UHGV virus genome: UHGV-0203667 | DNA length: 13,326 nt | Source of the DNA: a virus | Strand: one strand, 5' to 3' | Shown here: in pieces, positions 1 through 13,326 of the stretch | Position numbering within the stretch: position 1 is the first letter of the stretch | Layout of the letters: the number at the start of each line of letters is the position of its first letter | The notes under the pieces: generated by a model | What the model was told of the DNA's origin: nothing | The model's input: only the letters and a program-made list of their open reading frames with translations | The model's database searches: none | Program-made: the position numbers and the translations under genes

Positions 1-531
1 ATGTTATTTCAGAAAGATAAAGAATCAGAAAACAAAAAGCTTTTTAAAGCAATAGTAAAAATGTTCTTTAAGGAGGCCGCACAGTTCGGGGCTACTATCC
101 TGCTTATTGGCCCTTGGGCAATGGCTATCTTCTTTTACCCTGCTACCTTATTTATTGGCAGTAGCAAGTTCGGCAATGGACCGTTTCATGTGGATACTGG
201 TTTTATAGATTTTCTCCTGATCCGCCCTATAAATGCTGTTCTCAATGCTTTCTACTTCCCCACTAGTCTGGAAGGGTGGGCGGTCACCTGGGGCGTTTTA
301 GGCTTAGCATTTGCAATATGGGTGATCGGCTTTTGGTGGAATGCGATCTGTGTTCTCCTTGATATCGATGGCGGAAAAAGCCGTAGAAGCGGTGGTAGCA
401 GTGGAGCAGGTATTTATGCACATGTAGGTACCAGGGGAGCTAGTGTTACCGCAGGTACCCGATTCGCTGGCGGCTGGCTGAGCATAGGCAAACGCGGCGT
501 TAGTTGGAGAAAAAGCAAAAAACTGTTCTGA
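1..531 (+). CDS. Predicted membrane protein with two hydrophobic segments and a Gly/Ser/Arg-rich basic C-terminal tail; possibly truncated at the window edge
   Basis: ORF of 176 aa starting at base 1; hydrophobic stretches (ATILLIGPWAMAIFFYPATLFIG; WAVTWGVLGLAFAIWVIGFWWNAICVLL); tail GGKSRRSGGSSGAGIY...; followed directly by an intrinsic terminator. No family recognised. Confidence 0.5.
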   Translation: MLFQKDKESENKKLFKAIVKMFFKEAAQFGATILLIGPWAMAIFFYPATLFIGSSKFGNGPFHVDTGFIDFLLIRPINAVLNAFYFPTSLEGWAVTWGVLGLAFAIWVIGFWWNAICVLLDIDGGKSRRSGGSSGAGIYAHVGTRGASVTAGTRFAGGWLSIGKRGVSWRKSKKLF

Positions 532-539
532 CCTACCAG

Positions 540-565
540 GGGGCCATCACGGCCCCTTTTTATTT
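540..565 (+). terminator. Rho-independent terminator: GGGGCC / atcac / GGCCCC followed by TTTTTATTT
   Basis: Perfect 6-bp GC stem (540-545 / 551-556), 5-nt loop, T-tract 557-565, 9 nt after the stop codon of the 1-531 ORF. Confidence 0.75.
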
Positions 566-578
566 ATCCCTCAATTAA

Positions 579-611
579 CCCCTATTTATCCCCTATTTAA
601 TGCCTATTTAT
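579..611. repeat. Three tandem 11-bp repeats (CCCCTATTTAT / CCCCTATTTAA / TGCCTATTTAT), helical-phase AT-rich array
   Basis: Read directly: units at 579-589, 590-600, 601-611, immediately downstream of the terminator. Confidence 0.55.
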
Positions 612-691
612 TGATTTAATCCGTTTTATGTCACAACCGCCCGGTTGACAGAGTAATAGAGAGGGTGTAACCCTTTTTCGTAATACTAATA

Positions 692-707
692 AAATCAATA
701 AGTTAGC
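692..707. repeat. 16-bp exact direct repeat AAATCAATAAGTTAGC, copy 1 (copy 2 at 8424-8439); contains an IHF-consensus-like WATCAANNNNTTR
   Basis: Identical 16-mer at both places; flanks also align with an indel (TAATACTAATA-AAATCAATAAGTTAGC vs TAATATTGTGATCTAAATCAATAAGTTAGC). Confidence 0.6.
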
Positions 708-1446
708 TTAATAAGCCTTTTCTCTATTTTTGTCAAATTTAACATACCCTAAAAAACTGCAAAATCTGGCTGCAAGATTATCTGCAGCTGGATTTCTTAC
801 ACCTCATTTTGTGGTATCACCCTGGCTAGTTTGTGCATAAATTGAACAGTTTTTAACATTTCCTCCTCACCTGGTAACCACACAAAAAGCTAAAAACGAG
901 GCACAGATAATCTTAGAGGCCTGTTTTCTTGTTATCACTCTGGAAACGCCGTAGAAGTGATTTTGATGAAAGATGACCTACCCTATTACACCCCTATTTT
1001 TTGTTATCACAATTGCATCCTGTGCGGTGTATGGCTATGTACTGAAAGCGGTTTTGGGTGTGGGTGTCAGAAATATCCATTAGCGGTATTAATACCTGTC
1101 AGATGTTCGTCTGAGGTGCCAGGCAGGCGCTCCCCTACCTCCCTTTTTTCTTCTAACAATTCTCAAATATCCGACCACTACTGACCACGTTGCTATTATG
1201 TTAATTCTTAAGCTTTGCTGTATGTTGTGCACATTATTTATTCAGGTGGCTGTACGTAAATTCTGTGCCCACTGATCATGATTTTTAAATCAGATTTTGT
1301 AGTGCGCTTTATTAGTGTAGATAAGATCTATTATGTTAAATGCAATTTTCCCAACCCTTCAAATCAATGACTTACGTGTAAGCATGCACTAACACCCCAC
1401 ACAGCACATTAGCCGTATAGATGGCTATACCCCACATATTTGATTG

Positions 1447-1469
1447 TTTTGTAGTCATTCCCCTGATCA
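1447..1469. repeat. Imperfect ~23-bp direct repeat TTTTG(T/C)AGTCATT..C..TGAT, copy 1 (copy 2 at 2177-2201); shares the CAGTCAT core also seen at 1974 and 2161
   Basis: Manual alignment of 1447-1469 with 2177-2201; CAGTCATACT occurs exactly twice (1972-1981 and 2161-2170). Confidence 0.4.
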
Positions 1470-2016
1470 TTTAACCAGTATAGCTTGTTATCTGCAGACC
1501 ACAAAATAGGAATTTACATCTGATTAACATAATCTGTTAGCATGATCACTATTACCCACACAACAATAACCCCATGTAAGCCTCTTCAGGCAATTTATCG
1601 GCGTGTTGGTGTGAACAGTCTTTCATGTTCTTTATGAATGCATTGTCCTGTGTGAGGGAAGGATGGACTGCCTCAGGGGCCATACTTATGATGCCCGGTC
1701 AACATAGCTATTGATAAAATCAACGGGTGTTGATCTACATATTTCCCACACATGAGAGGAAATCAGAGCAAAGAGAGAGGAGAGAGGTTTGTTAGTCACA
1801 TATGGTGATTTGAGCTCATCTCAAACCTTCTACGAAGGCCTTTGCTAGTCAAAATAGGTCAATTGACGGCTAATACAGAGTAAAAAATCAGATGCAATCA
1901 CTCCCCACCTGTTGGGATTAACGGCCCCGAGTCAAGGCCTATGCAACGAGGGTATTTCCTACAACCCCTTTCAGTCATACTCAGGCACCACACCCCGGTA
2001 AATATTACCCTACTAC

Positions 2017-2328
2017 CCCGGAAGATTTCTCCGCACTACCTGTAAAATATTTTTACTACTAACACCCTCGAGACGAGGGCTATTTGCACGAGTTTAACGC
2101 TCTCGGGAAGAGCTATAGGCGATTCTACCTGTGAAGAATTTTCACACCTGTGTGTTTATACAGTCATACTTTCCTGTTTTGCAGTCATTGCACCCATGAT
2201 ACACAGCCTCTAACTACTGAAGATTTCTCACTACTTAACCACCATACCTACCCACACCCCTGAGAATTTCTCACCACTACTACCGAAGATTTCTCACTAG
2301 TACCCCTGAGAATTTCTCACTCTAATAG
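2017..2328 (+). repeat. Iteron-like array: six copies of core GA(A/G)(A/G)ATTTCTCAC, the last three exactly 23 bp apart
   Basis: Cores at 2021-2033 (degenerate), 2133-2145 (degenerate, GAAGAATTTTCAC), 2219-2231, 2262-2274, 2285-2297, 2308-2320; each preceded by a C-rich tract (CCCC/CTACC). TGAGAATTTCTCA is itself a 6-bp inverted repeat. Confidence 0.6.
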
Positions 2329-2438
2329 ATAAAGGAATAGATCAATAAAAAGACCTCCCCCCTAACCCCCAGGGGGAATGGGGAGGGATCAGAGAGTGGG
2401 GAAGGTTTTCTAAGGGAAAAGCTTAACCCACAAATGAA

Positions 2439-2467
2439 AGCCTAAAGAGCATGAGCGACTCTTTAGG
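2439..2467. other. Strong hairpin: 10-bp stem GCCTAAAGAG / CTCTTTAGGC with 9-nt loop
   Basis: Perfect complementarity read from sequence; no flanking U-tract on the plus strand. Confidence 0.4.
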
Positions 2468-2839
2468 CAATCTGTGTGGGGTGACAATGTATTCCATACA
2501 TGACACGTCACCCAATTGTGTGTGGGGAGCGTAGTGCTATAGCACGTAGCTTTATAGTGTGGAGTCCGGATAAGAGACTTCTGTTTCCAATCCGGACCGT
2601 TTAAGCGAGTGGTTTCTCGCGCGGGTGCACGCACACATATATAAAGGATACACTCATAAATCGAAAATAAGGCCCCTAAATGGCCTTCTGGCTGCATTAA
2701 CCTGTGTGAGTAGTGCAATTGCATTACCTGACCTCTAAATCGCGTTAGAATCGATTTTAGAGCGCTTAAGGCAAAAGTGCTCTCCCTCCCTTGTGGACTT
2801 GCTTGTACCTATAGCACACCTAAATGATAATAATTCTCA

Positions 2840-2868
2840 TTGACAATTGGTTGACAATATGATAAGAT
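2840..2868 (+). promoter_or_regulatory. Candidate sigma70 promoter P0 (TTGACA, 17-bp spacer, TAAGAT) within a tandem TTGACAAT duplication
   Basis: -35 TTGACA at 2840-2845, -10 TAAGAT at 2863-2868; a second TTGACAAT at 2851-2858; sits about 35 nt upstream of the RBS of the small ORF at 2904. Confidence 0.35.
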
Positions 2869-2903
2869 TATAAATAGGGGGAGAAACAGATCCGGAGGTC
2901 AAT

Positions 2904-3053
2904 GTGGAAATTACAGATGTAATAGCGATCATCAACCTGGCTGTACTGTGGTGCGGTGTTGCCTACATAGCCGGAGTAACTGCAATCGACAACCTTGAAG
3001 AAAAAATGATAGATAAATACAAAAAGATTGTTGACAATCTCGCAAATAGCTGA
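2904..3053 (+). CDS. Small hydrophobic peptide (49 aa, GTG start), predicted single transmembrane helix with charged C-terminus
   Basis: SD GGAGG at 2894-2898, 5-nt spacing to GTG 2904; translation (V/M)EITDVIAIINLAVLWCGVAYIAGVTAIDNLEEKMIDKYKKIVDNLANS; stop TGA 3051-3053. Below the length cutoff of the ORF track. Overlapped by the minus-strand ORF 2868-3317, judged spurious. Confidence 0.4.
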   Translation: MEITDVIAIINLAVLWCGVAYIAGVTAIDNLEEKMIDKYKKIVDNLANS

Positions 3054-3059
3054 TAAAAT
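3031..3059 (+). promoter_or_regulatory. Near-consensus sigma70 promoter P1: TTGACA, 17-bp spacer, TAAAAT, with an A-rich upstream tract
   Basis: -35 at 3031-3036, -10 at 3054-3059; spacer contains the recurrent motif TCTCGCAAA (3038-3046); A-rich 3001-3026 resembles an UP element. Confidence 0.6.
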
Positions 3060-3065
3060 ATAAAT

Positions 3066-3141
3066 CATAGGGTAATTCTCATCATAGTGAATTTCCTTAA
3101 ACAAAAATGCGGGGGCTTGTCTTAAGTTCCCGTTTCTTTTT
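3066..3141 (+). ncRNA. Candidate ~75-nt small RNA or attenuated leader transcript, from P1 to the hairpin/U-tract at 3110-3141
   Basis: Strong promoter followed about 45 nt downstream by a 9-bp stem CGGGGGCUU / AAGUUCCCG (two G-U pairs) and UUUCUUUUU; no ORF in between. Confidence 0.3.
3110..3141 (+). terminator. Intrinsic terminator/attenuator in the leader upstream of the 3183 gene (also the likely 3' end of the small-peptide transcript)
   Basis: Stem 3110-3118 / 3124-3132, loop GUCUU, U-tract 3133-3141. Confidence 0.5.
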
Positions 3142-3182
3142 AACCGTATATCATTCTGATTCGAATTATAGGAGGCCCCGTT

Positions 3183-3398
3183 ATGGCAAGCAACGGACCG
3201 ACTAGCCCCCTGGTTAGCTGGACTACTGATGAGATCGTCGAAAACGTGCTCAGCGGCAAGTTTTATAAAAATTCTGTTTATGCTTTTATCCGTCGTAATA
3301 AAGGAAAATATCCACACATTGAAGCGGCAATTTTAGAACTGAACCGTCTTCGCCTTGAGCGTGAGCTGGCTAAATACACCAACAACATTGATAAATAA
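3183..3398 (+). CDS. Small hypothetical protein (71 aa), possibly regulatory
   Basis: SD AGGAGG at 3170-3175 with 7-nt spacing to ATG 3183; stop TAA 3396-3398; first gene after P1 and the attenuator. Confidence 0.75.
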   Translation: MASNGPTSPLVSWTTDEIVENVLSGKFYKNSVYAFIRRNKGKYPHIEAAILELNRLRLERELAKYTNNIDK

Positions 3399-3411
3399 TT
3401 ATGGGGGAACT

Positions 3412-4308
3412 ATGGCAAGTAATTACGGGGAGGTTTTTAATCCCCATTTCGAACGCCTCATTCAGTACACTTTTGATAAACCAGTAGCAACAACAATTGC
3501 TAATAAAAAGACTGGAAAAACAAAAGAGCGATTTAATTTAGACCTGATAGAGGTAACAATTTATGGAAAAATGGCAGGTTTTCATTTAAACGGGCAAGAA
3601 ATATTTATCTCAGAGCAGACCTTAGCAAAAATATGTGGTGTGAGTGATAGAAAAATCATCGAATCTATCAAAACTCTGGAAAATGCCGGGCTTATTTCTA
3701 AAGAAAGCCGGAAAGGTATGTCTAACATTTACAAACTGTTAATTACTCCTTCTCAAATCTGCAAAATGTGTGATGAACAGAAGATAGAACCAATGAGTAA
3801 TGCAGGTGGTGAAGATAAACAGCCTCAGGAAGCCCCAAAACAAGCCACACAGCAAGCTAAAAAGGCTAAAGTAGTGCAATTGCCTACCCAAGACACTAAA
3901 GCGCCTCAAATTAACGCTGTTAGTGACAAGCCACGCCGGGGCCGTCCTGTGAAAGATGTAACCGATGGGGGCTGGATTGTCCTGGGTGAGAGTGAAGCTA
4001 AAGATAGAATGCGCTCACTGTGGGAAAGCAAATACAAAGGTTTAAATAAACGTTGCCCGATCCGTTTGTCAAAGATTCAGGAGGATTTTTACACCACAGA
4101 GGAGGTAATACGCCATAAAGGCAATAGAGACGGTGAAATCTGGAAACCGGAAGAATACTGGCATTTAACCAGACCTGTTTTTATTTTTGCAAATAAACTT
4201 ATTGGGATGGGATTTGAAATATTGTTAGATCAAACTTACGGAGATTATCCTGAAATATTGTGGAGAAATGTTAGAAAGAATAAAAAAGGCATTTTAGAGT
4301 TTAGATAA
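3412..4308 (+). CDS. Winged-HTH DNA-binding protein with AT-hook-like linker (KPRRGRPVK) and a C-terminal domain of unknown function; putative replication initiator or regulator
   Basis: ATG 3412 after a GGGGG SD (the track's upstream TTG at 3355 has no RBS); N-terminal wHTH-like segment FISEQTLAKICGVSDRKIIESIKTLENAGLISKE; low-complexity linker EDKQPQEAPKQATQQAKKAK; 299 aa. Confidence 0.8.
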   Translation: MASNYGEVFNPHFERLIQYTFDKPVATTIANKKTGKTKERFNLDLIEVTIYGKMAGFHLNGQEIFISEQTLAKICGVSDRKIIESIKTLENAGLISKESRKGMSNIYKLLITPSQICKMCDEQKIEPMSNAGGEDKQPQEAPKQATQQAKKAKVVQLPTQDTKAPQINAVSDKPRRGRPVKDVTDGGWIVLGESEAKDRMRSLWESKYKGLNKRCPIRLSKIQEDFYTTEEVIRHKGNRDGEIWKPEEYWHLTRPVFIFANKLIGMGFEILLDQTYGDYPEILWRNVRKNKKGILEFR

Positions 4309-4349
4309 AAATACTGATAATCTTATTTTTTTGTTTAAGGAAATTTAAA

Positions 4350-4496
4350 ATGTATGGCGATTTTGATTATTACCTGGAAAAGGAAAAATATTTTGAAGAT
4401 GAACTATCACAACATTTTTCATATTGGGAAGAATATTGTGGTTGGTTAGCTGAAGATCCAGCAGATGAAGAAAATGATTCTGACATCCCTTATTAA
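4350..4496 (+). CDS. Small acidic, aromatic-rich protein (48 aa), hypothetical
   Basis: SD AAGGAA at 4337-4342 with 7-nt spacing to ATG 4350; MYGDFDYYLEKEKYFEDELSQHFSYWEEYCGWLAEDPADEENDSDIPY; below the track cutoff. Confidence 0.4.
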   Translation: MYGDFDYYLEKEKYFEDELSQHFSYWEEYCGWLAEDPADEENDSDIPY

Positions 4497-4587
4497 TATC
4501 CCCAAATAAACCAACAAACTACTAAATAAACTAATTACTAGAACTAGATTGATTGCCCTGATCTTTTAAACGTTCGGAGAATTAATC

Positions 4588-5076
4588 ATGTTCAAATCTG
4601 ATCTTTCTGATTCCCAATTTGAAAAACTGGTAGCACTGCAGAAATATCTCCCCAGTGATGATCAACCAACACGACAGGCCAAGCACTTATTAGTCGAGGG
4701 CTTTACCCCTGAATTCGTTGCGGAATACACAGGCGTTAAACTTGAGAAAGTCCAAAAACTATATGAAGAATCCTGGAATCCACGGTGTCGAGTTCCCCTC
4801 AGTGTCTATAACGAAATAGATAGAGATAGAAATGTCTTCGAAGATCGCCGCCGCAAATCTCTTTTAATGTGGAATTGCGGGATGAATATTGAAGAGATAG
4901 CAAAAGAATTAAAAGTAACCTGCTTTCATGTCTGGGGCTTGTTGAGCGACCTCCTGCCACGTAAGGAGCTTAATCAACGTTTGCCTAAGCCCGGTAGTCG
5001 TGCTTATCGCGAATTTATATTCATCTACCGCCGCCATAGAAATAAAGTCCAGAAAGCAATGGCCCAGAAAGCCTGA
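4588..5076 (+). CDS. Putative DNA-binding protein with two HTH-like segments (162 aa)
   Basis: SD GGAGA at 4576-4580, ATG 4588; HTH-like stretches LLVEGFTPEFVAEYTGVKLEKVQKLY and MWNCGMNIEEIAKELKVTCFHVWGLL; basic C-terminus. Confidence 0.75.
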   Translation: MFKSDLSDSQFEKLVALQKYLPSDDQPTRQAKHLLVEGFTPEFVAEYTGVKLEKVQKLYEESWNPRCRVPLSVYNEIDRDRNVFEDRRRKSLLMWNCGMNIEEIAKELKVTCFHVWGLLSDLLPRKELNQRLPKPGSRAYREFIFIYRRHRNKVQKAMAQKA

Positions 5077-5116
5077 GTTTTATCTCTTCGATTTATTTAT
5101 TTTCGACTCACTTTAA

Positions 5117-5159
5117 CCCCTTCCGGGGCTTGACGTTGTCAAGGCCGCAGCTATGCGGC
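5117..5159 (+). promoter_or_regulatory. Three consecutive hairpins (CCCC-ttcc-GGGG; CTTGAC-gtt-GTCAAG; GCCGCA-gcta-TGCGGC), copy 1 of a conserved structured element (copy 2 at 12577-12622)
   Basis: Read from sequence; lies 20 nt upstream of ATG 5180 in the 4588/5180 intergenic region; copy 2 keeps both stems through compensatory changes. Confidence 0.5.
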
Positions 5160-5179
5160 TCTAATTTAAGGAATTCCAA

Positions 5180-5623
5180 ATGTCTCAAATCGCTAAATTA
5201 TTATCCCAGGTTATCAAAGCTATCGACGCTGAAGATTCAAAAGTTCGCCAGGATCTTTTAGATGGCAAGTTTACCAACACCCTGGCATTTACCCGTGACA
5301 AAGAGCACTTCTTAAAGCACAGACATCACGCTTTCGCTGAATGCAAGTCCGCTAATGGTGATGTTTTCTATGTCGATTTGGTGGTTATGGCATGTAGATT
5401 GTGGATGATTCAGGACCTTATGCGCCAACACGGTGATGATCCTTTTATCAGCATGTGGAACAGCGCCCAGGATGGCTTTGTGATTGCTGCCTTATCCAAA
5501 TCCATGATTGAGGCAGAAGGCGCAAGCCTTCAGAACATGGCAGATCTCTTTGAAATAAGCGTAGGAATGATGCAGACCATGCTGCAGGCGGTGAAGCCTC
5601 TCAAACTGGTTAATCTTGCTTAA
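5180..5623 (+). CDS. Hypothetical protein (147 aa), first gene of the tape-measure operon
   Basis: SD AAGGAA at 5168-5173 with 6-nt spacing to ATG 5180; predicted largely helical; no family recognised. Confidence 0.8.
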   Translation: MSQIAKLLSQVIKAIDAEDSKVRQDLLDGKFTNTLAFTRDKEHFLKHRHHAFAECKSANGDVFYVDLVVMACRLWMIQDLMRQHGDDPFISMWNSAQDGFVIAALSKSMIEAEGASLQNMADLFEISVGMMQTMLQAVKPLKLVNLA

Positions 5624-5683
5624 GCTATTGATAAATAAGCACTCCCCATTTTTTGGGGGGTGCATCAATGAGAGGGTATGCCT

Positions 5684-6118
5684 ATGAATATTGAAGAAAT
5701 GATAGTTGAATTCGAAGAGGGTGATTTCCTGGAAGAAGGGGAGTTTAAATACTCCCGTTTTAAACAGGCGTTATTTAGCAGCGATGATAAACCCCACGTT
5801 AGTGATCTTAACGACGATGATTTATGTCGCTGGGTATGCACCCGCTTATATGAAGATGGAAAGTATACAGGCCAAAACTTTCCAAATCTCTATTTCAAAG
5901 CACAAACATTTGAGGAAGGGCAAAGAGTGAAAAACCTGGTCGATAAAATGCTGTCAGCCGGATATTTGCATAAAGAATTATTAAATCCTAAAGCTGAAAG
6001 CAAGCGCCATTATATTTTTGTGTGGTCTGTGGGGGATAAGTGCCCACTGCATGGGAGTCCTTCCAGGACCTTAGCTAAAGCTAAGCCCGTTGGGTCTGTT
6101 AAGCGTAAAGGCAAATGA
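5684..6118 (+). CDS. Hypothetical acidic protein (144 aa), positioned like a tail assembly chaperone
   Basis: GAGAGGG SD with 7-nt spacing to ATG 5684 (the track start at 5678 is only 1 nt from the SD); acidic N-terminus; ends with basic tail KRKGK; 2 genes upstream of the tape measure gene. Confidence 0.7.
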   Translation: MNIEEMIVEFEEGDFLEEGEFKYSRFKQALFSSDDKPHVSDLNDDDLCRWVCTRLYEDGKYTGQNFPNLYFKAQTFEEGQRVKNLVDKMLSAGYLHKELLNPKAESKRHYIFVWSVGDKCPLHGSPSRTLAKAKPVGSVKRKGK

Positions 6119-6119
6119 T

Positions 6120-6305
6120 ATGAATACCTACGAAAAGATTTATCAAAAATTAAAAAGTGATAACAATGCTCCCGTCATCAAGGGCGGGGCTTCTTCCTCT
6201 GGTGACCTCTCAATCGAAGAGCTTGCGGAGAAATATAATATTGATAAAGAGGCCCTGAAAAGGGCTATTTCATTATCAAAATCTTTAAGACAGGGCGAGG
6301 TGTAA
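6120..6305 (+). CDS. Small hypothetical protein (61 aa) immediately upstream of the tape measure gene
   Basis: ATG 6120 directly after the stop of the previous gene (TGA 6116-6118); its frame is open from 6075, overlapping the previous gene's 3' end; stop 6303-6305, 3 nt before the tape-measure ATG. Confidence 0.55.
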   Translation: MNTYEKIYQKLKSDNNAPVIKGGASSSGDLSIEELAEKYNIDKEALKRAISLSKSLRQGEV

Positions 6306-6308
6306 GAG

Positions 6309-8411
6309 ATGGCAATGAAGGAAGTCGCCAGACTAACAAACGTTATTTACTGGGACTCTGATAAATCCTCCTGGCGAAAAGAAGTTAAGCGCTTGGAGGA
6401 TTATAAAAAATCCTGGAAGAAAGCTACCGACGATATAGCTAAAGCGGATTTTAAATCTAATCAGGCTGTGCTCAGAACACAAAGAACACGCGCTAAGGTG
6501 GAAGAGCAGATCGCCAGAGCACAGAAGAAACAACGTGCTCAGGCTGTCAGCCGTCTGACCGGGGGCAATAATCCGGAGCTCTCCTCTATGCGCAAGTTCT
6601 ATCAGCAGCAAGCCAGAGAGGCCGCCAGACAACAAAAACTGTTAGATCGTAGTGTTGGAGATGTTCAGCACAGAAAAGCACGTGTAGGGGCCAACAGTGC
6701 ACGAATCAGCAGCATGTTTGATGGCTCCCTGGTTGCTCAGTTCCAATCCAGAATTCAAAGAGTTAATGCTGATTATGCTAAAGGGGCTATTAACCTGCAG
6801 ACCTATAATCAGAAAATGGCCCGACTCAGATCTGAAATGAAGATGGCAACAGCAGAGGCCGGAAAATTTCAGAGCAAACTGGATAGAGTTGCGATCACAG
6901 GATCTAAGCTGCATGACAACCTGGGGAAACTAAATTCTACTTTAGGCAAGATAGCTATTGGCCTTACTGCCGCTGGCTGGGGTGTTCAGCGTGCTGTTAG
7001 TGGTGCTATGGGTAGCCTTGCAGATCGCAACAGTGCCTACTTCGGTTTGATGGCACAGAACAAGGATGATAAAGCCAAGACTGATCAGCAGATGGCCTAC
7101 GTCAAAAGAATCTCTTATGACTACGGGATGGATCAGCGTGAGACCGAAGGCGGTTTTATGCGCTTTGCTGCAGCCACACCGAGCATAGAAGAGAAAGATA
7201 AACAGGCTCTTTTTGAGGCTATGGCTATTAAAGGTCGCTCAGTGGGTGCTACCGCAGACCAACAGAACAGGGCTATCGTTGCACTAGGGCAAATATATAG
7301 CAAGGGCGGTCGGGTGTATGCGGAAGAGCTTAAGGGCCAACTTTCTGAAGCCCTGGCAGGTTCTCAGGTAGATTTCACTAAGGCCGCTATCGATGCCGGA
7401 GTCATCAAGAAAGAGGAAGAATTTAATAAAGCCCTTGAAGATGGCAAGATCACCATGGATAAGCTTCTCCCTTCTTTGGTGAAAATCTGGTCTGCAGCCA
7501 AGAATACGAAAGCCTTTGCTGAATCCATGAAACAGCCAGAAGTAGCAATGCAGCGCATGAAAAACAGCTTTAACGAGCTGGCGATTCAGTTTATGGGTGT
7601 TGTGGATCCTGCCGATGGCGTTGTTAGCTTATCTGAATCTCTGATCTCCATCTTCGAAGACCTCACCACTGATATGGACGGCAGCGGGAGCGCGGCAAAA
7701 CAGTTTGGTGAAGCAGTCGGTGCTGCCATGCGGGAGATCATGTATTGGGTAGGCTTCGCTAAGGGATATATCGAGGTCAAGGCTAAAGAGTTCGGCATGA
7801 CCGGATCAGAGGTTGGCGAGCTTATCGGGAAACTAGTAGTCGGCTTAGCTGGTCTGAAAGTTATTACCACACTGCTTTCCCCTCTAACCGGATTTGTTTC
7901 ACTTGTCACCCAACTGATAGCCTTGTTAGGTAAAATCCCTGGTATGAGCAAGCTTATGGCATCTGCCTCAGGTGGAACGGCAACAGGAGCAGCAGTTATC
8001 AGTGCAGGCTCTAACGCTGAAAGAAGCTTCATTGATGGCAAGACGCAGGAAATGAGTAAGGAGAACTCAAAACAGGGTGCTTTGTTTGAGCTGGGAAGAT
8101 TTGTCAGCAATGCTGGCGCACTGTTCACACCTGGCGGTGATACTGGTCCTTTGTTCGATCAGGTCAAAGGCTGGTTTAATAAAGGGCCAACATTGACAGT
8201 AGACACTGGCATCAGACCAACACCAACGGGTGGCATAGCTATCCAGAATGGTGGATATCAACCAGTCCAAGTAAATGTAGCCCCACAAGGTGAGATTTCC
8301 GGCAAATGGGAGATAACCATCGATGAGGGGGGAATTGCCAGGGTGATCCAGAAGGAAGTCAGCGATCAGTTGGATTGGAAAGCCACACAGGAATCTAACC
8401 AGCTTTTCTAA
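6309..8411 (+). CDS. Phage tail tape measure protein (700 aa)
   Basis: SD GAGGTG with 7-nt spacing; charged coiled-coil-like N-terminus; motif ALGQIYSKGGRVYAEELKGQLSEALAGSQ, recalled as the conserved tape-measure motif; central hydrophobic segment (LIGKLVVGLAGLKVITTLLSPLTGFVSLVTQLIALLG); Gly-rich C-terminal part. Confidence 0.8.
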   Translation: MAMKEVARLTNVIYWDSDKSSWRKEVKRLEDYKKSWKKATDDIAKADFKSNQAVLRTQRTRAKVEEQIARAQKKQRAQAVSRLTGGNNPELSSMRKFYQQQAREAARQQKLLDRSVGDVQHRKARVGANSARISSMFDGSLVAQFQSRIQRVNADYAKGAINLQTYNQKMARLRSEMKMATAEAGKFQSKLDRVAITGSKLHDNLGKLNSTLGKIAIGLTAAGWGVQRAVSGAMGSLADRNSAYFGLMAQNKDDKAKTDQQMAYVKRISYDYGMDQRETEGGFMRFAAATPSIEEKDKQALFEAMAIKGRSVGATADQQNRAIVALGQIYSKGGRVYAEELKGQLSEALAGSQVDFTKAAIDAGVIKKEEEFNKALEDGKITMDKLLPSLVKIWSAAKNTKAFAESMKQPEVAMQRMKNSFNELAIQFMGVVDPADGVVSLSESLISIFEDLTTDMDGSGSAAKQFGEAVGAAMREIMYWVGFAKGYIEVKAKEFGMTGSEVGELIGKLVVGLAGLKVITTLLSPLTGFVSLVTQLIALLGKIPGMSKLMASASGGTATGAAVISAGSNAERSFIDGKTQEMSKENSKQGALFELGRFVSNAGALFTPGGDTGPLFDQVKGWFNKGPTLTVDTGIRPTPTGGIAIQNGGYQPVQVNVAPQGEISGKWEITIDEGGIARVIQKEVSDQLDWKATQESNQLF

Positions 8412-8423
8412 TATTGTGATCTA

Positions 8424-8439
8424 AATCAATAAGTTAGCC
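8424..8439. repeat. 16-bp direct repeat AAATCAATAAGTTAGC, copy 2 (copy 1 at 692-707)
   Basis: Exact match to 692-707; begins 13 nt after the tape-measure stop codon. Confidence 0.6.
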
Positions 8440-8462
8440 TGACCGGATAAACTCCAGGCAAG

Positions 8463-8493
8463 AAAAAAGCCCCTAAGTGTTAACAAAGGGGCT
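8463..8493 (-). terminator. Intrinsic terminator for the leftward head operon (AGCCCCT / 12-nt loop / AGGGGCT followed by UUUUUU on the minus strand)
   Basis: 7-bp stem 8468-8474 / 8487-8493; A6 on the plus strand (8463-8468) gives a U-tract on the minus-strand RNA; the plus-strand side lacks a U-tract. Confidence 0.55.
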
Positions 8494-8523
8494 CTTCTCC
8501 GGTATCCTTTTGATGCGGGGCAA

Positions 8524-8571
8524 AACCTGCTAACAAAAATCAACCTCTCGCGAGACTAATGTTAGCAGGTT
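8524..8571. repeat. Perfect 12-bp inverted repeat AACCTGCTAACA ... TGTTAGCAGGTT with 24-nt spacer containing palindrome TCTCGCGAGA
   Basis: Arms 8524-8535 and 8560-8571 are exact reverse complements; inner palindrome 8546-8555; the spacer carries a degenerate copy of the AAATCAAC(C/T)TCTCGC motif. Confidence 0.55.
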
Positions 8572-8913
8572 GCCGGAAGGTAAGTCAACTCCGGCCTATA
8601 AACCTTAAAGCGACTATAAAATTGCCCCGCCAATTGTGATGATCCGACCTTTGAGGCGGGTCCGGTGCCCAGGGGGTGCAGTGATGCACAAACCAGGCAA
8701 CGATAAACAGGCTAACAGTGATAGCGGCGCTCTCTCAGCGCACTAAATCCTAACCAGTCCGGGAAAGAGGCTGGCTCTATCGACCGCTCATGCACGGGAC
8801 AATGCATACCTGATAAAGGATTCTCACAAGGGACCAATCGCGAGAAAAGAAGTGGAAAGGGGCTGATTTGTGGTGTATCACTACGGCCTCAAAAGACACC
8901 CTATTGCCTTTTT

Positions 8914-9372
8914 TCAGCCTCTCCCCACATTTGACCAGTATTTGATTGCACCGATCAAATCATCATAGTGGCGCATTGCATCATTGAAGCCTTTATAGCT
9001 TGCCCATTGTGGGGAAACCTTGTTGTTGCTGAATTGCCCACTAATCAGGATAGTCTCCAGAATGTCGGCGTATCGCTTGCCAATTCGCTTCCTGACGGCC
9101 TCAGAGCTCCCACCCTTTACGATTGCATTAATCAGGGCTTTTGTGTGTCTCAGGCTCTCATAGAGCATTGCAGCGTGGGCAGATTCCATAAAGGAGCGCT
9201 TAGGCAGATCACCCCACCCCTCAGAATGAATTGCTGCCAATGTGGCGTAATTCAGGCCGCTATAGTGTTTCCCGTCATCCCAGCCAACCGCTACACCTTC
9301 CATCTGTGAGAGCTCTTTATGCAGCTTATCCATCATGCGCTTGTCTATGGTGCAACGGACTTTCGGACTCAT
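8914..9372 (-). CDS. Hypothetical phage virion morphogenesis / head-tail joining protein (152 aa); family not verified
   Basis: Last gene of the leftward structural operon; start ATG overlaps the stop of the upstream gene (ATGA), suggesting translational coupling. Confidence 0.7.
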   Translation of the reverse strand: MSPKVRCTIDKRMMDKLHKELSQMEGVAVGWDDGKHYSGLNYATLAAIHSEGWGDLPKRSFMESAHAAMLYESLRHTKALINAIVKGGSSEAVRKRIGKRYADILETILISGQFSNNKVSPQWASYKGFNDAMRHYDDLIGAIKYWSNVGRG

Positions 9373-10181
9373 TTGTTGATCTCCGTGATGTCATCAAGCA
9401 ACATGTTGGCCTTATCAATCATCGTTTCGTGGAACTCATTCGACACGACAGACTTATCACCTGCTGCAATCTTTCCCGCTGCCTCTCCCTGTGCATATTC
9501 CCCGCGATGCTTAGCCCTGGTTGATTTCGTAGCAGCATTGCCAGCGTTACTACCCTCTTTAGCACTGTTAACAGCACCCTTTTGCTGTGTTTTATTCACC
9601 TTCTTACTGTTAGTGAAAACTCCGGCATTTTCGACCATCTTCACCTTGAAGGTGCGGAATTCTTCAAAAGTGCAATCAATAGTGATGCAGTCGCCAGAGG
9701 AAGAGCTACGCTTAACTTCACATTTCGTCATGATGAAGTTCTCAAGGAGTCCGACATCTTCACCCACCAGGCTGATAATCTGGCGCTTGTCTCTCATTTC
9801 CATAAGTGCCTGAACAGCGGCAGCAGGGCGCATAGATTCACGGGGATTATCTGGATCAGTGTTCCGGTCGATGTAGTTCTCTTTCCGGATGATATGAGGG
9901 GAAGAGGTAATAATACCCGTAAAGCTGACAGATTTATCTTTAATGACGGCATGGTCTGACATGGTGGTGCCATCCTCGACCGCATAGCTCGATTTCTCAA
10001 CAGGGAACGAATAGCTGACATCAGAGATAGAGTCAAAGAAGATAGCCACATTATCGGTATAGTTGAAGCCATCCATCATATTTTTGTTTTGTGAATATCC
10101 CCCACACATAACAGTGAATGCAGGAGATCTCGACTCAGCTTGTTTTGCAGCTGTCAGAGCATCACTAGCCATATTAAACAT
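9369..10181 (-). CDS. Hypothetical phage structural protein (270 aa) with Lys/Ala/Gly-rich low-complexity C-terminal half
   Basis: In the head operon downstream of the major capsid gene; GGAGG lies 1 nt before ATG 10181 and 10 nt before the in-frame ATG 10172, so the true start may be 10172. Confidence 0.7.
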   Translation of the reverse strand: MFNMASDALTAAKQAESRSPAFTVMCGGYSQNKNMMDGFNYTDNVAIFFDSISDVSYSFPVEKSSYAVEDGTTMSDHAVIKDKSVSFTGIITSSPHIIRKENYIDRNTDPDNPRESMRPAAAVQALMEMRDKRQIISLVGEDVGLLENFIMTKCEVKRSSSSGDCITIDCTFEEFRTFKVKMVENAGVFTNSKKVNKTQQKGAVNSAKEGSNAGNAATKSTRAKHRGEYAQGEAAGKIAAGDKSVVSNEFHETMIDKANMLLDDITEINK

Positions 10182-10246
10182 GCCTCCAAATTGAATCTTT
10201 TGGTGGCCCTGTGTGAATTCTGATAAAAAGACAGGGCTATCTATCG

Positions 10247-10498
10247 TTATTTTGCAAAACGATTATGCGCATTCAGGGCTTTTTTGCGGTCCTGGGCTTG
10301 TTTGCGTGCAATAAAATGTTCGAAAGTCTCGGCCCAGGTGCATTTATTATATTCACGGTATTTGTGCATAGCCTGGCGGCTAACTTGATAGACAGATGCG
10401 AATGTGGAGATACGCAGGAATTCCGGCAGATCCTCGTCATCGATATGGATAATATCAAAAGGCACGTCATCACGGTCGCCGTATAAAACAATTTTCAT
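10247..10498 (-). CDS. Small hypothetical protein (83 aa) with an HTH-like stretch (LRISTFASVYQVSRQAMHKY)
   Basis: ATG 10498 with SD GAGGTG at 5-nt spacing (the track's GTG at 10507 lacks an RBS); lies between the major capsid gene and the 270-aa gene. Confidence 0.6.
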   Translation of the reverse strand: MKIVLYGDRDDVPFDIIHIDDEDLPEFLRISTFASVYQVSRQAMHKYREYNKCTWAETFEHFIARKQAQDRKKALNAHNRFAK

Positions 10499-10534
10499 AA
10501 AAGACACCTCAAAAACTTAAGACGGGGATAACAA

Positions 10535-10584
10535 AAAAGGGAGGAGGGAAAGACCTACCCACAATCTCCCACCTCTTCCCTTTT
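10535..10584 (-). terminator. Terminator-like or attenuator hairpin just downstream of the major capsid gene (G/C-rich imperfect stem with T-tracts on both sides)
   Basis: GGGAGGAGG (10539-10547) pairs with CCTCTTCCC (10572-10580), with one non-Watson-Crick position; T-runs flank it on both strands; large loop, so probably partial termination only. Confidence 0.3.
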
Positions 10585-10587
10585 CTT

Positions 10588-11631
10588 TTATTTAGCCTTG
10601 GCTTTTGCCAGAGCAGCGGCGGCGGTGTTTTTAACACTCACTTTAACCACCACCTCGGGCATCATATTCATAAATGCGTATGAGCTCTCGCAAAAGACCT
10701 CGCGCTTAGCTCTTGAATCTTGCATATACATGAAAGCTTCACGTGCAGCGCCGTTTGCCAGCTGCAGATTGCGAGCGCAAGGGCCAAAAAATTGAGTATA
10801 AACACCCATATCGCCCAGTGCATAAGGCTGGAATTGTGGGACCAGATAAGCAGTATTCTCTGGCAGACTATCCATTTGCACCACACGCAGGGCTAAGCCC
10901 GGAATGCGGAAGGTCGGGAAGCCCGGCAGAATATCCTCAGGGAACATCAGACCTTTGTCGGTAATGTTCTGATTGCCGAACAACAGCACTTTACGAAGCA
11001 GCTCGTCAGTCTGAATTGCAGCAAAGAGTTCAGCACGGCAGAACAGGGTGAAACCACGCAGGGCACGAACGACACCACGCTGTTTAACCTTGCTCAGTGC
11101 AACCAGGTCCTGCAGCTGTTTAAGGATATCTTGAGCTAGATCCACTTCAGAGGTGGACTGTTCTACTCCCAGCAGTTCGCACACATTCAGTTCTTTACCC
11201 TTGGTGAGGATAATTTTGTTCTCAAAGAGAGCAAGCTGGCGTGCTTCTTCGTGGGTCTGGCGTAAGCCTTCGCCAAGCTGAATAACACGACGAGCGGTTA
11301 CAGACTCTAAATTCTCTTCGGAATCTTTGCCCGGAACACGGATACCTTGCCAGTCTGACGGGAATATGGCCGAGCTGGCGGCTGTAAAGGCCATGTCGCC
11401 CGTGCCCGTTTCACGCTCATCTGCGGTAATGGTAGCCATCTGTTCACCGTAGCGCGGATACTGACCGAAAGCGGTTTGTTTCACCCTGCGAACTTTGTCG
11501 TACTCAAATTTGAACGTCGAAGAATAGACGGTAGTATTAAACACGTTCATTGCTGAAATAATCTGGTTATCCAGCGGGATATCTTTAATCAGACCACACA
11601 GATCGCGAACTTCGAATTCTTTCTTAGCCAT
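10588..11631 (-). CDS. Major capsid protein, lambda gpE-like (347 aa)
   Basis: Perfect SD AAGGAGG 6 nt upstream of ATG 11631 (the track's longer N-terminal extension is discounted); size about 340 aa; segments recalled as resembling lambda gpE (RRVIQLGEGLRQTHEEARQLA ~ RRRIIMQNMRDEELAIAQVEE; C-terminal REAFMYMQDS...PEVVVKV ~ AREFTMIQSAP...DEFVSV); preceded by a decoration-sized gene. Confidence 0.7.
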   Translation of the reverse strand: MAKKEFEVRDLCGLIKDIPLDNQIISAMNVFNTTVYSSTFKFEYDKVRRVKQTAFGQYPRYGEQMATITADERETGTGDMAFTAASSAIFPSDWQGIRVPGKDSEENLESVTARRVIQLGEGLRQTHEEARQLALFENKIILTKGKELNVCELLGVEQSTSEVDLAQDILKQLQDLVALSKVKQRGVVRALRGFTLFCRAELFAAIQTDELLRKVLLFGNQNITDKGLMFPEDILPGFPTFRIPGLALRVVQMDSLPENTAYLVPQFQPYALGDMGVYTQFFGPCARNLQLANGAAREAFMYMQDSRAKREVFCESSYAFMNMMPEVVVKVSVKNTAAAALAKAKAK

Positions 11632-11642
11632 TTTCAACCTCC

Positions 11643-11978
11643 TTATTGTGCAACACGCAAATCGCCATTGCTGGCAGCAACAACAGCGGCTAAGCCGTCT
11701 TTGTCCACATAGGCCGGATTGATGTAGCAACCTTTGTTCGCAACAACGATAAAGGAATCACCAACTTCAGCACGTTCTACAACCAGCAGCGGAGTTTTAT
11801 CGGTGTGCGTTGCTTTAACGAAGGTCTCAACCTCGCCAGCCTCAGTCACCACAACAACAGTGCCAGCCGGAATCTCAGCCTTAACTTTGTTTTTAACTTC
11901 AACGTCGCGAATACTAAATTGCTCATCTGCGGCGTATGAAATGATGTGTCCGCGTGTGCGGATAGTCATATCTCTCAT
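11643..11978 (-). CDS. Head decoration-like protein (111 aa), first gene of the head operon
   Basis: SD AGGTGA 5 nt upstream of ATG 11978; size and position immediately upstream of the major capsid gene match the lambda gpD arrangement; no sequence-level similarity to gpD confirmed. Confidence 0.6.
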   Translation of the reverse strand: MRDMTIRTRGHIISYAADEQFSIRDVEVKNKVKAEIPAGTVVVVTEAGEVETFVKATHTDKTPLLVVERAEVGDSFIVVANKGCYINPAYVDKDGLAAVVAASNGDLRVAQ

Positions 11979-12458
11979 TTGATCACCTGCGATTTAAATT
12001 AACTCCCCTCAAAGGGCTCAGGTATAACCTCTCAAACCACGACAGGCTCGGGCCGAAAAGTTATGCCGGAAATCTAAAGGGGGATTGATATAAGGAGAGG
12101 GAGATAGCCCCGCACCGTCCAAGCGGGGGCTATTCCATATGGGGAAAACCAACAACAGTTGGCTGATAGTTCACTGCATGGTTACGGTTGCTAGAGAGCA
12201 CTATCACGAAAGGCACTCCCCCGAATCAGTTCAGGCTGCGGTCACATCAGCGGGGAAATACCTTTCGGGATAGCTACCCACACCGAAAACCCGCAAAAGA
12301 AAACTGTGTGGATAACTAGCCCAATAGGAGAATTAATCGACCACTCTAAGATGATCAGGGTAGTGTTATTTATAAGGCGGCACCGCTACCTGGTCGCCGT
12401 TACTTTGGAGGAAAATACGGCAAATCACCTTCGCTAAATGATTCACGGTATACTGTAT

Positions 12459-12487
12459 ATTATATCAGTATTTACTCACATTGTCAA
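12459..12487 (-). promoter_or_regulatory. Consensus sigma70 promoter P2 for the leftward head operon: TTGACA, 17-bp spacer, TATAAT on the minus strand
   Basis: Minus-strand -35 is the complement of 12482-12487 and -10 the complement of 12459-12464; 22 of 29 positions identical to P1 (3031-3059); leaves a ~470-nt untranslated leader before ATG 11978. Confidence 0.6.
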
Positions 12488-12576
12488 CACCCTGATTATA
12501 TAAATTCTAATAATTAGCGTAGTAACGGTATTTTCAGACCTCTATCAATCCCATCAATACGTCACCTCATCCCTGA

Positions 12577-12622
12577 CCTGCTTTGCAGGCTTGGCACACA
12601 GCCAAGGTCGCAGCTATGCGAC
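12577..12622 (+). promoter_or_regulatory. Three-hairpin element copy 2 (CCTGC-ttt-GCAGG; CTTGGC-acaca-GCCAAG; GTCGCA-gcta-TGCGAC)
   Basis: Same three-stem architecture as 5117-5159; stem 2 differs by A>G paired with T>C, stem 3 by C>T paired with G>A; loop GCTA conserved. Confidence 0.5.
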
Positions 12623-12629
12623 TCCTATC

Positions 12630-12660
12630 ATCTATCATAACTTTTTCATTCGTGATAGAT
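12630..12660. promoter_or_regulatory. 8-bp inverted repeat ATCTATCA / 15-nt spacer / TGATAGAT, candidate operator
   Basis: Arms 12630-12637 and 12653-12660; lies between the three-hairpin element and the small rightward genes; ATCAAT repeats nearby (12544-12558, 12671-12682). Confidence 0.3.
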
Positions 12661-12757
12661 ATCTTTTGATCAATATCAATGTTTTCCTGGGATTTGCCCG
12701 GCTATAGTTCGAATCAAGGAAGGGGAGCATTGATAGCACCAAAACCGAACAAACAAA

Positions 12758-12772
12758 TCAACTTCTCGCAAA
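12758..12772 (+). promoter_or_regulatory. Conserved leader motif TCAACTTCTCGCAAA directly 5' of the SD of the 12784 gene (identical copy at 13301-13315)
   Basis: 15-nt exact repeat; both copies are followed by an SD-like sequence (AAAGGTGA / AAAGGGG); the TCTCGCAAA core also lies in the P1 spacer (3038-3046). Confidence 0.45.
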
Positions 12773-12783
12773 AGGTGATAGTT

Positions 12784-12906
12784 ATGGGTATCAAGAACAG
12801 TGCCAGCGCATGGCAAAAGGCCAGGTTTCATCACCCACACATTGTTAAGGCAATTGAGGTGGTTGGAGTGTTAGCCCTGATGTTAGCTCTGTGTGTGGAG
12901 GTGTGA
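12784..12906 (+). CDS. Small peptide (40 aa) with hydrophobic C-terminal segment, predicted membrane peptide
   Basis: SD AGGTGA at 12772-12777, 6-nt spacing to ATG 12784; MGIKNSASAWQKARFHHPHIVKAIEVVGVLALMLALCVEV; the track ORF starts earlier (12679) but has no RBS there. Confidence 0.45.
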   Translation: MGIKNSASAWQKARFHHPHIVKAIEVVGVLALMLALCVEV

Positions 12907-13008
12907 GATGGGCAAAGGAGGCAAAGCATTTTTTAATAGGTCTGGCTATCCTGGATGTTCTACTAATCATGATTGAGCGGAGTTTATGAACAGCATTGAG
13001 AGGAGTTT

Positions 13009-13269
13009 ATGACGGGGGCTAAAGATATCAGGAGACTGAGGGAAGAGCTGATAGCTGAAATTAAAGCTAAGGCAAAGCAAATGGAGATAGCCGCGCAAAT
13101 GGATGTAGCGGAACAGATGTACAAGATGGTTGAAGAGGGAACACCACGACAGGTTATCGCTAAAACCTTCGGTGTGGGGATCGCCACCGTGCACAGAAGG
13201 CTGAAAGCCTATGCCGACTACCACAACATTGAGAGAGGGGAGGATGGGAGATTTAAGAAGAATAAATAG
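13009..13269 (+). CDS. Small DNA-binding protein (86 aa): coiled-coil-like N-terminus plus C-terminal HTH of the Hin/resolvase or sigma region-4 type (TPRQVIAKTFGVGIATVHRRLK)
   Basis: SD GAGAGGAG before ATG 13009; preceded by a tandem-duplicated RBS-ATG unit and an 8-codon upstream ORF whose stop overlaps the start (ATGA). Confidence 0.75.
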   Translation: MTGAKDIRRLREELIAEIKAKAKQMEIAAQMDVAEQMYKMVEEGTPRQVIAKTFGVGIATVHRRLKAYADYHNIERGEDGRFKKNK

Positions 13270-13300
13270 TAGGAACAGTCCAACAGGTTATTAACTAAAT

Positions 13301-13315
13301 TCAACTTCTCGCAAA
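13301..13315 (+). promoter_or_regulatory. Second copy of leader motif TCAACTTCTCGCAAA followed by SD-like AAAGGGG; downstream gene start lies beyond the window
   Basis: Exact 15-nt match to 12758-12772, 32 nt after the stop of the 13009 gene. Confidence 0.4.
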
Positions 13316-13326
13316 GGGGTACCGTC

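Follow-up and report, generated by a model that had tools for sequence, protein, structure and literature searches.

What is the role of a ~2.3-kb stretch without genes in an otherwise gene-dense mobile element? The stretch lies at 566–2839 of the window, i.e. the whole 13,326 nucleotides of UHGV virus genome UHGV-0203667 analysed here, which represents an entire circular E. coli ‘plasmid’ of ~13.3 kb. An earlier note, made from the same letters, had proposed a replication origin or cis-replication region, a packaging site or a long structured non-coding RNA locus. The stretch is real and selectively maintained, and comparison with relatives and phages leads us to favour, with a probability of about 0.62, the reading that it forms the composite cis-acting control region of a small, satellite-like E. 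coli plasmid. The region had previously been treated as a single unit, a view that does not hold, as it divides into a replication module (1946–2903) and a constrained block (640–1800).

Nature of the element

All 13 places of the element among 5,426 complete E. coli genomes were plasmids, with no chromosomal places, and one relative has been deposited as a 39.6-kb trimer. Carrier strains include E275a and 7_14_47A, and an MCP-79% lineage is represented in SRR3146357. No integrase domain was found in the element, nor the combination of integrase and chromosomal attachment site that is the hallmark of PICIs, PLEs and P4 prophages; no recombinase gene was detected on it, and its 86-aa protein carries a resolvase-type HTH only. 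The capsid, tape-measure, tube-initiator and tail-completion proteins share 24–49% identity with structural proteins of JohannBauhin, an rV5-like Vequintavirus myophage among the BASEL isolates, and no terminase or portal gene was found in the element using domain and family searches and comparison with phage proteins. Structural genes derived from rV5-like (Vequintavirus) myophages make it probable that the element is a satellite of this phage group. At the DNA level the window gave no match in phage records by megablast and, in distant mode, one 50-nt match at chance level; viral contigs contained no exact match to the window and no MCP relatives. In the literature we found no described plasmid satellite of rV5-like phages and no dif site in rV5.

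Coding potential of the region

The only ORFs of at least 40 aa within 566–2839 are 957–1184(+), 1089–1232(−), 1552–1683(−) and 2410–2724(−). The first and last of these had already been judged unsupported; of 18 relatives, 9 keep the first intact and none the last. Nothing is annotated by RefSeq/PGAP or PLSDB in the homologous 2.2–2.9-kb gap of any complete relative, Logan/NCBI gene calls leave the same gap empty, and overall some 20 relatives lack a gene there. Across 18 relatives no ORF of at least 25 codons was both always intact and 3-periodic, the variable columns of 640–1799 were spread over the three codon phases as 66:61:77 (p = 0.37), and ORFs of the region had no match in Pfam. The absence of a credible gene is thereby borne out by annotations, gene callers, ORF decay and lack of periodicity. 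The earlier note had named a conserved frame in relatives as the finding that would speak against it; neither such a frame nor 3-periodic substitutions, whether of a gene or of a frameshifted pseudogene, were found in the 18 relatives. The Rfam scan that it had also suggested gave no family match in 566–2839 with the Rfam 15 covariance models at E up to 1. Several motifs are more frequent than in shuffled sequence. As we read it, a small element can have 17% of its length functional and still unseen by gene callers and Rfam.

A probable iteron-type replication module

The right-hand part of the region contains the following features.

1946–2150, plus strand: single iteron-like units of other specificity types, with cores near 1951, 1997, 2019, 2040 and 2128
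2213–2322, plus strand: main iteron array of four units with the core (C/T)GARRATTTCTCAC, start-to-start distances 43, 23 and 23 bp
2325–2352: AT-rich patch (~21% G+C) adjoining the last iteron, read from the sequence as a candidate DNA-unwinding element
2355–2386, minus strand: GC-rich hairpin A (2378–2356 plus TCTTTTTA), which reads as an intrinsic terminator of leftward transcription
2439–2468, minus strand: hairpin B, stem conserved and loop exchanged
2470–2770, plus strand: multi-hairpin element, homologue of the folded segment upstream of Vequintavirus bas53_0218 (profile searches, folding, covariation)
2834–2903, plus strand: putative rep-operon promoter (TTGACA-17-TAAGAT with TG; duplicated TTGACAAT) and RBS, from sequence, with the operon starting at 2904

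An iteron array had been claimed for 2017–2328. Iterons are indeed present, but the main array occupies only 2213–2322, with single units of other types in 1946–2150. A repeat search recovered five copies of a 21-nt family (spacing 198, 43, 23 and 23), TRF reported a period of 23 at 2256–2321, and units at 1990, 2013 and 2036 are also 23 bp apart. The Rep protein encoded at 3412–4308 has a PF13730 HTH_36 domain (31.8 bits, above the cut-off) and matches PHROG replication initiation and O-like families (E down to 1e-10). Every relative carries an array with 43/23/23 spacing at the same place, but with seven different cores, and across 19 elements the core type tracks the Rep allele group: A occurs with A1/A2, A'1 and B3 with T2, A'2 with T3, B1 with T5 and B2 with T4, whilst T6 is found in all three elements with a group-C Rep and in no others. 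L007 keeps T4-type iterons though its Rep is of group C, which fits only if these are remnants, and an extra iteron array in L007 and L015 is presumably residual. DnaA boxes gave no support as an origin hallmark: strict boxes are not enriched and none adjoins the iterons, the best candidates being boxes at 1551 and 1741 that match at 8/9 positions.

The layout further downstream has a counterpart in the phage. A profile of the satellite family hits JB 132201–132470 (E 1.2e-22), and the reciprocal phage profile hits the window at 2613–2724(+) with E 3.2e-4, its only match there. At the central hairpin the window has an allele unlike that of the phage, which leaves it with a modest similarity to the phage element; ten relatives show a 62-nt, 85% blastn match to the phage segment. 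The phage segment folds with a z-score of −4.0 and the window element with one of −4.5, and in scans of the region MFE z-scores of −3 to −6 were confined to 2350–2700. In one stem 3/6 pairs are changed on both sides between phage and satellites, and 99% of cells pair compared with 29–61% when partners are slid, a covariation that rests on one phage/satellite split and hence on few independent events. Rfam returned only spurious sub-threshold matches for the homologous phage segment. Upstream of that segment the phage has four 21–22-bp tandem repeats and, at JB 131480–131830, a small HTH_36 gene, whose product aligns with the Rep N-terminus (E 1e-5). In these predicted features satellite and phage are colinear, both combining a Rep-like gene with tandem repeats and, at the equivalent position, a folded element.

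The smaller hairpins were also recovered. The GC-rich inverted repeat reported at 2355–2386 corresponds to hairpin A, which is kept in most relatives with varying C/G run lengths, and the hairpins reported at 2439–2467, 2555–2588 and 2735–2762 were found at 2439–2467, 2564–2597 and 2735–2770. L011 and L018 have a different, phage-like hairpin at the position of hairpin B and, together with L007, match JB 132126–132185. The rep promoter region (2834–2903) is 95–97% identical in all relatives. A T4-type late promoter, TATAAATA at 2867–2874, was considered and rejected. Promoters of rV5-like phages are of the TGnTAnAATA type (PMC3606486), a motif that occurs in the window only at 3051 and 12458, outside the region.

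Iteron–Rep co-variation and the colinear phage layout make 1946–2903 well supported as an iteron-type replication module, so that the proposal of an origin or cis-replication region is upheld for this part. Judging by the co-variation, the downstream HTH_36/lambda-O-like Rep would bind the tandem 23-bp iterons and unwinding would start at the AT-rich patch. The two hairpins may serve as terminators that keep leftward transcription out of the origin, and the conserved rep-operon promoter would close the module. The folded element could act as a leader or as an origin transcript, allowing some factor of the helper or the host to tie rep expression or origin firing to infection.

This module resembles the iteron theta origins of pSC101, R6K gamma, P1 oriR and F oriS, and the lambda ori with O, in its phased ~23-bp repeats beside an AT patch, in having close by a cognate HTH initiator gene with a promoter of its own, and in a change of specificity by joint exchange of repeats and initiator. 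Unlike those origins, it has a 14–15-bp palindromic iteron core, single units of other types before the main array, no DnaA box adjoining the iterons and a ~300-nt folded element between origin and rep promoter, and it is paralleled in a virulent 136-kb phage.

Alternatively, the region might be mainly an RNA locus, producing non-coding RNA(s) that regulate copy number or act antisense to the homologous transcript of the helper; an example would be a leftward RNA with a promoter at ~2857–2830 ending at the 2468–2440 or 2378–2356 terminators. Such a reading would accommodate the three leftward terminator-like hairpins and candidate divergent promoter, the strong folding of 2430–2830 on both strands, hairpins that hold their position while their sequence is exchanged, and the 62-nt, 85% identity of ten relatives to the phage segment. 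However, the shared structure has its G·U pairs on the plus strand, which argues for a sense rather than an antisense element, the 2687–2669 hairpin is broken in several relatives, no Rfam family matches, and 640–1800 has no structure signal, with MFE z-scores near 0. A covariation scan of 620–1804 yielded candidates dominated by a non-homologous allele of L016 and L021, and nothing credible. We regard an RNA locus as somewhat unlikely for the region as a whole. Of the long structured RNA locus proposed earlier, the part at ~2430–2770 finds support (z ~−4.5, phage homology, covarying stem), whereas 640–1800 (z ~0, no Rfam match, no credible covariation) does not qualify.

A constrained block shared in part with phage non-coding DNA

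To the left of the replication module in a composite control region lie the following.

538–565, plus strand: intrinsic terminator ending ORF1 (1–531) and forming the left boundary of the region (stem 538–558 of 8 pairs, then a T-run)
561–629: A/T blocks (TATTTA, CAATTA, TTTAAT) phased every 11 bp (TRF and relatives)
640–1800: constrained non-coding block sharing short elements with the Vequintavirus ORF-free gap (identity, periodicity, folding)
1066–1077, minus strand: GATATTTCTGAC element, also in the phage gap (JB 92614–92625; shared k-mers)
1148–1171, minus strand: 24-nt element, 96% identical to JB 92478–92501 in the phage gap (blastn, Smith-Waterman, nhmmer)
1172–1600: exchangeable cassette, replaced by unrelated sequence in two relatives (L016 and L021)
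1314–1341, plus strand: dif/cer/psi-like XerC/XerD core site AGTGTAGATAA-GATCTA-TTATGTTAAAT, by motif match
1581–1594, plus strand: CCTCTTCAGGCAAT element, also in the phage gap (JB 92746; shared k-mers, local alignment)
1801–1945: variable, largely window-specific stretch (alignment gaps) including the palindrome 1856–1865

The terminator, placed at 540–565 previously, was confirmed, and its stem at 538–558 is conserved in most relatives. The 11-bp tandem repeat given as 579–611 is genuine, but the array begins earlier, at 561 (TRF: 561–611, period 11, 4.6 copies). In relatives only TATTTA is kept, while CCCC and GGGG replace one another in the 5-nt spacers; the array is a candidate for bent DNA or a protein-binding array. 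An operator link, in which one protein would bind both the 11-bp repeat CCCCTATTTAT and the exact copy of it that lies inverted at 2870–2880, was rejected on these grounds and because the promoter-proximal copy changes without a change in the array.

Identity to relatives is 0.957 for 700–1170, 0.950 for 1171–1620 and 0.913 for 1621–1800, compared with 0.842 at 967 fourfold sites, 0.957 at codon position 1 and 0.974 at codon position 2. On this comparison the block at 640–1800 is as conserved as codon first positions and under purifying selection. In 640–1800 conservation comes without stable folding or frame; constraint above that of fourfold sites and no frame signal agree with a block that is non-coding and functional. 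Beyond it, the gap fraction in relatives reaches 0.98 for 1802–1851 and the 1802–1861 bin is aligned only in L013. The palindrome GTCAATTGAC at 1856–1865 exists as described, but it lies in a stretch (~1800–1860) that is gapped in almost all relatives. The CAGTCAT repeat family was also found, as two pairs (1447/2177 and 1972/2161).

Phage rV5 has a ‘non-coding’ box (Kropinski et al. 2013, PMC3606486), and an ORF-free block of ~2.5 kb is 88–95% conserved in over 100 Vequintavirus genomes. K-mers shared with 640–1800 concentrate at phage 90.5–94.5 kb (k = 12: 14–15 versus 1.0 ± 2.0 elsewhere), control satellite regions show no such enrichment in the phage gap, and local alignment scores of the shared elements lie 4–8.6 sd above the null. 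The 24-nt element falls within the satellites’ invariant run 1137–1171, is conserved in 7 phages with one variable position (G/A), and scored 43 by Smith-Waterman against a null of 20.6 ± 2.6 (blastn E 3e-3; nhmmer with a phage-gap profile E 0.017). The CCTCTTCAGGCAAT element scored 32 against 21.8 ± 2.4 and is retained in the L016 replacement allele. CTCTTCAG occurs 4 times in the phage gap, and GATATTT[CG][AT]G has 5 copies in the 135.6-kb phage, 3 of these in the 2.5-kb gap. The likeness between block and gap is limited to a few 12–24-nt elements in mixed orientation, two of three being individually marginal (nhmmer E 0.017 and 0.7). The rV5 box and the satellite block have in common a dif-type site and the 24-nt, CTCTTCAGG and GATATTT elements; they differ in that there is no extended alignment, in the order and orientation of the shared elements, and in setting, the box lying between convergent transcription units whilst the satellite block abuts the origin. 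In phage nomo the gene bordering the gap is labelled ‘FtsK translocase’; its positional counterpart in JohannBauhin has no Pfam support for this label and is unrelated to the satellite’s 86-aa HTH protein.

Xer cores span 28–30 bp and consist of an XerC arm, a 6–8-bp centre and an XerD arm, and in plasmid resolution sites the XerC arm is flanked by ~180 bp of accessory sequence containing ArgR/PepA or ArcA sites. The Xer-type site at 1314–1341 is the sole match in the window (0/200 shuffles) and sits inside the invariant run 1314–1344. It shares with dif/cer/psi the 11-6-11 layout, and its XerD arm TTATGTTAAAT is identical at 11/11 positions to that of E. coli dif (sequence from PMC2731167) across a 6-bp centre. 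It differs in its degenerate XerC arm, AGTGTAGATAA matching the dif arm GGTGCGCATAA at 7/11, in a surrounding cassette that is exchangeable as a whole, and in that the putative helper phage has a near-perfect dif of its own. The L016/L021 replacement allele keeps only CTCTTCAGGCAAT and a dif-like site, AGTTCGCTTTA-CGCACA-TTATGTTAAAT, in which AGTTCGCTTTA is also 7/11. The site in the phage gap reads GGTGCGCATAA-T(G/A)GGTA-TTATGTTAAAT, both arms being conserved in 7 phages, except that the XerC arm of phage nomo begins with T instead of G. An informal look for an ARG box at 1228–1246 gave none convincing. Neither the Xer-type site nor any relation to helper-type phage non-coding DNA was mentioned in the earlier note. 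In a small plasmid without a detected recombinase gene, multimer resolution is to be expected, and 1314–1341 is a likely dimer-resolution site at which host XerCD would resolve plasmid multimers. More broadly, the element may retain copies of its helper’s cis sites, through which proteins of host or helper that serve the phage (Xer, and possibly factors for replication or headful packaging) would act on the satellite as well.

A different function for 640–1800, or part of it, would be that of a pac site for the helper’s headful terminase on plasmid concatemers, the Xer-like and other shared elements being secondary. The element has no terminase or portal gene, rV5 is reported to be circularly permuted (PMC3606486) and hence to use headful packaging, and a pac mimic would be expected to show up, as here, as elements conserved in the non-coding DNA of satellite and phage alike; the trimeric deposit and three phage records that open inside the gap at 91–93.5 kb point the same way. 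The opening point of phage records may, however, be arbitrary, the shared elements are short, and non-coding 8412–8913 (98.3% conserved) is an equally good candidate, and we consider a pac function unlikely.

Much less probable still is that the block encodes short proteins, e.g. a type I toxin from ORF 973–1083 with an antisense RNA. This ORF would give a hydrophobic 36-mer, is intact in 14/18 relatives and is followed by a T-rich hairpin near 1113–1152, but in the other 4/18 it is not intact, its start codon is lost in L001, L004 and L007, its variation by codon position (3:9:4) is not coding-like, it has no Shine-Dalgarno and no Pfam match, and periodicity is absent throughout 640–1800. Decayed pseudogenes or neutral spacer with chance repeats are very improbable: mosaicism of the region, the many indels in 1800–2800 and the youth of the family (core identity ~95%) would fit, but substitution density in 700–1620 is ~3.6-fold below that of fourfold sites with indels almost absent, iterons co-vary with Rep, there is homology to conserved phage non-coding DNA, and there is no frame signal.

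Relation to known satellites and to the presumed helper

As a presumed satellite with a composite control region, the element shares with P4 (ori/crr and cos), SaPIs/PICIs (ori and pac/cos) and PLE (ori and RepA) its own initiator, a repeat-containing origin and sequences resembling cis sites of the helper, and with P4 its occurrence as a plasmid. Unlike all of these it has no integrase and is always extrachromosomal, its apparent helper is a virulent rV5-like myophage, it carries its own capsid, tape-measure and tube-initiator homologues, and its resemblance to the helper lies in non-coding modules. The autonomous plasmid pDolos, cited in PMC12282955, acts as an inovirus satellite and so resembles the presumed satellite in its plasmid form; it differs in that it replicates as a rolling circle, belongs to a filamentous phage and has neither structural genes nor an iteron origin. 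According to the same 2025 review only one plasmid satellite has been shown and ‘many others may exist’ (PMC12282955).

A bolder extension, which we offer tentatively as possible though on the whole doubtful, is that the region is a mosaic of cis-modules copied from, or co-evolving with, the virulent helper. The origin module with its shared folded RNA would then sense helper infection and switch on satellite replication, and the helper’s ‘non-coding box’ would be mimicked by the left block. Host XerCD would be able to resolve multimers at the dif-type sites that both genomes carry, and might even fuse satellite and helper replicons there for headful packaging. If so, the element would be the first satellite of rV5-like phages known in plasmid form, and the range of satellites would come to include one that lives on a plasmid and exploits a virulent myophage. 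The rV5 group comprises large virulent coliphages that are often encountered and that figure in phage therapy collections. A 13-kb plasmid with miniature constrained versions of phage regions would offer a tractable handle on phage non-coding DNA, including which phage element is the origin, which is pac, and the role of dif in a lytic phage.

Outside the region, a sub-threshold Rfam match to ctRNA_p42d at 8458–8498 proved to be a terminator, and non-coding 8412–8913 is the most conserved part of the element.

Conservation and coding potential of the region

The region at window 566-2839, which the earlier note treated as a single block, is composite. An alignment of 19 distinct copies, used for both the conservation and the ORF checks, divides it into four differently conserved parts:

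640-1800: left block, 90-100% identical, almost no indels
1800-2350: hypervariable, alignable over just 53%
2350-2820: mosaic of alleles
2822-2903: conserved again

Codon sites in ten genes provided the calibration.

Identity to the window at coding and non-coding positions
Codon position 1: 0.957
Codon position 2: 0.974
Fourfold-degenerate sites: 0.842
Non-coding 700-1170: 0.957
Non-coding 1171-1620: 0.950

With identities of 0.957 and 0.950 vs 0.842 at fourfold-degenerate sites, the left block therefore evolves approximately 3.6x more slowly than neutral sites. The left 1.1 kb is thus under purifying selection that equals in strength the selection at first codon positions, yet it has no reading frame. 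Junk, the weakest of the four rival explanations weighed, is disfavoured.

Hidden small genes, a second rival, are improbable. The stretch is ORF-poor, as had been noted from the sequence, and is left unannotated in every relative by PGAP, PLSDB and metagenome gene callers, the homologous gap spanning 2.2-2.9 kb. The two ORFs previously judged not credible are intact in only 9/18 and 0/18 relatives, no ORF of at least 25 codons in the 19-copy alignment is both always intact and codon-periodic, codon periodicity is absent in 640-1799 (variable columns 66:61:77 over the three phases, p = 0.37) and the region's ORFs have no Pfam match. The stretch is non-coding. A 36-codon ORF at 973-1083 (+) would encode a very hydrophobic, type I toxin-like peptide (MTYPITPLFFVITIASCAVYGYVLKAVLGVGVRNIH); it is broken in 4/18 relatives, with the start codon lost in at least L001, L004 and L007 (three relatives of the window element), and its variation is not codon-like. 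The repeats, palindromes and hairpins listed in the earlier note were all found with small corrections: the 11-bp tandem array is real but starts at 561 and is conserved only in its TATTTA part, whilst the 10-bp palindrome is present but sits in a stretch missing from almost all relatives.

Iterons and the Rep initiator

An iteron array occurs at the same place in every relative, with start-to-start spacings of 43, 23 and 23 bp, whilst its 14-15-bp palindromic core varies. Core types were tabulated after grouping the downstream Rep proteins (window 3412-4308) by identity.

Iteron cores by Rep group (L numbers denote relatives)
Window-like Rep: (C/T)GARRATTTCTCA or CGGARRATTTCTCC
L002/L019 Rep (94%-related pair): GGWATTTCC; the same cores in L006
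L008/L015: GGTAAAWWTTACC
L003/L020/L021: TGTMAAAATMT
L005/L009: GGYAAATATTWCC
L007, L011, L018 (unrelated Rep): four TCAAYATATCA units, exclusive to these three

The iterons co-vary with Rep. When relatives are compared, it is this paired replacement of repeats and initiator that marks an iteron origin, and the replication-origin reading offered previously is well supported for 1946-2903, where the core type switches with the Rep allele; Rep would then fire this putative origin. An AT-rich patch (2325-2352) follows the last iteron. A search for strict DnaA boxes showed no enrichment and no box adjacent to the iterons. Single units of other core types occur upstream of the main array, at window 1951, 1997, 2019, 2040 and 2128. 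The hairpins at 2355-2386 and 2439-2468 would act as insulating terminators. In 13/18 relatives a segment of ~90 bp, absent from the window, lies between window positions 2780 and 2800 and bears a strong promoter-like site (TTGACA-17-CTATAAG); lacking it, the window may be one promoter short upstream of the rep operon.

A folded element with a phage counterpart

A long structured RNA locus, a further rival explanation, is supported in one part of the region only: MFE z-scores of -3 to -6 are confined to 2350-2700 (for 2430-2830, + strand z = -4.5 and - strand z = -3.9), whilst the left block shows neither a folding signal nor credible covariation. Hairpin positions are constant, with sequences swapped between alleles. 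The alignment profile of 2340-2903 from the window element and its relatives (a probable phage satellite, hereafter the satellite) has a same-strand match, at E = 1.2e-22, to 132,201-132,470 of the rV5-like Vequintavirus JohannBauhin, and blastn against the phage segment gave a 62-nt, 85% match in ten relatives and a further 61-nt match in three. The reciprocal phage profile has a single match in the window, 2613-2724 (+), at E = 3.2e-4, the window's central hairpin being a different allele. The arms of this window-type hairpin (2563-2598; GTCCGGAT...ATCCGGAC) have the half-sites GTCCG/CGGAC in common with the phage tandem-repeat core GTCCGTGATACGGAC, which may be coincidence.

The phage segment (~370 nt) folds with z = -4.0 and shows 95-99% conservation across most of the 119 Vequintavirus records, mostly unannotated; the tiny ORFs bas53_0216/0217 annotated on it are probably spurious. 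Upstream lie four tandem repeats of 21-22 bp (TAACTGTCCGTGATACGGACAC), an AT-rich promoter region and a 116-aa HTH_36 protein; this protein matches a PHROG "replication initiation protein" family, and its alignment with the satellite Rep N-terminus reaches E = 1e-5. Phage and satellite have the same order of repeats, AT-rich sequence, folded element and gene start; the satellite has both the folded element and this origin-like layout in common with rV5-like phages. In the phage, JohannBauhin 131480-132490 (31480-32490 of record segment L024) is a candidate origin or a regulatory module.

In the best-matching 65 nt, three pairs of a 6-bp stem differ between phage and satellite, each changed on both sides, whilst its 23-nt apical part is invariant except for one T/G position that is polymorphic among phages too. 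Pairing is retained in 99% of cells vs 29-61% with partners slid, and the covariation score was reached by 0/500 shuffles, although it represents few independent events because all three changes split one clade pair. G·U pairs of the shared structure are on the + strand, and an Rfam scan matched no family in either the window region or the phage segment. The folded element may act as a leader RNA, an origin transcript or DNA hairpins.

A dif-like site and phage-shared elements in the left block

The left block contains the following features:

1314-1341: unique 28-bp dif-like site, AGTGTAGATAA-GATCTA-TTATGTTAAAT
737-1341: all three occurrences of TATGTTAAWT (count matched by 0/200 shuffles)
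1148-1171, reverse strand: 24-mer shared with phage, 96% identical, Smith-Waterman 8.6 sd above null
1581-1594: shared element CCTCTTCAGGCAAT, 4.2 sd above null
1066-1077: shared element GATATTTCTGAC

At 1314-1341 the XerD arm equals its E. coli dif counterpart (GGTGCGCATAATGTATATTATGTTAAAT; PMC2731167) and the XerC arm is a weak match (7/11); the site falls within a 31-nt invariant run. In two relatives ~430 bp (1172-1600) is swapped for unrelated sequence that again holds a correctly spaced site, AGTTCGCTTTA-CGCACA-TTATGTTAAAT. A dif-type site is kept across this allele replacement. No accessory sites were identified; 1314-1341 would be the multimer-resolution site expected of a small plasmid without a detected recombinase gene, with resolution by XerCD.

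JohannBauhin has a 2.5-kb ORF-free gap at 91.0-93.5 kb (record 91001-93520; 41001-43520 of segment L023), 88-95% conserved in >100 Vequintavirus genomes, which the rV5 genome paper shows as a "non-coding" box with a skew change inside it (PMC3606486) and one phage record annotates just as a 34-bp 'repeat_region'. It holds a near-perfect dif site, GGTGCGCATAA-T(G/A)GGTA-TTATGTTAAAT (GGTGCGCATAA-TGGGTA-TTATGTTAAAT in JohannBauhin); its two arms are identical to dif and recur in seven phages, the one exception being G-to-T at the first XerC-arm base in nomo. K-mers shared between the left block and the phage cluster on this gap (k = 12: 14-15 vs 1.0 ± 2.0 for other 2.5-kb phage segments), with no comparable enrichment for control satellite regions. 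The shared elements, which include the dif arm, sit in invariant or retained satellite parts and are largely kept in the seven phages, where the 24-mer and CCTCTTCAGGCAAT each vary at one position. No extended alignment of block and gap was found, element orientations are mixed and individual profile E-values are modest (0.017 and 0.7); the claim is therefore of shared cis elements, not whole-block homology. A few elements beyond the dif-type site are common to block and gap, and helper factors might use the shared elements for replication control or headful packaging; the remaining rival explanation is a pac site.

The element and its genes

The window (13,326 bases) represents an entire circular E. 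coli plasmid of ~13.3 kb. It aligns end to end, at 91-93% identity, with five to seven other circular E. coli "plasmids", all complete and 13.2-13.7 kb long, and the element is present in 7/5,426 complete E. coli genomes, always as a plasmid and never in the chromosome. Its genes include:

1-531: ORF1, membrane-like
2904-3053, 3183-3398: small ORFs
3412-4308: initiator (Rep), HTH_36 / lambda-O-like
Further genes: tape-measure, tail-completion, Dit-like and capsid proteins

For four of the proteins, homologues occur among the structural-module proteins of rV5-like myophages (Vequintavirus): Dit-like/tube initiator (49% identity), tail-completion-like (45%), tape measure (25%) and capsid (24%). 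Because of these homologues, the absence of a terminase, portal or integrase among its genes, and a tiny, E. coli-only capsid family (18 clusters), the element is probably a previously undescribed plasmid-form satellite of virulent Vequintaviruses.

Iteron origins and Xer sites are known kinds of feature; the novelty lies in the setting and the helper-like modules. In the searchable literature we found no plasmid-form element with rV5-type structural genes, no origin module plus folded element common to a plasmid and a virulent phage, no case of dif-type sites in both an unexplained phage non-coding box and a block resembling it, and no discussion of a dif site in rV5-like lytic phages.

Elsewhere in the window, the tape-measure and tail-completion genes converge on a non-coding stretch of 500 bp (8412-8913), which is the element's most conserved part (98.3% identity to relatives, zero indels) and a candidate packaging or other cis site; a weak ctRNA_p42d Rfam match at 8458-8498 is just a terminator hairpin. 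A second ORF-free region of ~1 kb (11979-13008; 89.5% identity), upstream of the capsid operon, contains on the minus strand the element's sole perfect DnaA box (TTATCCACA, 12307-12315) and an rV5-type extended -10 motif (TGATATAATA, 12458-12467). At 3051-3060 (+), upstream of the 71-aa and Rep genes, TGATAAAATA fits the rV5 late-gene motif TggTAaAAtA (Kropinski et al., 2013; PMC3606486), and equally an ordinary extended -10 promoter.

One 39.6-kb plasmid deposit (L009 1-39610, NZ_CP043822.1) consists of three tandem non-identical element copies. It is either a genuine trimer or the product of assembling multimers, a point that bears on multimer resolution and headful packaging. Another relative, L011 (GCA_002463705.1, contig NTNY01000053.1), is a 30-kb derivative of the element that bears, at 13400-21041, inserted aminoglycoside phosphotransferase (APH / APH_6_hur, strA/strB-like), DDE transposase and TetR-family genes; the element is therefore able to gain resistance cargo.

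Follow-up and report, generated by a model that had tools for sequence, protein, structure and literature searches.

The locus raises a simple question: why should an E. coli plasmid carry the same 16-base word twice, at the two ends of a 7.7-kb arc that holds its replication initiator and iterons? The window, that is the whole stretch of DNA analysed here (13,326 nt), is a complete circular E. coli plasmid of 13.3 kb that carries phage genes for capsid, tape-measure, Dit-like and tail-completion proteins. No terminase, portal or recombinase gene was found on it, and no integrase, resolvase or transposase domain was detected in any ORF of the window. The initial annotation had placed the two copies at 692–707 and 8424–8439; the exact repeat was confirmed, while the second copy was found to lie one base earlier.

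692–707, plus strand: site 1, AAATCAATAAGTTAGC, exact match, IHF-consensus site
8423–8438, plus strand: site 2, AAATCAATAAGTTAGC, exact match, between the tape-measure stop and a bidirectional terminator

No further copy of AAATCAATAAGTTAGC with up to two mismatches was present in the window. The gene 1 terminator hairpin lies 134 nt upstream of site 1, and site 2 follows the tape-measure stop (8411; ORF 6309–8411) by 12 nt, with the bidirectional terminator (approximately 8464–8500) beginning 26 nt beyond it. Three non-coding landmarks surround the two sites.

538–558, plus strand: intrinsic terminator of gene 1, upstream of site 1, conserved in all relatives
569–609, plus strand: 11-bp phased repeats, CCCTATTTA, between this terminator and an inverted partial copy of the motif, with a copy number that varies among relatives
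8464–8500, no strand assigned: bidirectional terminator hairpin with compensatory pairs and a U-tract on the minus strand

Judged from the single sequence, the 16-bp match was no more than suggestive. The analytic chance estimate was approximately 0.08, or approximately 0.04 for direct repeats only, the latter being near the expectation of 0.02–0.04 given initially. When the window was shuffled 300 times with its dinucleotides preserved, 34 of the shuffles contained some exact repeat of at least 16 nt in either orientation (about one in ten, a count that takes in low-complexity self-overlaps). An imperfect extension of the repeat to about 28 bp was not recovered, since local alignment within the window ended at 16 nt, inside the range of shuffled controls; in one relative (L001), sites 1 and 2 agree at 23 of 25 nt, AAAATCAATAAGTTA(T/G)CTTAAT(A/C)GG. 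The two 16-base repeats are real and conserved because both copies are kept at the same positions in all 11 close relatives (9 plasmid records and 2 metagenomic circles, making 12 elements with the window).

From their position, the repeats had been proposed to be att-like or recombination junctions at which a 7.7-kb cassette had entered beside the head operon. Such an arrangement would account for identical direct repeats at gene-module boundaries, for a 14-mer identical to part of a genuine phage attP arm and for the indel-prone DNA upstream of both copies (a 51-bp indel at site 2, the variable 11-bp repeats at site 1). Relatives with an empty site, named beforehand as the check, were nevertheless not found: all 11 close relatives hold both copies and the whole arc, with no empty site, deletion form or insertion/deletion polymorphism of the segment, and a more distant relative (L010) holds the whole arc in the same order with copy 1 missing and copy 2 in degenerate form only. 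The arc itself is a mosaic with breakpoints near 1800, 2800, 3100, 4400, 5000–5200, 6000–6200 and 7000–8200, none of them at 692 or 8423, and the plasmid carries no cognate recombinase. The likeness to phage attP is limited to the part corresponding to an IHF site and leaves the attP core unmatched, and among 5,426 complete E. coli genomes the family occurred as free plasmids only, at no chromosomal place. Because the arc holds the replication initiator and iterons, the leftover 5.6 kb would be unable to replicate alone, and because the window is a complete circular replicon any two sites on it bracket two arcs. Copy 1 also varies among relatives while copy 2 is constant, showing that the copies do not evolve in concert. 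We therefore give almost no credence to att-like junctions; the two copies are neither a recombining pair nor the limits of a mobile unit.

The IHF consensus recognised within the repeat by the initial annotation, WATCAANNNNTTR (PMC10380432), was borne out in both copies and was also matched elsewhere. The window holds four matches to WATCAANNNNTTR (0.91 expected), all intergenic or on a stop codon, and three matches to AAATCAATNNNTTA (0.01 expected); the sites at 692, 1361 and 8423 each match WATCAANNNNTTR. Three further members of the motif family were mapped.

1361–1374, plus strand: site 3, AAATCAATGACTTA, third full copy of the motif, lying 19 nt past the XerD arm of a dif-like core
602–617, minus strand: partial inverted copy, AAATCAATAAATAGGC, departing from the consensus in its TTR part
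5621–5633, minus strand: fourth match to the IHF consensus, TATCAATAGCTTA, which overlaps a 147-aa gene at its stop codon

The partial copy and site 1 form an inverted pair around a 74-nt segment, and 15 of the 16 positions of this copy are invariant in close relatives, with no counterpart in L010. The match at 5621–5633 was kept in 6 of 10 aligned elements, the remainder having other sequence in its place, and as the weakest member it may be due to chance. The 16-mers are probably two of at least three putative IHF sites on the plasmid. An earlier proposal of paired architectural sites is thus retained in its architectural part, which comes near our best reading, and abandoned as to pairing in view of the third invariant copy at 1361–1374.

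Site 1 reads AAATCAATA[AG/GC/AC]TTA[G/T]C across the 11 close relatives. In the 10 aligned elements all nine IHF-specified positions were invariant and two of the four N positions variable, and the 2 metagenomic elements agreed, so that the only changes across 12 elements were at two N positions and, beyond the consensus, at one further base; this limitation holds within the close family only. In the 40 nt upstream of site 1, 19 positions were invariant. Site 2 was invariant at 16/16 positions in the 11 close relatives, a result that is uninformative because the whole region around it is conserved throughout. Site 3 was invariant at 14/14 positions in close relatives and its spacing from site 1 was fixed at 669–670 nt. 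The motif is also retained in distant relatives whose adjoining non-coding DNA no longer aligns; there the AAATCAAT half persists right after the tape-measure stop and the TTR half drifts. Two motif copies are inverted in L010, and L021 lacks the motif in its intergenic DNA.

This distribution bears on whether the repeats are simply leftovers of a short duplication without function, or matches that arose by chance inside conserved DNA. A single-sequence chance level of about 0.1 and the uniformly conserved setting of site 2 would be in keeping with such an origin. It is difficult to reconcile, however, with site 1 as an island of conservation beside a variable flank, its changes confined to consensus N positions, with survival of the motif amid non-aligning DNA in distant relatives, or with a third copy whose position relative to the Xer core is constant throughout the family, and we consider it very improbable.

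The Xer core in question lies immediately before site 3.

1314–1341, plus strand: dif/cer-like XerCD core, AGTGTAGATAA-gatcta-TTATGTTAAAT

Compared with E. coli dif (PMC2731167), this core is identical at 21 of 28 positions, with 11/11 in the XerD arm, 7/11 in the XerC arm and a 6-bp spacer. It is present as a single exact copy, is invariant at 28/28 positions in close relatives and is a putative dif/cer-like XerCD site for which a role in multimer resolution is predicted. The exact XerD arm is single-copy in every close relative and in L010, L011, L013, L016 (whose core matches dif at 24/28), L020 and L022, and in these six an equivalent of the motif lies 13–25 nt from the arm; the exact arm is absent in L018 and L021, both of which carry a full serine resolvase. 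The 16-mers themselves showed no Xer-arm similarity. No XerD-like arm was found within 90 nt of site 2, and the only one at site 1 (10/11; 737–747, minus strand) lies 29 nt downstream and lacks an acceptable XerC arm. IHF is not known to us to act as an accessory factor beside the XerD arm of any Xer site, a point that counts against IHF at site 3.

A survey of other mobile elements placed the motif in a wider setting. The sequence AAATCAATAAGTTA is identical to that found 3 nt outside the 46-bp thrW-type attP core of HK446 and SfI, and with flanks included site 1 agrees with the SfI attP flank at 16/16 and site 2 with the HK446 attP flank at 15/15 positions. An IS1 end, AAATCAGTAAGTTG, is identical to the motif at 12 of 14 positions (sequence verified in at least 5,000 records), and IHF reportedly binds IS1 ends (Gamas et al. 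1987). The homologous place in P22 reads AAATCAAATACTTA, likewise a match to the IHF consensus, and this position is probably the IHF site footprinted in P22 (Leong et al. 1985; Smith-Mungo et al. 1994). P22 attP is tabulated with IHF binding sites (PMC4111918, table 1). Among the 5,426 complete E. coli genomes the motif occurred alone in four chromosomes, within other mobile elements (beside thrW, in CP4-like islands and in a P4-like satellite) and with no other accompanying similarity; these four loci, L026 and L027 included, have no protein in common with the plasmid. It was not found in 50 kb of an rV5-like phage or in the 21-kb myovirus locus L015. The repeat is therefore a dispersed motif. 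Its presence in unrelated mobile elements that share no other similarity is as expected of a site for a host factor, and its unfixed orientation (L010 and the 602–617 copy) fits a DNA-level site and not an RNA signal.

Our preferred interpretation, held with moderate confidence, is that the 16-mers are IHF-type architectural sites. Strong IHF sites typically have an A/T-rich tract 5' of the consensus, and the corresponding flank is clearly A/T-rich at site 1 (TAATACTAATAA), moderately so at site 2 (ATATTGTGATCT) and not A/T-rich at site 3 (CCCAACCCTTCA). Several observations, the flank of site 3 among them, count against IHF. The family conserves more than the consensus needs (A1, T8, R9 and the base after TTA); the AAATCAAT half is the more constrained part in distant relatives, where TTR is lost; approximately 15 of 19 motif copies in distant relatives are co-directional with rightward transcription, a bias not obviously required by IHF; and the motif is accompanied by an HTH_7 protein that the element encodes. 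The extra conservation, including the 23/25 nt in L001, could reflect shared descent or a more specific binder.

In the main rival reading, the motif would serve as an operator for the HTH_7 protein that the plasmid itself encodes, which would regulate or organise the non-coding regions, and the likeness of the motif to an IHF site would be incidental. This protein (86 aa; gene at 13009–13269) is a stand-alone resolvase-type helix-turn-helix domain that scores above the Pfam cutoff for HTH_7 and has no catalytic domain. Homologues with 44–58% identity were found in every motif-bearing relative tested (L010, L011, L020 and L022), with an invariant recognition-helix stretch, G-x-A-T-V-x-R-R. L018 and L021 have the full serine resolvase instead and lack the exact XerD arm, L021 lacking the intergenic motif as well, and the other proteins of that region in L021 gave no HTH_7 match. 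The AAATCAAT half is the best conserved in distant relatives, ATCAA units are found in close palindromes at 1709–1733 (TTGAT-AAA-ATCAAC-GGGT-GTTGAT), and Hin-family HTH domains bind half-sites resembling TTATCAAAAA. Sites 1–3 are single units, however, where a small dimeric HTH protein would be expected to use dyads or close tandem repeats. The motif, over 14–24 nt, also occurs in attP arms, CP4-like islands and a P4-like satellite, the four chromosomal loci are without any protein of the plasmid, and the substitution pattern tracks the IHF consensus exactly. We consider an HTH_7 operator unlikely, though the strongest of the rivals.

It is less probable still, and in our view doubtful, that the motif acts on the transcript level, whether as a promoter element recognised by a transcription factor of a helper phage or of the plasmid, or as a signal for RNA processing, termination or antisense targeting where rightward genes end. 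Direction and position gave this possibility its appeal: the three full copies in the window are all on the plus strand, as is local transcription, the bias among distant copies runs the same way, and copies lie 6–160 nt after stop codons or 36–128 nt before start codons of rightward genes. RNA from the inverted copy at 602–617 would moreover be complementary to sites 1 and 2 over 10 nt. On the other side, none of the three window sites precedes an ORF, no sigma-70 promoter match was present at the sites, and since the motif is missing from the rV5-like phage and L015 it does not serve the nearest phage relatives as a promoter. Two copies have the opposite orientation in L010, and the inverted copy and site 1 show no covariation. 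The hairpin at 8464–8500 ends a candidate minus-strand small RNA beside site 2 that pairs well with two 5' UTRs (z approximately -4) and shows no such pairing with any of the three sites (z -1.3, +0.5 and -1.4); the plasmid seems to have a separate small-RNA system.

Returning to IHF (integration host factor), a sequence-specific DNA-bending protein of the host, we infer from the sequence both its binding to the sites and the effects of the resulting bends, each bound IHF being expected to produce one sharp bend. The motif family comprises the full sites at 692, 1361 and 8423, the partial inverted copy at 602–617 and possibly the fourth match at 5621. At site 3, just past the XerD arm, a bend may shape the complex that would resolve plasmid multimers. 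Sites 1 and 2 each stand where a transcription unit has its 3' end, the former after the variable gene 1 and the latter between the tape-measure operon and the convergent small-RNA terminator. Both also border highly conserved non-coding blocks, and a bend there could organise a complex for regulation or packaging.

In comparison with known systems, the plasmid resembles attL/attR, integron attC and Acinetobacter pdif modules in having identical short direct repeats at module boundaries, and differs from them in having no recombinase, empty site or block inheritance and in that its repeats are not Xer cores. Sequence identity links it to the attP sites of SfI and HK446, and the consensus match to that of P22; these P22-family sites have one copy in an att arm, whereas the plasmid has three copies spread over the replicon, no integrase and no tRNA-like core beside any copy. 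Unlike IS1, with which the motif is shared at 12 of 14 positions, the plasmid has neither IS1 inverted repeats nor transposase. Phage P4 has an RNA-based immunity that uses the short repeats seqA, seqB and seqC, and the plasmid, itself small and satellite-like, similarly has short repeats in a long non-coding leader; unlike those of P4, the 16-mer sites are poor targets of the candidate small RNA and their orientation is not conserved. Like chromosomal dif and the plasmid multimer-resolution sites cer and psi, the plasmid has a 28-bp Xer core; its XerD arm is dif-identical, its spacer is 6 bp, and it is found family-wide with one motif copy always adjoining. In cer and psi, PepA together with ArgR or ArcA binds accessory sequences located on the XerC side (bioRxiv 10.64898/2026.02.23.706985), whereas the conserved neighbour on the plasmid is an IHF-like motif on the XerD side. 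Set beside these systems, the repeat is an ordinary kind of feature on an unusual element.

A search with the tape-measure protein recovered five E. coli plasmids of 13.2–13.7 kb and one of 39.6 kb at 79–91% identity, and the whole window aligned to these and further plasmid records at 91–93%, with its end and start contiguous in the relatives. The window is therefore an entire circular replicon, an E. coli plasmid of about 13.3 kb opened at the gene 1 ATG. Within a set of 5,426 complete E. coli genomes, members of the family occurred on plasmids only, scans of GTDB species representatives and IMG/VR returned neither relatives nor an integrated form in other species, a conserved 27-mer had no match in GTDB, and literature searches by topic and by protein accession found no paper on the plasmid family. 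The replicon is organized as follows.

1–531: variable membrane-protein gene (gene 1)
about 2.3 kb: ORF-free stretch
2213–2322: four 21–23-bp iterons upstream of the replication initiator
3355–4308: replication initiator, HTH_36 / lambda O-like
small genes, then 6309–8411: tape-measure gene (700 aa)
other strand: tail-completion, Dit-like, major capsid and 111-aa genes
13009–13269: stand-alone HTH_7 protein

The genes of the window include no terminase, portal, integrase, resolvase, sheath or tube. Its capsid and tape-measure proteins share approximately 25% identity with those of rV5-like myoviruses, and its Dit-like (baseplate-hub) protein has a counterpart of 45% identity in a 91.7-kb myovirus contig (L015); the element looks like a phage satellite carried on a plasmid. 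Through homologues of the Dit-like protein, whose cluster (P0001) counts 438 sequences, we reached a wider family of 13–15-kb and 19–20-kb contigs with the gene layout and synteny of the window and the same 2–3-kb ORF-free region. The plasmid itself, 13 kb that encode capsid, tape-measure and baseplate-hub proteins and no packaging functions, may matter more than the repeats it carries. Gene 1 (1–531 with 13270–13326) is a hypervariable cargo slot between conserved flanks, occupied in relatives by other membrane proteins or by T5orf172/DUF723 proteins. The 39,610-bp relative NZ_CP043822.1 is a head-to-tail trimer of a 13.2-kb unit with one frameshift-riddled copy; it may be a genuine multimer or have arisen in assembly. 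Both the region that contains the iterons and the Rep module downstream of it are variable, which suggests that ori and Rep co-vary. The two arms of an exact inverted repeat of 18 nt, AATTTCCTTAAACAAAAA (3090–3107 / 4328–4345), enclose the Rep module (~3108–4327); this repeat is longer than the 16-mer considered below and coincides exactly with the limits of the variable segment.

The exact 16-mer AAATCAATAAGTTAGC occurs on the plus strand at 692–707 (site 1) and 8423–8438 (site 2); the initial annotation had placed the first copy correctly and the second one base too high. Site 1 begins 134 nt downstream of the gene 1 terminator hairpin (538–558), while site 2 follows the tape-measure stop by 12 nt and precedes a bidirectional terminator by 26 nt. 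Exact repeats of at least 16 nt arose in 34 of 300 dinucleotide shuffles of the window, a count inflated by low-complexity overlaps, and the analytic chance estimate for a 16-mer match in either orientation was approximately 0.08. Judged from the window sequence by itself the match is only suggestive, and the similarity, previously described as extendable to about 28 bp, does not continue past 16 nt in the window. Nine plasmid relatives were then oriented and aligned, with two metagenomic circles added afterwards, and both copies were present at the same positions in 11/11, which bears out the earlier view that they are unlikely to be a product of chance. Site 2 was unvarying across all 11, and site 1 read AAATCAATA[AG/GC/AC]TTA[G/T]C, with 9/9 positions specified by the consensus of integration host factor (IHF), a host DNA-bending protein, being invariant and two of its four N positions varying; just 19 of the 40 nt on its 5' side were invariant. 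This conservation, together with the invariance of the IHF positions of site 1 beside a variable upstream sequence, indicates that the repeats are real, constrained features.

Several further observations concern the DNA around these sites. Directly upstream of site 2, at the 8411/8412 junction, is a 51-bp insertion/deletion polymorphism with CTAAT microhomology flanks that is present in 5/9 relatives. Directly 3' of the gene 1 terminator (569–609, and also 981–999) are CCCTATTTA repeats with an 11-bp period, for which relatives differ in copy number and extra inserts, and which may act as phased bends or as a protein array. A long hairpin (608–628 / 681–701) was rejected, as compensatory changes are absent outside a 10-nt core, and so was a resemblance to Ter (Tus) at 664–674, where the segment is unconserved in relatives. 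An Rfam scan gave a sub-threshold ctRNA match on a terminator and nothing else.

The two repeats had been proposed as possible att-like junctions of a cassette, and this interpretation is wrong. None of the 11 close relatives lacks the 708–8422 arc or carries a lone empty-site copy. Identity to the window shifts sharply near 1800, 2800, 3100, 4400, 5000–5200, 6000–6200 and 7000–8200 and never at the 16-mer repeats, indicating that the arc was not inherited as a block. As the replication initiator and iterons sit within this arc, the other arc would be unable to replicate alone. No recombinase is encoded on the window, and the drift of copy 1 in the presence of an unchanging copy 2 indicates that there is no gene conversion between them. 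L010 is an E. coli relative at greater distance that keeps the gene order; in it, neither copy 1 nor an inverted copy follows the gene 1 terminator and only AAGATCAACAATCTAAGC follows the tape-measure gene. A thrW-like att core adjoining the sites was also sought and none was found. Our result is chiefly corrective, as the seemingly bracketed 'module' is no unit of mobility, and a tidy direct-repeat pair resembling cassette ends would instead belong to a set of host-factor-type binding sites.

The alternative suggestion of paired architectural sites fared better in part: the architectural component agrees with our best reading, and the pairing does not hold, since a third exact match is present. 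The members of this set and the adjacent recombination sequences are listed here.

602–617: partial inverted copy, AAATCAATAAATAGGC
737–747, minus strand: XerD-like arm GTATGTTAAAT, 10/11 match, 29 nt after site 1
1314–1341: dif/cer-like XerCD core, AGTGTAGATAA-gatcta-TTATGTTAAAT
1361–1374 (site 3): third exact match to AAATCAATNNNTTA, reading AAATCAATGACTTA
5621–5633, minus strand: fourth IHF-consensus match

The window holds three AAATCAATNNNTTA matches against 0.01 expected and four IHF-consensus matches against 0.91 expected. Site 3 is invariant among all close relatives, and the spacing from 692 to 1361 is 669–670 nt in 12/12 elements. In the wider family, AAATCAATAA[C/G]TTA recurs in intergenic positions that flank the variable gene on either side, follow the tape-measure gene or fall within the ORF-free region. 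Most copies are co-directional with rightward transcription; two in L010 point the other way, and several elements carry one inverted copy 3' of the variable gene. The 1.1-kb ORF-free block at 700–1800, in which the Xer core and motif sites are the identified features, has 76–92% invariant positions per 100-nt window among ten elements, is indel-free between sites 1 and 3 and is bordered by variable DNA on both flanks. It has no DNA homologue outside the plasmid family, its similarity in L010 is no more than patchy, and a comparison of the non-coding region with other plasmid families for an oriT or cer homologue returned its own family only. At the right edge of this block, three ATCAA/TTGAT units (1709–1733) form two overlapping palindromes, TTGAT-AAA-ATCAAC-GGGT-GTTGAT, which are largely invariant in relatives and are a possible operator.

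In E. coli dif the XerD arm is the 11-mer TTATGTTAAAT (PMC2731167), of which the window has a single exact copy, at 1331–1341. The core containing it is identical to dif at 21/28 positions and invariant at 28/28 in close relatives. The arm is likewise exact and single-copy in six more distant relatives (L010, L011, L013, L016, L020 and L022), L016 matching dif at 24/28, and a motif copy lies 13–25 nt beyond it in 6/6, inverted with respect to the arrangement of the window. No exact XerD arm was found in the relatives with a serine resolvase (L018 and L021), and the motif is also absent from the intergenic DNA of L021. Since the arm is single-copy, conserved, adjoined by the motif and absent where a resolvase is present, the single Xer core is most likely the recombination site of the plasmid, with one motif member as part of its module, and its role is probably multimer resolution. 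Neither site 1 nor site 2 has a Xer core. The GTATGTTAAAT arm is oriented as in the Xer modules of distant relatives, and could be a remnant, a half-site or a chance match; a second Xer site was sought by site 1, and no acceptable XerC arm with a 6, 7 or 8-bp spacer accompanies this arm.

This arrangement raises the speculative and rather unlikely proposal that the motif takes part in Xer recombination as a functional partner in a new plasmid-borne, phage-satellite-like family, providing an IHF-type bend on the XerD side. The bend would have been kept 13–25 bp past the XerD arm across lineages with unalignable surroundings and lost along with the arm in serine-resolvase relatives, and sites 1 and 2 would be extra bends joining the two conserved non-coding blocks in one nucleoprotein complex. 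If true, this would constitute a new accessory architecture for plasmid Xer sites.

All complete E. coli genomes were searched with a 107-nt query that combined the two sites, and outside the plasmid family it matched four chromosomal places, each inside another mobile element, through a 21–24-nt motif (AATAAAATCAATAAGTTAGCTTAA).

L026, position 6012, and L029, position 6005: motif in two CP4-like islands
L027, 6005–6025: AAAATCAATAAGTTAGCTTAA, 21 nt identical to site 1, 5 nt past the 3' end of tRNA-Thr thrW
L028, position 6006: motif approximately 95 nt 3' of the integrase gene of a P4-like satellite

The two loci that were compared with the plasmid, L026 and L027, have no protein or other DNA in common with it. 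The initial annotation had proposed searching for the repeat elsewhere in the host or phage genome, and the motif was found in these four elements and in attP regions of the thrW type. The thrW flank led to thrW-integrating phages, where the attP of HK446 and SfI reads ...TATCGGCACCA-TTT/TTA-AAATCAATAAGTTA; the motif starts 3 nt past the 46-bp core and overlaps the int stop codon. The end of IS1 contains AAATCAGTAAGTTG, and IS1 ends bind IHF. The plasmid thus shares a motif of 14–24 nt with the attP arms of phages and with further mobile elements of E. coli. A search of 50,697 phage records gave no useful DNA similarity to the window or to both conserved non-coding blocks, so it lent no support to an origin of the motif in a helper-phage cos/pac site or promoter. 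An rV5-like phage promoter was also considered and rejected, the motif being absent in 50 kb of phage FV3 and in the myovirus locus L015.

We moderately favor, from sequence comparison, the interpretation that the sites are IHF-type architectural sites, as they fit the consensus and their substitutions follow it, they are identical to a sequence at the attP position where IHF sites are expected, they occur in unrelated mobile elements and their inversion is tolerated. Site 3 would act next to the Xer core, with sites 1 and 2 acting at the 3' ends of two transcription units; all three mark likely spots for building nucleoprotein, adjoining the dif-like site and along the borders of two non-coding blocks of unusual conservation. 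Binding of the motif by the plasmid's own HTH_7 protein is the main alternative, though an unlikely one: the recognition helix of this protein does not vary within the family, the protein co-occurs with the motif, and the best-kept half of the motif is AAATCAAT; however, the sites are single units, and the motif is also found in elements that, where compared, have no protein in common with the plasmid. That the HTH_7 protein is a remnant of the resolvase of relatives was considered separately and rejected, as the similarity was not significant.

The spacer beyond site 2 also encodes a candidate small RNA (8455–8640, minus strand), located in the hyper-conserved 500 bp that separate the tape-measure gene from the tail-completion gene. 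Its features are a conserved TTGACT/TAACAT promoter, a hairpin (8522–8570), a terminator with compensatory pairs in distant relatives and a fold z-score of -5.9. Its first 30 nt are predicted to pair at 13298–13318 and 12755–12775, in the ribosome-binding regions of, respectively, gene 1 and a 40-aa ORF (12784–12906), with dG -25 to -26 kcal/mol and z ~-4. A function of the motif itself at the transcript level, to which the strand bias of its copies would point, appears improbable, as inverted copies exist, no ORFs lie downstream and the sites do not pair with the candidate small RNA next to them.

The IHF-type reading can be compared with the thrW-integrating phages. At the homologous attP place P22 carries AAATCAAATACTTA, which is likewise an IHF-consensus match, and IHF binding sites are listed for P22 attP as non-essential for recombination (review table, PMC4111918). 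These attP regions have the motif in common with the plasmid but not the core. IHF-type sites on plasmids and phages are already known, and those described here are a new set in an undescribed plasmid family.

Follow-up and report, generated by a model that had tools for sequence, protein, structure and literature searches.

The stretch of DNA analysed in the present work, referred to throughout as the window, is 13,326 nucleotides long and carries ~2.4 kb of non-coding DNA (532-2900), within which lies an array of short phased repeats; it also carries the gene for a 298-aa protein, genes for two HTH proteins besides, and a set of phage structural genes (Table 1). Neither a terminase nor a portal gene was found among the genes of the element, the window contains no tRNA or tmRNA gene, and a search of Rfam, both at the gathering cut-off and with E up to 1, returned nothing relevant. 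When the window was compared with a plasmid collection, five plasmids were found to match it at 91-93% identity, four of which are E. coli plasmids of 13.2-13.7 kb that are matched along their full length, and to judge from its sequence the window is with near certainty an entire circular replicon of ~13.3 kb, an E. coli plasmid with phage structural genes. The fifth match (L009, NZ_CP043822.1, 39,610 bp) consists of three head-to-tail copies of the element, which differ slightly from each other and in the first of which several genes are broken; the record is a real multimer or else an artefact of assembly. All five PLSDB records are typed as non-mobilizable, with nothing further (MOB-suite, as given by PLSDB).

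Homologues of the 3412-4308 protein fall into 100 clusters, nearly all of them on 13.3-14.4-kb contigs of E. coli, Shigella and E. albertii, and relatives of the element are common in short-read assemblies. The sample of relatives was enlarged by a metagenome DNA-anchor scan, which contributed L011, L018 and L022, and by the contigs that encode eleven full-length variants of the 3412-4308 protein. Deposited phages gave no match to the window in a Megablast search, a DNA-anchor scan of viral contigs gave no relative, a protein-pattern scan of one genome per species gave no confirmed relative, a PDB sequence search found nothing, and no paper on the plasmid family or its protein accessions was found in the literature.

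Table 1. Coordinates of the features in the window.
Feature	Position	Strand	Evidence and remarks
Type-B-like foreign site CTGTTGGGA...TTTCCTACA	1909..1963	+	split by a ~35-bp insertion at 1920-1953
Type E foreign site CGGTAAATATTACC	1996..2009	+	first of three foreign units in 23-bp register, 1992-2060
Type D foreign site CGGAAGATTTCTCCG	2019..2033	+	intact; core search; the 2021 copy of the first-pass annotation
Type C foreign site CTGTAAAATATTTTTAC	2040..2056	+	identical to the r2 unit of type-C arrays
Type H site CTGTGAAGAATTTTCACA	2129..2146	+	TGTGAA/TTCACA inverted repeat; the 2133 copy of the first-pass annotation
r1, own-type (type A) candidate initiator site GAAGATTTCTCAC	2219..2231	+	exact match; 43 bp upstream of r2
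r2, own-type site GAGAATTTCTCAC	2262..2274	+	contains TGAGAA-T-TTCTCA; sequence, core search, Tandem Repeats Finder
r3, own-type site GAAGATTTCTCAC	2285..2297	+	23 bp after r2; core search, Tandem Repeats Finder
r4, own-type site GAGAATTTCTCAC	2308..2320	+	23 bp after r3; ends 1 bp before the AT-rich block
AT-rich block, candidate DNA-unwinding element	2322..2355	.	74% A+T, 34 bp; sequence, alignment, boundary in 30 elements
G/C-run palindrome TCCCCCCTAACCCCCAGGGGGAATGGGGAGGG	2356..2389	.	conserved in alignment; - strand also reads as a terminator-like hairpin
Hairpin-rich non-coding stretch, array to rep operon	2336..2735	.	folding z -4 to -6 in 200-nt windows
Conserved block directly right of array	2376..2455	.	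98-100% identity in 17 otherwise mosaic elements
Start of rightward rep operon	2840..3398	+	promoter-like sites 2840-2868, 3031-3059; 49-aa ORF 2905-3054; orf71 3183-3398
Candidate initiator gene, 298 aa	3412..4308	+	Pfam, PHROG, AF2 model, BFVD
Codons of predicted recognition helix, aa 79-91, DRKIIESIKTLEN	3646..3684	+	the part varying with array type
162-aa HTH protein	4588
Tape-measure gene	6309-8411
Tail-completion gene	8914-9372
Dit-like tail gene	9369-10181
Major capsid gene	10588-11730
86-aa HTH protein	13009

The repeat array is real. Its core, GARRATTTCTCAC, occurs without mismatch at four starts in the 13.3-kb window (2219, 2262, 2285 and 2308, all on the + strand) and with two mismatches at 2021 (GAAGATTTCTCCG) and 2133 (GAAGAATTTTCAC); beyond these six, the core is found with at most two mismatches at two more places. 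Over both strands, 11 matches to the core were observed where 1.36 are expected, and 0 of 200 dinucleotide shuffles contained 11 or more. The first-pass annotation had listed six core copies, and of these the four exact, cognate copies stand, while the copies at 2021 and 2133 represent two further classes of site (CGGARRATTTCTCCG and CTGTRAAGAATTTTCACA), of which the first is the main array of some relatives. The 23-bp periodicity that it had described for the last three copies was recovered both by the repeat search, in which the start-to-start spacings are 198, 43, 23 and 23 (43, 23 and 23 for the four exact copies), and by Tandem Repeats Finder (2256-2321, period 23, 2.9 copies). The C-rich tracts that it had placed before the cores are seen as the spacers ACCCC and ACTAC, and the internal dyad symmetry that it had noted in one variant extends to all four exact copies, each of which is a 6-1-6 palindrome; TGAGAA-T-TTCTCA, contained in r2, is a perfect one. 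Its description of the array as iteron-like is supported as far as the phasing is concerned, but the units are palindromes of the lambda-O kind rather than the asymmetric direct repeats of plasmid iterons. Sites of the element's own type are confined to this array and occur nowhere else in the window, and the r1 position is filled in all relatives. The motif is not a host-wide repeat, a case that the annotation had named as speaking against its reading: in 5,426 complete E. coli genomes, a 2.8-kb query containing it had 0 chromosomal matches and matched only 7 related plasmids. The DnaA box nearest to the array, a TTATCCACA-like site with at most one mismatch, is at 1552, over 650 bp away, and a search for IHF sites found none close to the array.

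The AT-rich block starts 1 bp after r4 and carries the hexamers AATAGA, AATAGA and AAAAGA, one every 12 bp; within it, CTAATAGATAAA is invariant in all relatives and in all array types. To the right of the block, the - strand of 2340-2870 has a folding z of -4.6, and a terminator scan of 2336-2735 places terminator-like hairpins on that strand at 2378-2356, 2468-2440 and 2687-2669, which suggests that leftward transcripts may end at the edge of the array; the stretch could also be a small RNA, a primer or an insulation of the origin. A consensus scan of 2130-2330 for promoters produced a single weak match (2141-2170, 9/12), which lies upstream of the four own-type repeats, and the nearest good promoter-like site to the array is the one at 2840-2868, 520 bp away. 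In the 49-aa ORF near the start of the rep operon, the variable sites are mostly those of one codon position. The cumulative GC skew is lowest at 2200-2600 and highest near 8400, the point at which the gene blocks converge; skew and gene orientation fit bidirectional replication from the array, the skew being confounded by gene orientation.

Other features of the non-coding DNA can be listed in their own right. The ~1 kb of non-coding DNA at 736-1775 is 93-100% identical among 17 otherwise mosaic elements and is more conserved than the genes; it was considered as a hidden gene or a structured RNA and rejected as either, having no codon periodicity, no folding signal and no Rfam match. A second array, of TATTTATCCCC-like units with an 11-bp period and 4.6 copies, lies at 561-611, immediately beyond the terminator of ORF 1-531; this array is among the few non-coding islands kept in the divergent L037 lineage, is constant across array types, and could be a bent-DNA or protein-binding site. 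The heptamer CCCACAY occurs in the window at 13 sites (1396-2526) compared to 2.8 expected, a count reached in 0 of 200 shuffles, with five rightward copies left of the last three repeats (one of them, at 2251, between r1 and r2) and two leftward copies right of the array; in rV5-like phage DNA its enrichment is only marginal. Repeats of CAGTCAT(A/T) at 2161-2188 and 1972-1981, spaced 21 bp apart and lying just upstream of r1, are conserved across types A, B and C and may bind a factor that is shared or comes from the host.

The 3412-4308 protein is predicted to have an N-terminal winged helix at aa ~10-125 and a C-terminal domain at aa 181-298, with a disordered linker between them. In the AF2 model the N-terminal domain has helices at 45-58, 68-75 and 79-91 and a wing at 95-109, and it is joined to a separate C-domain by a disordered linker (129-180), which carries an AT-hook (RGRP) and the invariant stretch QEAPKQA. 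Residues 47-95 match Pfam HTH_36 (PF13730) with 31.8 bits against a cut-off of 25. Of the 15 PHROG matches, 13, including the nine best, are replication initiators or helicase loaders, with E values for the initiator families of 1.3e-10 to 1e-5, and the single regulator family is matched with an E of 1.5e-3. The named structural matches in BFVD are phage replication initiators, some of which span both domains; the fold matches in the PDB are weak (E ~1e-2) and include RepA_N initiators, DnaD-N, and MarR/ArsR-type and TubR-like neighbours. The C-domain exists as three exchangeable alleles, for which a word-index search found nothing and which match no PHROG and no other family. No other initiator gene was found in the element with Pfam, NCBIfam or PHROG.

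Several further ORFs of the family touch on this protein. Downstream of rep, at 4350-4496 (+) of the window, lies a 48-aa acidic ORF that ends in ...DENDSDIPY, and an odd initiator-like protein encoded at 2183-3094 of the relative L007 ends in ...NDSAIPY. The C-terminal tip of E. coli SSB is DDDIPF, and by analogy the two protein ends may mimic the SSB tail and recruit host replication proteins. About half of the relatives, the window not being among them, have an extra winged-helix ORF of 165-172 aa between orf71 and rep, with the helix RPNAVRAIKKLE... and weak matches to initiator PHROGs (L018 12882-13379 on the - strand, L023 2858-3358, L027, L030, L035 and L042); in L007, the N-domain of this extra ORF is fused to the shared linker and replaces the normal initiator.

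The motif search in related elements for which the first-pass annotation had called found the array at the homologous place in 30 of them, with the same spacing (43-44, 23 and 23) and with its end at the invariant CTAATAGATAAA. The sequence of the repeat is not constant among the relatives; it falls into seven types, A to G, all of which are inverted repeats with an A/T centre. The repeat is CTGARRATTTCTCAC in type A, which is that of the window, CCTGTTGGAATTTCCCACAGG in type B, CTGTMAAAATATTTTAC in type C, CCGGARRATTTCTCCGG in type D, CGGTAAATATTTCCG in type E, GGTAAAAATTACCG in type F and ATATGCKGGAATTTCCCRCATAT in type G. Type D is the main array of L004, L027 and L028, and type E that of L005, L007, L009, L040 and L041.

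In 30 of 31 elements, the array type agrees with the class of the recognition helix in the 3412-4308 protein. Helix class GVSDRKIIESIKTLE is paired with array A (6 elements), LA[NT]QLRKDRGKIVSAIKSLE with array B (4), DVSRPTVINSIKSLE and DFSRPTIIKAIKSLV with array C (7 between them), GVSDRKIRDSIKSLE with array D (3), DATEKTVRSAIKTLE with array E (4), G[WL]TPKTVRTAI[HY]SLE with array F (4) and LATQLRKDRGKIASAIKSLE with array G (2). The pairing persists in proteins whose remainder is no more than 58% identical and in those that carry another C-domain allele. The exception is L007, a complete plasmid that has a type-E array without a type-E initiator. The finest contrast is that between types A and D, which differ by one base per half-site (CTGA as opposed to CGGA) and whose N-domains are ~95% identical, the helix reading RKIIESIKT in the one and RKIRDSIKS in the other; a change of Ile to Arg alongside a change of T to G would be chemically sensible.

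In order to measure this association, pairwise protein identity was compared between pairs of elements of the same array type and pairs of different type, and the separation was expressed as an AUC. It reaches 0.96 for the winged-helix N-domain of the 3412-4308 protein, compared to 0.66 for its C-domain, 0.62 for the 86-aa HTH protein, 0.63 for the 162-aa protein, 0.79 for orf71 and 0.55 for orf147. For all five of these proteins or domains, 100% identical copies occur in elements of different array type, which excludes them as the specificity partner of the array. The first-pass annotation had named the 3412-4308 protein as the nearest candidate binder, with the 4588 and 13009 proteins as alternatives, and the comparison upholds the former and eliminates the latter two.

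If the association were produced by hitch-hiking, it would be expected to extend to the DNA between the array and the gene, and the linkage control therefore used 2322-3180, ~850 bp of the ~1.1 kb that separates the two, divided into six consecutive segments. This DNA is variable yet unassociated with array type (AUC 0.66, 0.55, 0.36, 0.42, 0.46 and 0.58), and hitch-hiking is thereby ruled out as the source of the co-variation. The persistence of the match between array and N-domain, with recombining DNA between them, argues instead for selection on a physical partnership. The co-variation thus points to the 3412-4308 protein as the binder of the array; as a pattern in natural sequences it indicates a specific protein-DNA partnership and is silent on the role which that partnership plays.

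The role that is probable is that of an origin: the four repeats (2219-2320) and the AT-rich block beside them (2322-2355) would constitute the vegetative or plasmid origin of the ~13.3-kb element. In the mechanism proposed here, dimers of the 298-aa protein would bind each 13-15-bp dyad through the N-terminal winged helix, and four bound dimers, spaced 23 bp apart except for the first, at 43 bp, would form a nucleoprotein complex wrapped in the manner of the lambda O-some. Next, the invariant AT-rich tract beside the array, with its three AATAGA-like repeats at 12-bp intervals, would melt, and the linker with its AT-hook and the C-terminal domain would recruit the helicase and the replisome. 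Physical binding, melting, helicase loading and the equation of array types with incompatibility groups are all inferred steps in this scheme. An origin is favoured over a regulatory site because the AT-rich block abuts r4, the PHROG and BFVD matches of the protein are initiators, the consensus scan placed no promoter-like site over the four own-type repeats, and the element has no second initiator gene. Against it must be set that the candidate initiator has no sequence homology to lambda O or Rep_3 and that its fold matches in the PDB are weak, that there is no DnaA box close to the array, that L007 is mismatched, and that the conserved stretch at 736-1775 could hold another origin.

One of the closest likenesses is to the lambda origin, whose 18-bp dyad iterons, with starts 20, 24 and 23 bp apart, lead into an AT-rich tract that contains AAAAGA repeats (PMC7466680 and the lambda reference sequence). 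Both systems have four inverted-repeat iterons, at intervals of 43, 23 and 23 bp in the window compared to 20, 24 and 23 in lambda, and in both an AT-rich tract with AAAAGA-like repeats stands directly after the last iteron. A palindrome comes next, as it does in lambda. Origin specificity is set in lambda O by its N-terminal DNA-binding domain, which a flexible linker joins to a separate C-terminal domain, and in the AF2 model the candidate initiator has the same three parts. In both systems, relatives differ in matched initiator/iteron specificity, and here, as far as natural co-variation can tell, it is the N-domain and not the C-domain that tracks the site type (AUC 0.96 as opposed to 0.66). 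There are also differences. The lambda origin lies inside the initiator gene, whereas here 1.1 kb lies between the last repeat, which ends at 2320, and the gene downstream of it, which begins at 3412; the sites are 13-15 bp long (in types B and G they reach 23 bp) instead of 18-19 bp; and the first site is set 43 bp apart. An hhalign comparison of the family profile with lambda O gave a probability of 0.08% (E 0.63), and there is no match to Pfam Phage_rep_O. The system resembles ori-lambda/O in its predicted function but not in sequence, and it does not belong there by descent.

Iteron plasmids (F RepE, R6K pi, pPS10 RepA and RK2 TrfA, and P1 RepA with incA) likewise have phased sites beside an AT-rich unwinding element, an initiator encoded in cis on a small autonomous replicon and extra sites outside the origin, and in them, as would be expected here, specificity sets incompatibility. 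Their iterons, however, are asymmetric direct repeats of 17-22 bp that are bound by monomers, whereas the sites in all seven types of the present family are palindromes, which imply binding by dimers; in addition, they have an adjacent DnaA box, and the extra sites here are of foreign specificity and not the element's own. Neither Pfam nor NCBIfam gives a Rep_3 or WH1-WH2 match, and the element is not a Rep_3-type iteron plasmid. The third comparison is with the HTH_36/DnaD-like replisome organisers (PHROG 270, 678, 391 and 186), which the protein resembles in having an N-domain that lies above the HTH_36 threshold and matches these PHROGs with E values of 1e-10 to 1e-7, and in its structural neighbours, among them RepA_N (staphylococcal 4PQL and 5KBJ), DnaD-N and models of phage replication initiators, some of which align over two domains. 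This likeness is remote (12-28% identity, PDB E ~1e-2), and the C-domain of the present family, with its three exchangeable alleles, is without a family match.

Co-variation of the observed kind fits any cognate binding array equally well, and it is therefore necessary to weigh other uses of such an array. One is that the array binds the 3412-4308 protein for the control of copy number or incompatibility, by titration or handcuffing as in P1 incA, while replication starts elsewhere, for example in 736-1775, which is 93-100% conserved and holds three DnaA-box-like sites; the extra single sites outside the main array would also suit such a control function. A separate origin would, however, be one without initiator sites, own-type sites being found nowhere else in the window, and the direct contact of the array with an invariant AT-rich tract and a palindrome is the canonical layout of an origin, which together make an array for control alone unlikely.

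Just as unlikely is that the protein is a repressor and the array its set of operators, forming an immunity-like module that has diversified as in the heteroimmune lambdoid phages. The lambda operators are 17-bp dyads about 23-24 bp apart, and dyads spaced by ~23 bp, together with matched polymorphism of protein and site, typify such modules also; the N-domain, moreover, is a generic winged helix with structural neighbours of the MarR/ArsR type. What speaks against operators is that the sole promoter-like match near the repeats is weak and lies upstream of those of the element's own type, the good one being 520 bp away, and that a promoter embedded in the array could not be kept when the array sequence is wholly replaced between types. 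The matches of the protein in PHROG and BFVD are initiators, with one regulator family at an E of 1.5e-3, its long linker and second domain are as in replisome organisers, and its assignment as a repressor would leave the element without any initiator.

A role as partition centromere, with a winged-helix adaptor bound to it as in tubC/TubR or parC/ParR, would account for phased repeats and for the TubR-like fold neighbour, but no gene for an NTPase of the ParA, ParM or TubZ type was found among the ORFs tested in the 13.3-kb element and the protein matches initiators, so that this reading is very improbable. That the repeats are chance or a decaying duplication without function, for which the general frequency of short repeats and nothing more can be adduced, may practically be dismissed, as the shuffles never reach the observed count, the layout and boundary are kept in 30 elements while the sequence is swapped as a set, and array and protein domain vary together despite the unlinked DNA between them.

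Sites of types other than the element's own are a separate feature of the locus. The three foreign units in 1992-2060 stand in the order E, D, C in a 23-bp register, and single foreign sites lie upstream of the own array in nearly all relatives, often on the same grid of 22-23 bp and in the rough order B, D, E, H, (F', C, E), then the own array. Type H is the main array of no sampled element. It was considered as a CRP site and rejected, as the spacing of TGTGA-N7-TCACA is wrong when judged against the CRP consensus. Hairpin cassettes of ~35 bp (e.g. CCCTCGAGACGAGGG with a T-rich tail) are inserted in the variable region, at 2061-2126 and 1920-1953, the latter splitting the type-B site, and they recur at 97-100% identity in other intergenic places and orientations in relatives. 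From their arrangement, the foreign sites may be scars of in-register recombination between arrays, a reading favoured by the split type-B site, or they may be active decoys.

Copies of the initiator that consist of the N-domain only also occur in the family. Three relatives encode such paralogues, of 121-133 aa, just upstream of rep (L011 3397-3798 on the - strand, L034 1326-1712 and L002 6882-7247); they end right after KMCDEQGI, the motif that closes the domain, and their specificity class differs from that of the array in the same element. The helix class of the L002 paralogue, LSRKSVKNAIQSLKN, is absent from all full-length initiators sampled. A further copy lies in a 40-kb contig of an rV5-like Vequintavirus (L046, Logan SRR32969907), where a 760-bp segment at 5758-6517 is 99.5% identical to a type-C plasmid, encodes orf71 and an initiator that consists of N-domain and linker and lacks the C-domain, and stands in place of ~1.6 kb of phage genes; the flanks are 99% (left) and 94% (right) identical to phage JLBYU08. 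An insertion of this type is absent from 50,697 deposited phage genomes. As read from this one assembly, the insert is direct evidence of contact between phage and plasmid, and the protein that it encodes is a candidate dominant-negative blocker of the origin.

The kept foreign sites, the foreign-type domain-only genes and the phage-captured type-C domain point to a view of the locus as a battleground over replication specificity, in which foreign sites and domain-only proteins would block or titrate rival origins or would serve a helper phage as a weapon against its satellite. We hold this to be possible and on balance doubtful; under it, such pressure would have driven the diversification into at least seven types. 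With regard to the element itself, its capsid and tape-measure proteins are ~25% identical to their counterparts in rV5-like phages (Vequintavirinae), and from its gene content it looks like an undescribed plasmid-borne phage satellite. The likeness of these two proteins, the L046 insert and the domain-only paralogues together suggest that rV5-like phages have a satellite in this plasmid and that replication specificity is contested.

The present analysis assigns a predicted origin and initiator to a plasmid family that is widespread in E. coli, Shigella and E. albertii. With its seven site types and eight helix classes, the family constitutes a natural experiment on the DNA recognition code of winged-helix proteins, within which the A/D pair is near-isogenic, its members being about three helix residues and one base per half-site apart. 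The array types also predict incompatibility groups that would be readable from sequence, and if the foreign sites and domain-only copies are active, they would represent a new mode of replication interference among mobile elements and phages.

Follow-up and report, generated by a model that had tools for sequence, protein, structure and literature searches.

The locus studied here raises a simple question: what is the role of a near-consensus promoter whose transcript meets an intrinsic terminator before it reaches the first downstream gene? An earlier note on this DNA had offered two answers, a short RNA or a transcription attenuator. Both fit the present analysis and they are not exclusive. 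The operon contains a target that co-varies with the RNA, and its plus strand shows no other promoter-like site of at least 9/12 from the terminator to position 4293. The reading favoured here, with a probability of roughly 0.7, is that the terminated leader RNA would act both as an attenuator of a replication operon and as a trans repressor of orf48, an acidic ORF of that operon. Because RNA and target have changed together in 56 related plasmids, a genuine regulatory RNA, of a general type already known, is very probable.

The stretch of DNA analysed (the window; 13,326 bp, to which all coordinates refer) is one complete plasmid from an E. coli/Shigella family whose circular members measure approximately 13–14 kb. 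Relatives were found in 7 of 5,426 complete E. coli genomes, with 82–89% identity and plasmid-borne each time, and PLSDB added two more complete plasmids. Products annotated in these relatives include a major capsid protein, a tape measure protein, a baseplate protein, two HTH proteins and hypothetical proteins. The 48-aa protein of orf48 was indexed in 1,762 assembly blocks, the contigs being mostly 10–20 kb, and homologues of orf71, the first gene past the terminator, occurred on E. coli/Shigella contigs only, nearly all of 13–14 kb. Relatives were collected via protein look-ups and 83 distinct related loci were examined. This family of 13-kb E. coli plasmids appears to be unpublished, and no literature on it as a satellite was found. 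No phage homologue was obtained either for the RNA region (blastn, E ≤ 1) or for orf48 (tblastn, E ≤ 10), a scan of viral contigs and genome contigs gave no match to the exact promoter pattern, and a tRNA/tmRNA scan of the window gave none.

The start of the locus comprises the following features.

2840–2868, plus strand: upstream promoter of the small hydrophobic ORF (TTGACA, 17-nt spacer, TAAGAT; TG-extended; 10/12).
2904–3053, plus strand: small hydrophobic ORF of 49 aa, the N-terminal half being hydrophobic; relatives have it annotated as a hypothetical protein.
3031–3059, plus strand: promoter P1, with TTGACA (3031–3036), a 17-nt spacer, TGn and TAAAAT (3054–3059), and an A-rich tract upstream.

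P1 conforms to a sigma-70 promoter, carries the hexamers, spacing and A-rich upstream tract described in the earlier note and scored 11/12, the second-best promoter match in the window, with TG at −15/−14. Since the promoter scan of the window was not enriched over shuffles (22 sites against 23.9 expected), this match alone is weak proof and the real support is conservation. Specifically, the −35, the 17-nt spacing and the TGn were invariant in 83 of 83 related loci, with a −10 of TAAAAT in 73 and TAAACT in 10, and this conservation extended to a divergent backbone with different flanks and a different upstream small ORF. On sequence grounds, P1 is expected to be strong and constitutive. The hexamers of the 2840–2868 promoter were kept in essentially all window-type loci, a few having TTGTCA at a second, overlapping TTGACA copy; the divergent backbone L060 showed a TTGACA-17-TAAAAT counterpart of this promoter and a 53-aa homologue of the 49-aa ORF. 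The −35 of P1 had been placed inside the 3' end of a small-peptide ORF, and indeed the last codons of the 49-aa ORF hold the −35 and spacer, so that the RNA is also the 3' UTR of this ORF. An antisense promoter-like site at 3091–3064 (9/12) was at chance level.

The P1 spacer was also said to carry a recurrent motif, TCTCGCAAA, suggestive of operator control. The recurrence is real, with four exact copies in the window against 0.12 expected, two of which flank the 86-aa HTH gene and are kept in 10 of 10 complete plasmids. The spacer itself occurs as two main alleles, TCTCGCAAATAG and TTTGACGAATGT, the latter being commoner, with minor variants; their differences are partly synonymous in the 49-aa ORF, whose C-terminus is encoded by the TCTCGCAAA copy in the spacer. 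As this copy is restricted to one of the two alleles, TCTCGCAAA was rejected as a family-wide P1 operator; the same RNA accompanies both.

Downstream of P1, the following elements were recognized.

3066–3141, plus strand: predicted primary transcript of ~75 nt, with a 5' stem-loop, a single-stranded A-rich linker, a terminator hairpin and a U-tail.
3068–3099, plus strand: SL1, the 5' stem-loop (−7.9 kcal/mol, z −2.65).
3090–3107, plus strand: recognition sequence AAUUUCCUUAAACAAAAA, the exact complement of 4328–4345.
3109–3141, plus strand: intrinsic terminator, an 11-pair hairpin (3109–3133) including G·U pairs, then the U-tract UUCUUUUU (TTCTTTTT).

The RNA would start at 3066–3067. The fold of 3066–3141 reached −22 kcal/mol (z −4.1), with none of 200 shuffles as good, and its layout was the same in three of the sequence classes described below (A, B and D). 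At 3109–3141 a GC-rich hairpin directly precedes a U-tract on the transcribed strand, giving −13.6 kcal/mol (z −3.8) as plus-strand RNA vs −6.8 kcal/mol as minus-strand RNA. The hairpin is stable only on the plus strand because multiple pairs are G·U, and this asymmetry identifies a plus-strand signal; the terminator of the earlier note therefore stands, with a longer stem than the 9 bp it had counted. Sequence features that bear on a putative Hfq-type sRNA are the terminator hairpin, a U-tail of 8 and an A/U-rich linker. The 3' arm of SL1 includes part of an anti-SD sequence (AAUUUCCUU). By eye, two changes in the SL1 of locus L059 convert a mismatch and a wobble to Watson-Crick pairs, and the SL1 of locus L017 has a different upper stem that retains self-complementarity; a MAFFT alignment of the RNAs (13 distinct sequences) showed too little variation for covariation within SL1 to be counted formally, so that its structural support is that seen by eye. 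The whole window gave no Rfam match at gathering score, and the only match obtained at E ≤ 10 over 2700–4600, to L20-leader, was spurious (21.8 bits against a threshold of 58.7).

A structured leader located between a promoter and the first gene is also what would be expected of a ligand- or ribosome-sensing attenuator, that is, a riboswitch or leader-peptide system that controls termination at 3141 by switching between leader folds. We regard this as extremely improbable: in addition to the lack of an Rfam family at gathering score, the only leader ORF, at 3107–3205, is without an SD and is not conserved, its ATG being missing in class B, inspection by eye showed no antiterminator sequence complementary to the terminator's 5' arm, and in class C the entire leader sequence is swapped.

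The genes beyond the terminator were described as regulator genes in the earlier note. The stretch 3183–5076 is instead a replication module, without regulators, in the order 71-aa ORF, HTH_36 initiator, 48-aa acidic ORF and 162-aa ORF; iterons are found at 2213–2322, upstream of the RNA locus.

3183–3398, plus strand: orf71, the first gene past the terminator, 71 aa, no family match.
3412–4308, plus strand: replication initiator, 298 aa, winged-helix HTH_36, O-like/DnaD-like (PF13730, 1.3e-7).
4328–4352, plus strand: target site UUUUUGUUUAAGGAAAUU, extended to the AUG, covering the SD (AAGGA, 4337–4341) and the start codon.
4350–4496, plus strand: orf48, a 48-aa highly acidic, aromatic ORF ending in ...NDSDIPY, directly 3' of the initiator gene.

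The SD noted just before the first downstream gene is present (AGGAGG at 3171–3176, ATG at 3183). The initiator also matched phrog_270, 678, 391 and others, down to 1.3e-10, and orf48 had no match in Pfam, PHROG or phages; its end appears to resemble the C-terminal tip of SSB, DDDIPF. No plus-strand promoter-like site scoring at least 9/12 lies between the terminator (3141) and 4293, so that transcription of orf71 and the initiator most probably requires read-through. Transcription of orf48 could also start separately, from a weak promoter-like site (4293–4321, plus strand, 9/12).

The link between the two ends of this region came from a repeat search, in which 3083–3107 was complementary to 4328–4352 on the same strand. 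Exact pairing covers 18 nt (3090–3107 with 4328–4345), is extended to 20 bp through one A-U and one G·U pair and, past a 2-nt mismatch, resumes with three further pairs on the AUG. On the RNA side the match comprises the 3' arm of SL1 and the linker, just 5' of the terminator; 10 of the 18 pairing bases are predicted inside the SL1 stem, so that pairing would require opening of the stem. The 18-mer has one plus and one minus occurrence in the plasmid, where 0.07 would be expected even with 3 mismatches. Complementarity was scored ungapped, along with seed-only duplexes against 40-nt windows; an unrestricted RNAduplex run of the whole RNA against 60-nt windows was dropped for its unphysical long-loop duplexes. 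No ungapped complementarity to the RNA on either strand of the plasmid ranked above the 3090–3107/4328–4345 match, and the target duplex was the best of 2,635 windows from both strands (−26.1 kcal/mol, z −7.7). The complementarity is partly generic anti-SD (CCUU/AAGG). The target region alone showed no significant structure (z −0.13). A second candidate target, at the RBS of a 147-aa ORF (5180), paired over only 12 bp with a bulge and lay outside the top duplexes. From the position of the match at its SD and AUG, orf48 is most likely the gene regulated by the RNA.

Comparison of the related loci revealed three classes in which RNA and target differ together. In class A, which includes the window, the RNA ...CCUUAAACAAAAA pairs with the target UUUUUGUUUAAGG; in class B, the RNA ...CCUUUAGUAGACUG pairs with the target CAGUAUUCUAAAGG at 17 of 19 positions, with two mismatches. 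The class-specific bases lie in the single-stranded linker, at ~3099–3108. In class C, the same promoter position is followed by an unrelated RNA of 95 nt, with two 5' stem-loops, a single-stranded linker and, in the same place, a terminator formed by an unrelated hairpin (GCUGGG-UUACAU-CCCAGC) and a U-tract. This RNA pairs at 22–23 of 25 positions across the start codon of another acidic ORF, which has 62 aa and ends in ...DSCIPY; the duplex ranked first in 5 of 5 loci scanned (−27 to −31 kcal/mol, z −5.5 to −6.3), and in the one whole class C plasmid no complementarity was better than this match. Among distinct loci, RNA and target were concordant in 15 A/A, 20 B/B and 21 C/C cases and discordant in none, three further loci that end before the target being outside these counts; the three classes represent only about three independent events. 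Each of three markers was found with both class A and class B, namely the allele of the P1 spacer (20 nt 5' of the RNA), that of orf71, and that of the initiator C-terminus, which adjoins the target. The intervening alleles have thus been reshuffled by recombination with the match kept, which argues that selection, and not only linkage, maintains it. An exposed seed complementary to a target, with pairing kept in evolution, is what characterizes trans base-pairing sRNAs, and both were found here.

The match was first detected as a DNA inverted repeat, in a plasmid that has other repeats (the iterons and the TCTCGCAAA copies), and could in principle represent a recombination site or two inverted binding sites for a protein, such as the initiator or the 86-aa HTH protein. 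Substitutions that pair only as G·U point to the RNA level rather than the DNA level, since they are mismatches in DNA: inspection by eye shows a U·G pair retained in the target variant AAGGAAGUU, and in a divergent class C backbone a C-to-U change gives G·U and a U-to-G change creates a new C-G pair. Moreover, the classes are independent of initiator alleles, class C pairs a quite different sequence at equivalent RNA positions, and the sites coincide with the RNA linker and with the SD/AUG. A DNA-level role for the repeat is therefore given hardly any credence.

The remaining 24 loci, here class D, have no separate acidic ORF. In these loci a related acidic tail, ...NDSAIPY, forms the C-terminus of the initiator, with homology to orf48 at the DNA level across the stop codon. 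The fusion of this tail to the initiator ties the target to replication, and orf48 is very probably a module of the replication machinery. Class D keeps the promoter, RNA and terminator, the stem being one compensated pair shorter. No convincing target of the class D RNA was found in 8 whole plasmids, where the top matches were discontinuous duplexes within the tape-measure coding region or a lone 11-mer, none at a ribosome-binding site. The element must then be kept in class D for another reason, such as attenuation, termination of the small-ORF mRNA or an outside target.

Retention of promoter and terminator in class D without a recognizable target would suit an explanation by plain transcriptional punctuation, whereby the hairpin ends the mRNA of the 49-aa ORF, P1 is a leaky operon promoter and the complementarity is without function. 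The transcript of the 2840 promoter is indeed closed by this terminator. This explanation nevertheless leaves two observations unaccounted for, namely the single match of 18–20 bp falling on an SD and AUG, and the 56 concordant loci with none discordant despite intervening recombination; it also puts the operon's own promoter upstream of an efficient terminator. We consider it very unlikely.

In the preferred reading, that of an operon attenuator whose short RNA represses orf48 in trans, P1 would initiate at ~3066 and most transcripts would end at 3109–3141, so that the ~75-nt RNA would accumulate; termination efficiency is presumably high, and a minority of P1 transcripts would pass the terminator. 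Read-through from P1 and from the 2840 promoter, whose transcript would meet the same terminator, would provide the mRNA for orf71, the initiator, orf48 and the genes beyond, and the terminator, as an attenuator, would hold the replication operon low. Free RNA would pair in trans with 4328–4347 (or up to 4352), beginning from the linker, and by covering the SD and reaching the AUG of orf48 would block its translation; pairing may also trigger cleavage or polarity on genes downstream. As the RNA dose would track plasmid dose, the outcome would be a dosage-dependent negative feedback on replication. This role, and with it a function of the RNA in setting copy number, is the most likely one, since the acidic peptide is an initiator module in some relatives and the RNA would be dose-linked, but it is proposed only tentatively. 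The RNA/target classes might represent specificity types, of incompatibility or immunity. The sequences themselves show the signals with their conservation and directionality, the complementarity and the co-variation, whereas accumulation of the short RNA, its action in trans, repression and the copy-number role are inferred.

The two complementary stretches, 1.2 kb apart, share a strand and presumably a transcript, and the co-variation fits pairing in cis as well as in trans. It could thus be argued that pairing occurs only in cis, in the read-through mRNA, where it would set orf48 translation relative to the initiator, the short RNA being an inactive by-product. This is improbable on three counts. 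The related system IsrK acts in trans (PMC4825925), a 1.2-kb loop over translated genes would be kinetically disfavoured, and a strong promoter with a prompt, good terminator (−13.6 kcal/mol, U-tract) would produce a large excess of free RNA with the same sequence, also able to pair in trans.

The proposed repressor RNA can be compared with several known systems. The lambda oop RNA, cited as a parallel in the earlier note, is a poor comparison because it is a cis-antisense RNA. R1 CopA, ColE1 RNA I and IncB/IncI RNAI are constitutive small RNAs whose dose follows plasmid dose and which limit a replication function; countertranscripts of the CopA/RNA I type are encoded on the opposite strand to their target, are fully complementary to it and have sequence classes that define specificity. 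The plasmid RNA is instead on the same strand as its target, 1.2 kb off and with 18–25 nt of complementarity, and the target is an accessory acidic ORF rather than the initiator's own leader; with RNA and target on the same strand, this is not a classical copy-number countertranscript.

Immunity RNAs of P4 and P1 were also named in the earlier note, and a closer parallel is found in the c4 antisense RNA of phages P1 and P7, whose heteroimmunity was reportedly traced by Citron and Schuster (1990) to matched RNA/target changes. The c4 RNA of the immI operon pairs at the ribosome-binding region of icd, shutting off icd and what follows (PMC8198154). As with c4, the plasmid RNA and its target ORF belong to one operon and have the same orientation, the RNA coming first; the pairing is at the ribosome-binding region, and related elements differ by matched RNA and target changes. 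The differences are that the plasmid RNA has no sequence or structure homology to c4 (no match to Rfam C4 at E ≤ 10 over 2700–4600), that c4 is cut from a longer transcript whereas the plasmid RNA has its own promoter ~7 nt upstream and its own terminator, that c4 uses two short recognition blocks and the plasmid RNA one contiguous block, and that the P1 operon controls an antirepressor whereas the plasmid operon holds a replication initiator.

In Gifsy-1, one promoter gives both the short terminated RNA IsrK, which acts in trans, and a read-through polycistronic mRNA (PMC4825925). The architecture of the plasmid locus would fit such short and long forms, with the target at 4328 lying within the presumed long form. 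IsrK, however, activates translation by refolding the mRNA near its own sequence (PMC4825925), whereas the plasmid pairing covers an SD/AUG 1.2 kb downstream and predicts repression; the plasmid RNA also lacks homology to IsrK (no match to the Rfam IsrK model). The CI RNA of satellite phage P4 (Sabbattini et al. 1995) derives from the untranslated leader of a replication-gene operon (PMC4825925). CI pairs with complementary sites in its own transcript, keeping the replication genes off, and belongs to a phage-dependent element able to live as a plasmid, which are points of likeness; CI is processed and causes premature termination at sites upstream and downstream of itself, whereas the plasmid RNA would target a ribosome-binding site through a pairing that forms no terminator, and shows no homology to CI. 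Finally, MicL and DapZ are 3'-UTR-derived sRNAs with an internal promoter (PMC4825925). The plasmid RNA is similar in having its promoter in the 3' end of the upstream coding region and in sharing the terminator of the upstream gene; MicL and DapZ regulate unlinked genes, whereas the plasmid RNA doubles as the 5' leader of its own proposed target operon. The plasmid RNA resembles c4, P4 CI and IsrK in its logic, in which an RNA from the leader of an operon acts on a later site of that operon. It is nonetheless outside these families, with no Rfam match, a predicted primary terminated transcript, a single recognition block and a location in a replication operon.

If confirmed, these findings would describe a compact RNA switch with three natural matched classes, swappable by ~10 base changes, located in the replication operon of a plasmid family present in well over a thousand E. 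coli assemblies. The c4/CI/IsrK logic, by which a leader RNA acts on its own operon, would be extended to plasmid replication control, for which, to our knowledge, control by RNA is otherwise known only from opposite-strand countertranscripts. A wider interpretation, which we regard as doubtful, is that the classes form an RNA specificity code, that the leader-derived RNA limits an initiator adaptor with an SSB-like tail, and that these plasmids, with their capsid, tape-measure and baseplate genes, are satellites of large virulent rV5-like phages whose replication the RNA would restrain until the helper phage arrives. If this were true, it would represent plasmid replication control by RNA unlike every described countertranscript system. 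Confirmation of the RNA switch would also single out orf48, whose ...DS(D/A/C)IPY end is conserved, as the step sensitive to dose, and orf48 may thereby offer an entry point to the replication and the helper-phage dependence of plasmids that bear phage genes.

The window contains a 2.3-kb stretch (540-2870) in which no relative has an annotated gene, and which is presumably the origin. CCCACAC-type motifs are numerous within it, and it also contains the following features:

569-609 and 981-999, CCCTATTT repeats
2213-2322, four iterons of 21 nt each
2356-2378 and 2440-2468, minus strand, two terminator-like hairpins

The stretch greatly exceeds the length required of an origin.

Two types of small ORF were also examined. 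The 49-aa ORF at 2904-3053 is conserved, has a separate near-consensus promoter and is predicted to encode one membrane helix, with a homologous 53-aa ORF carried by the divergent backbone (the relative with differing sequence around P1). A search for complementarity between this ORF and the predicted ~75-nt RNA transcribed from P1 found none. Its product may be a small membrane protein or toxin-like. The second type is defined by a common C-terminal end, D-S-x-I-P-Y, present in the window ORF at 4350-4496, at the C-terminus of the initiator of related plasmid L006 and in a 62-aa ORF of related plasmid L009. These peptides are acidic and rich in aromatics, occur either as separate ORFs or fused to the initiator, and gave no match in Pfam, PHROG or phages; their end presumably resembles the C-terminal tip of SSB (DDDIPF).

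Putative regulatory elements were located outside these regions, as follows:

12459-12487, minus strand, TG-extended promoter matching at 12/12 positions
~12104-12134, strong hairpin ATAGCCCCGC...GCGGGGGCTAT in the leader of the capsid operon
12755-12775 and 13298-13318, motif AA(A/T)TCAACTTCTCGCAAA(A/G)GG, with weaker copies at 8537-8557 and 11996-12016
5140-5161 and 12603-12624, 22-nt direct repeat, CAAGGCCGCAGCTATGCGGCTC and CAAGGTCGCAGCTATGCGACTC

The promoter, the sole perfect 12/12 TG-extended match in the whole window, is directed leftward into a ~480-nt leader without ORF that extends down to 11978 and precedes the capsid operon; this leader is a candidate for a further RNA element. 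The AA(A/T) motif lies directly 5' of the start codons on both sides of the 86-aa HTH gene, an arrangement kept in 10/10 complete plasmids, and may be a common regulatory or translational signal. The direct repeat copies stand upstream of two gene blocks and differ at two positions, both compensatory in the hairpin (GCCGCA/TGCGGC vs GTCGCA/TGCGAC); the repeat looks like an element with conserved structure.

Plasmid L003 (NZ_CP043822.1, 39.6 kb) contains the 13-kb unit three times in tandem, with one copy partly degraded, which reflects either multimerization or an error of assembly. Other relatives (L080, a 30-kb contig; L013; L018) were linked to genes for a Tn3-family transposase, a resolvase and an aminoglycoside phosphotransferase, or lay within far larger contigs (79 kb, 353 kb), which suggests occasional co-integration or integration.

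The 13-kb window plasmid has an initiator and iterons of its own, and no integrase gene was found in the whole window. Its phage-like genes include:

6309-8411, plus strand, tape measure gene
9369-10181, minus strand, baseplate/Dit-like gene
10588-11730, minus strand, capsid-like gene

The capsid-like gene, accompanied by tail genes, shared only ~25% identity with major head proteins of rV5/FV3 type. Proteins resembling the HTH of the plasmid initiator occur in phages of 147-151 kb (inny, muut, Mt1B1_P17). No paper treating this plasmid family as a satellite was found in the literature; the window plasmid may represent a hitherto undescribed satellite of large virulent phages, borne on a plasmid.

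Follow-up and report, generated by a model that had tools for sequence, protein, structure and literature searches.

Are two short reading frames in the control regions of a 13-kb mobile element real genes, and what might peptides of 49 and 40 residues do there? The frames, here called ORF A (2904-3053, + strand) and ORF B (12784-12906, + strand), were picked out by a first-pass annotation as unannotated genes for small hydrophobic peptides. They were followed up by comparison with related elements, family searches and structure prediction. The reading to which we give a probability of about 0.6 is that both ORFs are translated genes for very small single-helix inner-membrane proteins, that a small RNA from a promoter overlapping ORF A (P1) is antisense to a 48-aa ORF, that ORF A is a factor of the carrier state and that ORF B belongs to a set of membrane genes.

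The window (the whole stretch of DNA analysed, 13,326 nt) aligned with circular plasmids of E. coli, 13.2-13.7 kb in size, at 91-93% identity across 81-95% of its length. The same nucleotide comparison returned circular plasmids only and no chromosomal matches. As the matches are circular plasmids of like size and none is chromosomal, the window was taken to be one whole element. A comparison set of 36 elements was used, comprising the window and 35 other E. coli/Shigella plasmids of 13-14 kb drawn from annotated records and from contigs encoding the ORF A peptide. Among the plasmids of this family is pE275a_13 of E. coli E275a (NZ_CP035869).

Signals and conservation of ORF A

ORF A lies downstream of the predicted promoter P0 (TTGACA-17-TGaTAAGAT, 2840-2868, + strand), which scored 10/12 with the TG in a consensus scan and is conserved in all relatives. 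Transcription is predicted to start near 2875, giving a leader of 29 nt ahead of the frame. A GGAGG Shine-Dalgarno sequence (2894-2898, + strand), kept in 35 of the 36 elements, stands 5 nt before a GTG start, from which 49 codons and a stop follow. The second predicted promoter, P1 (TTGACA-17-TGaTAAAAT, 3031-3059, + strand; 11/12 with the TG), falls within the last 8 codons, and the TGA stop of ORF A is itself the TG of the P1 extended -10. The P1 hexamers are present in all 36 elements: the -35 is invariant, the -10 reads TAAAAT in 34 and TATAAT in 2, and the spacer varies. On the 3' side of P1 a terminator scan found a terminator-like hairpin at 3109-3133 with a T run to 3141. The GTG start, the good Shine-Dalgarno sequence, the position between P0 and the P1 terminator and the overlap of the 3' end with P1, all described by the first-pass annotation, were thus confirmed in the sequence. 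ORF A would be the sole cistron of a short transcript running from P0 to the terminator at 3141.

The window holds 127 ORFs of at least 30 aa, so an ORF of such size is not informative by itself. Among the 93 ORFs of 30-70 aa, five reach a 19-residue Kyte-Doolittle mean of 2.0, and only ORF A among them has a Shine-Dalgarno sequence. Its mean is 2.18 at residues 7-25. Hydrophobic residues occupy positions ~6-28 and are followed by a charged amphipathic tail with 4 K and 5 D/E. An AlphaFold2 model of the peptide (pLDDT 82) is a single continuous helix over residues 3-48.

The main support for both ORFs as genes is comparative. ORF A is intact in 36 of 36 elements, which carry 17 distinct DNA sequences of it with neither indels nor stops, and GTG and ATG alleles occur at the identical start position. 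Its pN/pS was 0.25 overall and 0.11 in codons 7-44, against 1.25-1.65 in the other two + strand frames; the substitution counts behind these ratios are small, come from close relatives (~83-100% identical in ORF A) and are not fully independent because the elements recombine. Variable sites were distributed 10/8/24 over the three codon positions of the whole frame and 3/2/14 over those of the hydrophobic codons 7-28 (binomial p = 4e-4), a pattern that points to amino-acid selection on the hydrophobic N-terminal half. Codons 29-44 are nearly invariant at all three positions. They double as the A-rich upstream region and the -35 of P1, so selection on protein and on DNA is inseparable there, and for the same reason the C-terminal third of ORF A would also be frozen as DNA. 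The last four codons, which lie in the P1 spacer, vary freely.

Other frames at the locus were considered. A 149-aa antisense ORF (2868-3317) was rejected as a gene, its pN/pS of 1.08 indicating no constraint, and so was a 6-codon frame from an ATG at 2902, which is lost in one element (L007). In one antisense frame the ratio was low; its third positions coincide with those of ORF A, and a stop interrupts it.

Word-indexed and exhaustive profile protein searches found no homologues of ORF A beyond the plasmid family. They returned the family itself, one phage fusion protein (discussed below) and two very large, repetitive proteins whose matches are to the charged tail. The distantly related contig L012 ends before the position equivalent to ORF A. 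In RefSeq, every one of the eight annotated relatives has ORF A as a 150-nt CDS that PGAP labels "hypothetical protein" (e.g. WP_157794903.1, WP_159042952.1 and WP_157909277.1), and one variant of the protein is recorded on 784 contigs; the description of ORF A as unannotated therefore did not stand. At the level of sequence comparison, ORF A is confirmed as a genuine protein-coding gene for a predicted single-helix hydrophobic peptide.

The predicted promoter P1 RNA and its putative target

Promoter P1 would fire within ORF A and yield a terminated RNA of ~76 nt (predicted at 3066-3141, + strand), consisting of stem-loop 1, a single-stranded A-rich linker and the intrinsic terminator. The predicted fold has an energy of -22.2 kcal/mol (z = -3.7), and none of 200 shuffled sequences was equally stable. 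All elements have a stretch of 70-96 nt on the 3' side of P1 that ends in an intrinsic terminator, and at least 7 sequence types of it were distinguished. Since transcripts from P0 share the terminator at 3141, the ORF A mRNA would carry the small RNA as its 3' part; a P0 transcript would then be both peptide-coding and, in that part, an antisense element.

The linker contains a putative antisense seed (GAATTTCCTTAAACAAAAA, 3089-3107, + strand) that can form 18 consecutive Watson-Crick pairs and one G-U pair with the sequence TTTTTGTTTAAGGAAATTT at 4328-4346 (+ strand). This candidate target is the ribosome-binding region of a very acidic 48-aa ORF (16 D+E; 4350-4496, + strand; WP_001682500.1 in relatives) downstream of the replication initiator, and the seed is predicted to pair with the Shine-Dalgarno region. 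The 48-aa ORF is presumed to be the gene regulated by the small RNA.

Scans for duplexes with the whole RNA could not discriminate, as its G+C-rich terminator formed pairs everywhere. An ungapped search with the leader of the P1 RNA was used instead, covering the + strand of the rest of the element from ~245 nt past the start of ORF A onwards. The best complement fell at the target position in 8 of 9 elements tested. One of the eight is of type 6, whose RNA is unrelated in sequence and would pair over the start codon of another small ORF; element L004 lacks both the target and the 48-aa ORF.

Six alleles were aligned for covariation, and 96.5% of cells were paired, with 8 of 19 pairs changed on both sides and 0 of 500 shuffles as good, in an alignment put together manually from the segments of best complementarity, a procedure that favours pairing. 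No slid register of this alignment came close to the cognate pairing. In a matrix of duplex energies, no duplex in the row was more stable than the cognate one for most alleles, type 6 included; L037 was an exception.

The same match could instead reflect two DNA sites in inverted orientation, such as operators for the variable 71-aa protein, with gene conversion and not pairing between RNAs maintaining their likeness. The adjoining sequence 4312-4334 is an inverted match to the -10 region of P0, so that a promoter-plus-leader unit may be an inverted duplicate, and the allele of the 71-aa gene switches together with the leader. The placement of the match is harder to reconcile with DNA sites: it spans a Shine-Dalgarno region or, with the unrelated type 6 allele, the corresponding ORF's start codon, and at its other end it occupies the unpaired linker directly before the intrinsic terminator of a short transcript. 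Moreover, some allele differences are compatible through G-U pairs and not identical, and L004 is without target and ORF together. We consider the DNA-site explanation unlikely.

Antisense pairing is the reading carried forward. A cmscan of the whole window against Rfam (E <= 1) found no family at either ORF region, C4 included, its sole match being an unrelated weak one at 8458-8498. We read the promoter P1 RNA as a putative antisense RNA that would act like c4 of phages P1 and P7, outside the C4 family because the Rfam search finds nothing. In the immI locus of P1/P7, the c4 antisense RNA is encoded together with icd and ant; the P4 CI RNA and the N15 CA RNA are related to it. As with c4, an RNA of ~75 nt is encoded upstream of its target, in the same direction, and is complementary to the ribosome-binding site of a small leading ORF. 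The RNA-target pairs are likewise allelic and could give distinct immunity specificities. Unlike c4, the P1 RNA has a promoter and terminator of its own and is not cut from a precursor. It also lies 1.2 kb from its target with a replication gene between them, and a membrane-peptide gene precedes it. While the element is carried as a plasmid, the small RNA may keep the 48-aa ORF switched off, and probably also the genes that follow it.

The arrangement of P1 inside a coding sequence has parallels. MicL in cutC and DapZ in dapB are small RNAs from an internal promoter at the 3' end of a gene, and SgrS/SgrT and RNAIII/hld are dual-function RNAs. The promoter here is likewise inside the 3' coding end, with a longer mRNA and a short RNA sharing one terminator, and one locus is predicted to give a small protein and a base-pairing RNA. 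The present element differs from these systems in being mobile and not chromosomal. Leader peptides of plasmid replication genes, such as tap of R1 and repY of IncI/IncB plasmids, offer another comparison, in that a small ORF lies between the origin and the replication gene, near an antisense-type RNA. ORF A differs in being translationally uncoupled from the replication gene, from which a promoter, a terminator and the 71-aa gene separate it, and the RNA is predicted to target a gene downstream of the replication gene.

ORF B and the membrane-gene cluster

ORF B starts with ATG at 12784 and encodes 40 aa. A leader motif of 21 nt (AAATCAACTTCTCGCAAAAGG, 12755-12775, + strand) precedes it, with the 5' end of the motif 29 nt before the ATG, in agreement with the earlier description of ORF B as directly following a conserved leader motif. 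Of 33 elements, 28 share the same 32 nt immediately before the ATG, and a GGTGAT-type Shine-Dalgarno sequence lies upstream of the start. A second copy of the motif (13298-13318, + strand) begins 29 nt ahead of the ATG at window position 1, the start of a 176-aa polytopic membrane protein with a basic C-terminus (GGWLSIGKRGVSWRKSKKLF, 1-531, + strand) that belongs to the same cluster. Two matches to the motif were thus found in the window against 0.04 expected, and no complement of it was found elsewhere in the window at up to 3 mismatches. A possible extended -10 promoter for an ORF B operon (TGATTATATAAAT, 12493-12505, + strand) was proposed from its likeness to the -10 regions of P0 and P1; it stands back to back with a perfect minus-strand promoter match at 12487-12459 (12/12).

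The ORF B peptide has a basic N-terminal half and a predicted C-terminal hydrophobic helix that ends in CVEV, with no C-terminal tail. Its 19-residue Kyte-Doolittle mean is 2.48 (residues 20-38), which like that of ORF A is well above the reference level of 1.6. The claim that two short ORFs encode single-helix hydrophobic peptides is accordingly upheld for both by hydropathy, and for ORF A by the one-helix model as well.

ORF B is intact in 32 of 33 elements and has a pN/pS of 0.20, with values above 1.2 in the other + strand frames. Variable sites were distributed 3/4/21 over the codon positions (p = 8e-6) and 1/2/10 when the most divergent element was left out. A 75-aa form of ORF B from an ATG at 12679 was rejected: the upstream extension varies from 0 to 51 codons among elements, so the 40-codon frame is the conserved unit. 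With frames conserved in relatives and substitutions biased towards third positions, ORF B too is confirmed, on comparative grounds, as a genuine protein-coding gene for a predicted single-helix hydrophobic peptide. The first-pass annotation had named a lack of conservation in relatives as grounds for rejecting the two frames, and both came through this check. It is missing from the annotation of the eight RefSeq relatives, where the label "unannotated" does hold, although it is present in a few GenBank records (ELJ75739.1 and CTZ54301.1) and is called by other gene finders.

ORF B would be the first cistron of a tight chain comprising ORF B, ORF C, a mini-ORF and a helix-turn-helix gene. ORF C (12908-12976, + strand) starts one base past the ORF B stop (GGAGGTGTGAGATG). 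In most relatives it encodes a hydrophobic peptide of 23-26 aa (MGKGGKAFLIGLAVLDFVLIIIERSL), and it is intact in 21 of 31 elements; in the window it is frameshifted by a T6 run at 12929-12934. The T6 frameshift occurs in 3 elements and a T4 truncation in 6, and an unrelated ORF takes its place in L034. The mini-ORF (MNSIERSL, 12986-13012, + strand) derives from a duplicated TTGAGnGGAGTTTATGA unit, and its stop shares bases with the helix-turn-helix start codon (ATGA). In relatives with a single copy of TTGAGnGGAGTTTATGA, the stop of ORF C overlaps that start. The helix-turn-helix gene (13009-13269, + strand) encodes an 86-aa protein of the HTH_7 type (PF02796, E = 3.5e-6) and has a strong Shine-Dalgarno sequence of its own.

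ORF B recurs in two distant relatives. L012 (lineage of SRR28154269), whose capsid protein is 51% identical to that of the window, retains the leader motif; behind it come a 20-aa homologue of ORF B (MKRYEMIMLIVMMIVMCVEL), hydrophobic ORFs of 42 and 31 aa, a gene of the helix-turn-helix type and a membrane protein of 162 aa homologous to the 176-aa one. L041 is an E. coli element of 18.9 kb from a family of 19-20 kb (SRR33442656), and its membrane protein has 46% identity to that of the window. The ORF B homologue of L041 has 42 aa, ends in ...VLAMVLACELVGRF and is separated from the membrane protein by an ORF C-like gene and a 66-aa protein with two helices. ORF B homologues in these relatives always stand beside further tiny hydrophobic ORFs and a membrane protein of 160-176 aa, and the homologues of the 176-aa protein adjoin ORF B-like and ORF C-like peptides in both. 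As the neighbours around ORF B are the same in L012 and L041, ORF B is part of a conserved membrane-gene cluster. ORFs B and C may be small subunits or modulators of the 176-aa membrane protein, with which ORF B has its translation-start motif in common.

Possible roles of the peptides and nature of the element

Among the small single-pass membrane proteins known from E. coli and its phages are AcrZ, MgrB, CydX, and T4 Imm and other exclusion proteins. Such proteins are often the first or a tightly coupled cistron beside a gene for a larger membrane protein, are lineage-restricted and are usually missed in annotation. The two ORFs resemble them in size (20-50 aa) and in having one hydrophobic helix; no sequence relationship to them was found in Pfam, PHROG or exhaustive profile searches.

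The first-pass annotation had suggested type I toxins, and ORF A (49 aa) and ORF B (40 aa) do have the size (< ~60 aa) and hydrophobicity of that class, of which hok/sok, ldr/rdl, tisB/istR, ibs/sib and fst are examples. ORF A could be a hok-like toxin for post-segregational killing, silenced by an antisense RNA from the opposite strand in the block 2996-3039. It is a small hydrophobic plasmid peptide beside the origin and replication genes, and neither partition nor toxin-antitoxin genes are among the Pfam and PHROG matches of the element; the 20-aa peptide of L012 is Ibs-like in size and composition. The block 2996-3039 is almost invariant, weak minus-strand promoter matches lie at 3034-3006 and 3091-3064, and a minus-strand terminator was found at 2687-2669. 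Against this, the invariance of the block is accounted for by the upstream region and -35 of P1. The antisense promoter matches reach just 9/12 in a scan whose total (22 sites) did not exceed that of shuffled sequences (23.9), and the site at 3091-3064 is missing from the commonest RNA type, type 6, in which ORF A is intact. No toxin family match was found for ORF A in Pfam or PHROG, and an exhaustive profile search returned its own family only. Searches for a trans antisense partner gave nothing above chance at the ORF A translation start (best score 10, shuffled mean 10.0), and complementarity to the ORF B start region anywhere in the element was no better than for shuffled queries. Type I toxin mRNAs are translationally silenced, unlike that predicted for ORF A, which would have a near-consensus promoter, a 29-nt leader in place of a long structured one and a strong Shine-Dalgarno sequence. 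Constitutive high expression of a toxin would follow from these signals, which judged from the sequence are too strong for one. The toxin proposal is improbable for ORF A.

The holin or antiholin proposal fared no better. ORF A has the holin-type layout of at least one predicted transmembrane segment and a charged C-terminal tail. No holin family match was found in Pfam or PHROG, and no lysis-family gene of an endolysin/spanin cassette was found among 18 proteins scanned with Pfam, 10 of them also with PHROGs.

A further proposal is that the ORFs act in cis only, translation of ORF A shielding the P0 transcript from Rho or occluding P1, and ORFs B and C coupling translation so as to set the level of the helix-turn-helix regulator. 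The overlap of the ORF A 3' end with P1 fits this, as do the adjacent or overlapping stops and starts from ORF B to the helix-turn-helix gene, where the T4/T5/T6 run polymorphism in ORF C would alter coupling. Yet the amino acids of the hydrophobic segments are under purifying selection (pN/pS 0.11-0.20), and distant ORF B homologues keep their hydrophobic character despite unrelated DNA. ORF A is set apart from the gene that follows by 130 nt as well as a promoter and a terminator, and the helix-turn-helix gene has its own strong Shine-Dalgarno sequence. A purely cis-acting role is unlikely because selection acts on the amino-acid sequence, and we hold this explanation hardly probable. Very improbable is the view that ORF A is no gene and that its frame stays open only through constraint on the DNA as a region of two promoters and operators: P0 and P1 are indeed highly conserved together with the DNA around them, and codons 29-44 are invariant at all codon positions, but constraint on DNA alone predicts no codon periodicity, whereas the hydrophobic part varies freely at third and not at first or second positions, and the 36 elements are free of indels and stops while the start switches in place between GTG and ATG.

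Membrane-peptide genes thus remain the preferred reading. Superinfection exclusion or another membrane role of the peptides is possible on the sequence features seen; bearing on exclusion, a predicted hydrophobic helix and a strong sigma-70-type promoter were seen at ORF A. Made together with the small RNA, ORF A may be a membrane factor of the carrier state, acting for example in exclusion or in modulation of host or helper, and not a killer toxin. Both ORFs sit in genuine control regions, as had been proposed; the first-pass interpretation is supported as regards membrane-peptide genes at control points and unsupported as regards toxins and holins. The more novel items are the RNA-target pair and the element itself rather than the peptides.

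The window encodes a tape-measure protein (PF20155) and a Dit-like tail protein (PF21821), both identified with Pfam, a major head protein (phrog_29, E = 3e-22) identified with PHROGs, and a lambda-O-like replication initiator at 3412-4308 (HTH_36 in Pfam; phrog_270, E = 1e-10). In a search of a phage collection the capsid protein found its matches, with ~25% identity across 96% of its length, in rV5-like phages and in related myoviruses that infect other enterobacteria or Vibrio. No capsid-related loci were found in GTDB representative genomes or IMG/VR; the family is confined to E. coli/Shigella assemblies. A near-identity search of a phage database with 2400-4400 gave no match, and a distant search with 2800-3200 gave just a chance 56-nt match in a Lactococcus phage. 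No tRNA or tmRNA was found. The element is a 13-kb E. coli plasmid that resembles an undescribed satellite of rV5-like phages. In the literature, no relevant description of a satellite of rV5-like phages or of a plasmid-borne, capsid-encoding satellite was found; according to a 2025 review, one plasmid alone, an inovirus satellite, has been demonstrated to be a phage satellite (PMC12282955).

A link to such phages came from the ORF A searches, in which the phage match was an 82-aa fusion protein on contig L009. This contig is 98.5% identical to the Vequintavirus phage nom apart from a stretch of ~7 kb that begins in the 3' part of nom_18 and reaches into nom_25; in its place stand 1.4 kb that are 96% identical to the plasmid L003. 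The insert holds the last 80 nt of ORF A, P1, the RNA with its terminator, two small genes and the 5' part of the initiator gene. Its left junction recurs in a second sample (L010); the phage-plasmid junctions come from ERR13318355 and ERR13318739. The junction of phage and plasmid may be either a true recombinant or an assembly chimera; in both cases plasmid and phage are co-present in the same samples. Homology of ORF A to nom_18 was rejected, as BLASTP finds nothing, and the junction of the two in L009 looks like microhomology.

The block from P0 through ORF A to P1 is present in 35 of 35 relatives. Both its flanks are mosaic, the window's allele at 3101-3800 being common to only ~40% of elements. 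It is tempting, if still rather doubtful, to see in this block the conserved core of an immunity switch in undescribed plasmid-borne satellites of rV5-like (Vequintavirus) phages. The locus would yield a membrane peptide and a c4-like RNA, the RNA-target alleles would be immunity types, and the module of P1 and RNA would have been captured by helper-type phages. The rV5-like contig in which this module is fused in frame to nom_18 would, if real, be a possible counter-measure against the satellite.

Proteins as small as these are routinely missed or labelled "hypothetical", and the two described here pass a test for selection. ORFs A and B mark two control regions of an apparently undescribed mobile element, and their peptides may serve as handles on its coexistence with host and helper. 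The RNA-target pair comes with compensatory alleles found in nature and would offer a ready system for studying the specificity of RNA-based immunity.

Promoter-like sites and the P1 RNA

Promoter-like sites sharing a common extended -10 (TGATAnnAT, then ATAAAT or ATACA) were located at 2860-2876, 3051-3067, 12493-12505 and, on the minus strand, 12470-12455. From their sequences, P0 (2840-2868) and P1 (3031-3059), the latter lying inside the last codons of the 49-aa hydrophobic peptide frame ORF A (2904-3053), look like paralogues; both conform to the pattern GTTGACAAT ... TGATAArAT.ATAAAT..ATAGGG.

Transcription from P1 to the terminator is predicted to yield an RNA of approximately 76 nt (3066-3141). 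Its seed is complementary over 19 nt to the ribosome-binding site (4328-4346) of a 48-aa ORF (4350-4496), and compensatory changes between seed and target were seen in at least six alleles. By analogy, the RNA would work like c4 of P1/P7, although it matched no Rfam family. The 147-aa gene has a Shine-Dalgarno region (TTTAAGGAATTCCAAATG, 5161-5179) similar to this target. This region may be a second target of the RNA, because it ranked second or third among the complementary matches of the RNA leader on the plus strand of two compared elements, L024 and L037.

The probable origin region

No conserved ORF was found in the 2.3 kb between 532 and 2839. Part of this region (601-1800) was present in approximately 95% of the related 13-14 kb E. 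coli/Shigella plasmids, at 92-97% identity. The region contains 11-nt repeats (561-611), four iteron-like repeats of approximately 22 nt each (2213-2322, a stretch that is variable between elements) and, on the minus strand, three terminator-like hairpins (2355-2687). Across the window, 15 copies of the motif CCCCACACA were counted where 2.3 would be expected, and 8 of the 15 fall within 1395-2527. The 532-2839 stretch is probably the origin, and possibly a source of untranslated RNAs as well.

A 35-nt direct repeat (2709-2743 and 3870-3904; 74% identity) begins with a 14-nt exact match (AGTAGTGCAATTGC). One copy is located upstream of P0, and the other inside the lambda-O-like replication initiator gene (3412-4308).

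Small hydrophobic frames and the 21-nt leader motif

The small hydrophobic frame ORF C (12908-12976) follows the 40-aa ORF B (12784-12906) and contains a T run at 12929-12934. In the window this run is T6, which frameshifts ORF C; a one-base slip would bring back its hydrophobic part. Among relatives, T5 (intact) was found in 21 elements, T6 in three and T4 in six. The variants are either null alleles of natural origin, a means of tuning the coupled helix-turn-helix gene (13009-13269), or assembly errors.

ORF B and the 176-aa membrane protein (1-531) each have a 21-nt leader motif (12755-12775 and 13298-13318, respectively) at an equal distance upstream of the start codon. Two weaker copies (8537-8557 and 11996-12016) were also seen, and the motif was retained in L012, a distant relative. 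No complement of the motif was found in the window within 3 mismatches; the motif is possibly recognised by a translational regulator. In L041, a related E. coli element of 18.9 kb, a 40-aa ORF (5402-5524) upstream of the small membrane ORF cluster matches Lambda_Kil (PF06301).

Plasmid-phage junctions and the nature of the element

Contig L009 (Logan ERR13318355; region 10001-11583) is an rV5-like phage contig with 98.5% identity to the Vequintavirus nom, in which 1.4 kb of plasmid sequence takes the place of approximately 7 kb of phage sequence. The insert comprises the 3' end of ORF A, P1 and the RNA, together with two genes and a portion of the initiator gene, and nom_18 and ORF A are joined in frame as an 82-aa fusion. 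The same junction recurs in a second sample (L010, Logan ERR13318739). Either the phage is a recombinant or the assembly is chimeric.

The window, one whole element, is 13 kb and non-mobilizable. Capsid, tape-measure and Dit-like genes of its own are present, and no terminase or portal was identified among its genes by Pfam/PHROG matches. Its capsid protein shares approximately 25% identity with that of rV5-like phages. A literature search returned no description of this element, which appears to be a phage satellite carried on a plasmid and so far undescribed.

Follow-up and report, generated by a model that had tools for sequence, protein, structure and literature searches.

As far as their sequences tell, the promoters P1 and P2 of the DNA analysed here are near-consensus, very strong extended −10 sigma-70 promoters of the ordinary type, and their likeness suggests common descent together with selection for the highest promoter strength rather than an operator in common. 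Our preferred reading, which we judge rather probable, is that they belong to a set of three related strong promoters with no operator in common, that P1 gives rise to an antisense RNA directed at the start of a small gene, ORF48, and that P2 serves the capsid operon via a leader, probably under LexA. The DNA is referred to below as the window, meaning the whole stretch that was analysed, at its full length of 13,326 nucleotides.

A circular plasmid and its three promoters

The window is a complete circular E. coli plasmid of about 13.3 kb. Circular plasmids akin to it, 13.2–13.7 kb in size, were found in only 7 of 5,426 complete E. coli genomes, so the plasmid is rare in this species, and in two further PLSDB records. 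All of these circular relatives are 91–93% identical to the window and collinear with it, their starts being rotated. In addition, base 1 of the window opens the ATG of a membrane-protein gene, the ribosome-binding region of which occupies the other end (13298–13326). Given the rotated starts of the relatives and this split gene, P1 and P2 do not face inward from the two ends of an element, as the initial annotation had it; the ends are an artefact of linearisation. On the circle the two promoters stand back to back at a distance of 3.9 kb, which holds the maintenance and non-coding region, and they are convergent across the other arc of 9.4 kb. The promoters, and the gene that overlaps one of them, are as follows:

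2840–2868, plus strand: promoter P0, TTGACAATTGGTTGACAATATGATAAGAT, of the form TTGACAAT-N12-TGATAAGAT; 10 of 12 consensus positions, with TG; same design as the other two
2904–3053, plus strand: ORF49, a small hydrophobic protein with a GTG start and a GGAGG ribosome-binding site; annotated in relatives as a 150-nt coding sequence
3031–3059, plus strand: promoter P1, TTGACA-17-TAAAAT; 11 of 12 positions, with TG; A-rich stretch upstream
12459–12487, minus strand: promoter P2, TTGACA-17-TATAAT; 12 of 12 positions, with TG; AT-rich, UP-element-like stretch upstream

The 29-mers of P1 (3031–3059, plus strand) and P2 (12487–12459, minus strand) are present exactly as first quoted, and their description as consensus promoters is borne out by a scan of both strands of the window, in which P2 and P1 are the two top sigma-70 matches. 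The −35 hexamer is matched at all six positions in P0, P1 and P2, the spacer is 17 bp in each, with a TG one base before the −10, and the −10 hexamer matches TATAAT at six of six positions in P2, five in P1 and four in P0. Two sites with at least 11 of 12 matches and a TG were observed where 0.013 would be expected, and a pair of such sites was seen in none of 300 dinucleotide shuffles; promoter-like sites overall show no excess over shuffled sequence in the whole-window scan. The octamer TTGACAAT occurs in exactly four copies in the window, all within P0, P1 and P2, a number reached by 2 of 200 shuffles. P0 would drive ORF49, and its transcript is predicted to reach also the terminator at 3109–3141 discussed below.

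For comparison, we used a main family of 24 relatives, gathered from complete genomes, PLSDB, metagenomes and public assemblies, and two more distant lineages beyond it, the second (L147/L148 and L129), with a capsid protein 79% identical, and the third (L145/L146). Within the main family P1 is present in every relative that covers the region, P2 in every relative and P0 in most. All three promoters of the second lineage read TTGACAAT-N12-TGATAAAnT. The third lineage has three promoters at the same positions and of the same strength, with unrelated spacers that have no motif in common, and two of the three are without the TG.

Of the 29 positions of P1 and P2, 22 had been counted as shared; we find 20 of 29 in register, or 24 of 30 columns if one compensated offset of 1 nt is introduced. 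The shared spacer AAATA(G)CTGATA is real. How far the likeness reaches outside the sigma-70 elements depends on the alignment: at the 14 positions concerned, compared with random 14-mers of the window, it stands with one indel on each side (10 of 14, P = 0.005) and fails without gaps (6 of 14, P = 0.12), and is thus real but modest. P0, P1 and P2 follow a common pattern, TTGACAAT-N12-TGATAnnAT and then (A/T)ATA, both in the main family and in the second lineage, and the variants also resemble one another across promoters, P1b, P2b and the P0 and P1 of the second lineage all starting with TTGACAATTTGA. Since this pattern is kept across the two groups, a common origin, as had been proposed, is a reasonable and plausible explanation, whereas the shared operator proposed along with it finds no support.

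Two other sources of the likeness were considered and rejected. Descent of P2 from the coding end of an ORF49-like gene was ruled out, only 12 codons being open upstream of P2. Mimicry of helper-phage promoters was ruled out by scans of viral contigs with TTGACAAT-N11-CTGATANAAT and TTGACAATTTGA-N8-TGATANAAT, which returned only scattered single matches. The second and stricter of these scans found TTGACAATTTGA-N8-TGATAnAAT as single copies in 28 unrelated low-GC viral contigs, which makes it look like a generic strong-promoter design.

The spacers of P1 and P2 vary, and they do so independently. P1 carries the spacer alleles CTCGCAAATAG or TTGACGAATGT and P2 carries GTGAGTAAATA, TTGAGAGAATA or CTGAGAGAATA, which differ from each other at 5–6 of 11 positions; the 21 family members with both promoters show the P1/P2 combinations a/a (3), a/b (1), b/a (5), b/b or b/c (10) and c/a (2). 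We found no linkage of P1 to P2 spacer alleles, or of the spacers to the HTH_7 protein, the plasmid protein examined here as a candidate regulator, whose gene is divergent from P2 and whose helix-turn-helix region is invariant across the main family. This behaviour tells against a single regulator, be it the HTH_7 protein, another plasmid protein or a protein of the host or of a helper phage, that binds a common operator in P1, P2 (and P0) and switches both convergent modules. We regard such a regulator as unlikely, even though the invariance of TTGACAAT, of the A of TGATA and of the ATA after the −10, in three promoters and two lineages, exceeds what sigma-70 needs, and the spacers are more alike than random 14-mers once one offset is allowed (the P value of 0.005 above). 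Many variants also have a second, loose TTGA..AAT element just past the −35, and a repressor would be expected for promoters of such strength ahead of structural genes. On the other hand, the distance from AATA to TGATA is 0, 2 and 1 nt in P0, P1 and P2, respectively, no dyad is common to both promoters, the motif is lost in the third lineage though the promoters are kept, and the design recurs in the unrelated viral contigs mentioned above.

The P1 spacer is moreover under coding constraint: it makes up the final seven sense codons and the stop of ORF49, with the TG of the extended −10 inside the TGA stop codon, and its two main alleles stay in frame by a two-base synonymous change, CTC to TTG, both encoding Leu. 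We note that TGATAGAT is enriched in the window (31 matches against 13 expected); as an operator it was set aside, the copy adjacent to P1 being coding and the positions relative to P1 and P2 being different. What follows the two promoters also differs, a terminated RNA of 76 nt being predicted for P1 and a leader of 474 nt for P2. In sum, with spacers that vary and assort independently, an invariant HTH_7 region and, as described below, a LexA-like box at P2 only, the co-regulation of the two modules through a shared operator is not borne out.

The predicted P1 RNA and the start of ORF48

The region downstream of P1 contains a predicted short RNA, the first genes beyond it and the sequence to which the RNA is complementary:

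3066–3141, plus strand: P1 RNA (predicted, about 76 nt, start inferred), with a 5' hairpin bearing the anti-Shine-Dalgarno UUCCUU, the unpaired seed AAACAAAAAU, a terminator hairpin and a U-tract
3183–3398, plus strand: p71, the first gene past the terminator
probably 3412–4308, plus strand: rep, the replication initiator, HTH_36, phage O-like
4323–4372, plus strand: putative target of the P1 RNA, taking in the Shine-Dalgarno AAGGAA, the start codon (ATG, 4350) and further early codons of ORF48; assigned from the inverted repeat, the duplex energy and covariation
4350–4496, plus strand: ORF48, an acidic 48-aa protein ending in NDSDIPY; the first gene after rep

Transcription from P1 would start near 3066 and run into a conserved intrinsic terminator, a hairpin (3109–3133) followed by TTTCTTTTT, which starts 50 nt past the P1 −10 and thus ahead of the first gene (3183). 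From this start and the end of the terminator at 3141 follows the length of about 76 nt; the existence of the RNA, its start site and its termination are sequence-based predictions. Its predicted fold (−22 kcal/mol, z = −4.1) consists of the 5' hairpin, then a single-stranded A-rich stretch, then the hairpin of the terminator. In the alleles C, D and E the terminator hairpin is either kept via compensatory changes or replaced outright, and the U-tract is retained. The third lineage has neither a terminator nor a small RNA past its P1 equivalent. The P1 RNA has no match in Rfam, searched with the whole window (E ≤ 1) and with 2980–3200 (E ≤ 10). A scan for promoters between 3141 and 3183 found none, and no separate promoter for p71 and rep was found. 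As no other promoter stands ahead of these two genes, read-through of the terminator, by transcripts from both P0 and P1, presumably supplies p71 and Rep.

A repeat search revealed an inverted repeat of 25 nt, in which 3083–3107 is 88% complementary to 4328–4352 (TTTTTGTTTAAGGAAATTTAAAATG), 1.2 kb away on the same strand of the window. The duplex predicted between the P1 RNA and 4323–4372 extends over about 40 nt and has an energy of −32.2 kcal/mol, compared with −12.2 ± 2.7 kcal/mol for shuffled seeds (best of 500, −22.7) and −25.2 kcal/mol for the next-best site on the plus strand. Among 12 start regions of the plus strand that of ORF48 is the best, by 5 kcal/mol, the duplexes with the start regions of ORF48, rep and p71 reaching −30.1, −17.7 and −15.2 kcal/mol, respectively. 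Other partners were rejected. The start region of p146 gives −25 kcal/mol in the window and only about −13 kcal/mol in L003, L004, L007 and L135, where the RNA is the same and the upstream allele differs. Base pairing to the P2 operon or leader, by which the P1 RNA would link the two modules, stays at background level (best duplex, −22.8 kcal/mol). The initial 95 nt of the P0 transcript and of the P2 transcript yielded no complementary partner.

The pairing is accompanied by covariation between the two sites. The seed, which adjoins the anti-Shine-Dalgarno UUCCUU, occurs as the alleles A (AAACAAAAA), B (UAGUAGACUG) and E (AAUUAACUG), and in allele C a wholly different RNA of 96 nt faces a different small ORF. 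In every one of the 19 plasmids with these alleles, seed and target correspond (A in 7, B in 9, C in 2 and E in 1). Taken over A, B and E, pairing in the duplex of 19 pairs amounts to 95.8%, and 7 of the 19 pairs are changed on both sides; no shuffle out of 500 attained these values, and a shift of the partners by 1–3 columns makes the signal collapse. With only four seed alleles, in plasmids that are closely related, this covariation reflects few independent events. Linkage is not the explanation of the match, since the interval of 1.1–1.6 kb between RNA and target is a mosaic, with segments common to different seed types, and recombination has taken place inside it: L007 (allele A) and L004/L135 (allele B) have the same first and last thirds of the interval. 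Recombination is also free between the P1 spacer allele and the seed allele, although a mere 50 nt or so separate them.

The same arrangement recurs outside the main family, in the second lineage (L147), where the seed finds its best site on the whole plus strand at the start of the small ORF that follows rep. Allele D (L006 and L138) has the RNA and no separate ORF48; the Rep of this type carries an ORF48-like tail, NDSAIPY, fused to its own end, and no convincing target for the allele D RNA was found in these two plasmids.

The two arms of the repeat bracket the p71/rep region, which is the most variable, mosaic part of the plasmid (identity to relatives, 0.62–0.78). This position, together with the association of arm alleles that linkage alone would give to some extent, would suit a repeat that acts as DNA, for example as the boundaries of an exchangeable rep cassette, with P1 as the promoter of the rep operon, a leaky terminator and no regulatory RNA. 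We consider this very improbable: in each of four different allele pairs the two arms are complementary to one another, which linkage cannot produce, and recombination within the interval has left the match intact. In addition, one arm coincides exactly with a ribosome-binding site and start codon and the other lies in the unpaired stretch between promoter and terminator.

In the antisense reading that we prefer, the P1 RNA would, alone or as part of the longer transcript from P0, mask the ribosome-binding site of ORF48 and block its translation, acting either in trans or within read-through transcripts. Two purposes may be envisaged. ORF48 translation could keep transcription going to the tape measure gene, so that the RNA would be an immunity-type switch comparable with c4 and the CI RNA; the stretch after ORF48 has no G in its first 43 nt (4497–4539), and a G-free stretch is the kind of sequence where Rho loads. 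Alternatively, ORF48 could be an accessory factor of replication, the RNA setting copy number and incompatibility; the acidic ORF48 tail ending in IPY, which has a counterpart fused to Rep in one Rep type, resembles the C-terminal tip of SSB. The P1 RNA would in either case be a previously uncatalogued small RNA of the same-strand antisense immunity or copy-control class.

P2, its LexA-type box and its leader

The elements at and downstream of P2 are the following:

12451–12470, no strand assigned: LexA-type box TACTGATATAATATACAGTA, CTG-N10-CAG, from just upstream of the P2 −10 to the predicted start
11979–12452, minus strand: P2 leader, 474 nt, structured, conserved beyond the coding regions
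8914–11978, minus strand: structural operon, presumably driven by P2; assigned from profile matches and the annotation of relatives

The box at P2 scores 7.2 on a provisional heterology-index-type matrix built from E. coli LexA boxes; on this scale the median of known boxes is 6.9, their maximum is 11.7, and 100 shuffles gave 7.8 at best. The box is intact in 14 of 25 members; in 10 others a 1-nt deletion leaves CAT in place of CAG (score 15.4), and L129 lacks it. The equivalent 20-mer at P1, AGCTGATAAAATATAAATCA, has no CAG half-site and scores 17.7, and LexA as the shared operator is ruled out since there is no box at P1. P2 in this plasmid is probably repressed by the host LexA, and would then be induced by DNA damage; we see no mechanistic link from P2 to P1.

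P2 is probably also under some leader-based control. About 95 nt upstream of the promoter are almost invariant in the family, including the UP-element-like AT-rich stretch. Past the promoter lies a short variable region, which forms a 5' hairpin in the window and, judged by eye, could form a similar one in other alleles. The leader, through which P2 would drive the capsid and baseplate genes, has a conservation of 0.97–0.99 over 12201–12400, above that of the coding regions, and a minimum free energy of −169 kcal/mol (z = −4.7 versus shuffles). L129 retains these helices, a few of their pairs having changed in a compensatory way.

A strong intrinsic terminator, formed by a 15-bp hairpin and a U-run, closes the leader of L129 some 65 nt short of the first structural gene, and at this position the window, too, has a hairpin. 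As an intrinsic terminator also stands between P1 and its first gene, and −10-like hexamers can be read by eye in the initially transcribed regions, both promoters might be constitutive and run into terminators, until a processive antiterminator of the lambda Q type, or one supplied by a helper phage, is loaded at or near the promoter and opens the rep and tail genes (P1) and the capsid genes (P2); the two modules would then be co-regulated by termination and not by initiation. We think this quite unlikely. The hairpin in the P2 leader of the window is without a U-tract, searches with Pfam, PHROGs and NCBIfam recognised no Q-like or N-like protein (a factor encoded by the helper would escape them), and this reading would not account for the fact that the P1 RNA is complementary to, and covaries with, the start region of ORF48. 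Antitermination could, however, coexist with the antisense RNA.

Known systems and the plasmid family

The arrangement at P1 resembles the c4 RNA of bacteriophages P1 and P7 and the CI RNA of P4. As in these systems, RNA and target share a strand and an operon, in which the RNA is encoded upstream; as with c4, the RNA would base-pair at the start of a small ORF that precedes the downstream genes, and RNA and target come as matched alleles (A, B, C and E here, in all 19 plasmids). Matched changes of RNA and target make phages P1 and P7 heteroimmune, and P4 is a satellite that can live as a plasmid. In phage P1, c4, icd and ant form one operon, and the C4 antisense RNA is required for full repression of ant (PMC8198154, citing Citron & Schuster 1990). 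Unlike c4, the RNA described here has no sequence or structure match to the Rfam C4 family (RF01695), even at E ≤ 10, and its target ORF follows a replication gene and not an antirepressor, its function in the plasmid being a prediction. In addition, c4 is cut from a longer precursor, whereas the RNA of the plasmid appears to have a consensus promoter and an intrinsic terminator of its own.

A second group for comparison comprises plasmid countertranscripts. CopA/CopT of R1, RNAI of ColE2 and IncB plasmids, and RNAII of pMV158 are short constitutive RNAs with a strong promoter and a terminator at their end, which mask a start region in a replication operon, and allelic pairs of RNA and target define their specificity groups. 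Countertranscripts are made from the opposite strand and overlap their target; the RNA here shares the strand of its putative target and lies 1.2 kb upstream of it, and this target is the ORF after rep, not rep itself or its leader. Elsewhere in the window, 8458–8498 gives a weak match to an Rfam ctRNA (E = 0.24).

The 20-bp CTG-N10-CAG over a strong −10 at P2 is shared with LexA-repressed promoters such as those of colicin operons, phage 186 tum and CTXphi rstA. Unlike those, it is a candidate site, present at P2 only and in 14 of 25 members, with one non-consensus half-site (CTGA). The succession of a strong constitutive promoter and a short terminated RNA upstream of a long operon is also that of lambda PR', 6S RNA and tR', with the differences that no Q-like gene was found in the plasmid and that its short RNA has a covarying complementary target, which 6S RNA does not have.

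The gene content makes the plasmid resemble a phage satellite that lives as a plasmid, with an incomplete set of phage structural genes as judged by sequence. Its plus strand encodes ORF49, p71, the phage O-like replication initiator with its HTH_36 domain, ORF48, four small proteins and a tape measure protein of 700 aa, and the structural operon on the minus strand encodes a 111-aa protein, the major capsid protein (10588–11631), an 86-aa protein, a Dit-like baseplate protein and a neck or tail-completion protein. The satellite reading has its basis in the plasmid's own capsid, tape measure, Dit-like and neck proteins and O-like Rep, combined with the lack of terminase, portal and tail tube; no terminase, portal, tube or lysis genes were recognised in the window. 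Compared with their counterparts in rV5-like myoviruses, its capsid and tape measure proteins reach an identity of only about 25%. A phage collection contained no near-identical DNA and no record similar at the DNA level, a search of viral contigs with the capsid protein gave no relatives, and the GTDB species representatives, searched for the protein or the DNA pattern, contained none outside E. coli. We found no paper on this plasmid family. A review of 2025 cites a single plasmid as a shown phage satellite and considers that many others may exist (PMC12282955).

Tentatively, and as a possibility that we hold less firmly than the promoter and RNA assignments themselves, these plasmids may form an undescribed E. 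coli family of plasmid-borne tailed-phage satellites of 13–15 kb, in which a novel promoter-proximal small RNA, of an origin independent of the C4 family, would set a switch between maintenance and morphogenesis. The interchangeable seed and target alleles (A, B, C and E) would then define types of immunity or incompatibility, in the manner of P1/P7 and P4, and the polymorphic LexA box would tie some variants to SOS. A LexA-type box on P2 would connect the expression of the element to the SOS response, and P1 points to a compact RNA switch, for which the natural allele pairs are ready-made compensatory mutants. If the RNA gates morphogenesis or sets incompatibility, this would explain why such very strong promoters stand before costly genes, and it would offer a handle for finding the helper phage.

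P2 leader and repeated elements around the HTH_7 operon

The leader transcribed from the leftward sigma-70 promoter P2 (11979-12452, minus strand) exceeds the genes in conservation and has a strong secondary structure (z = -4.7). It contains the hairpin GGCGAC-CAGGUAGCGGU-GCCGCC, the loop of which is invariant and the stem of which carries compensatory changes in L129, a member of a more distant lineage. A metagenome search with the CCAGGTAGCGGTG...ATAAATAACACT motif of the leader returned family members only. The leader may function as an RNA element or as a site for packaging or antitermination.

Two kinds of repeated element lie near P2, the operon of the HTH_7 protein and base 1:

12622-12660, holding an inverted pair of TGATAGAT at 12630-12637 (minus) and 12653-12660 (plus)
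12755-12775 and 13298-13318, copies of the 21-nt element (A)A(A/T)TCAACTTCTCGCAAA(A/G)GG

The inverted pair is intergenic, with P2 on one side and the HTH_7 operon on the other, and might serve the HTH_7 protein as an operator; with one mismatch allowed, TGATAGAT is enriched in the window (31 matches versus 13 expected). The 21-nt element precedes two start codons, those of a 40-aa ORF at 12784 and of a 176-aa membrane protein at base 1, and no complementary RNA was found. The 8-mer CTCGCAAA also turns up within this plasmid's P1 spacer and at position 10687. In the gap that separates the two convergent operons, the Rfam family ctRNA_p42d gives a weak match (8458-8498, minus strand; 23.6 bits against a gathering score of 50, E = 0.24), which is probably merely a terminator hairpin.

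A stretch without coding annotation and the tail of ORF48

The 2.3 kb between 560 and 2840 lack coding annotation in any relative, and parts of this stretch (about 700-1700) are 85-97% conserved. The following features, including two LexA-like boxes scored on a heterology-index-type scale built from E. coli LexA boxes, were recorded:

561-611, 11-nt repeats
1461-1480, LexA-like box CCCTGATCATTTAACCAGTA, score 10.8
2146-2165, LexA-like box ACCTGTGTGTTTATACAGTC, score 8.0
2213-2322, four iteron-like repeats of about 22 nt
2356-2378, 2440-2468 and 2669-2687 (-), among several terminator-like hairpins

The stretch is probably the site of the plasmid origin, and perhaps also holds a packaging site or a non-coding RNA. 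Box ACCTGTGTGTTTATACAGTC falls within a weak promoter-like site (2141-2170), and the presence of both boxes varies among relatives.

Similar C-terminal ends occur in three proteins: the acidic product of ORF48, the small gene after rep (NDSDIPY), the divergent Rep of the related plasmid L006 (NDSAIPY), and ORF62 of the C-type module (DDILPY). The observation rests on these loci:

window, 4350-4496 (plus), ORF48
L006, 2183-3094, Rep
L147, 5465-5653

These tails are similar to the C-terminal tip of SSB (DDDIPF), a likeness that would hint at host replisome proteins being recruited. The spacer 3' of ORF48 (4497-4539), 43 nt without G and kept in relatives, is a candidate Rho-loading site separating ORF48 from the downstream genes.

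A rare plasmid family with a satellite-like profile

The window represents one whole circular plasmid from E. coli. Its family is rare, found in 7 of 5,426 complete genomes, with many further members among 13-15 kb contigs in Logan, ENA and JGI; the comparison drew on the window (1-13326), L001-L008 and L130-L149. A literature search on this family found nothing. The 39.6 kb plasmid record NZ_CP043822.1 (H7) matches the window in six places and looks like a head-to-tail trimer of the 13.2 kb unit, whether a genuine multimer or a product of misassembly.

Three lineages are present: the main family, L147/L129 and L145/L146. The most variable parts are the membrane-protein gene (1-531) and the p71/rep module (3100-4300), with identities to relatives of 0.47-0.78, and the Rep types are mosaic, with protein sequences that diverge by as much as 75%. 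Such variability and divergence indicate frequent exchange of modules. Besides an O-like Rep, the plasmid encodes capsid, tape measure, Dit-like and neck proteins, and no gene for a terminase, portal, tube or lysis function was recognised in it; the structural proteins of rV5-like phages are ~25% identical to its own. This gene content makes the plasmid a candidate for a plasmid-borne phage satellite.

Follow-up and report, generated by a model that had tools for sequence, protein, structure and literature searches.

A probable lambda-O-like initiator, binding iterons at the origin and carrying an exchangeable orphan module at its C terminus, on 13–14 kb phage-like plasmids of Escherichia coli

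The 13,326-bp stretch of DNA analyzed here (the window) corresponds to a whole 13.3 kb plasmid, being colinear end to end with complete circular E. coli plasmids of 13.2 to 13.7 kb, to which it is 91 to 93% identical. The matching complete plasmids are typed as non-mobilizable, and their PLSDB records hold mobility typing only, with no replicon type. The family is scarce among complete genomes (7 of 5,426), though common and diverse in raw assemblies. Our literature search found nothing specific to it, and a megablast search of the window against phages gave no match. The only phage genes on the plasmid are a tape-measure gene (6309–8411), a Dit-like baseplate (tail) gene (9369–10181, minus strand) and a major capsid gene (about 10588–11634, minus strand), and the element may therefore be an undescribed plasmid-borne phage satellite. 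No Rep_3, RepA_N, HUH or primase protein was found in the window as another initiator, and an Rfam search (E ≤ 1) detected neither a ColE1-type RNA nor a tRNA in it; a match to ctRNA_p42d at 8458–8498 was discarded as sub-threshold (23.6 bits against a gathering score of 50 bits). Between 540 and 2870 lies a 2.3-kb stretch without convincing ORFs. Two strong σ70-like promoters on the plus strand (2840–2868 and 3031–3059) lie upstream of orf49, orf71 and the replication (rep) candidate; orf71 (71 aa; 3183–3398, plus strand) lies directly 5′ of rep and shares its transcription unit.

The rep candidate ORF occupies 3412–4308 on the plus strand and encodes 298 aa plus a stop (ATG 3412, TAA 4306–4308), with a Shine-Dalgarno sequence, GGGGGAA, 5 to 6 nt 5′ of the start codon. 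It is annotated as a "helix-turn-helix domain-containing protein" in complete E. coli plasmids, which are 91 to 93% identical, and is a real and conserved ORF. Its homologs form ~100 clusters, all on Escherichia/Shigella plasmid-sized contigs, the longest forms of which measure 13 to 14.4 kb. The N-domain (aa 1–125; 3412–3786, plus strand) is an extended winged helix of the Pfam HTH_36 class: HTH_36 (PF13730) matches aa 47–95 with 31.8 bits and an E value of 1.3e-7, against a gathering cut-off of 25 bits, and most homologs have a precomputed PF13730 match. The best profile matches are PHROG 270, 678, 391 and 186 (E values of 1e-10 to 3e-8, over aa 46–182); the nine best PHROG matches are all replication-initiation, O-like or DnaD-like and span the N-domain and linker only, the profiles being 298 to 383 positions long and matched in their first halves only. 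An AlphaFold model based on 100 homologs confidently places an extended winged helix at aa 11–122, comprising an N-terminal helix, a β-hairpin, three helices, a wing and a closing helix. An earlier reading of the sequence alone (the sequence-only reading) had proposed a winged helix-turn-helix domain, a linker and an unrecognized C-terminal domain; Pfam, PHROG and the AlphaFold model bear out this layout. The likeness to phage and plasmid replication initiators that it saw is likewise upheld for the N-domain, whose closest annotated relatives are PHROG 270, 678 and 391 (E values of 1e-10 to 1e-8). No well-characterized repressor or antirepressor family, homology to which that reading had named as evidence against itself, scored above threshold. 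Weak Pfam matches to the GntR, MarR and Crp HTH domains are sub-threshold, and some homologs are named "GntR family transcriptional regulator" or "winged helix-turn-helix transcription repressor" in source databases.

The C-domain (aa 183–298; 3958–4305, plus strand) is an orphan α/β domain with an invariant YWHLT motif and forms a separate domain in the AlphaFold model. It gave no Pfam match at E values up to 10, its PDB profile search was empty, and viral structures were also without a match, in keeping with the earlier statement that the C-terminal ~100 aa match nothing recognized. In particular, we found no S24 peptidase or other repressor C-domain and no likeness to the DnaD or RepA C-domains, and the five-helix C-domain of the DnaD/RepA CTD type was looked for in rep and not found. 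A profile of the C-domain searched against 1.84 billion representative proteins retrieved 5: two from the same family, two distant relatives (P0101 and P0102) with the same three-part layout as rep, and one stand-alone protein (P0103, 138 aa) that consists of the C-domain alone and is encoded on a metagenomic phage-like contig, L020. On L020 the C-domain is preceded by a 91-aa acidic protein with the ending DDDMDGSPF and followed by an 83-aa gene and a 164-aa HTH_36 gene; six iterons with spacings of 43, 43, 22, 22 and 22 come after this split HTH_36 gene. Since P0103 stands alone near a separate HTH_36 gene, the C-domain is an autonomous module whose genetic linkage to an HTH_36 domain is kept.

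Clustering of 100 representatives of the protein gave 5 N clusters and 3 C clusters, and 13 of the 15 possible combinations are occupied. The N-types differ chiefly at aa 26–45, in the helix-turn-helix (aa 73–86) and in the wing (aa 96–100), and the three C-domain alleles (C-types I to III) share 27 to 42% identity. As judged from this clustering, the protein family is a natural domain-swap series in which N and C modules exchange. The two modules are joined by a disordered Gln/Lys/Pro linker (aa 126–182; 3787–3957, plus strand; pLDDT <50 over aa 129–182 in the AlphaFold model), in which QEAPKQATQQ, made up of invariant columns in the 100 sequences, marks the joint. Toward its end the linker carries KPRRGRPVK (aa 173–181; 3928–3954, plus strand), with an AT-hook-like RGRP motif; its PRRGRPVK portion (aa 174–181) sits in a segment of pLDDT <50, and Pfam AT_hook does not match it. 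RGRP is limited to C-type I: neither the other two types nor P0101 to P0103 have it, and ERRRDAGKRE or LM(K/Q/E)R.RD.YGY takes its place in the distant relatives and in types II and III (ERRRDAGKRE in alleles II and III). The AT-hook-like motif noted in the sequence-only reading is thus really present, but as it occurs in only one of three C alleles, it is not a family feature; it could serve as an optional extra minor-groove contact confined to C-type I.

Within the ORF-poor stretch, the plus strand carries an array of four cognate iterons (2213–2322), the cores of which lie at 2219–2229, 2262–2272, 2285–2295 and 2308–2318, at spacings of 43, 23 and 23 bp. Each copy is a dyad of the form GA(G/A)(A/G)A-T-TTCTC, and TRF reports a period of 23 at 2256–2321. 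Farther off, at 2016–2033 (plus strand), lies a fifth copy of this class, CCCCGGAAGATTTCTCCG. Exact copies of GARRATTTCTC number five (2021–2318); with up to one mismatch there are 9 matches where 1.3 are expected, a count reached in 0 of 200 shuffles. The gene had been described as next to the iterons; the array is real, but it ends ~1.1 kb upstream of the rep start codon. Directly after the array comes an AT-rich box, CTAATAGATAAAGGAATAGATCAATAAAAAGA (2322–2353; ~32 bp, 78% A+T), a proposed unwinding element with two AATAGAT motifs at a distance of 11 bp and a single GATC, which is kept whatever the iteron type. This box in turn adjoins a conserved G/C-rich hairpin (2354–2387). Tandem repeats at about two helical turns that adjoin an A+T-rich element are characteristic of iteron-type theta replicons, as is an initiator with a sequence-specific DNA-binding domain; both are present here, and the pairing of initiator and cognate iterons expected of such replicons is seen as comparative covariation, described below. 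The cumulative GC skew has its minimum at 2370 and its maximum roughly opposite on the circle, but gene orientation and the C-rich iterons themselves confound this profile. DnaA boxes were considered as an origin marker and set aside, the 13 near-matches in the window including no cluster at the iterons.

We compared the window with 18 further family plasmids carrying HTH_36-class initiators or the M-type initiators described below (19 plasmids in total). In every plasmid four repeats lie directly to the left of a conserved box, CTAATAGATAAAG.AATAGAT, arranged as one repeat, a ~43-bp gap and three repeats at 22 to 23 bp, and every repeat core is dyad-symmetric about an A/T center. The iteron is GA(G/A)(A/G)ATTTCTC with N-type A, CCTGTTGGAATTTCCCACA with B, GGTAAAATTTACCG with C, CCTGTCAAAATATTTTAC with both D and E, and CGGTAAATATTTCCG with F. 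Similar recognition helices go with similar iterons, as in the D/E pair (SRPT(I/V)I) and the C/F pair (KTVR(T/S)AI), and plasmids of the same N-type have an identical array with any C-allele (A, B and D each with I, II and III). In a permutation test of these arrays (three tandem iterons, 19 plasmids), identity was 0.94 within N-types compared with 0.56 between them (p ≤ 5e-5), whereas C-type did not track the array in the same test (p = 0.71). The covariation is seen among related plasmids, and shared ancestry may contribute to it.

An association scan with a 60-column sliding window over 16 aligned whole plasmids confined the N-type association to the N-coding DNA (3394–3825) and the iteron region (2098–2361). 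The ~1 kb between array and gene showed no N-type association except in two weak, indel-rich windows, and no C-type association. The scan signal changes from N-type to C-type at about 3825–3854, and the C-type association is limited to the C-coding DNA and a small downstream ORF; no locus outside the C-coding DNA tracks C-type I versus III. Further N-type signals at 12718–12734 and 12938–13028 were dismissed as indel haplotypes that are not partitioned by type, and g162, g147 and g146 are 90 to 99% identical across all compared plasmids. As the adjacent C-module recombines freely while the distant iterons stay matched, the pattern is most simply explained by selection for a protein–DNA specificity pair, and we regard this as strong comparative evidence that the N-domain binds the array at 2213–2322. 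The sequence-only reading had the protein acting on the repeat arrays; this is supported for 2213–2322, which covaries with N-type in the 19 plasmids, but not for the repeats at 579–611, which track neither domain type. The array at 561–611 was accordingly rejected as a second target: its copy number varies, but independently of N- and C-type. Every plasmid also has, upstream of its own array, single iteron-like sites that belong to other specificity classes, in the window at 1993–2010, 2039–2056 and 2128–2150. A distant relative, L021, has six dyad repeats spaced at 22 bp directly after the gene; its iterons are different, yet they are followed by the same AT-rich box as in the window, CTAATAGAT.AAAGAATAGAT.

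A sister lineage has a different binder. One of its plasmids, L007, has F-type iterons and no HTH_36 protein, and the slot is taken by a MarR-like winged helix-turn-helix protein (M-type), in which the same linker (here QEAPKQAAQQ) leads into a segment rich in Ser/Thr and then an acidic, aromatic tail with NDSAIPY at its end. The M-type lineage comprises 44 clusters, all on contigs of 13.4 to 14.1 kb and all with the tail. In each of three M-type plasmids, the right side of the AT box and hairpin carries three additional dyad repeats at spacings of 44 and 33 bp, and the repeat sequences vary with the recognition-helix subtype: ILQPNIARAIK with TATCAACATATCAATNTGATATA in L007, IARTDALKAIK with TAGGTGTGCGGTTACAGCACATCTATA in L025, and ILRPHAVRAIK with CTAGATGTACGTAATTGGTACACTTAAA in L026. 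HTH_36-class iterons thus lie to the left of the hairpin and the M-type repeats of the sister plasmids to its right. Because two unrelated classes of binder flank it, the core of AT box and hairpin would be the shared functional center, as expected of an unwinding site. The M-type plasmids also keep intact HTH_36-class arrays without encoding the cognate protein, so that an iteron array can evidently persist without its binder. L007 was considered as an exception to the pairing of N-type and array; its own M-type repeats explain this in part, and retention of the F-type array is what is left over. L010, L011 and L018 have truncated M-type ORFs that stand alone, and no cognate repeats were found for these.

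Among known systems, the closest parallel in organization is phage lambda. Dimers of lambda O bind the iterons through the N-domain, whereas contact with P is made by the C-domain, which is attached by a flexible linker (PMC6022878, PMC7466680). The rep candidate has the same order of an N-terminal DNA-binding domain, a flexible linker and a C-terminal domain, which in lambda O is partner-binding, and the window, like ori lambda, has four dyad-symmetric iterons beside an AT-rich tract (spacings of 20, 24 and 23 bp in lambda). In lambdoid phages the N-domain and the origin form a type-specific pair, and C-terminal specificity is independent; the modular pattern of the window family resembles this. 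There are, however, clear differences. Alignment of lambda O with the 100-sequence profile (hhalign) gave a probability of 0.1, that is, no homology, and there was no Phage_rep_O Pfam match; the rep C-domain is an orphan fold unrelated to lambda O. The lambda origin lies inside the O gene, whereas the iterons of the window lie ~1.1 kb upstream of rep; and lambda has a P-like helicase loader, whereas rep is followed by a 48-aa acidic ORF and by downstream genes without a match to a loader family. The phage proteins of PHROG 270, 678, 391 and 186 are alike in the N-domain but have other C-terminal regions than rep.

The RepA_N-type initiators of Gram-positive plasmids (pSK41/pTZ2162 RepA) and their pPR9 variant are also among the closest known systems. 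The pPR9 initiator, in which a PF13730 N-domain replaces the RepA_N domain of pSK41 Rep while the C-domain is kept, is a direct precedent for the Pfam family of rep: it was shown by experiment that the PF13730 N-domain acts as the origin-specific domain, pPR9 Rep replicating autonomously and being compatible with pSK41 (PMC5703833). The RepA_N Pfam domain was not among the matches of rep at E ≤ 0.1, nor was there a match to Rep_3. The Rep_3 plasmids of Gram-negative bacteria (RepE, π, RepA of pPS10/pSC101) have iterons and an AT-rich origin served by one plasmid-encoded specificity protein, and the window shares with them an iteron-plus-AT-rich origin on an E. coli plasmid. Rep_3 proteins, however, consist of two tandem WH domains, whereas rep has one winged helix-turn-helix and an orphan domain; the dyad symmetry of the window iterons suggests dimer binding, whereas Rep_3 systems are initiated by monomers; and, in contrast to Rep_3 systems, no inverted-repeat operator was seen at the rep promoter. 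On the Pfam evidence, rep is classified as a member of HTH_36 and not of Phage_rep_O, RepA_N or Rep_3.

Taken together, these comparisons make it probable that the ORF at 3412–4308 encodes the origin-binding initiator of the 13–14 kb phage-like E. coli plasmids, an iteron-specific, lambda-O-like protein whose orphan C-terminal module is exchangeable; the sequence-only reading, in which the protein was an initiator or master regulator acting on repeat arrays, is as a whole partly supported. We envisage that N-domain winged-helix dimers bind the four dyad iterons at 2213–2322, as the comparative evidence suggests, that the resulting nucleoprotein complex destabilizes the AT-rich box at 2322–2353, by analogy with ori lambda, and that the linker-tethered C-domain brings in host replication proteins; the C-domain probably couples the initiator to the host replication machinery. 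Counting against this reading are the lack of DnaA-box clusters near the iterons, the shortness of the AT-rich box (only ~32 bp), the absence of sequence homology to lambda O, RepA_N and Rep_3, and the M-type plasmids, which retain HTH_36-class arrays without their binder; nor does any homology back the role given to the C-domain. Together the N-domain and iterons would make up a specificity pair and so set the replicon or incompatibility type, with the C-domain as an independent, exchangeable module. If this is correct, the family defines a replicon family of E. coli/Shigella plasmids, for which PLSDB names no replicon type, and knowing the replicon is a first step to manipulating the element. 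The system is of added interest for its natural recognition code, its rare C-domain and its acidic-tail partner: about five recognition-helix variants paired with five iteron sequences would be useful for plasmid typing and compatible-vector design.

A protein of this layout might instead be an immunity-type repressor or master regulator, with the dyad sites as operators (as for cI at OR/OL), the C-domain as an oligomerization domain and the covariation reflecting immunity types. Tandem dyad sites ~23 bp apart and an N-domain/linker/C-domain layout are typical of phage repressors too, the element is phage-like, and the sub-threshold GntR, MarR and Crp matches and the regulator names of some homologs point the same way. 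However, no acceptable σ70-like promoter overlaps the array, the strong promoters at 2840–2868 and 3031–3059 lie >500 bp downstream with no iteron-like site (≤1 mismatch) near them, and so no autoregulatory site of the kind common, though not universal, among iteron-type theta replicons, and no gene is found leftward of the array for 1.7 kb. The lack of an S24 peptidase or other repressor C-domain, the PHROG matches to replication initiators and the position of the array against a conserved AT-rich box, as in origins, also speak against operators, and we regard a repressor as unlikely.

The protein might also serve copy control, incompatibility or partition (as a centromere-binding protein), binding the repeats without initiating replication, which would then depend on host DnaA, transcription or another plasmid product. 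Retention of HTH_36-class arrays by M-type plasmids that lack the cognate protein speaks for this. The single heterologous iteron-like sites on every plasmid would fit titration or competition, and winged helix-turn-helix proteins that bind iteron-like centromeres do exist (TubR-type). Yet no ParA, ParM or TubZ-type NTPase gene was found among the plasmid ORFs or in annotated relatives, DnaA boxes are unclustered at any candidate origin, and neither an alternative initiator nor a ColE1-like RNA was detected, which leaves this explanation quite improbable. A further idea is that of a DnaD-like replisome organizer or helicase-loader adaptor, which would come in once the origin had been opened by another factor. 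Sequence-specific covariation with repeats, however, characterizes proteins that recognize origins, and the rep C-domain is unlike those of DnaD or RepA; E. coli is not known to use DnaD. A role of this kind is very improbable, and we favor an initiator that itself recognizes the origin.

For such an initiator, a candidate partner of the C-domain is the 48-aa acidic/aromatic ORF that follows rep (4350–4496, plus strand; pI 4.1, 12 aromatic residues, ending NDSDIPY), for which no homologs were found outside the plasmid family. Both the C-domain and this ORF are missing from all three M-type plasmids, in which lineage the fused acidic tail (NDSAIPY) stands in place of the two (NDSDIPY in the ORF). 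C-allele II always occurs with a different acidic ORF ending DEDY or DEYY (5 of 5 plasmids). The 48-aa ORF is 96 to 100% identical across C-type I and III plasmids, and adjacency alone could account for its linkage to the C-domain. From this pattern of fusion, split and co-occurrence we propose docking: the acidic mini-protein would dock onto the C-domain and would in turn contact the host machinery. More than a dozen proteins of replication and repair bind the tip of SSB, DDDIPF (PMC4137731), and recruitment by the initiator might, more speculatively, proceed through the 48-aa protein with its similar NDSDIPY end. We consider doubtful an extended version in which the C-domain and 48-aa protein are a two-piece host-replisome recruiter, the NDSDIPY tail mimics the SSB tip and captures SSB-interacting host proteins, such as PriA, DnaG or the χ subunit, at the origin, the fused NDSAIPY tail makes both pieces dispensable, and the C alleles and single heterologous iterons stem from competition between co-infecting plasmid satellites or from their escape from incompatibility. 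The C-domain, found in 5 of 1.84 billion representative proteins, is rare, and its natural fusion and split versions point to a partner; on L020, too, an acidic protein, ending SPF, precedes the stand-alone C-domain.

The window is a non-mobilizable 13.3-kb E. coli plasmid (1-13326) that carries phage genes, namely those for a tape measure protein (6309-8411, plus strand), a Dit-like protein (9369-10181, minus strand) and a major capsid protein (about 10588-11634, minus strand); none of its genes could be recognised as coding for a terminase, portal or tail-tube protein. Plasmids of this family are scarce among complete genomes (7 of 5,426), yet diverse in raw assemblies. We came across no description of such a plasmid or satellite family in our searches of the literature, and the element looks like a member of an undescribed family of plasmid-borne phage satellites.

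Directly downstream of rep, the candidate initiator gene, lies a very acidic, aromatic-rich ORF of 48 aa (4350-4496, plus strand; pI 4.1), found only within this plasmid family. Judged by its sequence, the C terminus, NDSDIPY, resembles the C-terminal tip of the single-strand-binding protein SSB, DDDIPF. In every case where rep carries C-allele II, one of its C-domain variants, a 53/54-aa acidic ORF ending in DEDY or DEYY substitutes for it, and plasmids whose initiator has a fused tail ending in NDSAIPY lack the 48-aa ORF. This tail belongs to the M-type, an alternative initiator class of 44 clusters that occupies the rep slot (L007 2183-3094; L025 6834-7691; L026 8676-9542) and combines a MarR-like winged-helix domain (wHTH) with the QEAPKQAAQQ linker, as in rep, and the acidic tail. 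To the right of the AT box and hairpin, which are conserved, M-type plasmids have three covarying repeats of their own, spaced 44 and 33 bp, and they still keep HTH_36-class iteron arrays. Further related plasmids encode an extra wHTH ORF, consisting of an N-domain only, between rep and orf71, the ORF directly upstream of rep in the window (L002 6882-7247; L010 1394-1894; L011 2618-3136; L018 8107-8607). These ORFs are of two kinds, a sixth HTH_36-like type of 121 aa and truncated M-type proteins of 166-172 aa, and cognate repeats were found for neither.

Two distant relatives were also identified. In L020 (9705-11420), the HTH_36 domain and the C-domain are encoded by two different genes; an acidic protein ending in SPF is encoded upstream of them, and six iterons lie on the downstream side. 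In L021 (6164-7400), six 22-bp iterons and a CTAATAGAT box, as in the window, are located directly 3' of the gene.

Upstream of the cognate iteron array, we observed single iteron-like sites (1993-2010, 2016-2033, 2039-2056, 2128-2150 and about 1906-1920) of F-like, A', D/E-like, 'G' and partial B-like classes, which differ from the cognate specificity. Comparable sets occur in all related plasmids, and the sites may be recombination relics or may act in cross-talk or titration. An 11-nt repeat, TATTTA(T/A)NNNN (561-611, about 4.6 copies), directly follows the terminator of the first gene; its inserts and copy number differ between plasmids, with no correspondence to rep protein type among the related plasmids.

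The origin core is separated from the rep promoters by an ORF-poor region rich in hairpins on both strands (2350-2830), with RNA folding z-scores of -4.5 for the minus strand, which contains three terminator-like hairpins, and -5.3 for the plus strand. Its counterpart in related plasmids, an array of hairpin cassettes with YTGTGTGGGG between them, is variable. Could this region produce a leftward transcript into the origin, provide single-strand initiation sites or serve as a packaging site? Variation also extends to the first gene (1-531, plus strand), which encodes a predicted membrane protein of 176 aa in the window; in related plasmids, the membrane protein slot holds alleles unrelated to one another, with lengths of 173, 195 or 233-236 aa. 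The gene before it, which encodes a conserved 86-aa HTH_7 protein with a resolvase-type HTH, lies at 13009-13269 (plus strand).

Follow-up and report, generated by a model that had tools for sequence, protein, structure and literature searches.

The stretch of DNA analysed here (the window) is 13,326 nt long (UHGV virus genome UHGV-0203667) and contains two related hairpin elements. Copy 1 lies at locus A, defined as the gap between the genes for the 162-aa and 147-aa proteins, and copy 2 is placed at locus B, a divergent regulatory region separating the leftward structural operon from the rightward genes for a 40-aa peptide and an HTH protein. Please refer to Table 1 for the coordinates and hairpins of both copies and for the other features of the window. 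The 147-aa protein encoded just 3' of copy 1 is also encoded on a 13,445-bp ENA contig from a k = 119 assembly and, since 13,445 is the sum of 13,326 and the 119-base k-mer overlap, the window is a complete circular molecule, a phage-like E. coli plasmid of 13,326 bp.

Using megablast, the whole window was matched at 91-93% identity by circular plasmids of 13.2-13.7 kb, and related plasmids were identified in 7 of 5,426 complete E. coli genomes and also in PLSDB; about 30 family members were collected as the comparison set. One relative is a 39.6-kb trimer. Homologues of the capsid protein, 92-97% identical and annotated in E. coli, were located on contigs of 13.4-14.3 kb, and 441 member sequences fall into one capsid cluster alone. 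No match to the window was obtained with megablast in the phage collection, and protein-guided searches for distant relatives of the plasmid returned none in IMG/VR, none in GTDB genomes and three loci only in JGI metagenomes. The sole divergent relative (L015), the capsid protein of which is 79% identical, contained no match to the covariance model described below. A literature search found no description of the plasmid family, of its protein accessions or of its cassettes. The carrier is a small plasmid encoding capsid, tape-measure, Dit-like and tail-completion proteins, among whose genes neither a terminase nor a portal gene was found despite the presence of head and tail genes. Its structural operon is apparently SOS-controlled, and the plasmid possibly represents a phage satellite of a type not described before.

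Table 1. Genes, cassettes and linkers of the 13,326-nt window
Feature	Position	Strand or direction	Description
First rightward genes		rightward	86-aa HTH protein; variable membrane protein
ORF-poor region	531-3183		about 2.6 kb, almost without ORFs
Fourth window cassette	1788-1840	+	TCAC-atatg-GTGA / TTTGAG-ctcat-CTCAAA / CCTTC-tac-GAAGG
35-nt hairpin cassette, second type	2064-2098	+	ACCCTCGAGACGAGGGCTATTTGCACGAGTTTAAC; resident in ORF-poor region
Linker motifs	2473-2526	+	two TGTGTGGG motifs
Replication initiator		rightward	HTH_36; PHROG 'replication initiation'
Small proteins		rightward	162, 147, 144 and 61 aa
Copy 1	5117-5159	read +	CCCC-ttcc-GGGG / CTTGAC-gtt-GTCAAG / GCCGCA-gcta-TGCGGC
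Copy 1, family orientation		minus	GCCGCA-tagc-TGCGGC / CTTGAC-aac-GTCAAG / CCCC-ggaa-GGGG
Alpha cassette	6050-6100	+	GTCCT-tcc-AGGAC / CTTAGC-taaa-GCTAAG / CCC-gtt-GGG
Tape-measure protein		rightward	700 aa
Structural operon		leftward	tail-completion protein; Dit-like protein; 83-aa protein; major capsid protein; 111-aa protein
Copy 2, full cassette	12572-12627	minus (family orientation)	56 nt, complete triple hairpin
Copy 2, hairpins	12577-12622	read +	CCTGC-ttt-GCAGG / CTTGGC-acaca-GCCAAG / GTCGCA-gcta-TGCGAC

Hairpin cassettes in the window and its relatives

The initial annotation of this DNA had described copies 1 and 2 as three abutting perfect hairpins each, and their sequences read exactly as given there, in agreement with the minimum-energy folds. 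The paired substitutions that it reported between the copies are also real: a repeat finder returned a shared block of 22 nt, the two mismatches of which are paired positions of hairpin 3, and the 16-nt hairpin-3 pattern was found in the window at copies 1 and 2 only. The statement that the element is present twice was too narrow, as the window holds four such elements, the others being located at 1788-1840 and 6050-6100. A strict scan for three abutting perfect hairpins gave four window sites, compared to 0.16 per shuffle, and a less strict scan for abutting perfect hairpins likewise yielded two window sites beyond copies 1 and 2.

The alpha cassette is a 51-nt in-frame insert located five codons before the stop of a 144-aa gene (5684-6118), a gene of 127 aa where alpha is absent. 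At this site, alpha is present in the window and in L007, L009 and L027, and absent in 23 others; a near-identical cassette occupies a non-homologous intergenic site (window position ~10523) in L021, L031 and L008, and a reverse-complemented one lies at ~13274 in L006. Its middle hairpin (CTTAGC/GCTAAG) represents a third pair-preserving version beside CTTGGC/GCCAAG and CTTGAC/GTCAAG. At 1788-1840, within the ORF-poor region, 53 nt are inserted between TTTG(Y)TAGTCA repeats, and the empty allele of this cassette was observed in at least 15 relatives. The sequence of the 35-nt cassette of the second type is inserted beside hairpin 1 of locus A in relatives and is found reverse-complemented at window position ~10190 in L018, L019 and L008, giving three loci in all. 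The TGTGTGGG motif occurs seven times in the window (0.32 expected), and in relatives such linkers flank cassettes and separate them in arrays (...TGTGTGGG-H1-H2-H3-CCTGTG...); arrays with linkers of this type were seen in the ORF-poor region in the alignments of L018, L010, L031 and L003.

An alignment of 24 whole plasmids calculated with MAFFT displayed many hairpin-rich indel blocks of 30-56 nt, and scans by middle-hairpin pattern and by triple-hairpin structure placed cassettes at no fewer than 17 loci. These lie 3' of the HTH gene, at about ten places in the ORF-poor region, at locus A and at locus B, inside two small genes, in the leader and two intergenic gaps of the leftward operon and, in 12 of the 24 plasmids, directly after the tape-measure stop codon. 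About ten loci are oriented one way and seven the other, and orientation does not follow the direction of transcription in any consistent manner. The typical cassette measures 48-56 nt and consists of abutting perfect Watson-Crick hairpins of 3-6 bp, 6-7 bp and 3-6 bp, often with TGTGTGGG at the left and CCTGTG at the right. The middle hairpin follows the consensus YTTNNC-loop-GNNAAR, in which the TT/AA base and the C-G top are invariant or nearly so and the middle pairs covary; other members have CTTAGC, TTTAGC, TTTAAC, TTTGAG and TTTGGC.

A covariance model (R1) was built from 15 cassettes with both copies left out. The alpha cassette, a seed member, was matched at 6051-6100 on the plus strand with 62.4 bits, and the cassette at 1788-1840, which is outside the seed alignment, was matched at 1790-1844 on the plus strand (E = 3.8e-6). 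Copy 2 was recovered in the window by R1 on the minus strand (19.9 bits, E = 1.1e-4; plus strand, E = 2.9). A covariance-model search for more compensatory pairs in related genomes had been put forward as a check in the initial annotation, and such pairs were obtained with R1 in the family. The score of copy 1 was only marginal (11.3 bits, E = 0.039, minus strand), so that its membership of the family rests on its homology to copy 2. Both copies display the triple hairpin of approximately 43-56 nt, the YTTNNC..GNNAAR middle hairpin and presence or absence as a unit that characterise the family, and it is probable that they constitute one subtype of short interspersed palindromic cassettes specific to this lineage of ~13-kb plasmids.

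Filled and empty alleles

Cassettes come and go as units, in either orientation, in intergenic DNA or occasionally in frame within genes. An occupied allele exceeds the empty one by 48-56 nt, or else by 30, 33 or 36 nt, and the direct repeats at the junctions measure 0, 0, 0, 1, 2, 2, 4, 4, 4, 4, 6, 8 and 10 nt (ACAG, TTTG, TGTGTGTGGG, GGCT, TTTAAC, GTAAATAT, CAAA, or none). Junction repeats varying from 0 to 10 nt do not correspond to the fixed-length target duplication of a transposase. Several inserts lie beside or within existing hairpins, as is the case for both inserts of locus A and for a 33-nt insert in the loop of a 9-bp hairpin, and a nested insert is seen with the alpha cassette of L008.

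Five structural variants of locus A were distinguished across the family. The polymorphic part of copy 1 comprises only positions ~5131-5160, a 30-nt insert containing hairpins 2 and 3 that is bounded by GGCT...GGCT, a junction microhomology of 4 nt. This insert is present in 2 of 26 relatives (the window and L027) and absent in the other 24, in which the downstream genes and the ribosome-binding site are kept. The description of copy 1 as a three-hairpin unit stands for its structure, but hairpin 1 is resident sequence, found alone in eight plasmids (...CACTTTAACCCCTTCCGGGGCTCTAATTTAAGG only), and hairpins 2 and 3 are the added piece. In the variant 'A2' (L005, L009, L012, L018 and L019), a different hairpin insert of 35-36 nt, flanked by TTTAAC, is located on the other side of hairpin 1. 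Twelve plasmids carry an unrelated sequence with the 9-bp hairpin, six of them with the 33-nt insert in its loop. The ribosome-binding site and the start codon are identical in every variant of the locus. The donor variant of copy 1 (GCCGCA/TGCGGC combined with CTTGAC/GTCAAG) was found at no other locus. A T7-promoter reading of CGACTCACTTTA, just 5' of copy 1, was rejected, as this sequence occurs once, at chance level, and is missing in half the family.

At locus B, copy 2 is a 56-nt indel. Eight of 28 relatives carry it, distributed over two flank backgrounds, and it is fully missing from the remaining 20 records, for example from L010, in which CTCATCGCATCTATCAT corresponds to CTCATC[56 nt]CATCTATCAT of the window. 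One plasmid of the usual carrier background is without copy 2. Further pair-preserving changes distinguish the variants of this locus (CCTGC/GCAGG versus CCTAC/GTAGG), and operator-like TATCA/TGATAG repeats surround the copy. Distances calculated from the flanking sequences do not sort carriers from non-carriers at either locus; the flanks have been scrambled by recombination, so that gain and loss cannot be told apart at a given locus. Gains are nevertheless required by the presence of identical cassettes at non-homologous loci. Dispensability of the element for expression of the downstream genes, which the initial annotation had named as an outcome that would speak against its proposal, is indicated here by comparison of the relatives rather than by experiment.

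Base pairing at the level of DNA and RNA

The RNA folds of both copies are stable (z = -3.4, with 0 of 200 shuffles as good), and the DNA folds are stronger (z = -5.0 and -5.1), with the complementary strands folding alike. The reverse complements of copies 1 and 2 can be aligned with 15 other cassettes in every column, and 13 of the 16 pairs in that alignment are changed on both sides; sliding the partners by one column causes pairing to fall to 38-49%. Application of R1 to 25 family loci yielded 62 matches representing 31 distinct sequences, in which double changes are present in 114 stem cells and covariation is seen for 13 of 15 pairs. Conservation of pairing rather than of sequence, as had been proposed from the two copies, is thus borne out by the wider family, since 97.4% of stem cells are paired in the cassette alignment (18 cassettes) and 98.2% of 452 stem cells in the 31 distinct model matches. 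None of these 452 cells contains a G-U or U-G pair in the R1 alignment, which tolerates G-U, although part of the cassette catalogue was obtained from perfect-stem scans and is to that extent biased against wobble pairs. The lack of wobble pairs points to palindromes at the level of DNA and would be unusual for RNA under structural selection; in combination with the optional, multi-locus distribution of the cassettes, it indicates DNA-level processes.

Inspection of 63 hairpins identified 40 with triloops, and the loop GNA occurs in 24 of these 40 on the strand opposite to the family orientation and in 0 of 40 on the family strand. In DNA, triloops of the type d(GNA) with a C-G closing pair give mini-hairpins of exceptional stability.

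Several known structured elements were considered and rejected. G4-type primase entry sites consist of three hairpins plus CTG; here, the CTG-containing flank and the GNA loops do not share a strand. An integron attC site, a tRNA-like element and a small ribozyme were discarded given that there are no unpaired junctions and no integrase. A MITE was rejected on account of the variable junction repeats and of ends (TGGGR... and ...YCTGT) that are not inverted repeats, and a REP/BIME identity was rejected as blastn with copy 2 and the alpha cassette in the 5,426 complete E. coli genomes retrieved only plasmids of this family. Cassettes were not found in deposited phages, and the exact element patterns were not found in IMG/VR or in GTDB genomes. 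A looser middle-hairpin pattern gave 12 matches in IMG/VR, about the number expected by chance and with at most 20 bits against R1, and the two that were inspected (L043 and L032) lack the triple-hairpin structure; with the alpha pattern, the same collection gave no match.

Explanations and relation to known systems

The cassettes are best read as tiny mobile palindromic DNA and not as a dedicated RNA switch, antiterminator or promoter. Taken as a whole, the observations are in our judgement best explained by spread through template switching together with templated correction of the stems, in cassettes specific to this plasmid lineage, and we regard this explanation as fairly probable. Cassettes would fold on single-stranded DNA during replication or recombination, and a stalled polymerase would switch template at short microhomologies, such that a cassette is either copied to a new site or skipped and thereby deleted. 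Perfect arms would be kept mostly by intra-hairpin templated correction (quasipalindrome template switching), with selection for foldability during spread as a possible additional aid, and the 'compensatory' changes would then need no selection on an RNA serving the neighbouring genes. Template switching can create hairpins and repair stems in a single event, mimicking compensatory substitution (PMC8794818). At their present sites, the cassettes probably have little or no specific function, and they would form stable stem-loops in the transcript if transcribed.

The conserved length of ~51 nt, the middle hairpin and the strand-specific GNA loops are not obviously explained by template switching alone and hint at protein recognition or function. 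In view of these features, an enzyme dedicated to their recognition, or a single-strand function, stays a serious alternative. In the joint form of this alternative, the cassettes are either undescribed ultra-small mobile DNA, recognised as a folded GNA-triloop strand by an enzyme of plasmid, host or helper-phage origin, or functional single-strand modules (such as decoy structures or signals for priming or packaging) multiplied by a satellite-like plasmid; we consider this unlikely, and if it were true the pairing would be kept by selection and not by templated correction alone. In its enzymatic form, which we likewise hold to be rather improbable, a dedicated structure-specific enzyme (a single-strand transposase of the HUH/Y1 type, a recombinase with TGTG-type linkers as its sites or a nuclease from a helper phage) moves the cassettes and would recognise the folded triple hairpin on one strand, in the manner of RAYT with REP or of IS200/IS605 TnpA with its end hairpins. 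The uniform unit of 48-56 nt with its conserved architecture, the invariant or near-invariant positions of the middle hairpin, the strand asymmetry of the GNA triloops, the recurring TGTGTGGG / CCTGTG boundary motif and the insertions beside or inside other hairpins are all consistent with such an enzyme. However, searches of the plasmid proteins against Pfam, PHROGs, NCBIfam and PDB sequences detected no transposase, recombinase or nuclease family or domain in any of them, the junction repeats range from 0 to 10 nt with no common target motif, and E. coli chromosomes and known phages, which a host or helper enzyme would be expected to seed, yielded no copies. With respect to IS200/IS605- or RAYT-type substrates in particular, hairpins and strand-asymmetric loops are present, a common target motif was not seen and no HUH protein was detected on the plasmid; an enzyme supplied in trans could still act on the cassettes.

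A cis-acting RNA transcribed rightward, which might serve for put/nut-like antitermination, for RNase processing or for stabilisation, was one of the roles proposed in the initial annotation, its targets being the tape-measure operon for copy 1 and the small-peptide and HTH genes for copy 2. The stable fold of the plus strand, the position of both copies upstream of rightward genes and the pairing kept between the copies and in the variants of locus B agree with this proposal, but most relatives with the same downstream genes are without the element, the family occurs in both orientations with respect to transcription and once inside a coding sequence, and the stems are free of G-U pairs. In addition, R1 fits the minus strand better at both copies (copy 2: 1e-4 versus 2.9), neither copy has an Rfam match and no plus-strand promoter was found upstream of copy 2. 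The Rfam scan covered the whole window at E <= 1, and its sole match is a weak ctRNA-like one at the 8458-8498 terminator. No intrinsic terminators were called at 5117-5159 or 12577-12622, the tails of which are TCTAATTT and TCCTATCA. A put/nut antiterminator in particular is not supported, given the absence of a match to a curated RNA family, a position that is not retained in relatives and the lack of an upstream plus-strand promoter. Being dispensable, present in both orientations and in one case within coding sequence, and devoid of wobble pairs, the cassettes are unlikely to play a locus-specific RNA or promoter role, and we consider a cis-acting RNA quite improbable.

Least probable is a site of regulation at the DNA level, whether as a promoter (TTGAC/TTGGC ... 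TATGCG) of weak sigma-70 or activator-dependent type or as palindromic operators for one of the several small HTH proteins of the plasmid, since the -35-like TTGACG and TTGGCA in hairpin 2, the TTGTCA that the insert of copy 1 places 18 nt 5' of TCTAAT (as read from the sequence) and the operator-like repeats around copy 2 are set against a promoter scan that calls nothing at either copy, a hexamer spacing of 16 versus 18 between the copies, a -10-like TATGCG without the conserved final T, stems that covary freely, unlike protein half-sites, and an element that is optional. Hairpin 2 was also considered as a sigma-54 or sigma-70 element, a reading that was discarded because the spacing is wrong and the -12 or -10 elements are missing. 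The previous statement that no canonical sigma70 promoter lies nearby requires correction, as a promoter with 12 of 12 matches (TTGACA-17-TATAAT) extends from 12487 to 12459 on the minus strand, directed away from copy 2; it is the only strong one in the vicinity. The antiterminator, processing or stability site and activator-dependent late promoter put forward in the initial annotation are all unsupported in view of the optional, multi-locus occurrence of the cassettes in both orientations.

The origin, the spread and the stem perfection of very short palindromic repeats (REP, RPE and mitochondrial hairpin elements) are poorly understood, and most known examples reside in organelles or organisms not readily amenable to manipulation. 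Here, a 13-kb E. coli plasmid carries a whole family, of which numerous occupied and empty alleles exist in nature, and gain, loss and stem repair could thereby be measured in a tractable host. It also provides a cautionary case, in which 'compensatory substitutions' of the textbook kind between two copies were not the sign of an RNA with a locus-specific function.

The cassettes have the properties of invasive palindromic mini-elements of the DHE/RPE/GC-cluster class, which is a class of analogy and not a homologous family. Double-hairpin elements (DHEs) are known from the mitochondrial DNA of Allomyces and chytrids (Paquin, Laforest & Lang 2000, as cited in PMC7218506), and the GC clusters of yeast are related ultra-short palindromes of fungal mitochondria (PMC4478555). 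Like these fungal mitochondrial palindromes, the cassettes are tens of nucleotides long and comprise two or more adjacent hairpins in which pairing is conserved while sequence drifts; as with DHEs, they are optional between close relatives, are intergenic and occasionally located in genes, and have no enzyme of their own known. In contrast to the organellar DHEs with their two hairpins, they are hairpin triplets on a bacterial plasmid with phage genes, have a YTTNNC..GNNAAR middle hairpin and TGTGTGGG-type linkers of their own, and show no sequence relationship to DHEs.

Rickettsia palindromic elements (RPE) reportedly insert in frame in protein-coding genes as well as in intergenic DNA. Both RPE and the cassettes are palindromes found in frame and between genes, tolerated as extra peptide segments, but RPE are chromosomal, ~100-150 bp in length and present in dozens of copies, whereas the cassettes measure ~51 nt and are confined to a lineage of 13-kb plasmids. 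Further counterparts are the REP/BIME of E. coli and the REPINs mobilised by RAYT transposases. They resemble the cassettes as short extragenic palindromes, often clustered, which form single-strand hairpins and lie in both orientations at gene boundaries; the cassettes differ in having no REP consensus, no chromosomal copies and no RAYT, in their triple-hairpin unit and in occurring also in coding sequence. The promoter-early stem-loop (PeSL) cassettes are said to be a feature of T4-type phages. These are similarly short, repeated stem-loop motifs at phage-like gene boundaries that are tied to modular indels and recombination, but PeSL flank small ORFs and contain an early promoter of the sigma-70 type, while the present cassettes have no detected promoter and are themselves the inserted unit. 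With the put sites of HK022 and the nut sites of lambda, too, a phage-like genome contains a pair of related stem-loop elements that have kept their pairing, yet put and nut are fixed, essential, promoter-proximal and strand-specific, whereas the cassettes are optional, multi-locus, present in both orientations and without an Rfam family. None of the DHE/GC clusters, RPE, REP/BIME and PeSL was rated as homologous to the cassettes, which were rated as short invasive palindromic repeats taking the form of ~51-nt hairpin triplets on a phage-like plasmid.

Promoter and leader of the structural operon

The promoter at 12459-12487 is directed leftward, to the capsid operon. A palindrome resembling a LexA box, TACTGATATAATATACAGTA (CTG-N10-CAG), overlaps the promoter's -10 element. 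This combined promoter and LexA-box-like sequence was kept in every member seen of the plasmid family, the set of related phage-like E. coli plasmids with which the window was compared. The arrangement suggests that the structural genes would be under SOS control. The central ~300 nt of the leader that follows were nearly invariant family-wide, while the plasmids overall differ by 7-9%. Extensive folding was predicted for this leader, with a consensus energy of -156 kcal/mol, and one compensatory pair was identified (CCGAC/GTCGG versus CCAAC/GTTGG), variation being too low for a covariation test. An Rfam scan of the window returned no match at the leader, which is possibly a structured RNA.

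Sequence features of the window plasmid
Feature	Position	Strand	Details
Sigma-70 promoter	12459-12487	minus	TTGACA-17-TATAAT with TG; 12/12 consensus matches
ORF-free leader	11979-12459	minus	~475 nt, from the 12459-12487 promoter to the first structural gene
Strong hairpin	8458-8498		flanked on either side by T/A runs; lies where the tape-measure and tail-completion genes converge
Region almost without ORFs	531-3183		2.6 kb
Iteron-like 11-nt repeats	569-609 and 981-999		CCCTATTTA; in the ORF-poor region
21-nt repeats	2213-2322		ACTACTGAAGATTTCTCACTA, n=4; in the ORF-poor region

Other intergenic elements

The strong hairpin at 8458-8498 is probably a bidirectional terminator; the sole Rfam match in the window, a weak and sub-threshold one to ctRNA_p42d (E = 0.24), fell at this position. 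Directly upstream of the triple-hairpin element at 5117-5159, the sequence CGACTCACTTTA (5104-5115) was found to match the T7 RNA polymerase promoter core (CGACTCACTATA). A T7-type promoter was rejected here, as the match occurs once, which is chance level, and is missing in half of the family, where other intergenic sequence is present.

Replication region and unusual family members

Within the ORF-poor region, the TGTGTGGG/CCCACACA motifs change strand near position 2000, and in relatives the same region holds most of the hairpin cassettes (triple-hairpin palindromic inserts of ~50 nt). It may serve as origin and cassette reservoir. The adjoining replication-initiator region (3183-4308) and its counterparts are mosaic across the family, with initiator lengths of 284 to 315 aa; upstream of the initiator gene, some plasmids have an additional HTH_36-like gene (128 aa) or one of 167 aa.

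Two family members differ in organisation. The first (NZ_CP043822.1, 39,610 bp), deposited as a plasmid, is a head-to-tail trimer of a 13.2-kb unit, the units of which differ slightly, with frameshifts between them; it could be an artefact of long-read assembly or a real multimer, in which case it would be relevant to headful-size packaging. The second (GCA_002463705.1, contig NTNY01000053.1, 30.1 kb) would be a cointegrate or resistance-carrying derivative, because the family plasmid shares one contig with cargo that includes aminoglycoside phosphotransferase genes and a DDE transposase.

Nature of the plasmid

The window (1-13326) is a complete circular E. coli plasmid of 13.3 kb, encoding capsid, tape-measure, Dit-like and tail-completion proteins and a replication initiator; terminase, portal and integrase were not found among its genes. 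The family was typed as non-mobilizable using MOB-suite. The plasmid resembles either a plasmid-borne phage satellite of an undescribed kind or a mini phage-plasmid that is defective, and its tape-measure protein shares only ~25% identity with phage relatives.

What the first reader, a model, noticed from the sequence alone, without database searches (positions are those of the whole stretch)
5180..11978. Atypical structural-gene architecture: tape measure protein without neighbouring tail genes, convergent with a head operon lacking portal, protease and terminase
The tape-measure operon (5180-8411) has no recognisable tail tube, sheath, distal tail or baseplate gene on either side and is bundled with regulator-like genes. 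The head operon starts at its own promoter with the decoration-like gene and major capsid protein; no portal, protease, scaffold or terminase lies upstream within the window. In typical tailed phages these genes are contiguous and co-directional. The pattern fits either a phage satellite that supplies a subset of virion proteins to remodel a helper's particle, or a mosaic or lytic phage with unconventional modules. A parasitic element encoding its own tape measure (tail-length determinant) would be noteworthy. This is a hypothesis: the family calls rest on motif recall and context, and the window covers only part of the element.
Basis: inference. Interest (0 to 1): 0.6.

Follow-up and report, generated by a model that had tools for sequence, protein, structure and literature searches.

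The report
Plasmid carrying capsid and tail-core genes
The window is a complete 13.3-kb circular E. coli plasmid that keeps only four virion-type genes (capsid, tape measure, tail-tube initiator and one morphogenesis factor), all distantly related to large virulent rV5-like phages, so it is most likely an undescribed plasmid-borne phage satellite.

Summary
The gene calls are right. 6309-8411 is a tape measure protein and 10588-11631 a major capsid protein, in convergent operons, with no portal, protease or terminase.

Two statements are wrong:
- The "head operon" also carries a tail-tube initiator (9369-10181) and an rV5-gp056-like morphogenesis gene (8914-9372).
- The window is not a fragment. 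It is a whole circular plasmid, found in 7 of 5426 complete E. coli genomes and never on a chromosome.

All four proteins have their only phage relatives in Vequintavirinae (rV5-like, about 137-kb virulent myophages). They are under purifying selection (dN/dS 0.00-0.27). The same gene set recurs in at least four deep lineages of 13.2-14.9-kb circles.

Best reading (0.55, inference only): a plasmid-resident phage satellite that supplies its own capsid shell and tail core and takes everything else from an rV5-like helper. No paper in the searched library describes it. The closest described things are the Vibrio satellite-plasmids, which lack tail genes.

Also found: a conserved, roughly 470-nt structured-RNA candidate between the two operons.

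The parts
1..531 (+). Variable accessory gene (176-aa predicted membrane protein). It is the last gene of the small-ORF/HTH/ORF1 operon.
   Evidence: ORF, with no family match. Only 82-83% aa identity in 4 plasmids and replaced by unrelated genes in the others. In deeper lineages the same place holds T5orf172/MUG113 nuclease-like genes or a resolvase.
532..2900 (.). 2.3-kb gene-free region. It contains the ORF1 terminator (538-558), 11-bp repeats (561-611), a conserved block (600-1800), iteron-like 21-23-bp repeats (2213-2322) and a hairpin-rich stretch (2340-2640).
   Evidence: No ORF of 50 aa or more except one 75-aa GTG ORF, and no CDS annotated in any of 8 plasmids. Repeats. Conservation is 0.92-0.97 for 600-1800 but 0.27-0.36 for 1801-2200. 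Fold z-scores are near 0 for 740-2240 and -7.5 for 2340-2640.
3183..3398 (+). 71-aa core protein of unknown function upstream of rep.
   Evidence: Present in all lineages at 35-86% identity. dN/dS 0.18-0.32.
3412..4308 (+). Replication initiator (winged-helix, phage O / plasmid Rep-like). It is swapped between otherwise similar backbones.
   Evidence: PF13730 HTH_36 at 1.4e-7. PHROG replication-initiation families down to 1.5e-10. 42-91% aa identity among plasmids whose structural genes are 92-100% identical.
4588..5076 (+). 162-aa core DNA-binding protein with two helix-turn-helix units.
   Evidence: Weak HTH matches. 41-57% identity in all lineages. AlphaFold model pLDDT 79, all-helical. Only generic HTH/sigma/KorA-like fold matches, none significant.
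5127..5161 (+). Promoter-like site with a palindromic operator (GCCGCAGCTATGCGGC) in front of the TMP operon. A second copy lies at 12590-12624.
   Evidence: Direct repeat D19 at 91% identity. Sequences read. The function is inferred.
5180..5623 (+). 147-aa protein of unknown function, first gene of the TMP operon.
   Evidence: No family match. dN/dS 0.02-0.27. Present in the W and L013 lineages, weakly in L023.
5678..6305 (+). Two small genes (146 aa at 5678-6118; 61 aa at 6120-6305) immediately upstream of the TMP. They sit where tail assembly chaperones sit in Vequintavirinae.
   Evidence: Sizes and position match rV5 gp051/gp050 (157 and 82 aa). No sequence or profile similarity was found. 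The 61-aa protein has a weak UPF0122 HTH match at 1.9e-4, below the cut-off.
6309..8411 (+). Tape measure protein, 700 aa.
   Evidence: Family and structure matches. Aligns end to end with the Certrevirus TMP (aa 9-795 of 810) at 25% identity. dN/dS 0.07-0.27.
8440..8913 (-). Conserved structured-RNA candidate (about 470 nt) downstream of the last gene of the - strand operon. It ends in an intrinsic terminator at about 8480->8445.
   Evidence: 98-99% identity among close plasmids and 90% to L013. Alignable to lineages whose proteins are 40-57% identical. 107 pairs, 14 of them with compensatory changes. 94.6% of cells paired against 35-45% in slid controls. MFE z -4.6 for the sense strand and -2.9 for the antisense. 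No Rfam family.
8914..9372 (-). Homologue of rV5 gp056 (PHROG label 'tail completion or Neck1'). It is the most constrained protein of the element.
   Evidence: phrog_222 at 8e-29. 45-49% identity to Vequintavirinae. hhalign probability 100%. 99-100% aa identity among plasmids (5 of 7 comparisons identical, 2 at 99.3%) with dS 0.11-0.21. The family is absent from the solved phiTE and phi92 virion chains, while its gene neighbours match adaptor, head completion and tail terminator.
9369..10181 (-). Tail-tube initiator (Dit-like), 270 aa.
   Evidence: PF21821 at 7e-25. phiTE tube initiator 9cuy_K at 4e-34. 49-51% identity to rV5-like phages, whose BASEL annotation is 'tail tube initiator'. dN/dS 0.06-0.14.
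10247..10507 (-). 86-aa core protein of unknown function between the MCP and the tube initiator.
   Evidence: No family match. Present in all lineages that carry the MCP, at 32-51% identity. dN/dS 0.17-0.24.
10588..11631 (-). Major capsid protein, 347 aa (start at MAKKEF).
   Evidence: Matches. Only 30 relatives among 1.84 billion cluster representatives, the nearest at 42% and 31% identity. dN/dS 0.09-0.15.
11643..11978 (-). 111-aa core protein, first gene of the head operon. It sits where the Vequintavirinae head decoration gene sits.
   Evidence: Position. No sequence or profile similarity. AlphaFold failed. dN/dS 0.06-0.20. 43-65% identity in other lineages.
11979..12487 (-). Head-operon promoter (12487->12459, perfect consensus) and a leader of about 470 nt.
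   Evidence: Promoter. Positions 12201-12400 are 98.8% conserved. Fold z -3.9 for 11979-12279 on the - strand.
12590..13269 (+). Second copy of the promoter/operator (12590-12624), a small hydrophobic ORF (12785-12906) and an 86-aa HTH protein (13009-13269). The HTH protein is the candidate repressor.
   Evidence: PF02796 HTH_7 at 3.5e-6. Repeat D19. Sequence read. The regulatory role is inferred.

Best explanation
WHAT IT IS. The window is the full genome of a small iteron-type plasmid of E. coli that behaves as a phage satellite (a 'satellite-plasmid').

IN THE RESTING STATE. It replicates with its own Rep protein and keeps its two convergent morphogenesis operons quiet. The shared palindromic operator and the HTH proteins are the candidate switch.

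DURING HELPER INFECTION. When a large virulent myophage of the rV5 type (Vequintavirinae or a close relative) infects the cell, the plasmid expresses:
- its own capsid protein with two small head-operon proteins;
- its own tape measure protein with the tube initiator that encloses the tape measure's C-terminus in the baseplate hub;
- a gp056-like morphogenesis factor.

Everything else must come from the helper: portal, protease/scaffold, terminase, adaptor, head completion, tail terminator, tube, sheath, baseplate and fibres.

OUTCOME. Chimeric particles form with a small head sized for 13-15 kb. They carry the plasmid to new cells, at the helper's expense.

SHOWN: the gene identities, completeness of the replicon, selection, conservation across lineages and the link to Vequintavirinae.
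INFERRED: induction, packaging, small capsids, transfer and the identity of the helper.
For: (1) The replicon is complete and always extrachromosomal. Nine circular plasmids of 13.2-13.7 kb are 91-93% identical over 81-95% of the window. One record is rotated so that the window's end joins its start. Matches occur in 7 of 5426 complete E. coli genomes, with 0 chromosomal places.

(2) Exactly four genes have phage structural homologues, and all four point to one phage group:
- MCP, 25% identity;
- TMP, 25% identity, end to end;
- tube initiator, 49-51% identity;
- gp056-like, 45-49% identity.
The group is Vequintavirinae. In IMG/VR the tube-initiator family occurs only on 84-148-kb contigs, of which the ~50%-identical top hits match the Vequintavirus size (~137 kb); their taxonomy was not checked.

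(3) The element is not decaying. dN/dS is 0.00-0.05 for gp056-like, 0.06-0.14 for the initiator, 0.09-0.15 for the MCP and 0.07-0.27 for the TMP. There are no pseudogene remnants of other virion genes.

(4) The same architecture and core gene set recur in at least four deep lineages (MCP 38-51% identical between them). These sit on circular contigs of 13.3-14.9 kb, a narrow size range as expected under a capsid-volume limit.

(5) The proteins that must dock onto helper parts stay as close to the phage versions as the phage genera are to each other: initiator and gp056-like are 30-45% identical to the phage versions. The shell and the ruler have diverged far: 18-29% to the phage versions, although the phage genera are 32-90% identical to each other for these two proteins.

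(6) In the phiTE virion the tube initiator forms the first hub ring, and the TMP C-terminus lies in the cavity it helps enclose (PMC11972413). The plasmid therefore carries a physically interacting pair.

(7) There is a variable cargo locus, as in known satellites.

(8) G+C is 43-45%, matching rV5-like phages at 44%.

(9) Plasmid-borne capsid-encoding satellites have a precedent in Vibrio (PMC13230959).
Against: - There is no evidence of encapsidation, induction or transfer.
- No element of this family was found in IMG/VR.
- No terminase small subunit, pac or cos site was recognised. No DNA similarity to any phage was found.
- A capsid protein only 25% identical to the helper's would have to assemble on a foreign portal with a foreign scaffold and protease. 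This has no described precedent: capsid-forming satellites carry their own portal and protease.
- Why a satellite would need its own tape measure is unexplained. Its length (694-755 aa) is near the phage range (about 765-810 aa).
- The gp056 family is not a modelled virion component, so its role is unknown.
- A 30-kb variant with a resistance transposon inside the TMP gene persists as a plasmid. Plasmid life therefore does not depend on the structural genes.
- The helper could be an unknown phage rather than Vequintavirinae.
Confidence: 0.55

Rival explanations
1. Anti-phage defence plasmid without transfer. The capsid, tape measure, initiator and gp056-like proteins act as dominant-negative mimics. 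They co-assemble with and poison the head and tail assembly of invading rV5-like phages, protecting the population. The plasmid itself is not packaged.
For: The homologues sit at the divergence where co-assembly with, but malfunction of, phage parts is conceivable. They are under purifying selection. No packaging function was recognised. Tail-assembly interference is a known defence strategy (PMC11364771, listed). The plasmid is non-mobilizable yet found worldwide.
Against: No PADLOC family matches. A full-length, strongly constrained capsid protein with two conserved partner genes is more than a decoy needs. The narrow 13.2-14.9-kb size across deep lineages has no explanation under pure defence. 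Known satellites also interfere with helpers, so interference alone would not separate the two readings.
Confidence: 0.17
2. Satellite of a different, still unsequenced helper. This could be a temperate or virulent myophage whose capsid is much closer to the plasmid's MCP. The Vequintavirinae would then be only the nearest sequenced cousins.
For: The MCP and TMP are only 18-29% identical to Vequintavirinae. The MCP family is almost empty in a library of 1.84 billion representatives: 30 hits, the nearest at 42% and 31%. The deeper lineages come from metagenomes of unknown host.
Against: No phage genome in GenBank/INPHARED or IMG/VR holds closer homologues of any of the four proteins. The best initiator matches are precisely E. 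coli Vequintavirus (49-51%). G+C matches.
Confidence: 0.15
3. Cryptic remnant of a phage or phage-plasmid that has lost most genes and survives only as a plasmid. The structural genes would then be leftovers.
For: The element replicates as a plasmid. One variant tolerates a transposon in the TMP gene.
Against: Strong purifying selection acts on all structural genes. The identical minimal set recurs in at least four lineages separated by 50-60% protein divergence. There are no pseudogene remnants. Gene order is not that of the phages: the initiator and gp056-like genes are fused to the head operon and the TMP lies on the opposite strand.
Confidence: 0.05

Closest known systems
PISP and cf-PISP, phage-inducible satellite-plasmids of Vibrio crassostreae (PMC13230959, 2026)
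   Same: Small circular extrachromosomal elements (11-16 kb) with plasmid replication functions and no integrase. They carry their own capsid protein; PISP's is of the PF03864 capsid-E family, as are the MCPs of this family's other lineages. They were proposed as satellites from genomics alone.
   Different: The Vibrio elements lack tail genes. They carry a protease and a small terminase (PISP) or a full capsid module with portal, protease, adaptors, HNH and terminases (cf-PISP), plus ParA. The E. coli element has no portal, protease, terminase or ParA. It has a tape measure, a tube initiator and a gp056-like gene instead. The authors found no relatives outside Vibrio.
Capsid-forming PICIs (cf-PICIs)
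   Same: Satellites that build their own small capsids and take tails from a helper. Genome size is similar.
   Different: cf-PICIs are chromosomal islands with an integrase and a complete capsid and packaging module. They have no tail genes, and their helpers are temperate phages of about 40 kb. None of the defining extra genes is present here.
PLE of Vibrio cholerae (satellite of the virulent myophage ICP1)
   Same: A small element of roughly 13-18 kb exploiting a large (about 126-137 kb) virulent myophage. Small capsids are expected.
   Different: PLE is integrated. It has no capsid protein of its own and remodels ICP1's coat with TcaP. It has no tape measure and no sequence relation.
Vequintavirinae structural module (rV5, phiTE, PVP-SE1)
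   Same: Four homologous proteins: MCP, TMP, tube initiator and gp056.
   Different: The phages have about 25 further head, neck, tail and baseplate genes in one co-directional block, and genomes ten times larger. The plasmid's gene order is rearranged into two convergent operons.

Membership tests
Phage satellite (functional class) | Lacks a complete set of virion and packaging genes, so it cannot form particles alone | tested here: met
   The whole replicon was read. Only the MCP, TMP, tube initiator and gp056-like genes are present, with no portal, protease, terminase, tube, sheath or baseplate.
Phage satellite (functional class) | Packaged and transferred in particles made with a helper phage's proteins | not testable with these tools
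   No experimental or virome evidence. The family is absent from IMG/VR scans.
Phage satellite (functional class) | Genome size constrained to a narrow range | tested here: met
   13.2-14.9 kb in every complete copy across at least four lineages. The one 30-kb exception has a transposon inside the TMP gene.
Satellite-plasmids PISP / cf-PISP (Vibrio) | Extrachromosomal circular replicon with its own replication genes and no integrase | tested here: met
   Circular plasmid records, a Rep gene plus iteron-like repeats, and no integrase. No ParA is present.
Satellite-plasmids PISP / cf-PISP (Vibrio) | Capsid protein plus protease and small terminase (PISP), or a full capsid module (cf-PISP); no tail genes | tested here: not met
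   An MCP is present, but no protease, portal or terminase. Tail genes (TMP, tube initiator) are present.
cf-PICI / PICI | Integrase and chromosomal att-flanked island; AlpA/Stl-type regulation; TerS; portal, protease and connectors for cf-PICI | tested here: not met
   Never chromosomal: 0 of 12 places. No integrase, TerS, portal or protease family match.
P4-like satellites | Integrase, alpha primase-helicase, and sid/psu/delta genes | tested here: not met
   No PHROG, Pfam or NCBIfam match of these kinds for any product.
Phage-plasmid | A plasmid that encodes a complete phage (virion, packaging, lysis) | tested here: not met
   13.3 kb with four structural homologues only.
Tape measure protein (PF20155 TMP_3) | Match above the Pfam gathering score; long helical protein aligned with known TMPs | tested here: met
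   54.5 bits against a cut-off of 41. phiTE TMP at 2.4e-19. End-to-end alignment with the Certrevirus TMP.
Tail-tube initiator / Dit-like (PF21821) | Match above the gathering score and to a structurally defined tube initiator | tested here: met
   88 bits against a cut-off of 24.2. phiTE chain 9cuy_K 'Tube initiator protein' at 4e-34.
HK97-fold major capsid protein (capsid-E type, PF03864) | Full-length homology to known MCPs; the fold itself | tested here: inconclusive
   Sequence homology is met: phrog_29 at 2e-22, hhalign 98.5%, and lineage relatives hit PF03864. The window's own protein does not reach PF03864. No structure model was made.
'Tail completion / Neck1' (phrog_222) | Being a component of the neck or tail end of the virion | tested here: not met
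   The family matches phrog_222 at 8e-29. No chain of the solved phiTE or phi92 virions matches it, even by profile, while its gene neighbours match adaptor, head completion and tail terminator. The label is unverified.
Head decoration protein (Vequintavirinae DEC) | Homology or shared fold with the decoration protein encoded upstream of the MCP | tested here: inconclusive
   Same position and similar size. No sequence or profile match. The AlphaFold model is unusable (pLDDT 41.5).

The most novel reading that the evidence does not exclude
[quoted passage not shown] They would build chimeric virions from a satellite-made capsid shell and a satellite-made tail core (tape measure plus tube initiator) on helper-made portal, neck, tube, sheath and baseplate. 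That would be the first satellite known to encode a tape measure. It also carries a new structured RNA of about 470 nt conserved across its lineages.
Probability: 0.4. Interest if true: 0.85.

Novelty: new variant of a known kind. Interest (0 to 1): 0.78.

Why it matters
If correct, this matters for four reasons.

- It extends phage satellites in E. coli to a plasmid lifestyle and to large virulent helpers.
- It shows a new division of labour. The satellite makes the capsid shell and the tail's inner core, and steals the portal, neck, tube, sheath and baseplate. That would require heterologous assembly of a capsid protein on a foreign portal and scaffold, which is a testable structural question.
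- rV5-like phages are common in biocontrol and therapy cocktails against E. coli O157 and other pathogens. A resident element that hijacks or blocks them would affect efficacy, and could move plasmids, including resistance cargo, between strains.
- It would explain how one group of 'non-mobilizable' plasmids spreads worldwide.

The conserved RNA is a separate lead for RNA biology.

Tried and rejected
DNA AND COLLECTION SEARCHES
- Megablast and sensitive blastn of the whole window, the 2.9-kb gene-free region and the RNA region against 50,697 phage genomes found nothing related.
- Rfam at a permissive threshold gave only a sub-threshold ctRNA match. ARAGORN found no tRNA.
- MCP peptide patterns found no relative in IMG/VR or in GTDB species representatives. 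The RNA motif found none in IMG/VR or GTDB.
- rV5-like DNA is absent from 5426 complete E. coli genomes, so there is no co-resident helper.

PROTEIN-LEVEL SEARCHES
- The idea that the missing virion genes survive as pseudogenes was rejected. tblastn of 27 Vequintavirinae structural clusters gave only the four known hits.
- Profile-profile comparison of the 111-aa, 86-aa, 146-aa, 61-aa, 147-aa and 162-aa proteins against every Vequintavirinae structural cluster gave nothing at 30% probability or more.
- PADLOC and NCBIfam found no defence system or named family among the unknown proteins.

STRUCTURE PREDICTION
- The AlphaFold model of the 111-aa protein was unusable.
- The 162-aa protein folded well, but Foldseek against the PDB and BFVD gave only generic HTH matches, so a small-terminase role is unsupported.

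OTHER
- The first hhalign run timed out.
- RNA structure in the conserved 740-2240 block was rejected, with z near 0.
- Seven paper searches (full text of the held library) found no description of these plasmids; the only hit to an accession was the genome paper that deposited NZ_CP043822.

Full report
WHAT IS IN THE WINDOW

The 13,326-base window holds about 16 genes in three transcription blocks.

- A + strand block runs from about 2,840 to 8,411. It holds two consensus-like promoters, a 71-aa gene, a replication initiator (3412-4308; PF13730 and phage O-like PHROGs) and a 48-aa ORF. It continues with a 162-aa double helix-turn-helix protein and then 5180-5623, 5678-6118, 6120-6305 and the 700-aa gene 6309-8411.
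- A - strand block runs from a perfect sigma-70 consensus promoter at 12487->12459. It passes through a 470-nt leader, then 11643-11978, 10588-11631, 10247-10507, 9369-10181 and 8914-9372.
- A short + strand block (12590-13326 and on to 531) holds a small hydrophobic ORF, an 86-aa HTH protein and a variable membrane protein.
- Positions 532-2900 have no gene.

CHECKING THE OBSERVATION

The two key family calls hold.

- The 700-aa protein is a tape measure protein. It scores above the Pfam cut-off for PF20155 and matches phrog_5255 at 6e-154. It also matches the phiTE tape measure chain 9cuy_W at 2.4e-19. It aligns end to end with the Certrevirus TMP.
- The 347-aa protein is a major capsid protein: phrog_29 at 2e-22; tblastn covers 96% of rV5-like MCPs; hhalign probability is 98.5%.
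- No portal, protease, scaffold or terminase is present, not even as remnants.

- First, tail genes do lie next door. 9369-10181 is a Dit-like tail-tube initiator. It hits PF21821 at 7e-25 and the phiTE tube initiator 9cuy_K at 4e-34. It is 49-51% identical to the protein that BASEL Vequintavirus genomes call 'tail tube initiator'. 8914-9372 is 45-49% identical to rV5 gp056.
- Second, the window is not a fragment (next section).

THE WINDOW IS A WHOLE PLASMID

Megablast found no phage. It did find five PLSDB plasmids and seven RefSeq E. coli plasmids (nine distinct records: eight of 13.2-13.7 kb and one 39.6-kb record). They are 91-93% identical over 81-95% of the window.

In CP148565.1 the record is rotated, so that the HTH gene at the window's end is followed 57 bases later by the gene at the window's start. 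NZ_CP043822.1 is a head-to-tail trimer.

All 12 matching places in 5426 complete genomes are on plasmids and none on a chromosome. Hosts are human, chicken, cattle and feral pig isolates from Chile, South Africa, Japan, China and the USA. PLSDB types them as non-mobilizable.

The 'missing genes just outside the window' explanation is therefore excluded.

LINK TO ONE PHAGE GROUP

All four structural homologues have their phage relatives in Vequintavirinae. These are virulent myophages of about 135-148 kb: rV5, FV3, phiTE and PVP-SE1. Profile-profile comparison against 27 structural gene clusters from four genera found exactly these four pairs and nothing else.

A profile scan of IMG/VR with the tube-initiator family returned 17 loci, all on contigs of 84-148 kb.

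The identity matrices are informative.

| Protein | Plasmid family vs phages | Between plasmid lineages | Between phage genera |
|---|---|---|---|
| Tube initiator and gp056-like | 28-45% | 30-56% | 34-63% |
| MCP | 18-29% | 37-51% | 50-90% |
| TMP | 19-24% | 28-43% | 32-58% |

The parts that would have to dock onto phage components have stayed within the phage range. The shell and the ruler have gone their own way.

The MCP is very isolated: 30 hits among 1.84 billion cluster representatives, the nearest at 42% and 31%.

A caveat on one label. The gp056 family carries the PHROG name 'tail completion or Neck1'. However, no chain of the solved phiTE or phi92 virions matches it, even by profile. 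Its gene neighbours in a Certrevirus match the phiTE adaptor, head completion and tail terminator chains, and phi92 gp126, gp128 and gp129. It is therefore probably an assembly factor or an unresolved component, not an established neck protein.

In phiTE the tube initiator forms the first ring of the inner hub. Three copies of the TMP C-terminus lie in the cavity it helps enclose (PMC11972413). The plasmid's TMP and initiator are therefore a physically interacting pair.

NOT A DECAYING REMNANT

Pairwise dN/dS against seven close plasmids and one deeper lineage:

| Gene | dN/dS |
|---|---|
| gp056-like (99-100% aa identity among the close plasmids, dS 0.11-0.21) | 0.00-0.05 |
| Tube initiator | 0.06-0.14 |
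| MCP | 0.09-0.15 |
| TMP | 0.07-0.27 |
| 111-aa gene | 0.06-0.20 |

Searching 5.8 billion proteins with the initiator gave a continuum from 97% down to 42% identity. Most of these hits lie on contigs under 21 kb, the complete ones 13-15 kb or 19-20.5 kb; one cluster at 45% identity sits on a 91.7-kb contig.

Complete elements from further lineages repeat the layout. They are L013 (13,275), L020 (13,895), L021 (13,870), L022 (14,576), L023 (13,971) and L024 (14,348). L020, L022 and L023 have terminal overlaps that indicate circles. The shared layout is:

111 aa - MCP - ~75 aa - initiator - ~150 aa, converging on TMP - ~80 aa - ~120 aa - ~160 aa - Rep.

The genes present in every lineage are the 71-aa protein, the double-HTH protein, TMP, gp056-like, initiator, the 86-aa protein, MCP and the 111-aa protein.

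The replication protein and the iteron region are swapped between otherwise near-identical backbones. The locus at 1-531 is a variable cargo site.

MECHANISM PROPOSED

The best reading is a plasmid-resident satellite. The steps below are inferred unless marked otherwise.

- It maintains itself with Rep and iterons.
- It holds two morphogenesis operons under its own HTH proteins. A palindrome, GCCGCAGCTATGCGGC, overlaps the -10 region of two promoters, at 5127-5161 and 12590-12624.
- On infection by an rV5-like phage it makes its own capsid shell and the tail's inner core.
- It takes the portal, protease/scaffold, terminase, neck, tube, sheath, baseplate and fibres from the helper.
- The constant 13-15-kb size fits a small head.

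The gene content, completeness, selection, lineage conservation and phage affinity are shown. No pac site or small terminase was recognised. The well-folded 162-aa protein gave only generic HTH fold matches. The 111-aa 'decoration-like' protein could not be classified.

The chief difficulties are two. A 25%-identical capsid protein would have to assemble with a foreign portal and scaffold. And the purpose of a satellite-encoded tape measure of near-helper length is unexplained.

RIVALS

- A defence plasmid whose mimics poison phage assembly without being packaged. It cannot be excluded and is partly compatible with the satellite reading.
- A satellite of an unsequenced helper.
- A cryptic remnant. 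This is disfavoured by selection and by lineage conservation.

COMPARISON WITH KNOWN SYSTEMS

The closest described things are the Vibrio satellite-plasmids PISP and cf-PISP (PMC13230959). They are episomal, 11-16 kb, carry their own capsid protein and were proposed from genomics. But they lack tail genes, carry a protease and terminase (or a whole capsid module) and were not found outside Vibrio.

cf-PICIs, PICIs, P4 and PLE are integrated elements with different hallmark genes, none of which is present here.

Seven paper searches found no description of these plasmids; the one accession hit was the genome paper that deposited NZ_CP043822.

I therefore rate it a new variant of a known kind.

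SIDE FINDING

The roughly 500-nt spacer between the convergent operons is the best-conserved DNA of the element.

- It is 98-99% identical among close plasmids and 90% identical to L013.
- It is alignable to lineages whose proteins are only 40-57% identical, with compensatory changes in several hairpins.
- On the - strand it ends in a strong intrinsic terminator.
- RNAalifold gives 107 pairs, 14 of them with double changes.
- 94.6% of cells pair, against 35-45% when partners are slid. No shuffle in 500 reaches the covariation score.
- MFE z is -4.6 for the sense strand and -2.9 for the antisense.
- Only five sequences from two deep branches support it, so it is a candidate, not a proven RNA. 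No Rfam family matches.

VERDICT

| Item | Verdict |
|---|---|
| Observation | partly confirmed |
| Confidence in the satellite-plasmid reading | 0.55 |
| Interest | 0.78 |

Noticed in passing
window 8440-8913 (- strand): Candidate new structured RNA of about 470 nt. It lies downstream of the gp056-like gene and ends in an intrinsic terminator. It is the best-conserved DNA of the element and shows compensatory base changes across lineages. It has no Rfam family and no match in phage genomes.
   Followed up: partly
window 600-1800: A 1.2-kb gene-free block that is 92-97% identical among eight plasmids, better conserved than synonymous sites of the genes (dS 0.1-0.4). It shows no RNA-structure signal (z near 0), and only short islands are conserved in the deeper lineage L013. 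Its function is unexplained.
   Followed up: partly
window 1801-2322 and 3412-4308: The replication protein (42-91% aa identity) and the iteron-like repeat region (27-36% column conservation) are exchanged between backbones whose structural genes are 92-100% identical. This suggests replicon or incompatibility swapping.
   Followed up: partly
window 1-531; L009:333-920, L011:4284-4994, L022:3382-3912, L024:1736-2344: A variable cargo locus after the HTH gene. It holds unrelated membrane or unknown proteins in different plasmids, and T5orf172/MUG113 nuclease-like proteins (weak match to the PADLOC candidate PDC-S57) or a resolvase in deeper lineages.
   Followed up: partly
L003 (NTNY01000053.1, 30,105-bp E. 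coli contig): A variant of the plasmid carries an insertion of about 16.7 kb holding aminoglycoside phosphotransferase (APH) genes, a TetR-family regulator gene and an IS. The insertion lies inside the tape measure gene, leaving a 622-aa N-terminal part and an 87-aa C-terminal part. The RNA region is intact.
   Followed up: partly
L016 (DAPOFX010000052.1, 19-kb E. coli contig) and the contigs of P0047-P0053: A second kind of small element (19-20.5 kb) carries tube initiator, TMP and gp056-like genes co-directionally, together with an HNH endonuclease and a Lambda_Kil-like gene. No recognisable capsid protein lies in the 16 kb that were read.
   Followed up: no
window 5127-5161 and 12590-12624: Two copies of a promoter-like sequence share the palindrome GCCGCAGCTATGCGGC over the -10 region. 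One lies in front of the TMP operon and one in front of the operon that encodes the 86-aa HTH protein. They form a candidate common operator.
   Followed up: no
window 12755-12775 and 13298-13318: A near-identical 21-nt motif (AAATCAACTTCTCGCAAAGG) lies directly upstream of the start codons of two small membrane-protein genes. It may be a shared translation-initiation or regulatory element.
   Followed up: no
L002 (NZ_CP043822.1, 39,610 bp): This record is a head-to-tail trimer of the element. One copy shows broken reading frames. It may be a real multimer or an assembly artefact.
   Followed up: no
L017:11987-12448, L006:14509-14973 (rV5 gp056 family): The phage family that PHROGs and RefSeq label 'tail completion or Neck1 protein' is absent from the deposited phiTE and phi92 virion models. 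Its flanking genes encode the modelled adaptor, head completion and tail terminator. The label is probably wrong or at least unverified.
   Followed up: yes

Follow-up and report, generated by a model that had tools for sequence, protein, structure and literature searches.

A conserved, probably structured RNA with a candidate antisense seed at the 3' end of the head operon of a phage-satellite-like plasmid of Escherichia coli

Between the tape-measure gene (6309-8411, plus strand) and the neck/tail-completion-like gene that converges with it (8914-9372, minus strand; the last gene of the head operon) lie some 500 bases without any ORF longer than 41 aa on either strand. The question raised by this locus is whether positions 8412-8913 hold a number of unrelated hairpins, a site that acts as DNA, a small protein gene or one functional RNA, and, in the last case, from which strand the RNA would be made and on what it would act. 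The first-pass annotation had described the region as free of ORFs and dense in hairpins at the point where two operons converge, and this description stands, the ORFs that can be found there being 23-41 aa long. Our comparison of related sequences suggests that the region most likely encodes, on the strand of the head operon, one structured RNA of ~430 nt (~8893 to 8462) and not a set of unrelated hairpins. All positions are those of the window, that is, the whole stretch of 13,326 nt that was analysed.

The window is a complete circular E. coli plasmid of 13.3 kb whose genes include capsid, Dit-like, neck-like and tape-measure genes. No match to a terminase or portal family was found among the plasmid ORFs examined. 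A variable cargo gene (1-531, plus strand; the element being circular, its ATG is position 1) and genes for small HTH proteins (13009-13269 and 6090-6305) are also present, and PADLOC and Pfam assign no function to the cargo alleles or to the small ORFs. Carriers are few (7 of 5426 complete genomes of E. coli); E. coli strain 190 (NZ_CP020521) and E275a are examples. A literature search on these 13-kb plasmids found no paper, and they have the look of a plasmid-borne phage satellite of E. coli not yet described. With proteins of the 140-150-kb rV5/PhiTE-like myophages the neck-like protein shares 40-48% identity; its other homologues P0009, P0015, P0018, P0023 and P0068 belong to ordinary PhiTE/rV5-like phage modules from which the element is absent, and were rejected as relatives. 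One 39.6-kb record contains three matching places, is roughly three unit lengths long and may be a trimer, which suggests that multimer forms exist.

Across 8 complete relatives, the stretch 8401-8900 is 98.0-98.6% identical and forms five successive 100-nt windows at an identity of at least 0.98, whereas the rest of the plasmid never has more than two such windows in a row and most coding windows of the plasmid score lower. The ORF-free ~500 bases are the best-conserved part of the plasmid and its longest near-invariant stretch; if our reading is correct, the single most conserved feature of the plasmid would be an RNA and not a protein. Based on conservation, on homologues in two diverged versions (L016 and L019) and on a fold z of -7.05, we place the conserved structured core at 8462-8893 (minus strand, read from 8893 to 8462). 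The leader between the neck stop codon and the first long-range helix (8894-8913, minus strand), which contains a AGACAATAG-like motif, is the sole intergenic part to vary from one close relative to another. A search for a paralogue elsewhere on the plasmid found none.

In both L016 and L019 the element is kept between the neck gene and the tape-measure gene. The L016 neck protein is 50% identical to that of the window and its noncoding element ~70% identical; the genes flanking the L019 element are ~97% identical and the element itself can not be aligned by blastn, yet its motifs and helices are kept. The L019 element appears as a cassette swapped between otherwise near-identical elements. 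The two versions carry additional sequence between the neck gene and the element, so that read-through from the head operon is not assured there; in L019 an opposite-strand ORF lies within this sequence, and the reverse complement of the AGACAATAG-like leader motif forms the -35 of a promoter for an inserted 49-aa ORF. Elements of the L016 or L019 type were found neither in complete E. coli genomes nor in PLSDB, and a protein search with the L016 tape-measure fragment matched only itself. Contigs of the L016 type, 14-15 kb long, encode HGX8664196.1, HFD2972648.1 and MCT6149949.1. The covariation described below has to be read as coming from only three independent sequence types (window, L016 and L019) and few events.

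Two nested long-range helices, with strands ~160-235 nt apart, can be drawn on the minus strand. Helix A pairs UUUGAGGC (8886-8893) with GCCUCAAA (8650-8657), and in L019 it reads GAUGC/GCAUC, a double compensatory change; AGGC/GCCU was considered as an alternative partner and rejected because L019 breaks this pairing and compensates that with GCCUCAAA. Helix B pairs UAGUGAU (8877-8883) with AUCACUG (8716-8722), and becomes UGAUGGU/ACCAUCG in L016 and UGUUGGU/ACCAACG in L019, which gives three covarying positions (one with three pair types) and one invariant U-G pair. The alignment of its 3' strand is unambiguous because it is flanked by the motif GCCUGUUUAUC (8702-8712, minus strand), identical in all versions. 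Helices A and B together are 97.8% paired, compared with 33-58% when the partner strand is slid, and have four pairs changed on both sides, compared with 0-1 when slid. A second motif, UUUAUCAGGUA (8807-8817, minus strand), is identical in all three versions. A 5'-3' closing helix taken from the minimum-free-energy fold of the window is lost in L016 and L019 and was rejected.

Several local hairpins on the same strand are also conserved. The stem of AUGCAU-loop-GUGCAU (8790-8807) is kept in L016 with a different loop, and its terminal U-G pair exists in the minus sense only. The hairpin with the conserved CUCUUUCCC loop (8754-8774) has four compensatory changes, its stem being CCAG/CUGG in the window, CAAG/CUUG in CP134895 and CUUAU/AUAAG in L016, so that compensation is seen even between close relatives. 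The hairpin at 8573-8594 displays a UUGACUU loop that is the same in all three versions on stems that differ (CCGGAG/UUCCGG in the window, CCGC/GCGG in L016 and AGAGAG/CUCUCU in L019). The last one (8526-8569), with a stem of 10-12 bp, carries in its loop the sequence that we discuss below as a seed; L016 has the stem CUGUUAG/CUAACAG with compensatory changes, and L019 lacks the hairpin, its seed adjoining the terminator. The 3' hairpins are 96% paired, compared with 36-57% when slid.

Not all hairpins listed at first reading belong to this conserved set. The perfect 12-bp inverted repeat was located exactly at 8524-8535/8560-8571, and GCCGGA/TCCGGC (8572-8595) and GCGC-tctctca-GCGC (8727-8741) are where they had been reported. 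The hairpin CCCGCC/GGCGGG exists but spans 8626-8660 instead of 8629-8658, and GTGCA-gtga-TGCAC lies at 8676-8689 instead of 8669-8682; the GNRA-type loop ascribed to the latter is present in the plus-strand reading only, the minus strand having UCAC. CCCGCC/GGCGGG, which overlaps the 3' strand of helix A and is not kept in L016 or L019, is specific to the plasmid lineage, as are GTGCA/TGCAC and GCGC/GCGC, all three being absent or not kept in the diverged relatives. The latter two form part of lineage-specific insert hairpins at 8668-8741 on the minus strand (8668-8697 with the inner GUGCA/UGCAC, and 8727-8741) that are absent from L016; there, the L013 and TC/AA differences sit in loops, and the G-to-A change of L018 affects the 3' side of the inner hairpin's stem. 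Compensation has kept the main inverted repeats, and covariance across homologous loci, which had been named as a check, was found in the two long-range helices and several hairpins.

The strand is indicated by an intrinsic terminator at 8463-8493 (minus strand; stem 8468-8493, U-run 8463-8468). It reads AGCCCCU-loop-AGGGGCU and then UUUUUU on the minus strand, as expected of a GC-rich hairpin with a U-run, and a simple terminator scan missed it because its loop is 12 nt. This hairpin had been placed correctly and taken for a bidirectional terminator, which does not hold, the six-T run being on the minus strand only and the plus strand reading TCTTCTCC. Stem and minus-strand U-run are kept in L016 and L019, and in all three versions this is the only U-run intrinsic terminator, on the head-operon strand, in agreement with the earlier view that the head operon ends at the far side of the region. 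No intervening terminator was found in the window between the neck stop (8914) and 8493-8463. Since the sole minus-strand U-run terminator lies beyond the element, the RNA most likely forms the 3' end of the transcript of the head operon, and its location between a same-strand stop codon and a shared mRNA terminator is that of a 3'-UTR-derived sRNA. Folding is stronger than expected by chance and also differs by strand, with a fold z of -5.8 to -7.05 for the minus strand and -3.3 to -3.8 for the plus strand. Read in the minus sense the stems have 10 G-U pairs and 5 mismatches, and read in the plus sense they have 2 G-U pairs and 13 mismatches; the fold z of the L016 and L019 elements is weak. 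The earlier proposal of a long structured 3' UTR or an independent ncRNA gains from the terminator position, the covarying stems and the two long-range helices, and we consider a functional structured RNA on the minus strand probable.

Two promoters could serve such an RNA. A consensus sigma-70 promoter (TTGACA-17-TATAAT with TG, 12/12) lies upstream of the head operon at 12459-12487 (minus strand); it is conserved in 9 of 9 plasmids, has the equivalent TTGACT-17-TATAAT in L016, and is where transcription of the head operon, and of the RNA by read-through, would start. A possible internal promoter on the minus strand (TTGACT at 8588-8583, TGcTAACAT ending at 8559) would use the UUGACUU loop as its -35. 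The scan for it passes in the window (TTGACT-18-TGcTAACAT) and in L016 (TTGACT-16-TGtTAGTAT) and fails in L019, where there is no acceptable -10; no convincing dedicated promoter for the element was found in L016 and L019.

What the first reading did not include is a complementarity between the loop of the 12-bp repeat and the translation-initiation regions of two genes that lie elsewhere on the plasmid. The putative antisense seed GCGAGAGGUUGAUUU (8537-8551, minus strand) matches 12755-12769 over 15 nt with one G-U pair and 13301-13312 over 12 nt. The first proposed target, AAAUCAACUUCUCGC (12755-12769, plus strand), lies 14 nt upstream of the ATG at 12784 of an unannotated 40-aa peptide (12784-12906, plus strand) that is hydrophobic at its C-terminus (AIEVVGVLALMLALCVEV), is intact in 9 of 9 plasmids and has no match to a Pfam family. 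The second, UCAACUUCUCGC (13301-13312, plus strand), lies 14 nt upstream of the cargo ATG at position 1, and an identical leader stands ahead of three unrelated cargo alleles. With no more than two G-U pairs allowed, the RNA has no longer complementarity to any other part of the plasmid than this one to 12755-12769; taken alone it is only marginal, a run as long as 15 nt being reached somewhere in the plasmid by 7% of shuffled RNAs, and the same test with unlimited G-U pairs was uninformative.

The repetition of the motif adds to this complementarity. Exactly three plus-strand copies of TCAACYTCTCGC are present against 0.10 expected (three were reached in 0 of 200 shuffles), and their positions are shared by all complete relatives and by L019. 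Two of them lie 14 nt before start codons, independent of the cargo allele, and the third is inside the element, where the minus-strand RNA bears its complement. In L019 the seed matches the targets without a single mispair, its sequence being conserved even though the hairpin is lost. The L016 seed differs from that of the window (GGUUAUCG); if L016-type leaders were to read GAUAACCUCUCGCG-like, seed-target covariation would follow. By prediction, the seed is moderately accessible in the window and in L016 (78th-84th percentile) and poorly accessible in L019 (14th percentile). A GATAAACAGGC copy within the tape-measure gene was considered as a second target and rejected as a chance match that is not conserved, and the extra GCCUGUUUAUC copy in that gene is taken for chance on the same ground. 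A scan of IMG/VR with a 16-mer target motif gave 19 matches, unrelated and due to chance. All three motif copies are on one DNA strand, which is equally compatible with a repeated protein-binding site.

In the mechanism that we propose, the transcript would have its 5' end at the 12487-12459 promoter, read the head operon and end at the 8463 terminator, with a shorter species possibly initiated at the internal TTGACT promoter or released by processing. A 5' domain of ~240 nt would be closed by the nested helices A and B and leave the invariant UUUAUCAGGUA and GCCUGUUUAUC single-stranded; it would be followed by a 3' module in the order UUGACUU hairpin, seed GCGAGAGGUUGAUUU (in a hairpin loop or adjoining the terminator) and terminator. 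In the cell the seed would act in trans, by pairing with the identical leader sequences that immediately precede the Shine-Dalgarno sequences of the two plus-strand genes, and this pairing would lower the translation or stability of the mRNAs of the 40-aa peptide and the cargo gene. We give this whole reading, a trans-antisense regulator embedded in a 3' UTR and joined to a large 5' domain, a probability of about 50%; the antisense action of the seed, taken by itself, is put forward tentatively, and if true it would provide a directly testable seed-target pair. It is more speculative, and in our opinion rather unlikely, that the 5' domain, here counted as ~330 nt, represents a new class of large structured RNA specific to phage-satellite-like plasmids. 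It would then sense or bind, for example, a factor of the host or of a helper phage, and thereby gate the seed or the fate of the head-operon transcript and couple a life-cycle switch to infection.

The same position between the last stop codon and the terminator, the strong thermodynamic structure and the marginal value of the seed match by itself would also suit a structured 3' UTR acting only in cis, which protects the head-operon mRNA from 3' exonucleases or tunes termination, the leader complementarity being a duplication leftover without function in trans. However, a simple stabiliser needs no invariant single-stranded motifs or compensated nested long-range helices, the seed is retained in L019 despite the loss of its hairpin, and the element is more conserved than the genes that it would serve; we regard this explanation as unlikely.

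A site acting as DNA is less probable still. The region could hold a TCAACYTCTCGC operator for a small HTH protein, two of which are encoded at the positions given above, or a pac/cos, partition or resolution site used in mobilisation by a helper phage. The three motif copies on the same strand agree with the former, an element without a terminase gene would require a packaging signal, and the possible trimer suggests multimers. Duplex sites keep their sequence, though, and here the stems change yet stay complementary with strands far apart, and the motif is asymmetric and keeps a fixed distance of 14 nt to two start codons within an operon, as would be expected of a function at the level of RNA. 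The pac/cos or partition site suggested by the first-pass annotation is not borne out: blastn (word size 11) with 8300-9000 as the query found nothing similar in 50,697 phage records, the plasmid has neither ParA/ParB nor recombinase genes, and conservation follows base-pairing and not sequence.

We think it quite improbable that a plus-strand transcript, from tape-measure read-through or a start near 8515, serves as a sense decoy for a leader-binding factor. It would carry the motif copy in the sense orientation, the plus strand is also structured (z ~-3.5), and a GTGA-to-GCGA difference retains the GNRA loop when read in this sense; at 8480-8508 the plus strand also has a weak site resembling a promoter. 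Such a transcript would meet the terminator hairpin before the element, though, and relatives add plus-strand terminators right behind the tape-measure stop. The far end has no plus-strand terminator, the G-U pairs turn into A-C mismatches, and the ATG of the 26-aa ORF behind the element's motif copy is missing from L016 and L019. Unannotated small protein genes can be practically dismissed, because, besides the short ORFs of the window and a 75-aa ORF called across part of the L016 element but not conserved (the 49-aa ORF of L019 sits outside the conserved core), no ORF is common to the three versions, near-identical relatives show frame-breaking single-base length changes in A, G and T runs, and conservation tracks the helices without codon periodicity.

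Returning to the minus-strand RNA, we compared it with known families. Rfam cmscan of the window, L016, L019 and L009 gave nothing at gathering scores, and at E up to 10 on 8350-8980 there was no C4 match; the weak sub-threshold matches were all terminator-driven and on the minus strand. No tRNA or tmRNA genes were found in the region. A scan of IMG/VR and GTDB genomes for two conserved RNA motifs gave 0 matches, protein-guided scans of both gave 0 relatives, and a metagenome scan recovered only near-identical loci and L019.

P4 is a phage-related mobile element that can live as a plasmid and makes an untranslated RNA from a longer transcript, and seqA and seqC are the two sites to which this CI RNA is complementary and with which it pairs (PMC4825925). 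The plasmid RNA resembles P4 CI and the C4 RNAs of P1 and P7 (Rfam C4) in having a short stretch complementary to two leader sites of the element's own genes, a likeness that is a functional analogy only. The mature RNAs of the C4/CI family are released by processing (RNase P/PNPase) and act on immunity. The plasmid RNA matches neither the Rfam C4 model nor any other Rfam family, is ~six times longer than CI, and ends an operon of structural genes, ~4.2 kb away from its targets and on the other strand. Because the target sites precede start codons by 14 nt, control of translation is suggested and not premature termination. If our reading is true, this would be a second, independent case after P4 of RNA-based control in a satellite.

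Among the enterobacterial sRNAs of the Hfq type that derive from 3' UTRs are CpxQ, SroC, DapZ and MicL, of 50-110 nt; in the Miyakoshi-Chao-Vogel classification, those with an internal promoter are type I and those released by processing, such as RNase E cleavage, are type II. Binding to a chaperone (Hfq/ProQ) and regulation of targets in trans are further marks of this group. The plasmid element is like them in its location between a stop codon and an intrinsic terminator, in a seed near a long U-tail and in a possible internal promoter, and differs in that the seed module is preceded by a conserved domain of ~330 nt with long-range helices. Type I toxin-antitoxin systems with non-overlapping antisense RNAs include TisB/IstR-1, ShoB/OhsC and DinQ/AgrB. 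Here the likeness is in the candidate target, a 40-aa peptide with a hydrophobic C-terminal helix, and in the putative antisense pairing upstream of the ribosome-binding site (15 nt, one G-U, ending 14 nt before the ATG). In contrast to these systems, the genes for the RNA and the peptide do not lie side by side, and a further candidate target, the cargo gene, is unrelated to the first; the weak OhsC match (E = 2.7) is due to the terminator alone. Compared with GOLLD and ROOL, the plasmid RNA matches no Rfam model and has a narrow distribution (the 7 of 5426 complete E. coli genomes). As a sizeable structured RNA without a known family, it is a candidate for RNA-family libraries and for searches in other satellites, and it is similar to GOLLD and ROOL in its length of hundreds of nucleotides, its nested long-range helices and conserved loops, and its place on a phage-related element.

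The region at 8412-8913, on which both flanking operons converge, contains no ORF longer than 41 aa, and its predicted fold is far more stable than that of shuffled sequence on the minus strand (z = -5.8 to -7.05) and less markedly so on the plus strand (z = -3.3 to -3.8). The first-pass annotation, which had described an ORF-free, hairpin-dense region between convergent operons, thus recognized something real and far from chance. When 8 complete relatives were aligned to the window and identity was scored per 100-nt window, the five consecutive windows covering 8401-8900 gave values of 0.980-0.986, and no near-invariant stretch elsewhere in the plasmid is as long; most coding windows are less conserved, with values down to 0.71-0.81 in the middle of the tape-measure gene. 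Close relatives differ at only a few places in the region: by substitutions in loops (GTGA/GCGA, TCTCTCA/TCAATCA), by changes in run length that would disrupt any reading frame and by one double change that preserves a stem (CCAG/CUGG to CAAG/CUUG). Since the 20 nt adjoining the neck stop codon are variable again, the conserved core begins at approximately 8893. At the opposite edge, four relatives (L010, L011, L012 and L013) carry an insertion of about 50 nt with three small hairpins directly after the tape-measure stop codon (8411); in the CP134895 insertion two stems are entirely changed in sequence with pairing kept (GAGTTCTACTC to AGCTTTCAGCT and CCTGCATAGCAGG to CCCTCTTCGGAGGG). These insertions are probably dedicated plus-strand terminators, which the window is missing.

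Our evidence is entirely comparative and draws on three independent sequence types: the window and two diverged versions of the element, L016 and L019. L016 is a 5.6-kb ENA metagenome contig with the gene order of the window, a neck protein 50% identical and an intergenic element approximately 70% identical that is without two blocks of the window's element, the GCGC hairpin and the GTGCA hairpin; the cluster that its neck protein falls into has further members from E. coli assemblies. In L019 the flanking genes are about 97% identical to those of the window and the intergenic element gives no blastn alignment to it, yet the two share the motifs AGACAAUAG, UUUAUCAGGUA and GCCUGUUUAUC, and L019 keeps the hairpin presenting UUGACUU, the sequence GCGAGAAGUUGA and a terminator with its U-run on the same strand. 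The element therefore behaves like a cassette: it can be exchanged, and its architecture is conserved. L019 also has, inserted at 4475-4687 between the neck gene and the element, an additional ORF of 49 aa, rich in lysine and arginine, that reads in the opposite direction to the neck gene and has its own promoter (TTGTCT-17-TATAAT) and its own terminator; the -35 of this promoter equals the reverse complement of AGACAATAG, a motif that every version keeps at the 5' edge of its element.

RNAalifold analysis of the three versions identified two nested long-range helices, read in the minus sense. Helix A pairs 8886-8893 with 8650-8657 (UUUGAGGC/GCCUCAAA in the window, GAUGC/GCAUC in L019) and helix B pairs 8877-8883 with 8716-8722 (UAGUGAU/AUCACUG in the window, UGAUGGU/ACCAUCG in L016 and UGUUGGU/ACCAACG in L019). 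The alignment is unambiguous here because both strands of each helix directly adjoin invariant anchors. Across the two helices 97.8% of the cells are paired, versus 33-58% after a shift of the 3' strand by 1-3 columns, and four pairs have changed on both sides, versus 0-1 in these shifted controls. Local hairpins follow the same pattern: four compensatory changes are seen in the CUCUUUCCC-loop hairpin (8754-8774), the hairpin at 8573-8594 presents its one UUGACUU loop on three unrelated stems, the hairpin of the 12-bp repeat (8526-8569) covaries between the window and L016, and the terminator hairpin also covaries. Pairing that is kept while the sequence is free is the pattern of a structured single strand and not of duplex protein-binding sites. 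All of the hairpins listed in the first-pass annotation exist, two of them a few bases away from where it had placed them, and one, CCCGCC/GGCGGG, is lineage-specific, competes with helix A and is not retained in the other versions. Inside helix B the three versions' minimum-energy predictions of the fold disagree. The 3' strand of helix B (AUCACUG, 8716-8722) is duplicated at 8679-8685, inside the inserted GUGCA hairpin of the window's lineage. The only two substitutions seen in this duplicate, AUCGCUG in L013 and AUCACUA in L018, would each leave it able to pair with helix B's 5' strand, and the L018 change breaks the local hairpin; two single-sequence changes give only a hint of an alternative pairing between 8679-8685 and that strand.

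Three lines favour the minus strand as the functional one. At 8468-8493, the terminator hairpin is followed by a U-run on the minus strand, an orientation conserved across versions, and by UCUUCUCC on the plus strand; it is therefore mainly a minus-strand terminator and not the bidirectional one that it had looked like. The minus sense gives 10 G-U pairs and 5 mismatches and the plus sense 2 and 13, a count that is biased because the helices were defined in the minus sense. Lastly, the strand gap in the fold z-score is clear in the window, small in L016 and absent in L019. With the terminator orientation and the covarying helices, the earlier reading of a 3' UTR or ncRNA proves essentially right. 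The head operon has upstream of it a sigma-70 promoter that agrees with the consensus at 12 of 12 positions and has an extended -10 (TTGACA-17-TATAAT with TG; 12487-12459, minus strand) that is conserved in 9/9 plasmids, and L016 has TTGACT-17-TATAAT at the equivalent place. Nothing terminator-like was found between the neck stop codon and the element in the window, and the RNA is therefore most simply explained by read-through. Within the element, a promoter-like site whose -35 is the UUGACUU loop passes the promoter scan in the window and L016 and fails in L019; it would give a species of 60-95 nt. A LexA-box-like palindrome, TACTGTATATTATATCAGTA (12451-12470), overlaps the head-operon promoter; its CTG half-site is intact in only 4/9 plasmids and SOS control would therefore be strain-dependent.

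The window is a complete circular element of 13,326 bases. Eight E. coli plasmids (13.2-13.7 kb) align to it end to end, including across the junction of its ends, and the carriers amount to 7 of 5426 complete E. coli genomes, in each case as a plasmid. A ninth record, NZ_CP043822.1 (39,610 bp), matches in three places at roughly three unit lengths and may be a head-to-tail trimer, which would be either an artefact of assembly or a genuine multimer relevant to headful packaging. Genes of the plasmid include one for a replication-initiator-like HTH protein (3355-4308), the plus-strand tape-measure gene (6309-8411) and three minus-strand genes, for a neck/tail-completion-like protein (8914-9372), a major capsid protein and a Dit-like protein. 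No terminase or portal family was matched among the larger ORFs run against PHROGs and Pfam, and the relatives have no such gene annotated. Myophages of the rV5/PhiTE-like kind (140-150 kb) encode homologues of the neck-like protein at 40-48% identity, in a position between the adaptor and head-closure genes, and for this reason the plasmid looks like a plasmid-borne phage satellite; a literature search found no published description of it. Nearly 30% of the plasmid is non-coding, made up of 532-2900, 12000-12750 and the region studied here. No gene is annotated in any relative within 532-2900 (approximately 2.3 kb), of which about 600-1800 is 92-97% conserved and 1800-2300 is hypervariable and indel-rich; iteron-like 11-bp tandem repeats (TATTTATCCCC x4.6) lie at 561-611 and 23-bp repeats at 2256-2321. 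Immediately after the replication-initiator-like gene, 4300-4600 has 29-32% GC, and a 25-nt inverted repeat (3083-3107 / 4328-4352, 88% complementary) flanks this gene on both sides. These features mark the likely replication origin, and consequently no origin role is needed for 8412-8913. The suggestion of a pac/cos or partition site in 8412-8913 is unsupported.

A repeat search found the plus-strand loop sequence of the 12-bp repeat (8537-8557) again at 12755-12775 and 13298-13318. Its core, TCAACYTCTCGC, occurs exactly 3 times in the window versus 0.10 expected (0/200 shuffles reach three), and L019 and all the complete relatives likewise have it three times, at matching positions. Both distal copies end 14 nt upstream of start codons. 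The first precedes an unannotated 40-aa ORF (12784-12906, MGIKNSASAWQKARFHHPHIVKAIEVVGVLALMLALCVEV) with a hydrophobic C-terminus, intact in 9/9 plasmids; the second precedes a cargo gene starting at position 1 (1-531), a slot that holds at least three unrelated alleles (MLFQKDKES..., MNIKTIIAA..., MFKGLVVT...) behind an identical leader in the window, L009, L012, L013, L015 and L019. The cargo alleles have no match in PADLOC and no clear Pfam family. Behind the first copy lies a second small ORF that is also unannotated (12908-12990 in the window); it reads as a hydrophobic 26-aa peptide in L019, and in the window an additional T in a T-run shifts its frame.

Because the plus-strand loop carries a motif copy, the minus-strand RNA carries GCGAGAGGUUGAUUU (8537-8551), a candidate seed complementary to the first leader (12755-12769) over 15 nt with one G-U and to the second (13301-13312) over 12 nt. 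This is the longest complementarity between the RNA and the rest of the plasmid with at most 2 G-U pairs. A run as long is found somewhere in 7% of shuffles; what argues for the putative seed is not its length but its position, repetition and conservation. In L019 the seed (GCGAGAAGUUGA) matches the targets by perfect complementarity and immediately precedes the terminator; in L016 its 3' end is different, and the 5.6-kb contig does not contain the targets. For the window and L016 the seed is predicted to be moderately accessible, for L019 poorly so. In the short species from the internal promoter-like site the seed would stand at the 5' end. The three copies could also be a repeated protein site, as they all lie on one DNA strand, but their fixed distance to start codons inside an operon and their asymmetry point to the RNA level.

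Taken on this comparative evidence, the feature is a previously unannotated structured RNA of no known family, for which an antisense function is plausible. The head-operon transcript would end in a folded RNA of about 430 nt, whose seed, in the 3' module, would pair a short way upstream of the Shine-Dalgarno sequences of two genes, the one for the hydrophobic peptide and the cargo gene, presumably preventing ribosome loading or bringing on decay. For the large 5' domain, roles in stability, in processing or in binding a host or helper factor are all possible, and the fact that L019 has it replaced in cassette fashion is a hint of specificity of some kind. The CI RNA of P4 pairs with seqA and seqC (PMC4825925), and it is in the proposed mode of action that our element resembles this RNA, the sRNAs derived from 3' UTRs and the type I antitoxins; neither sequence nor structure supports membership in any of the three.
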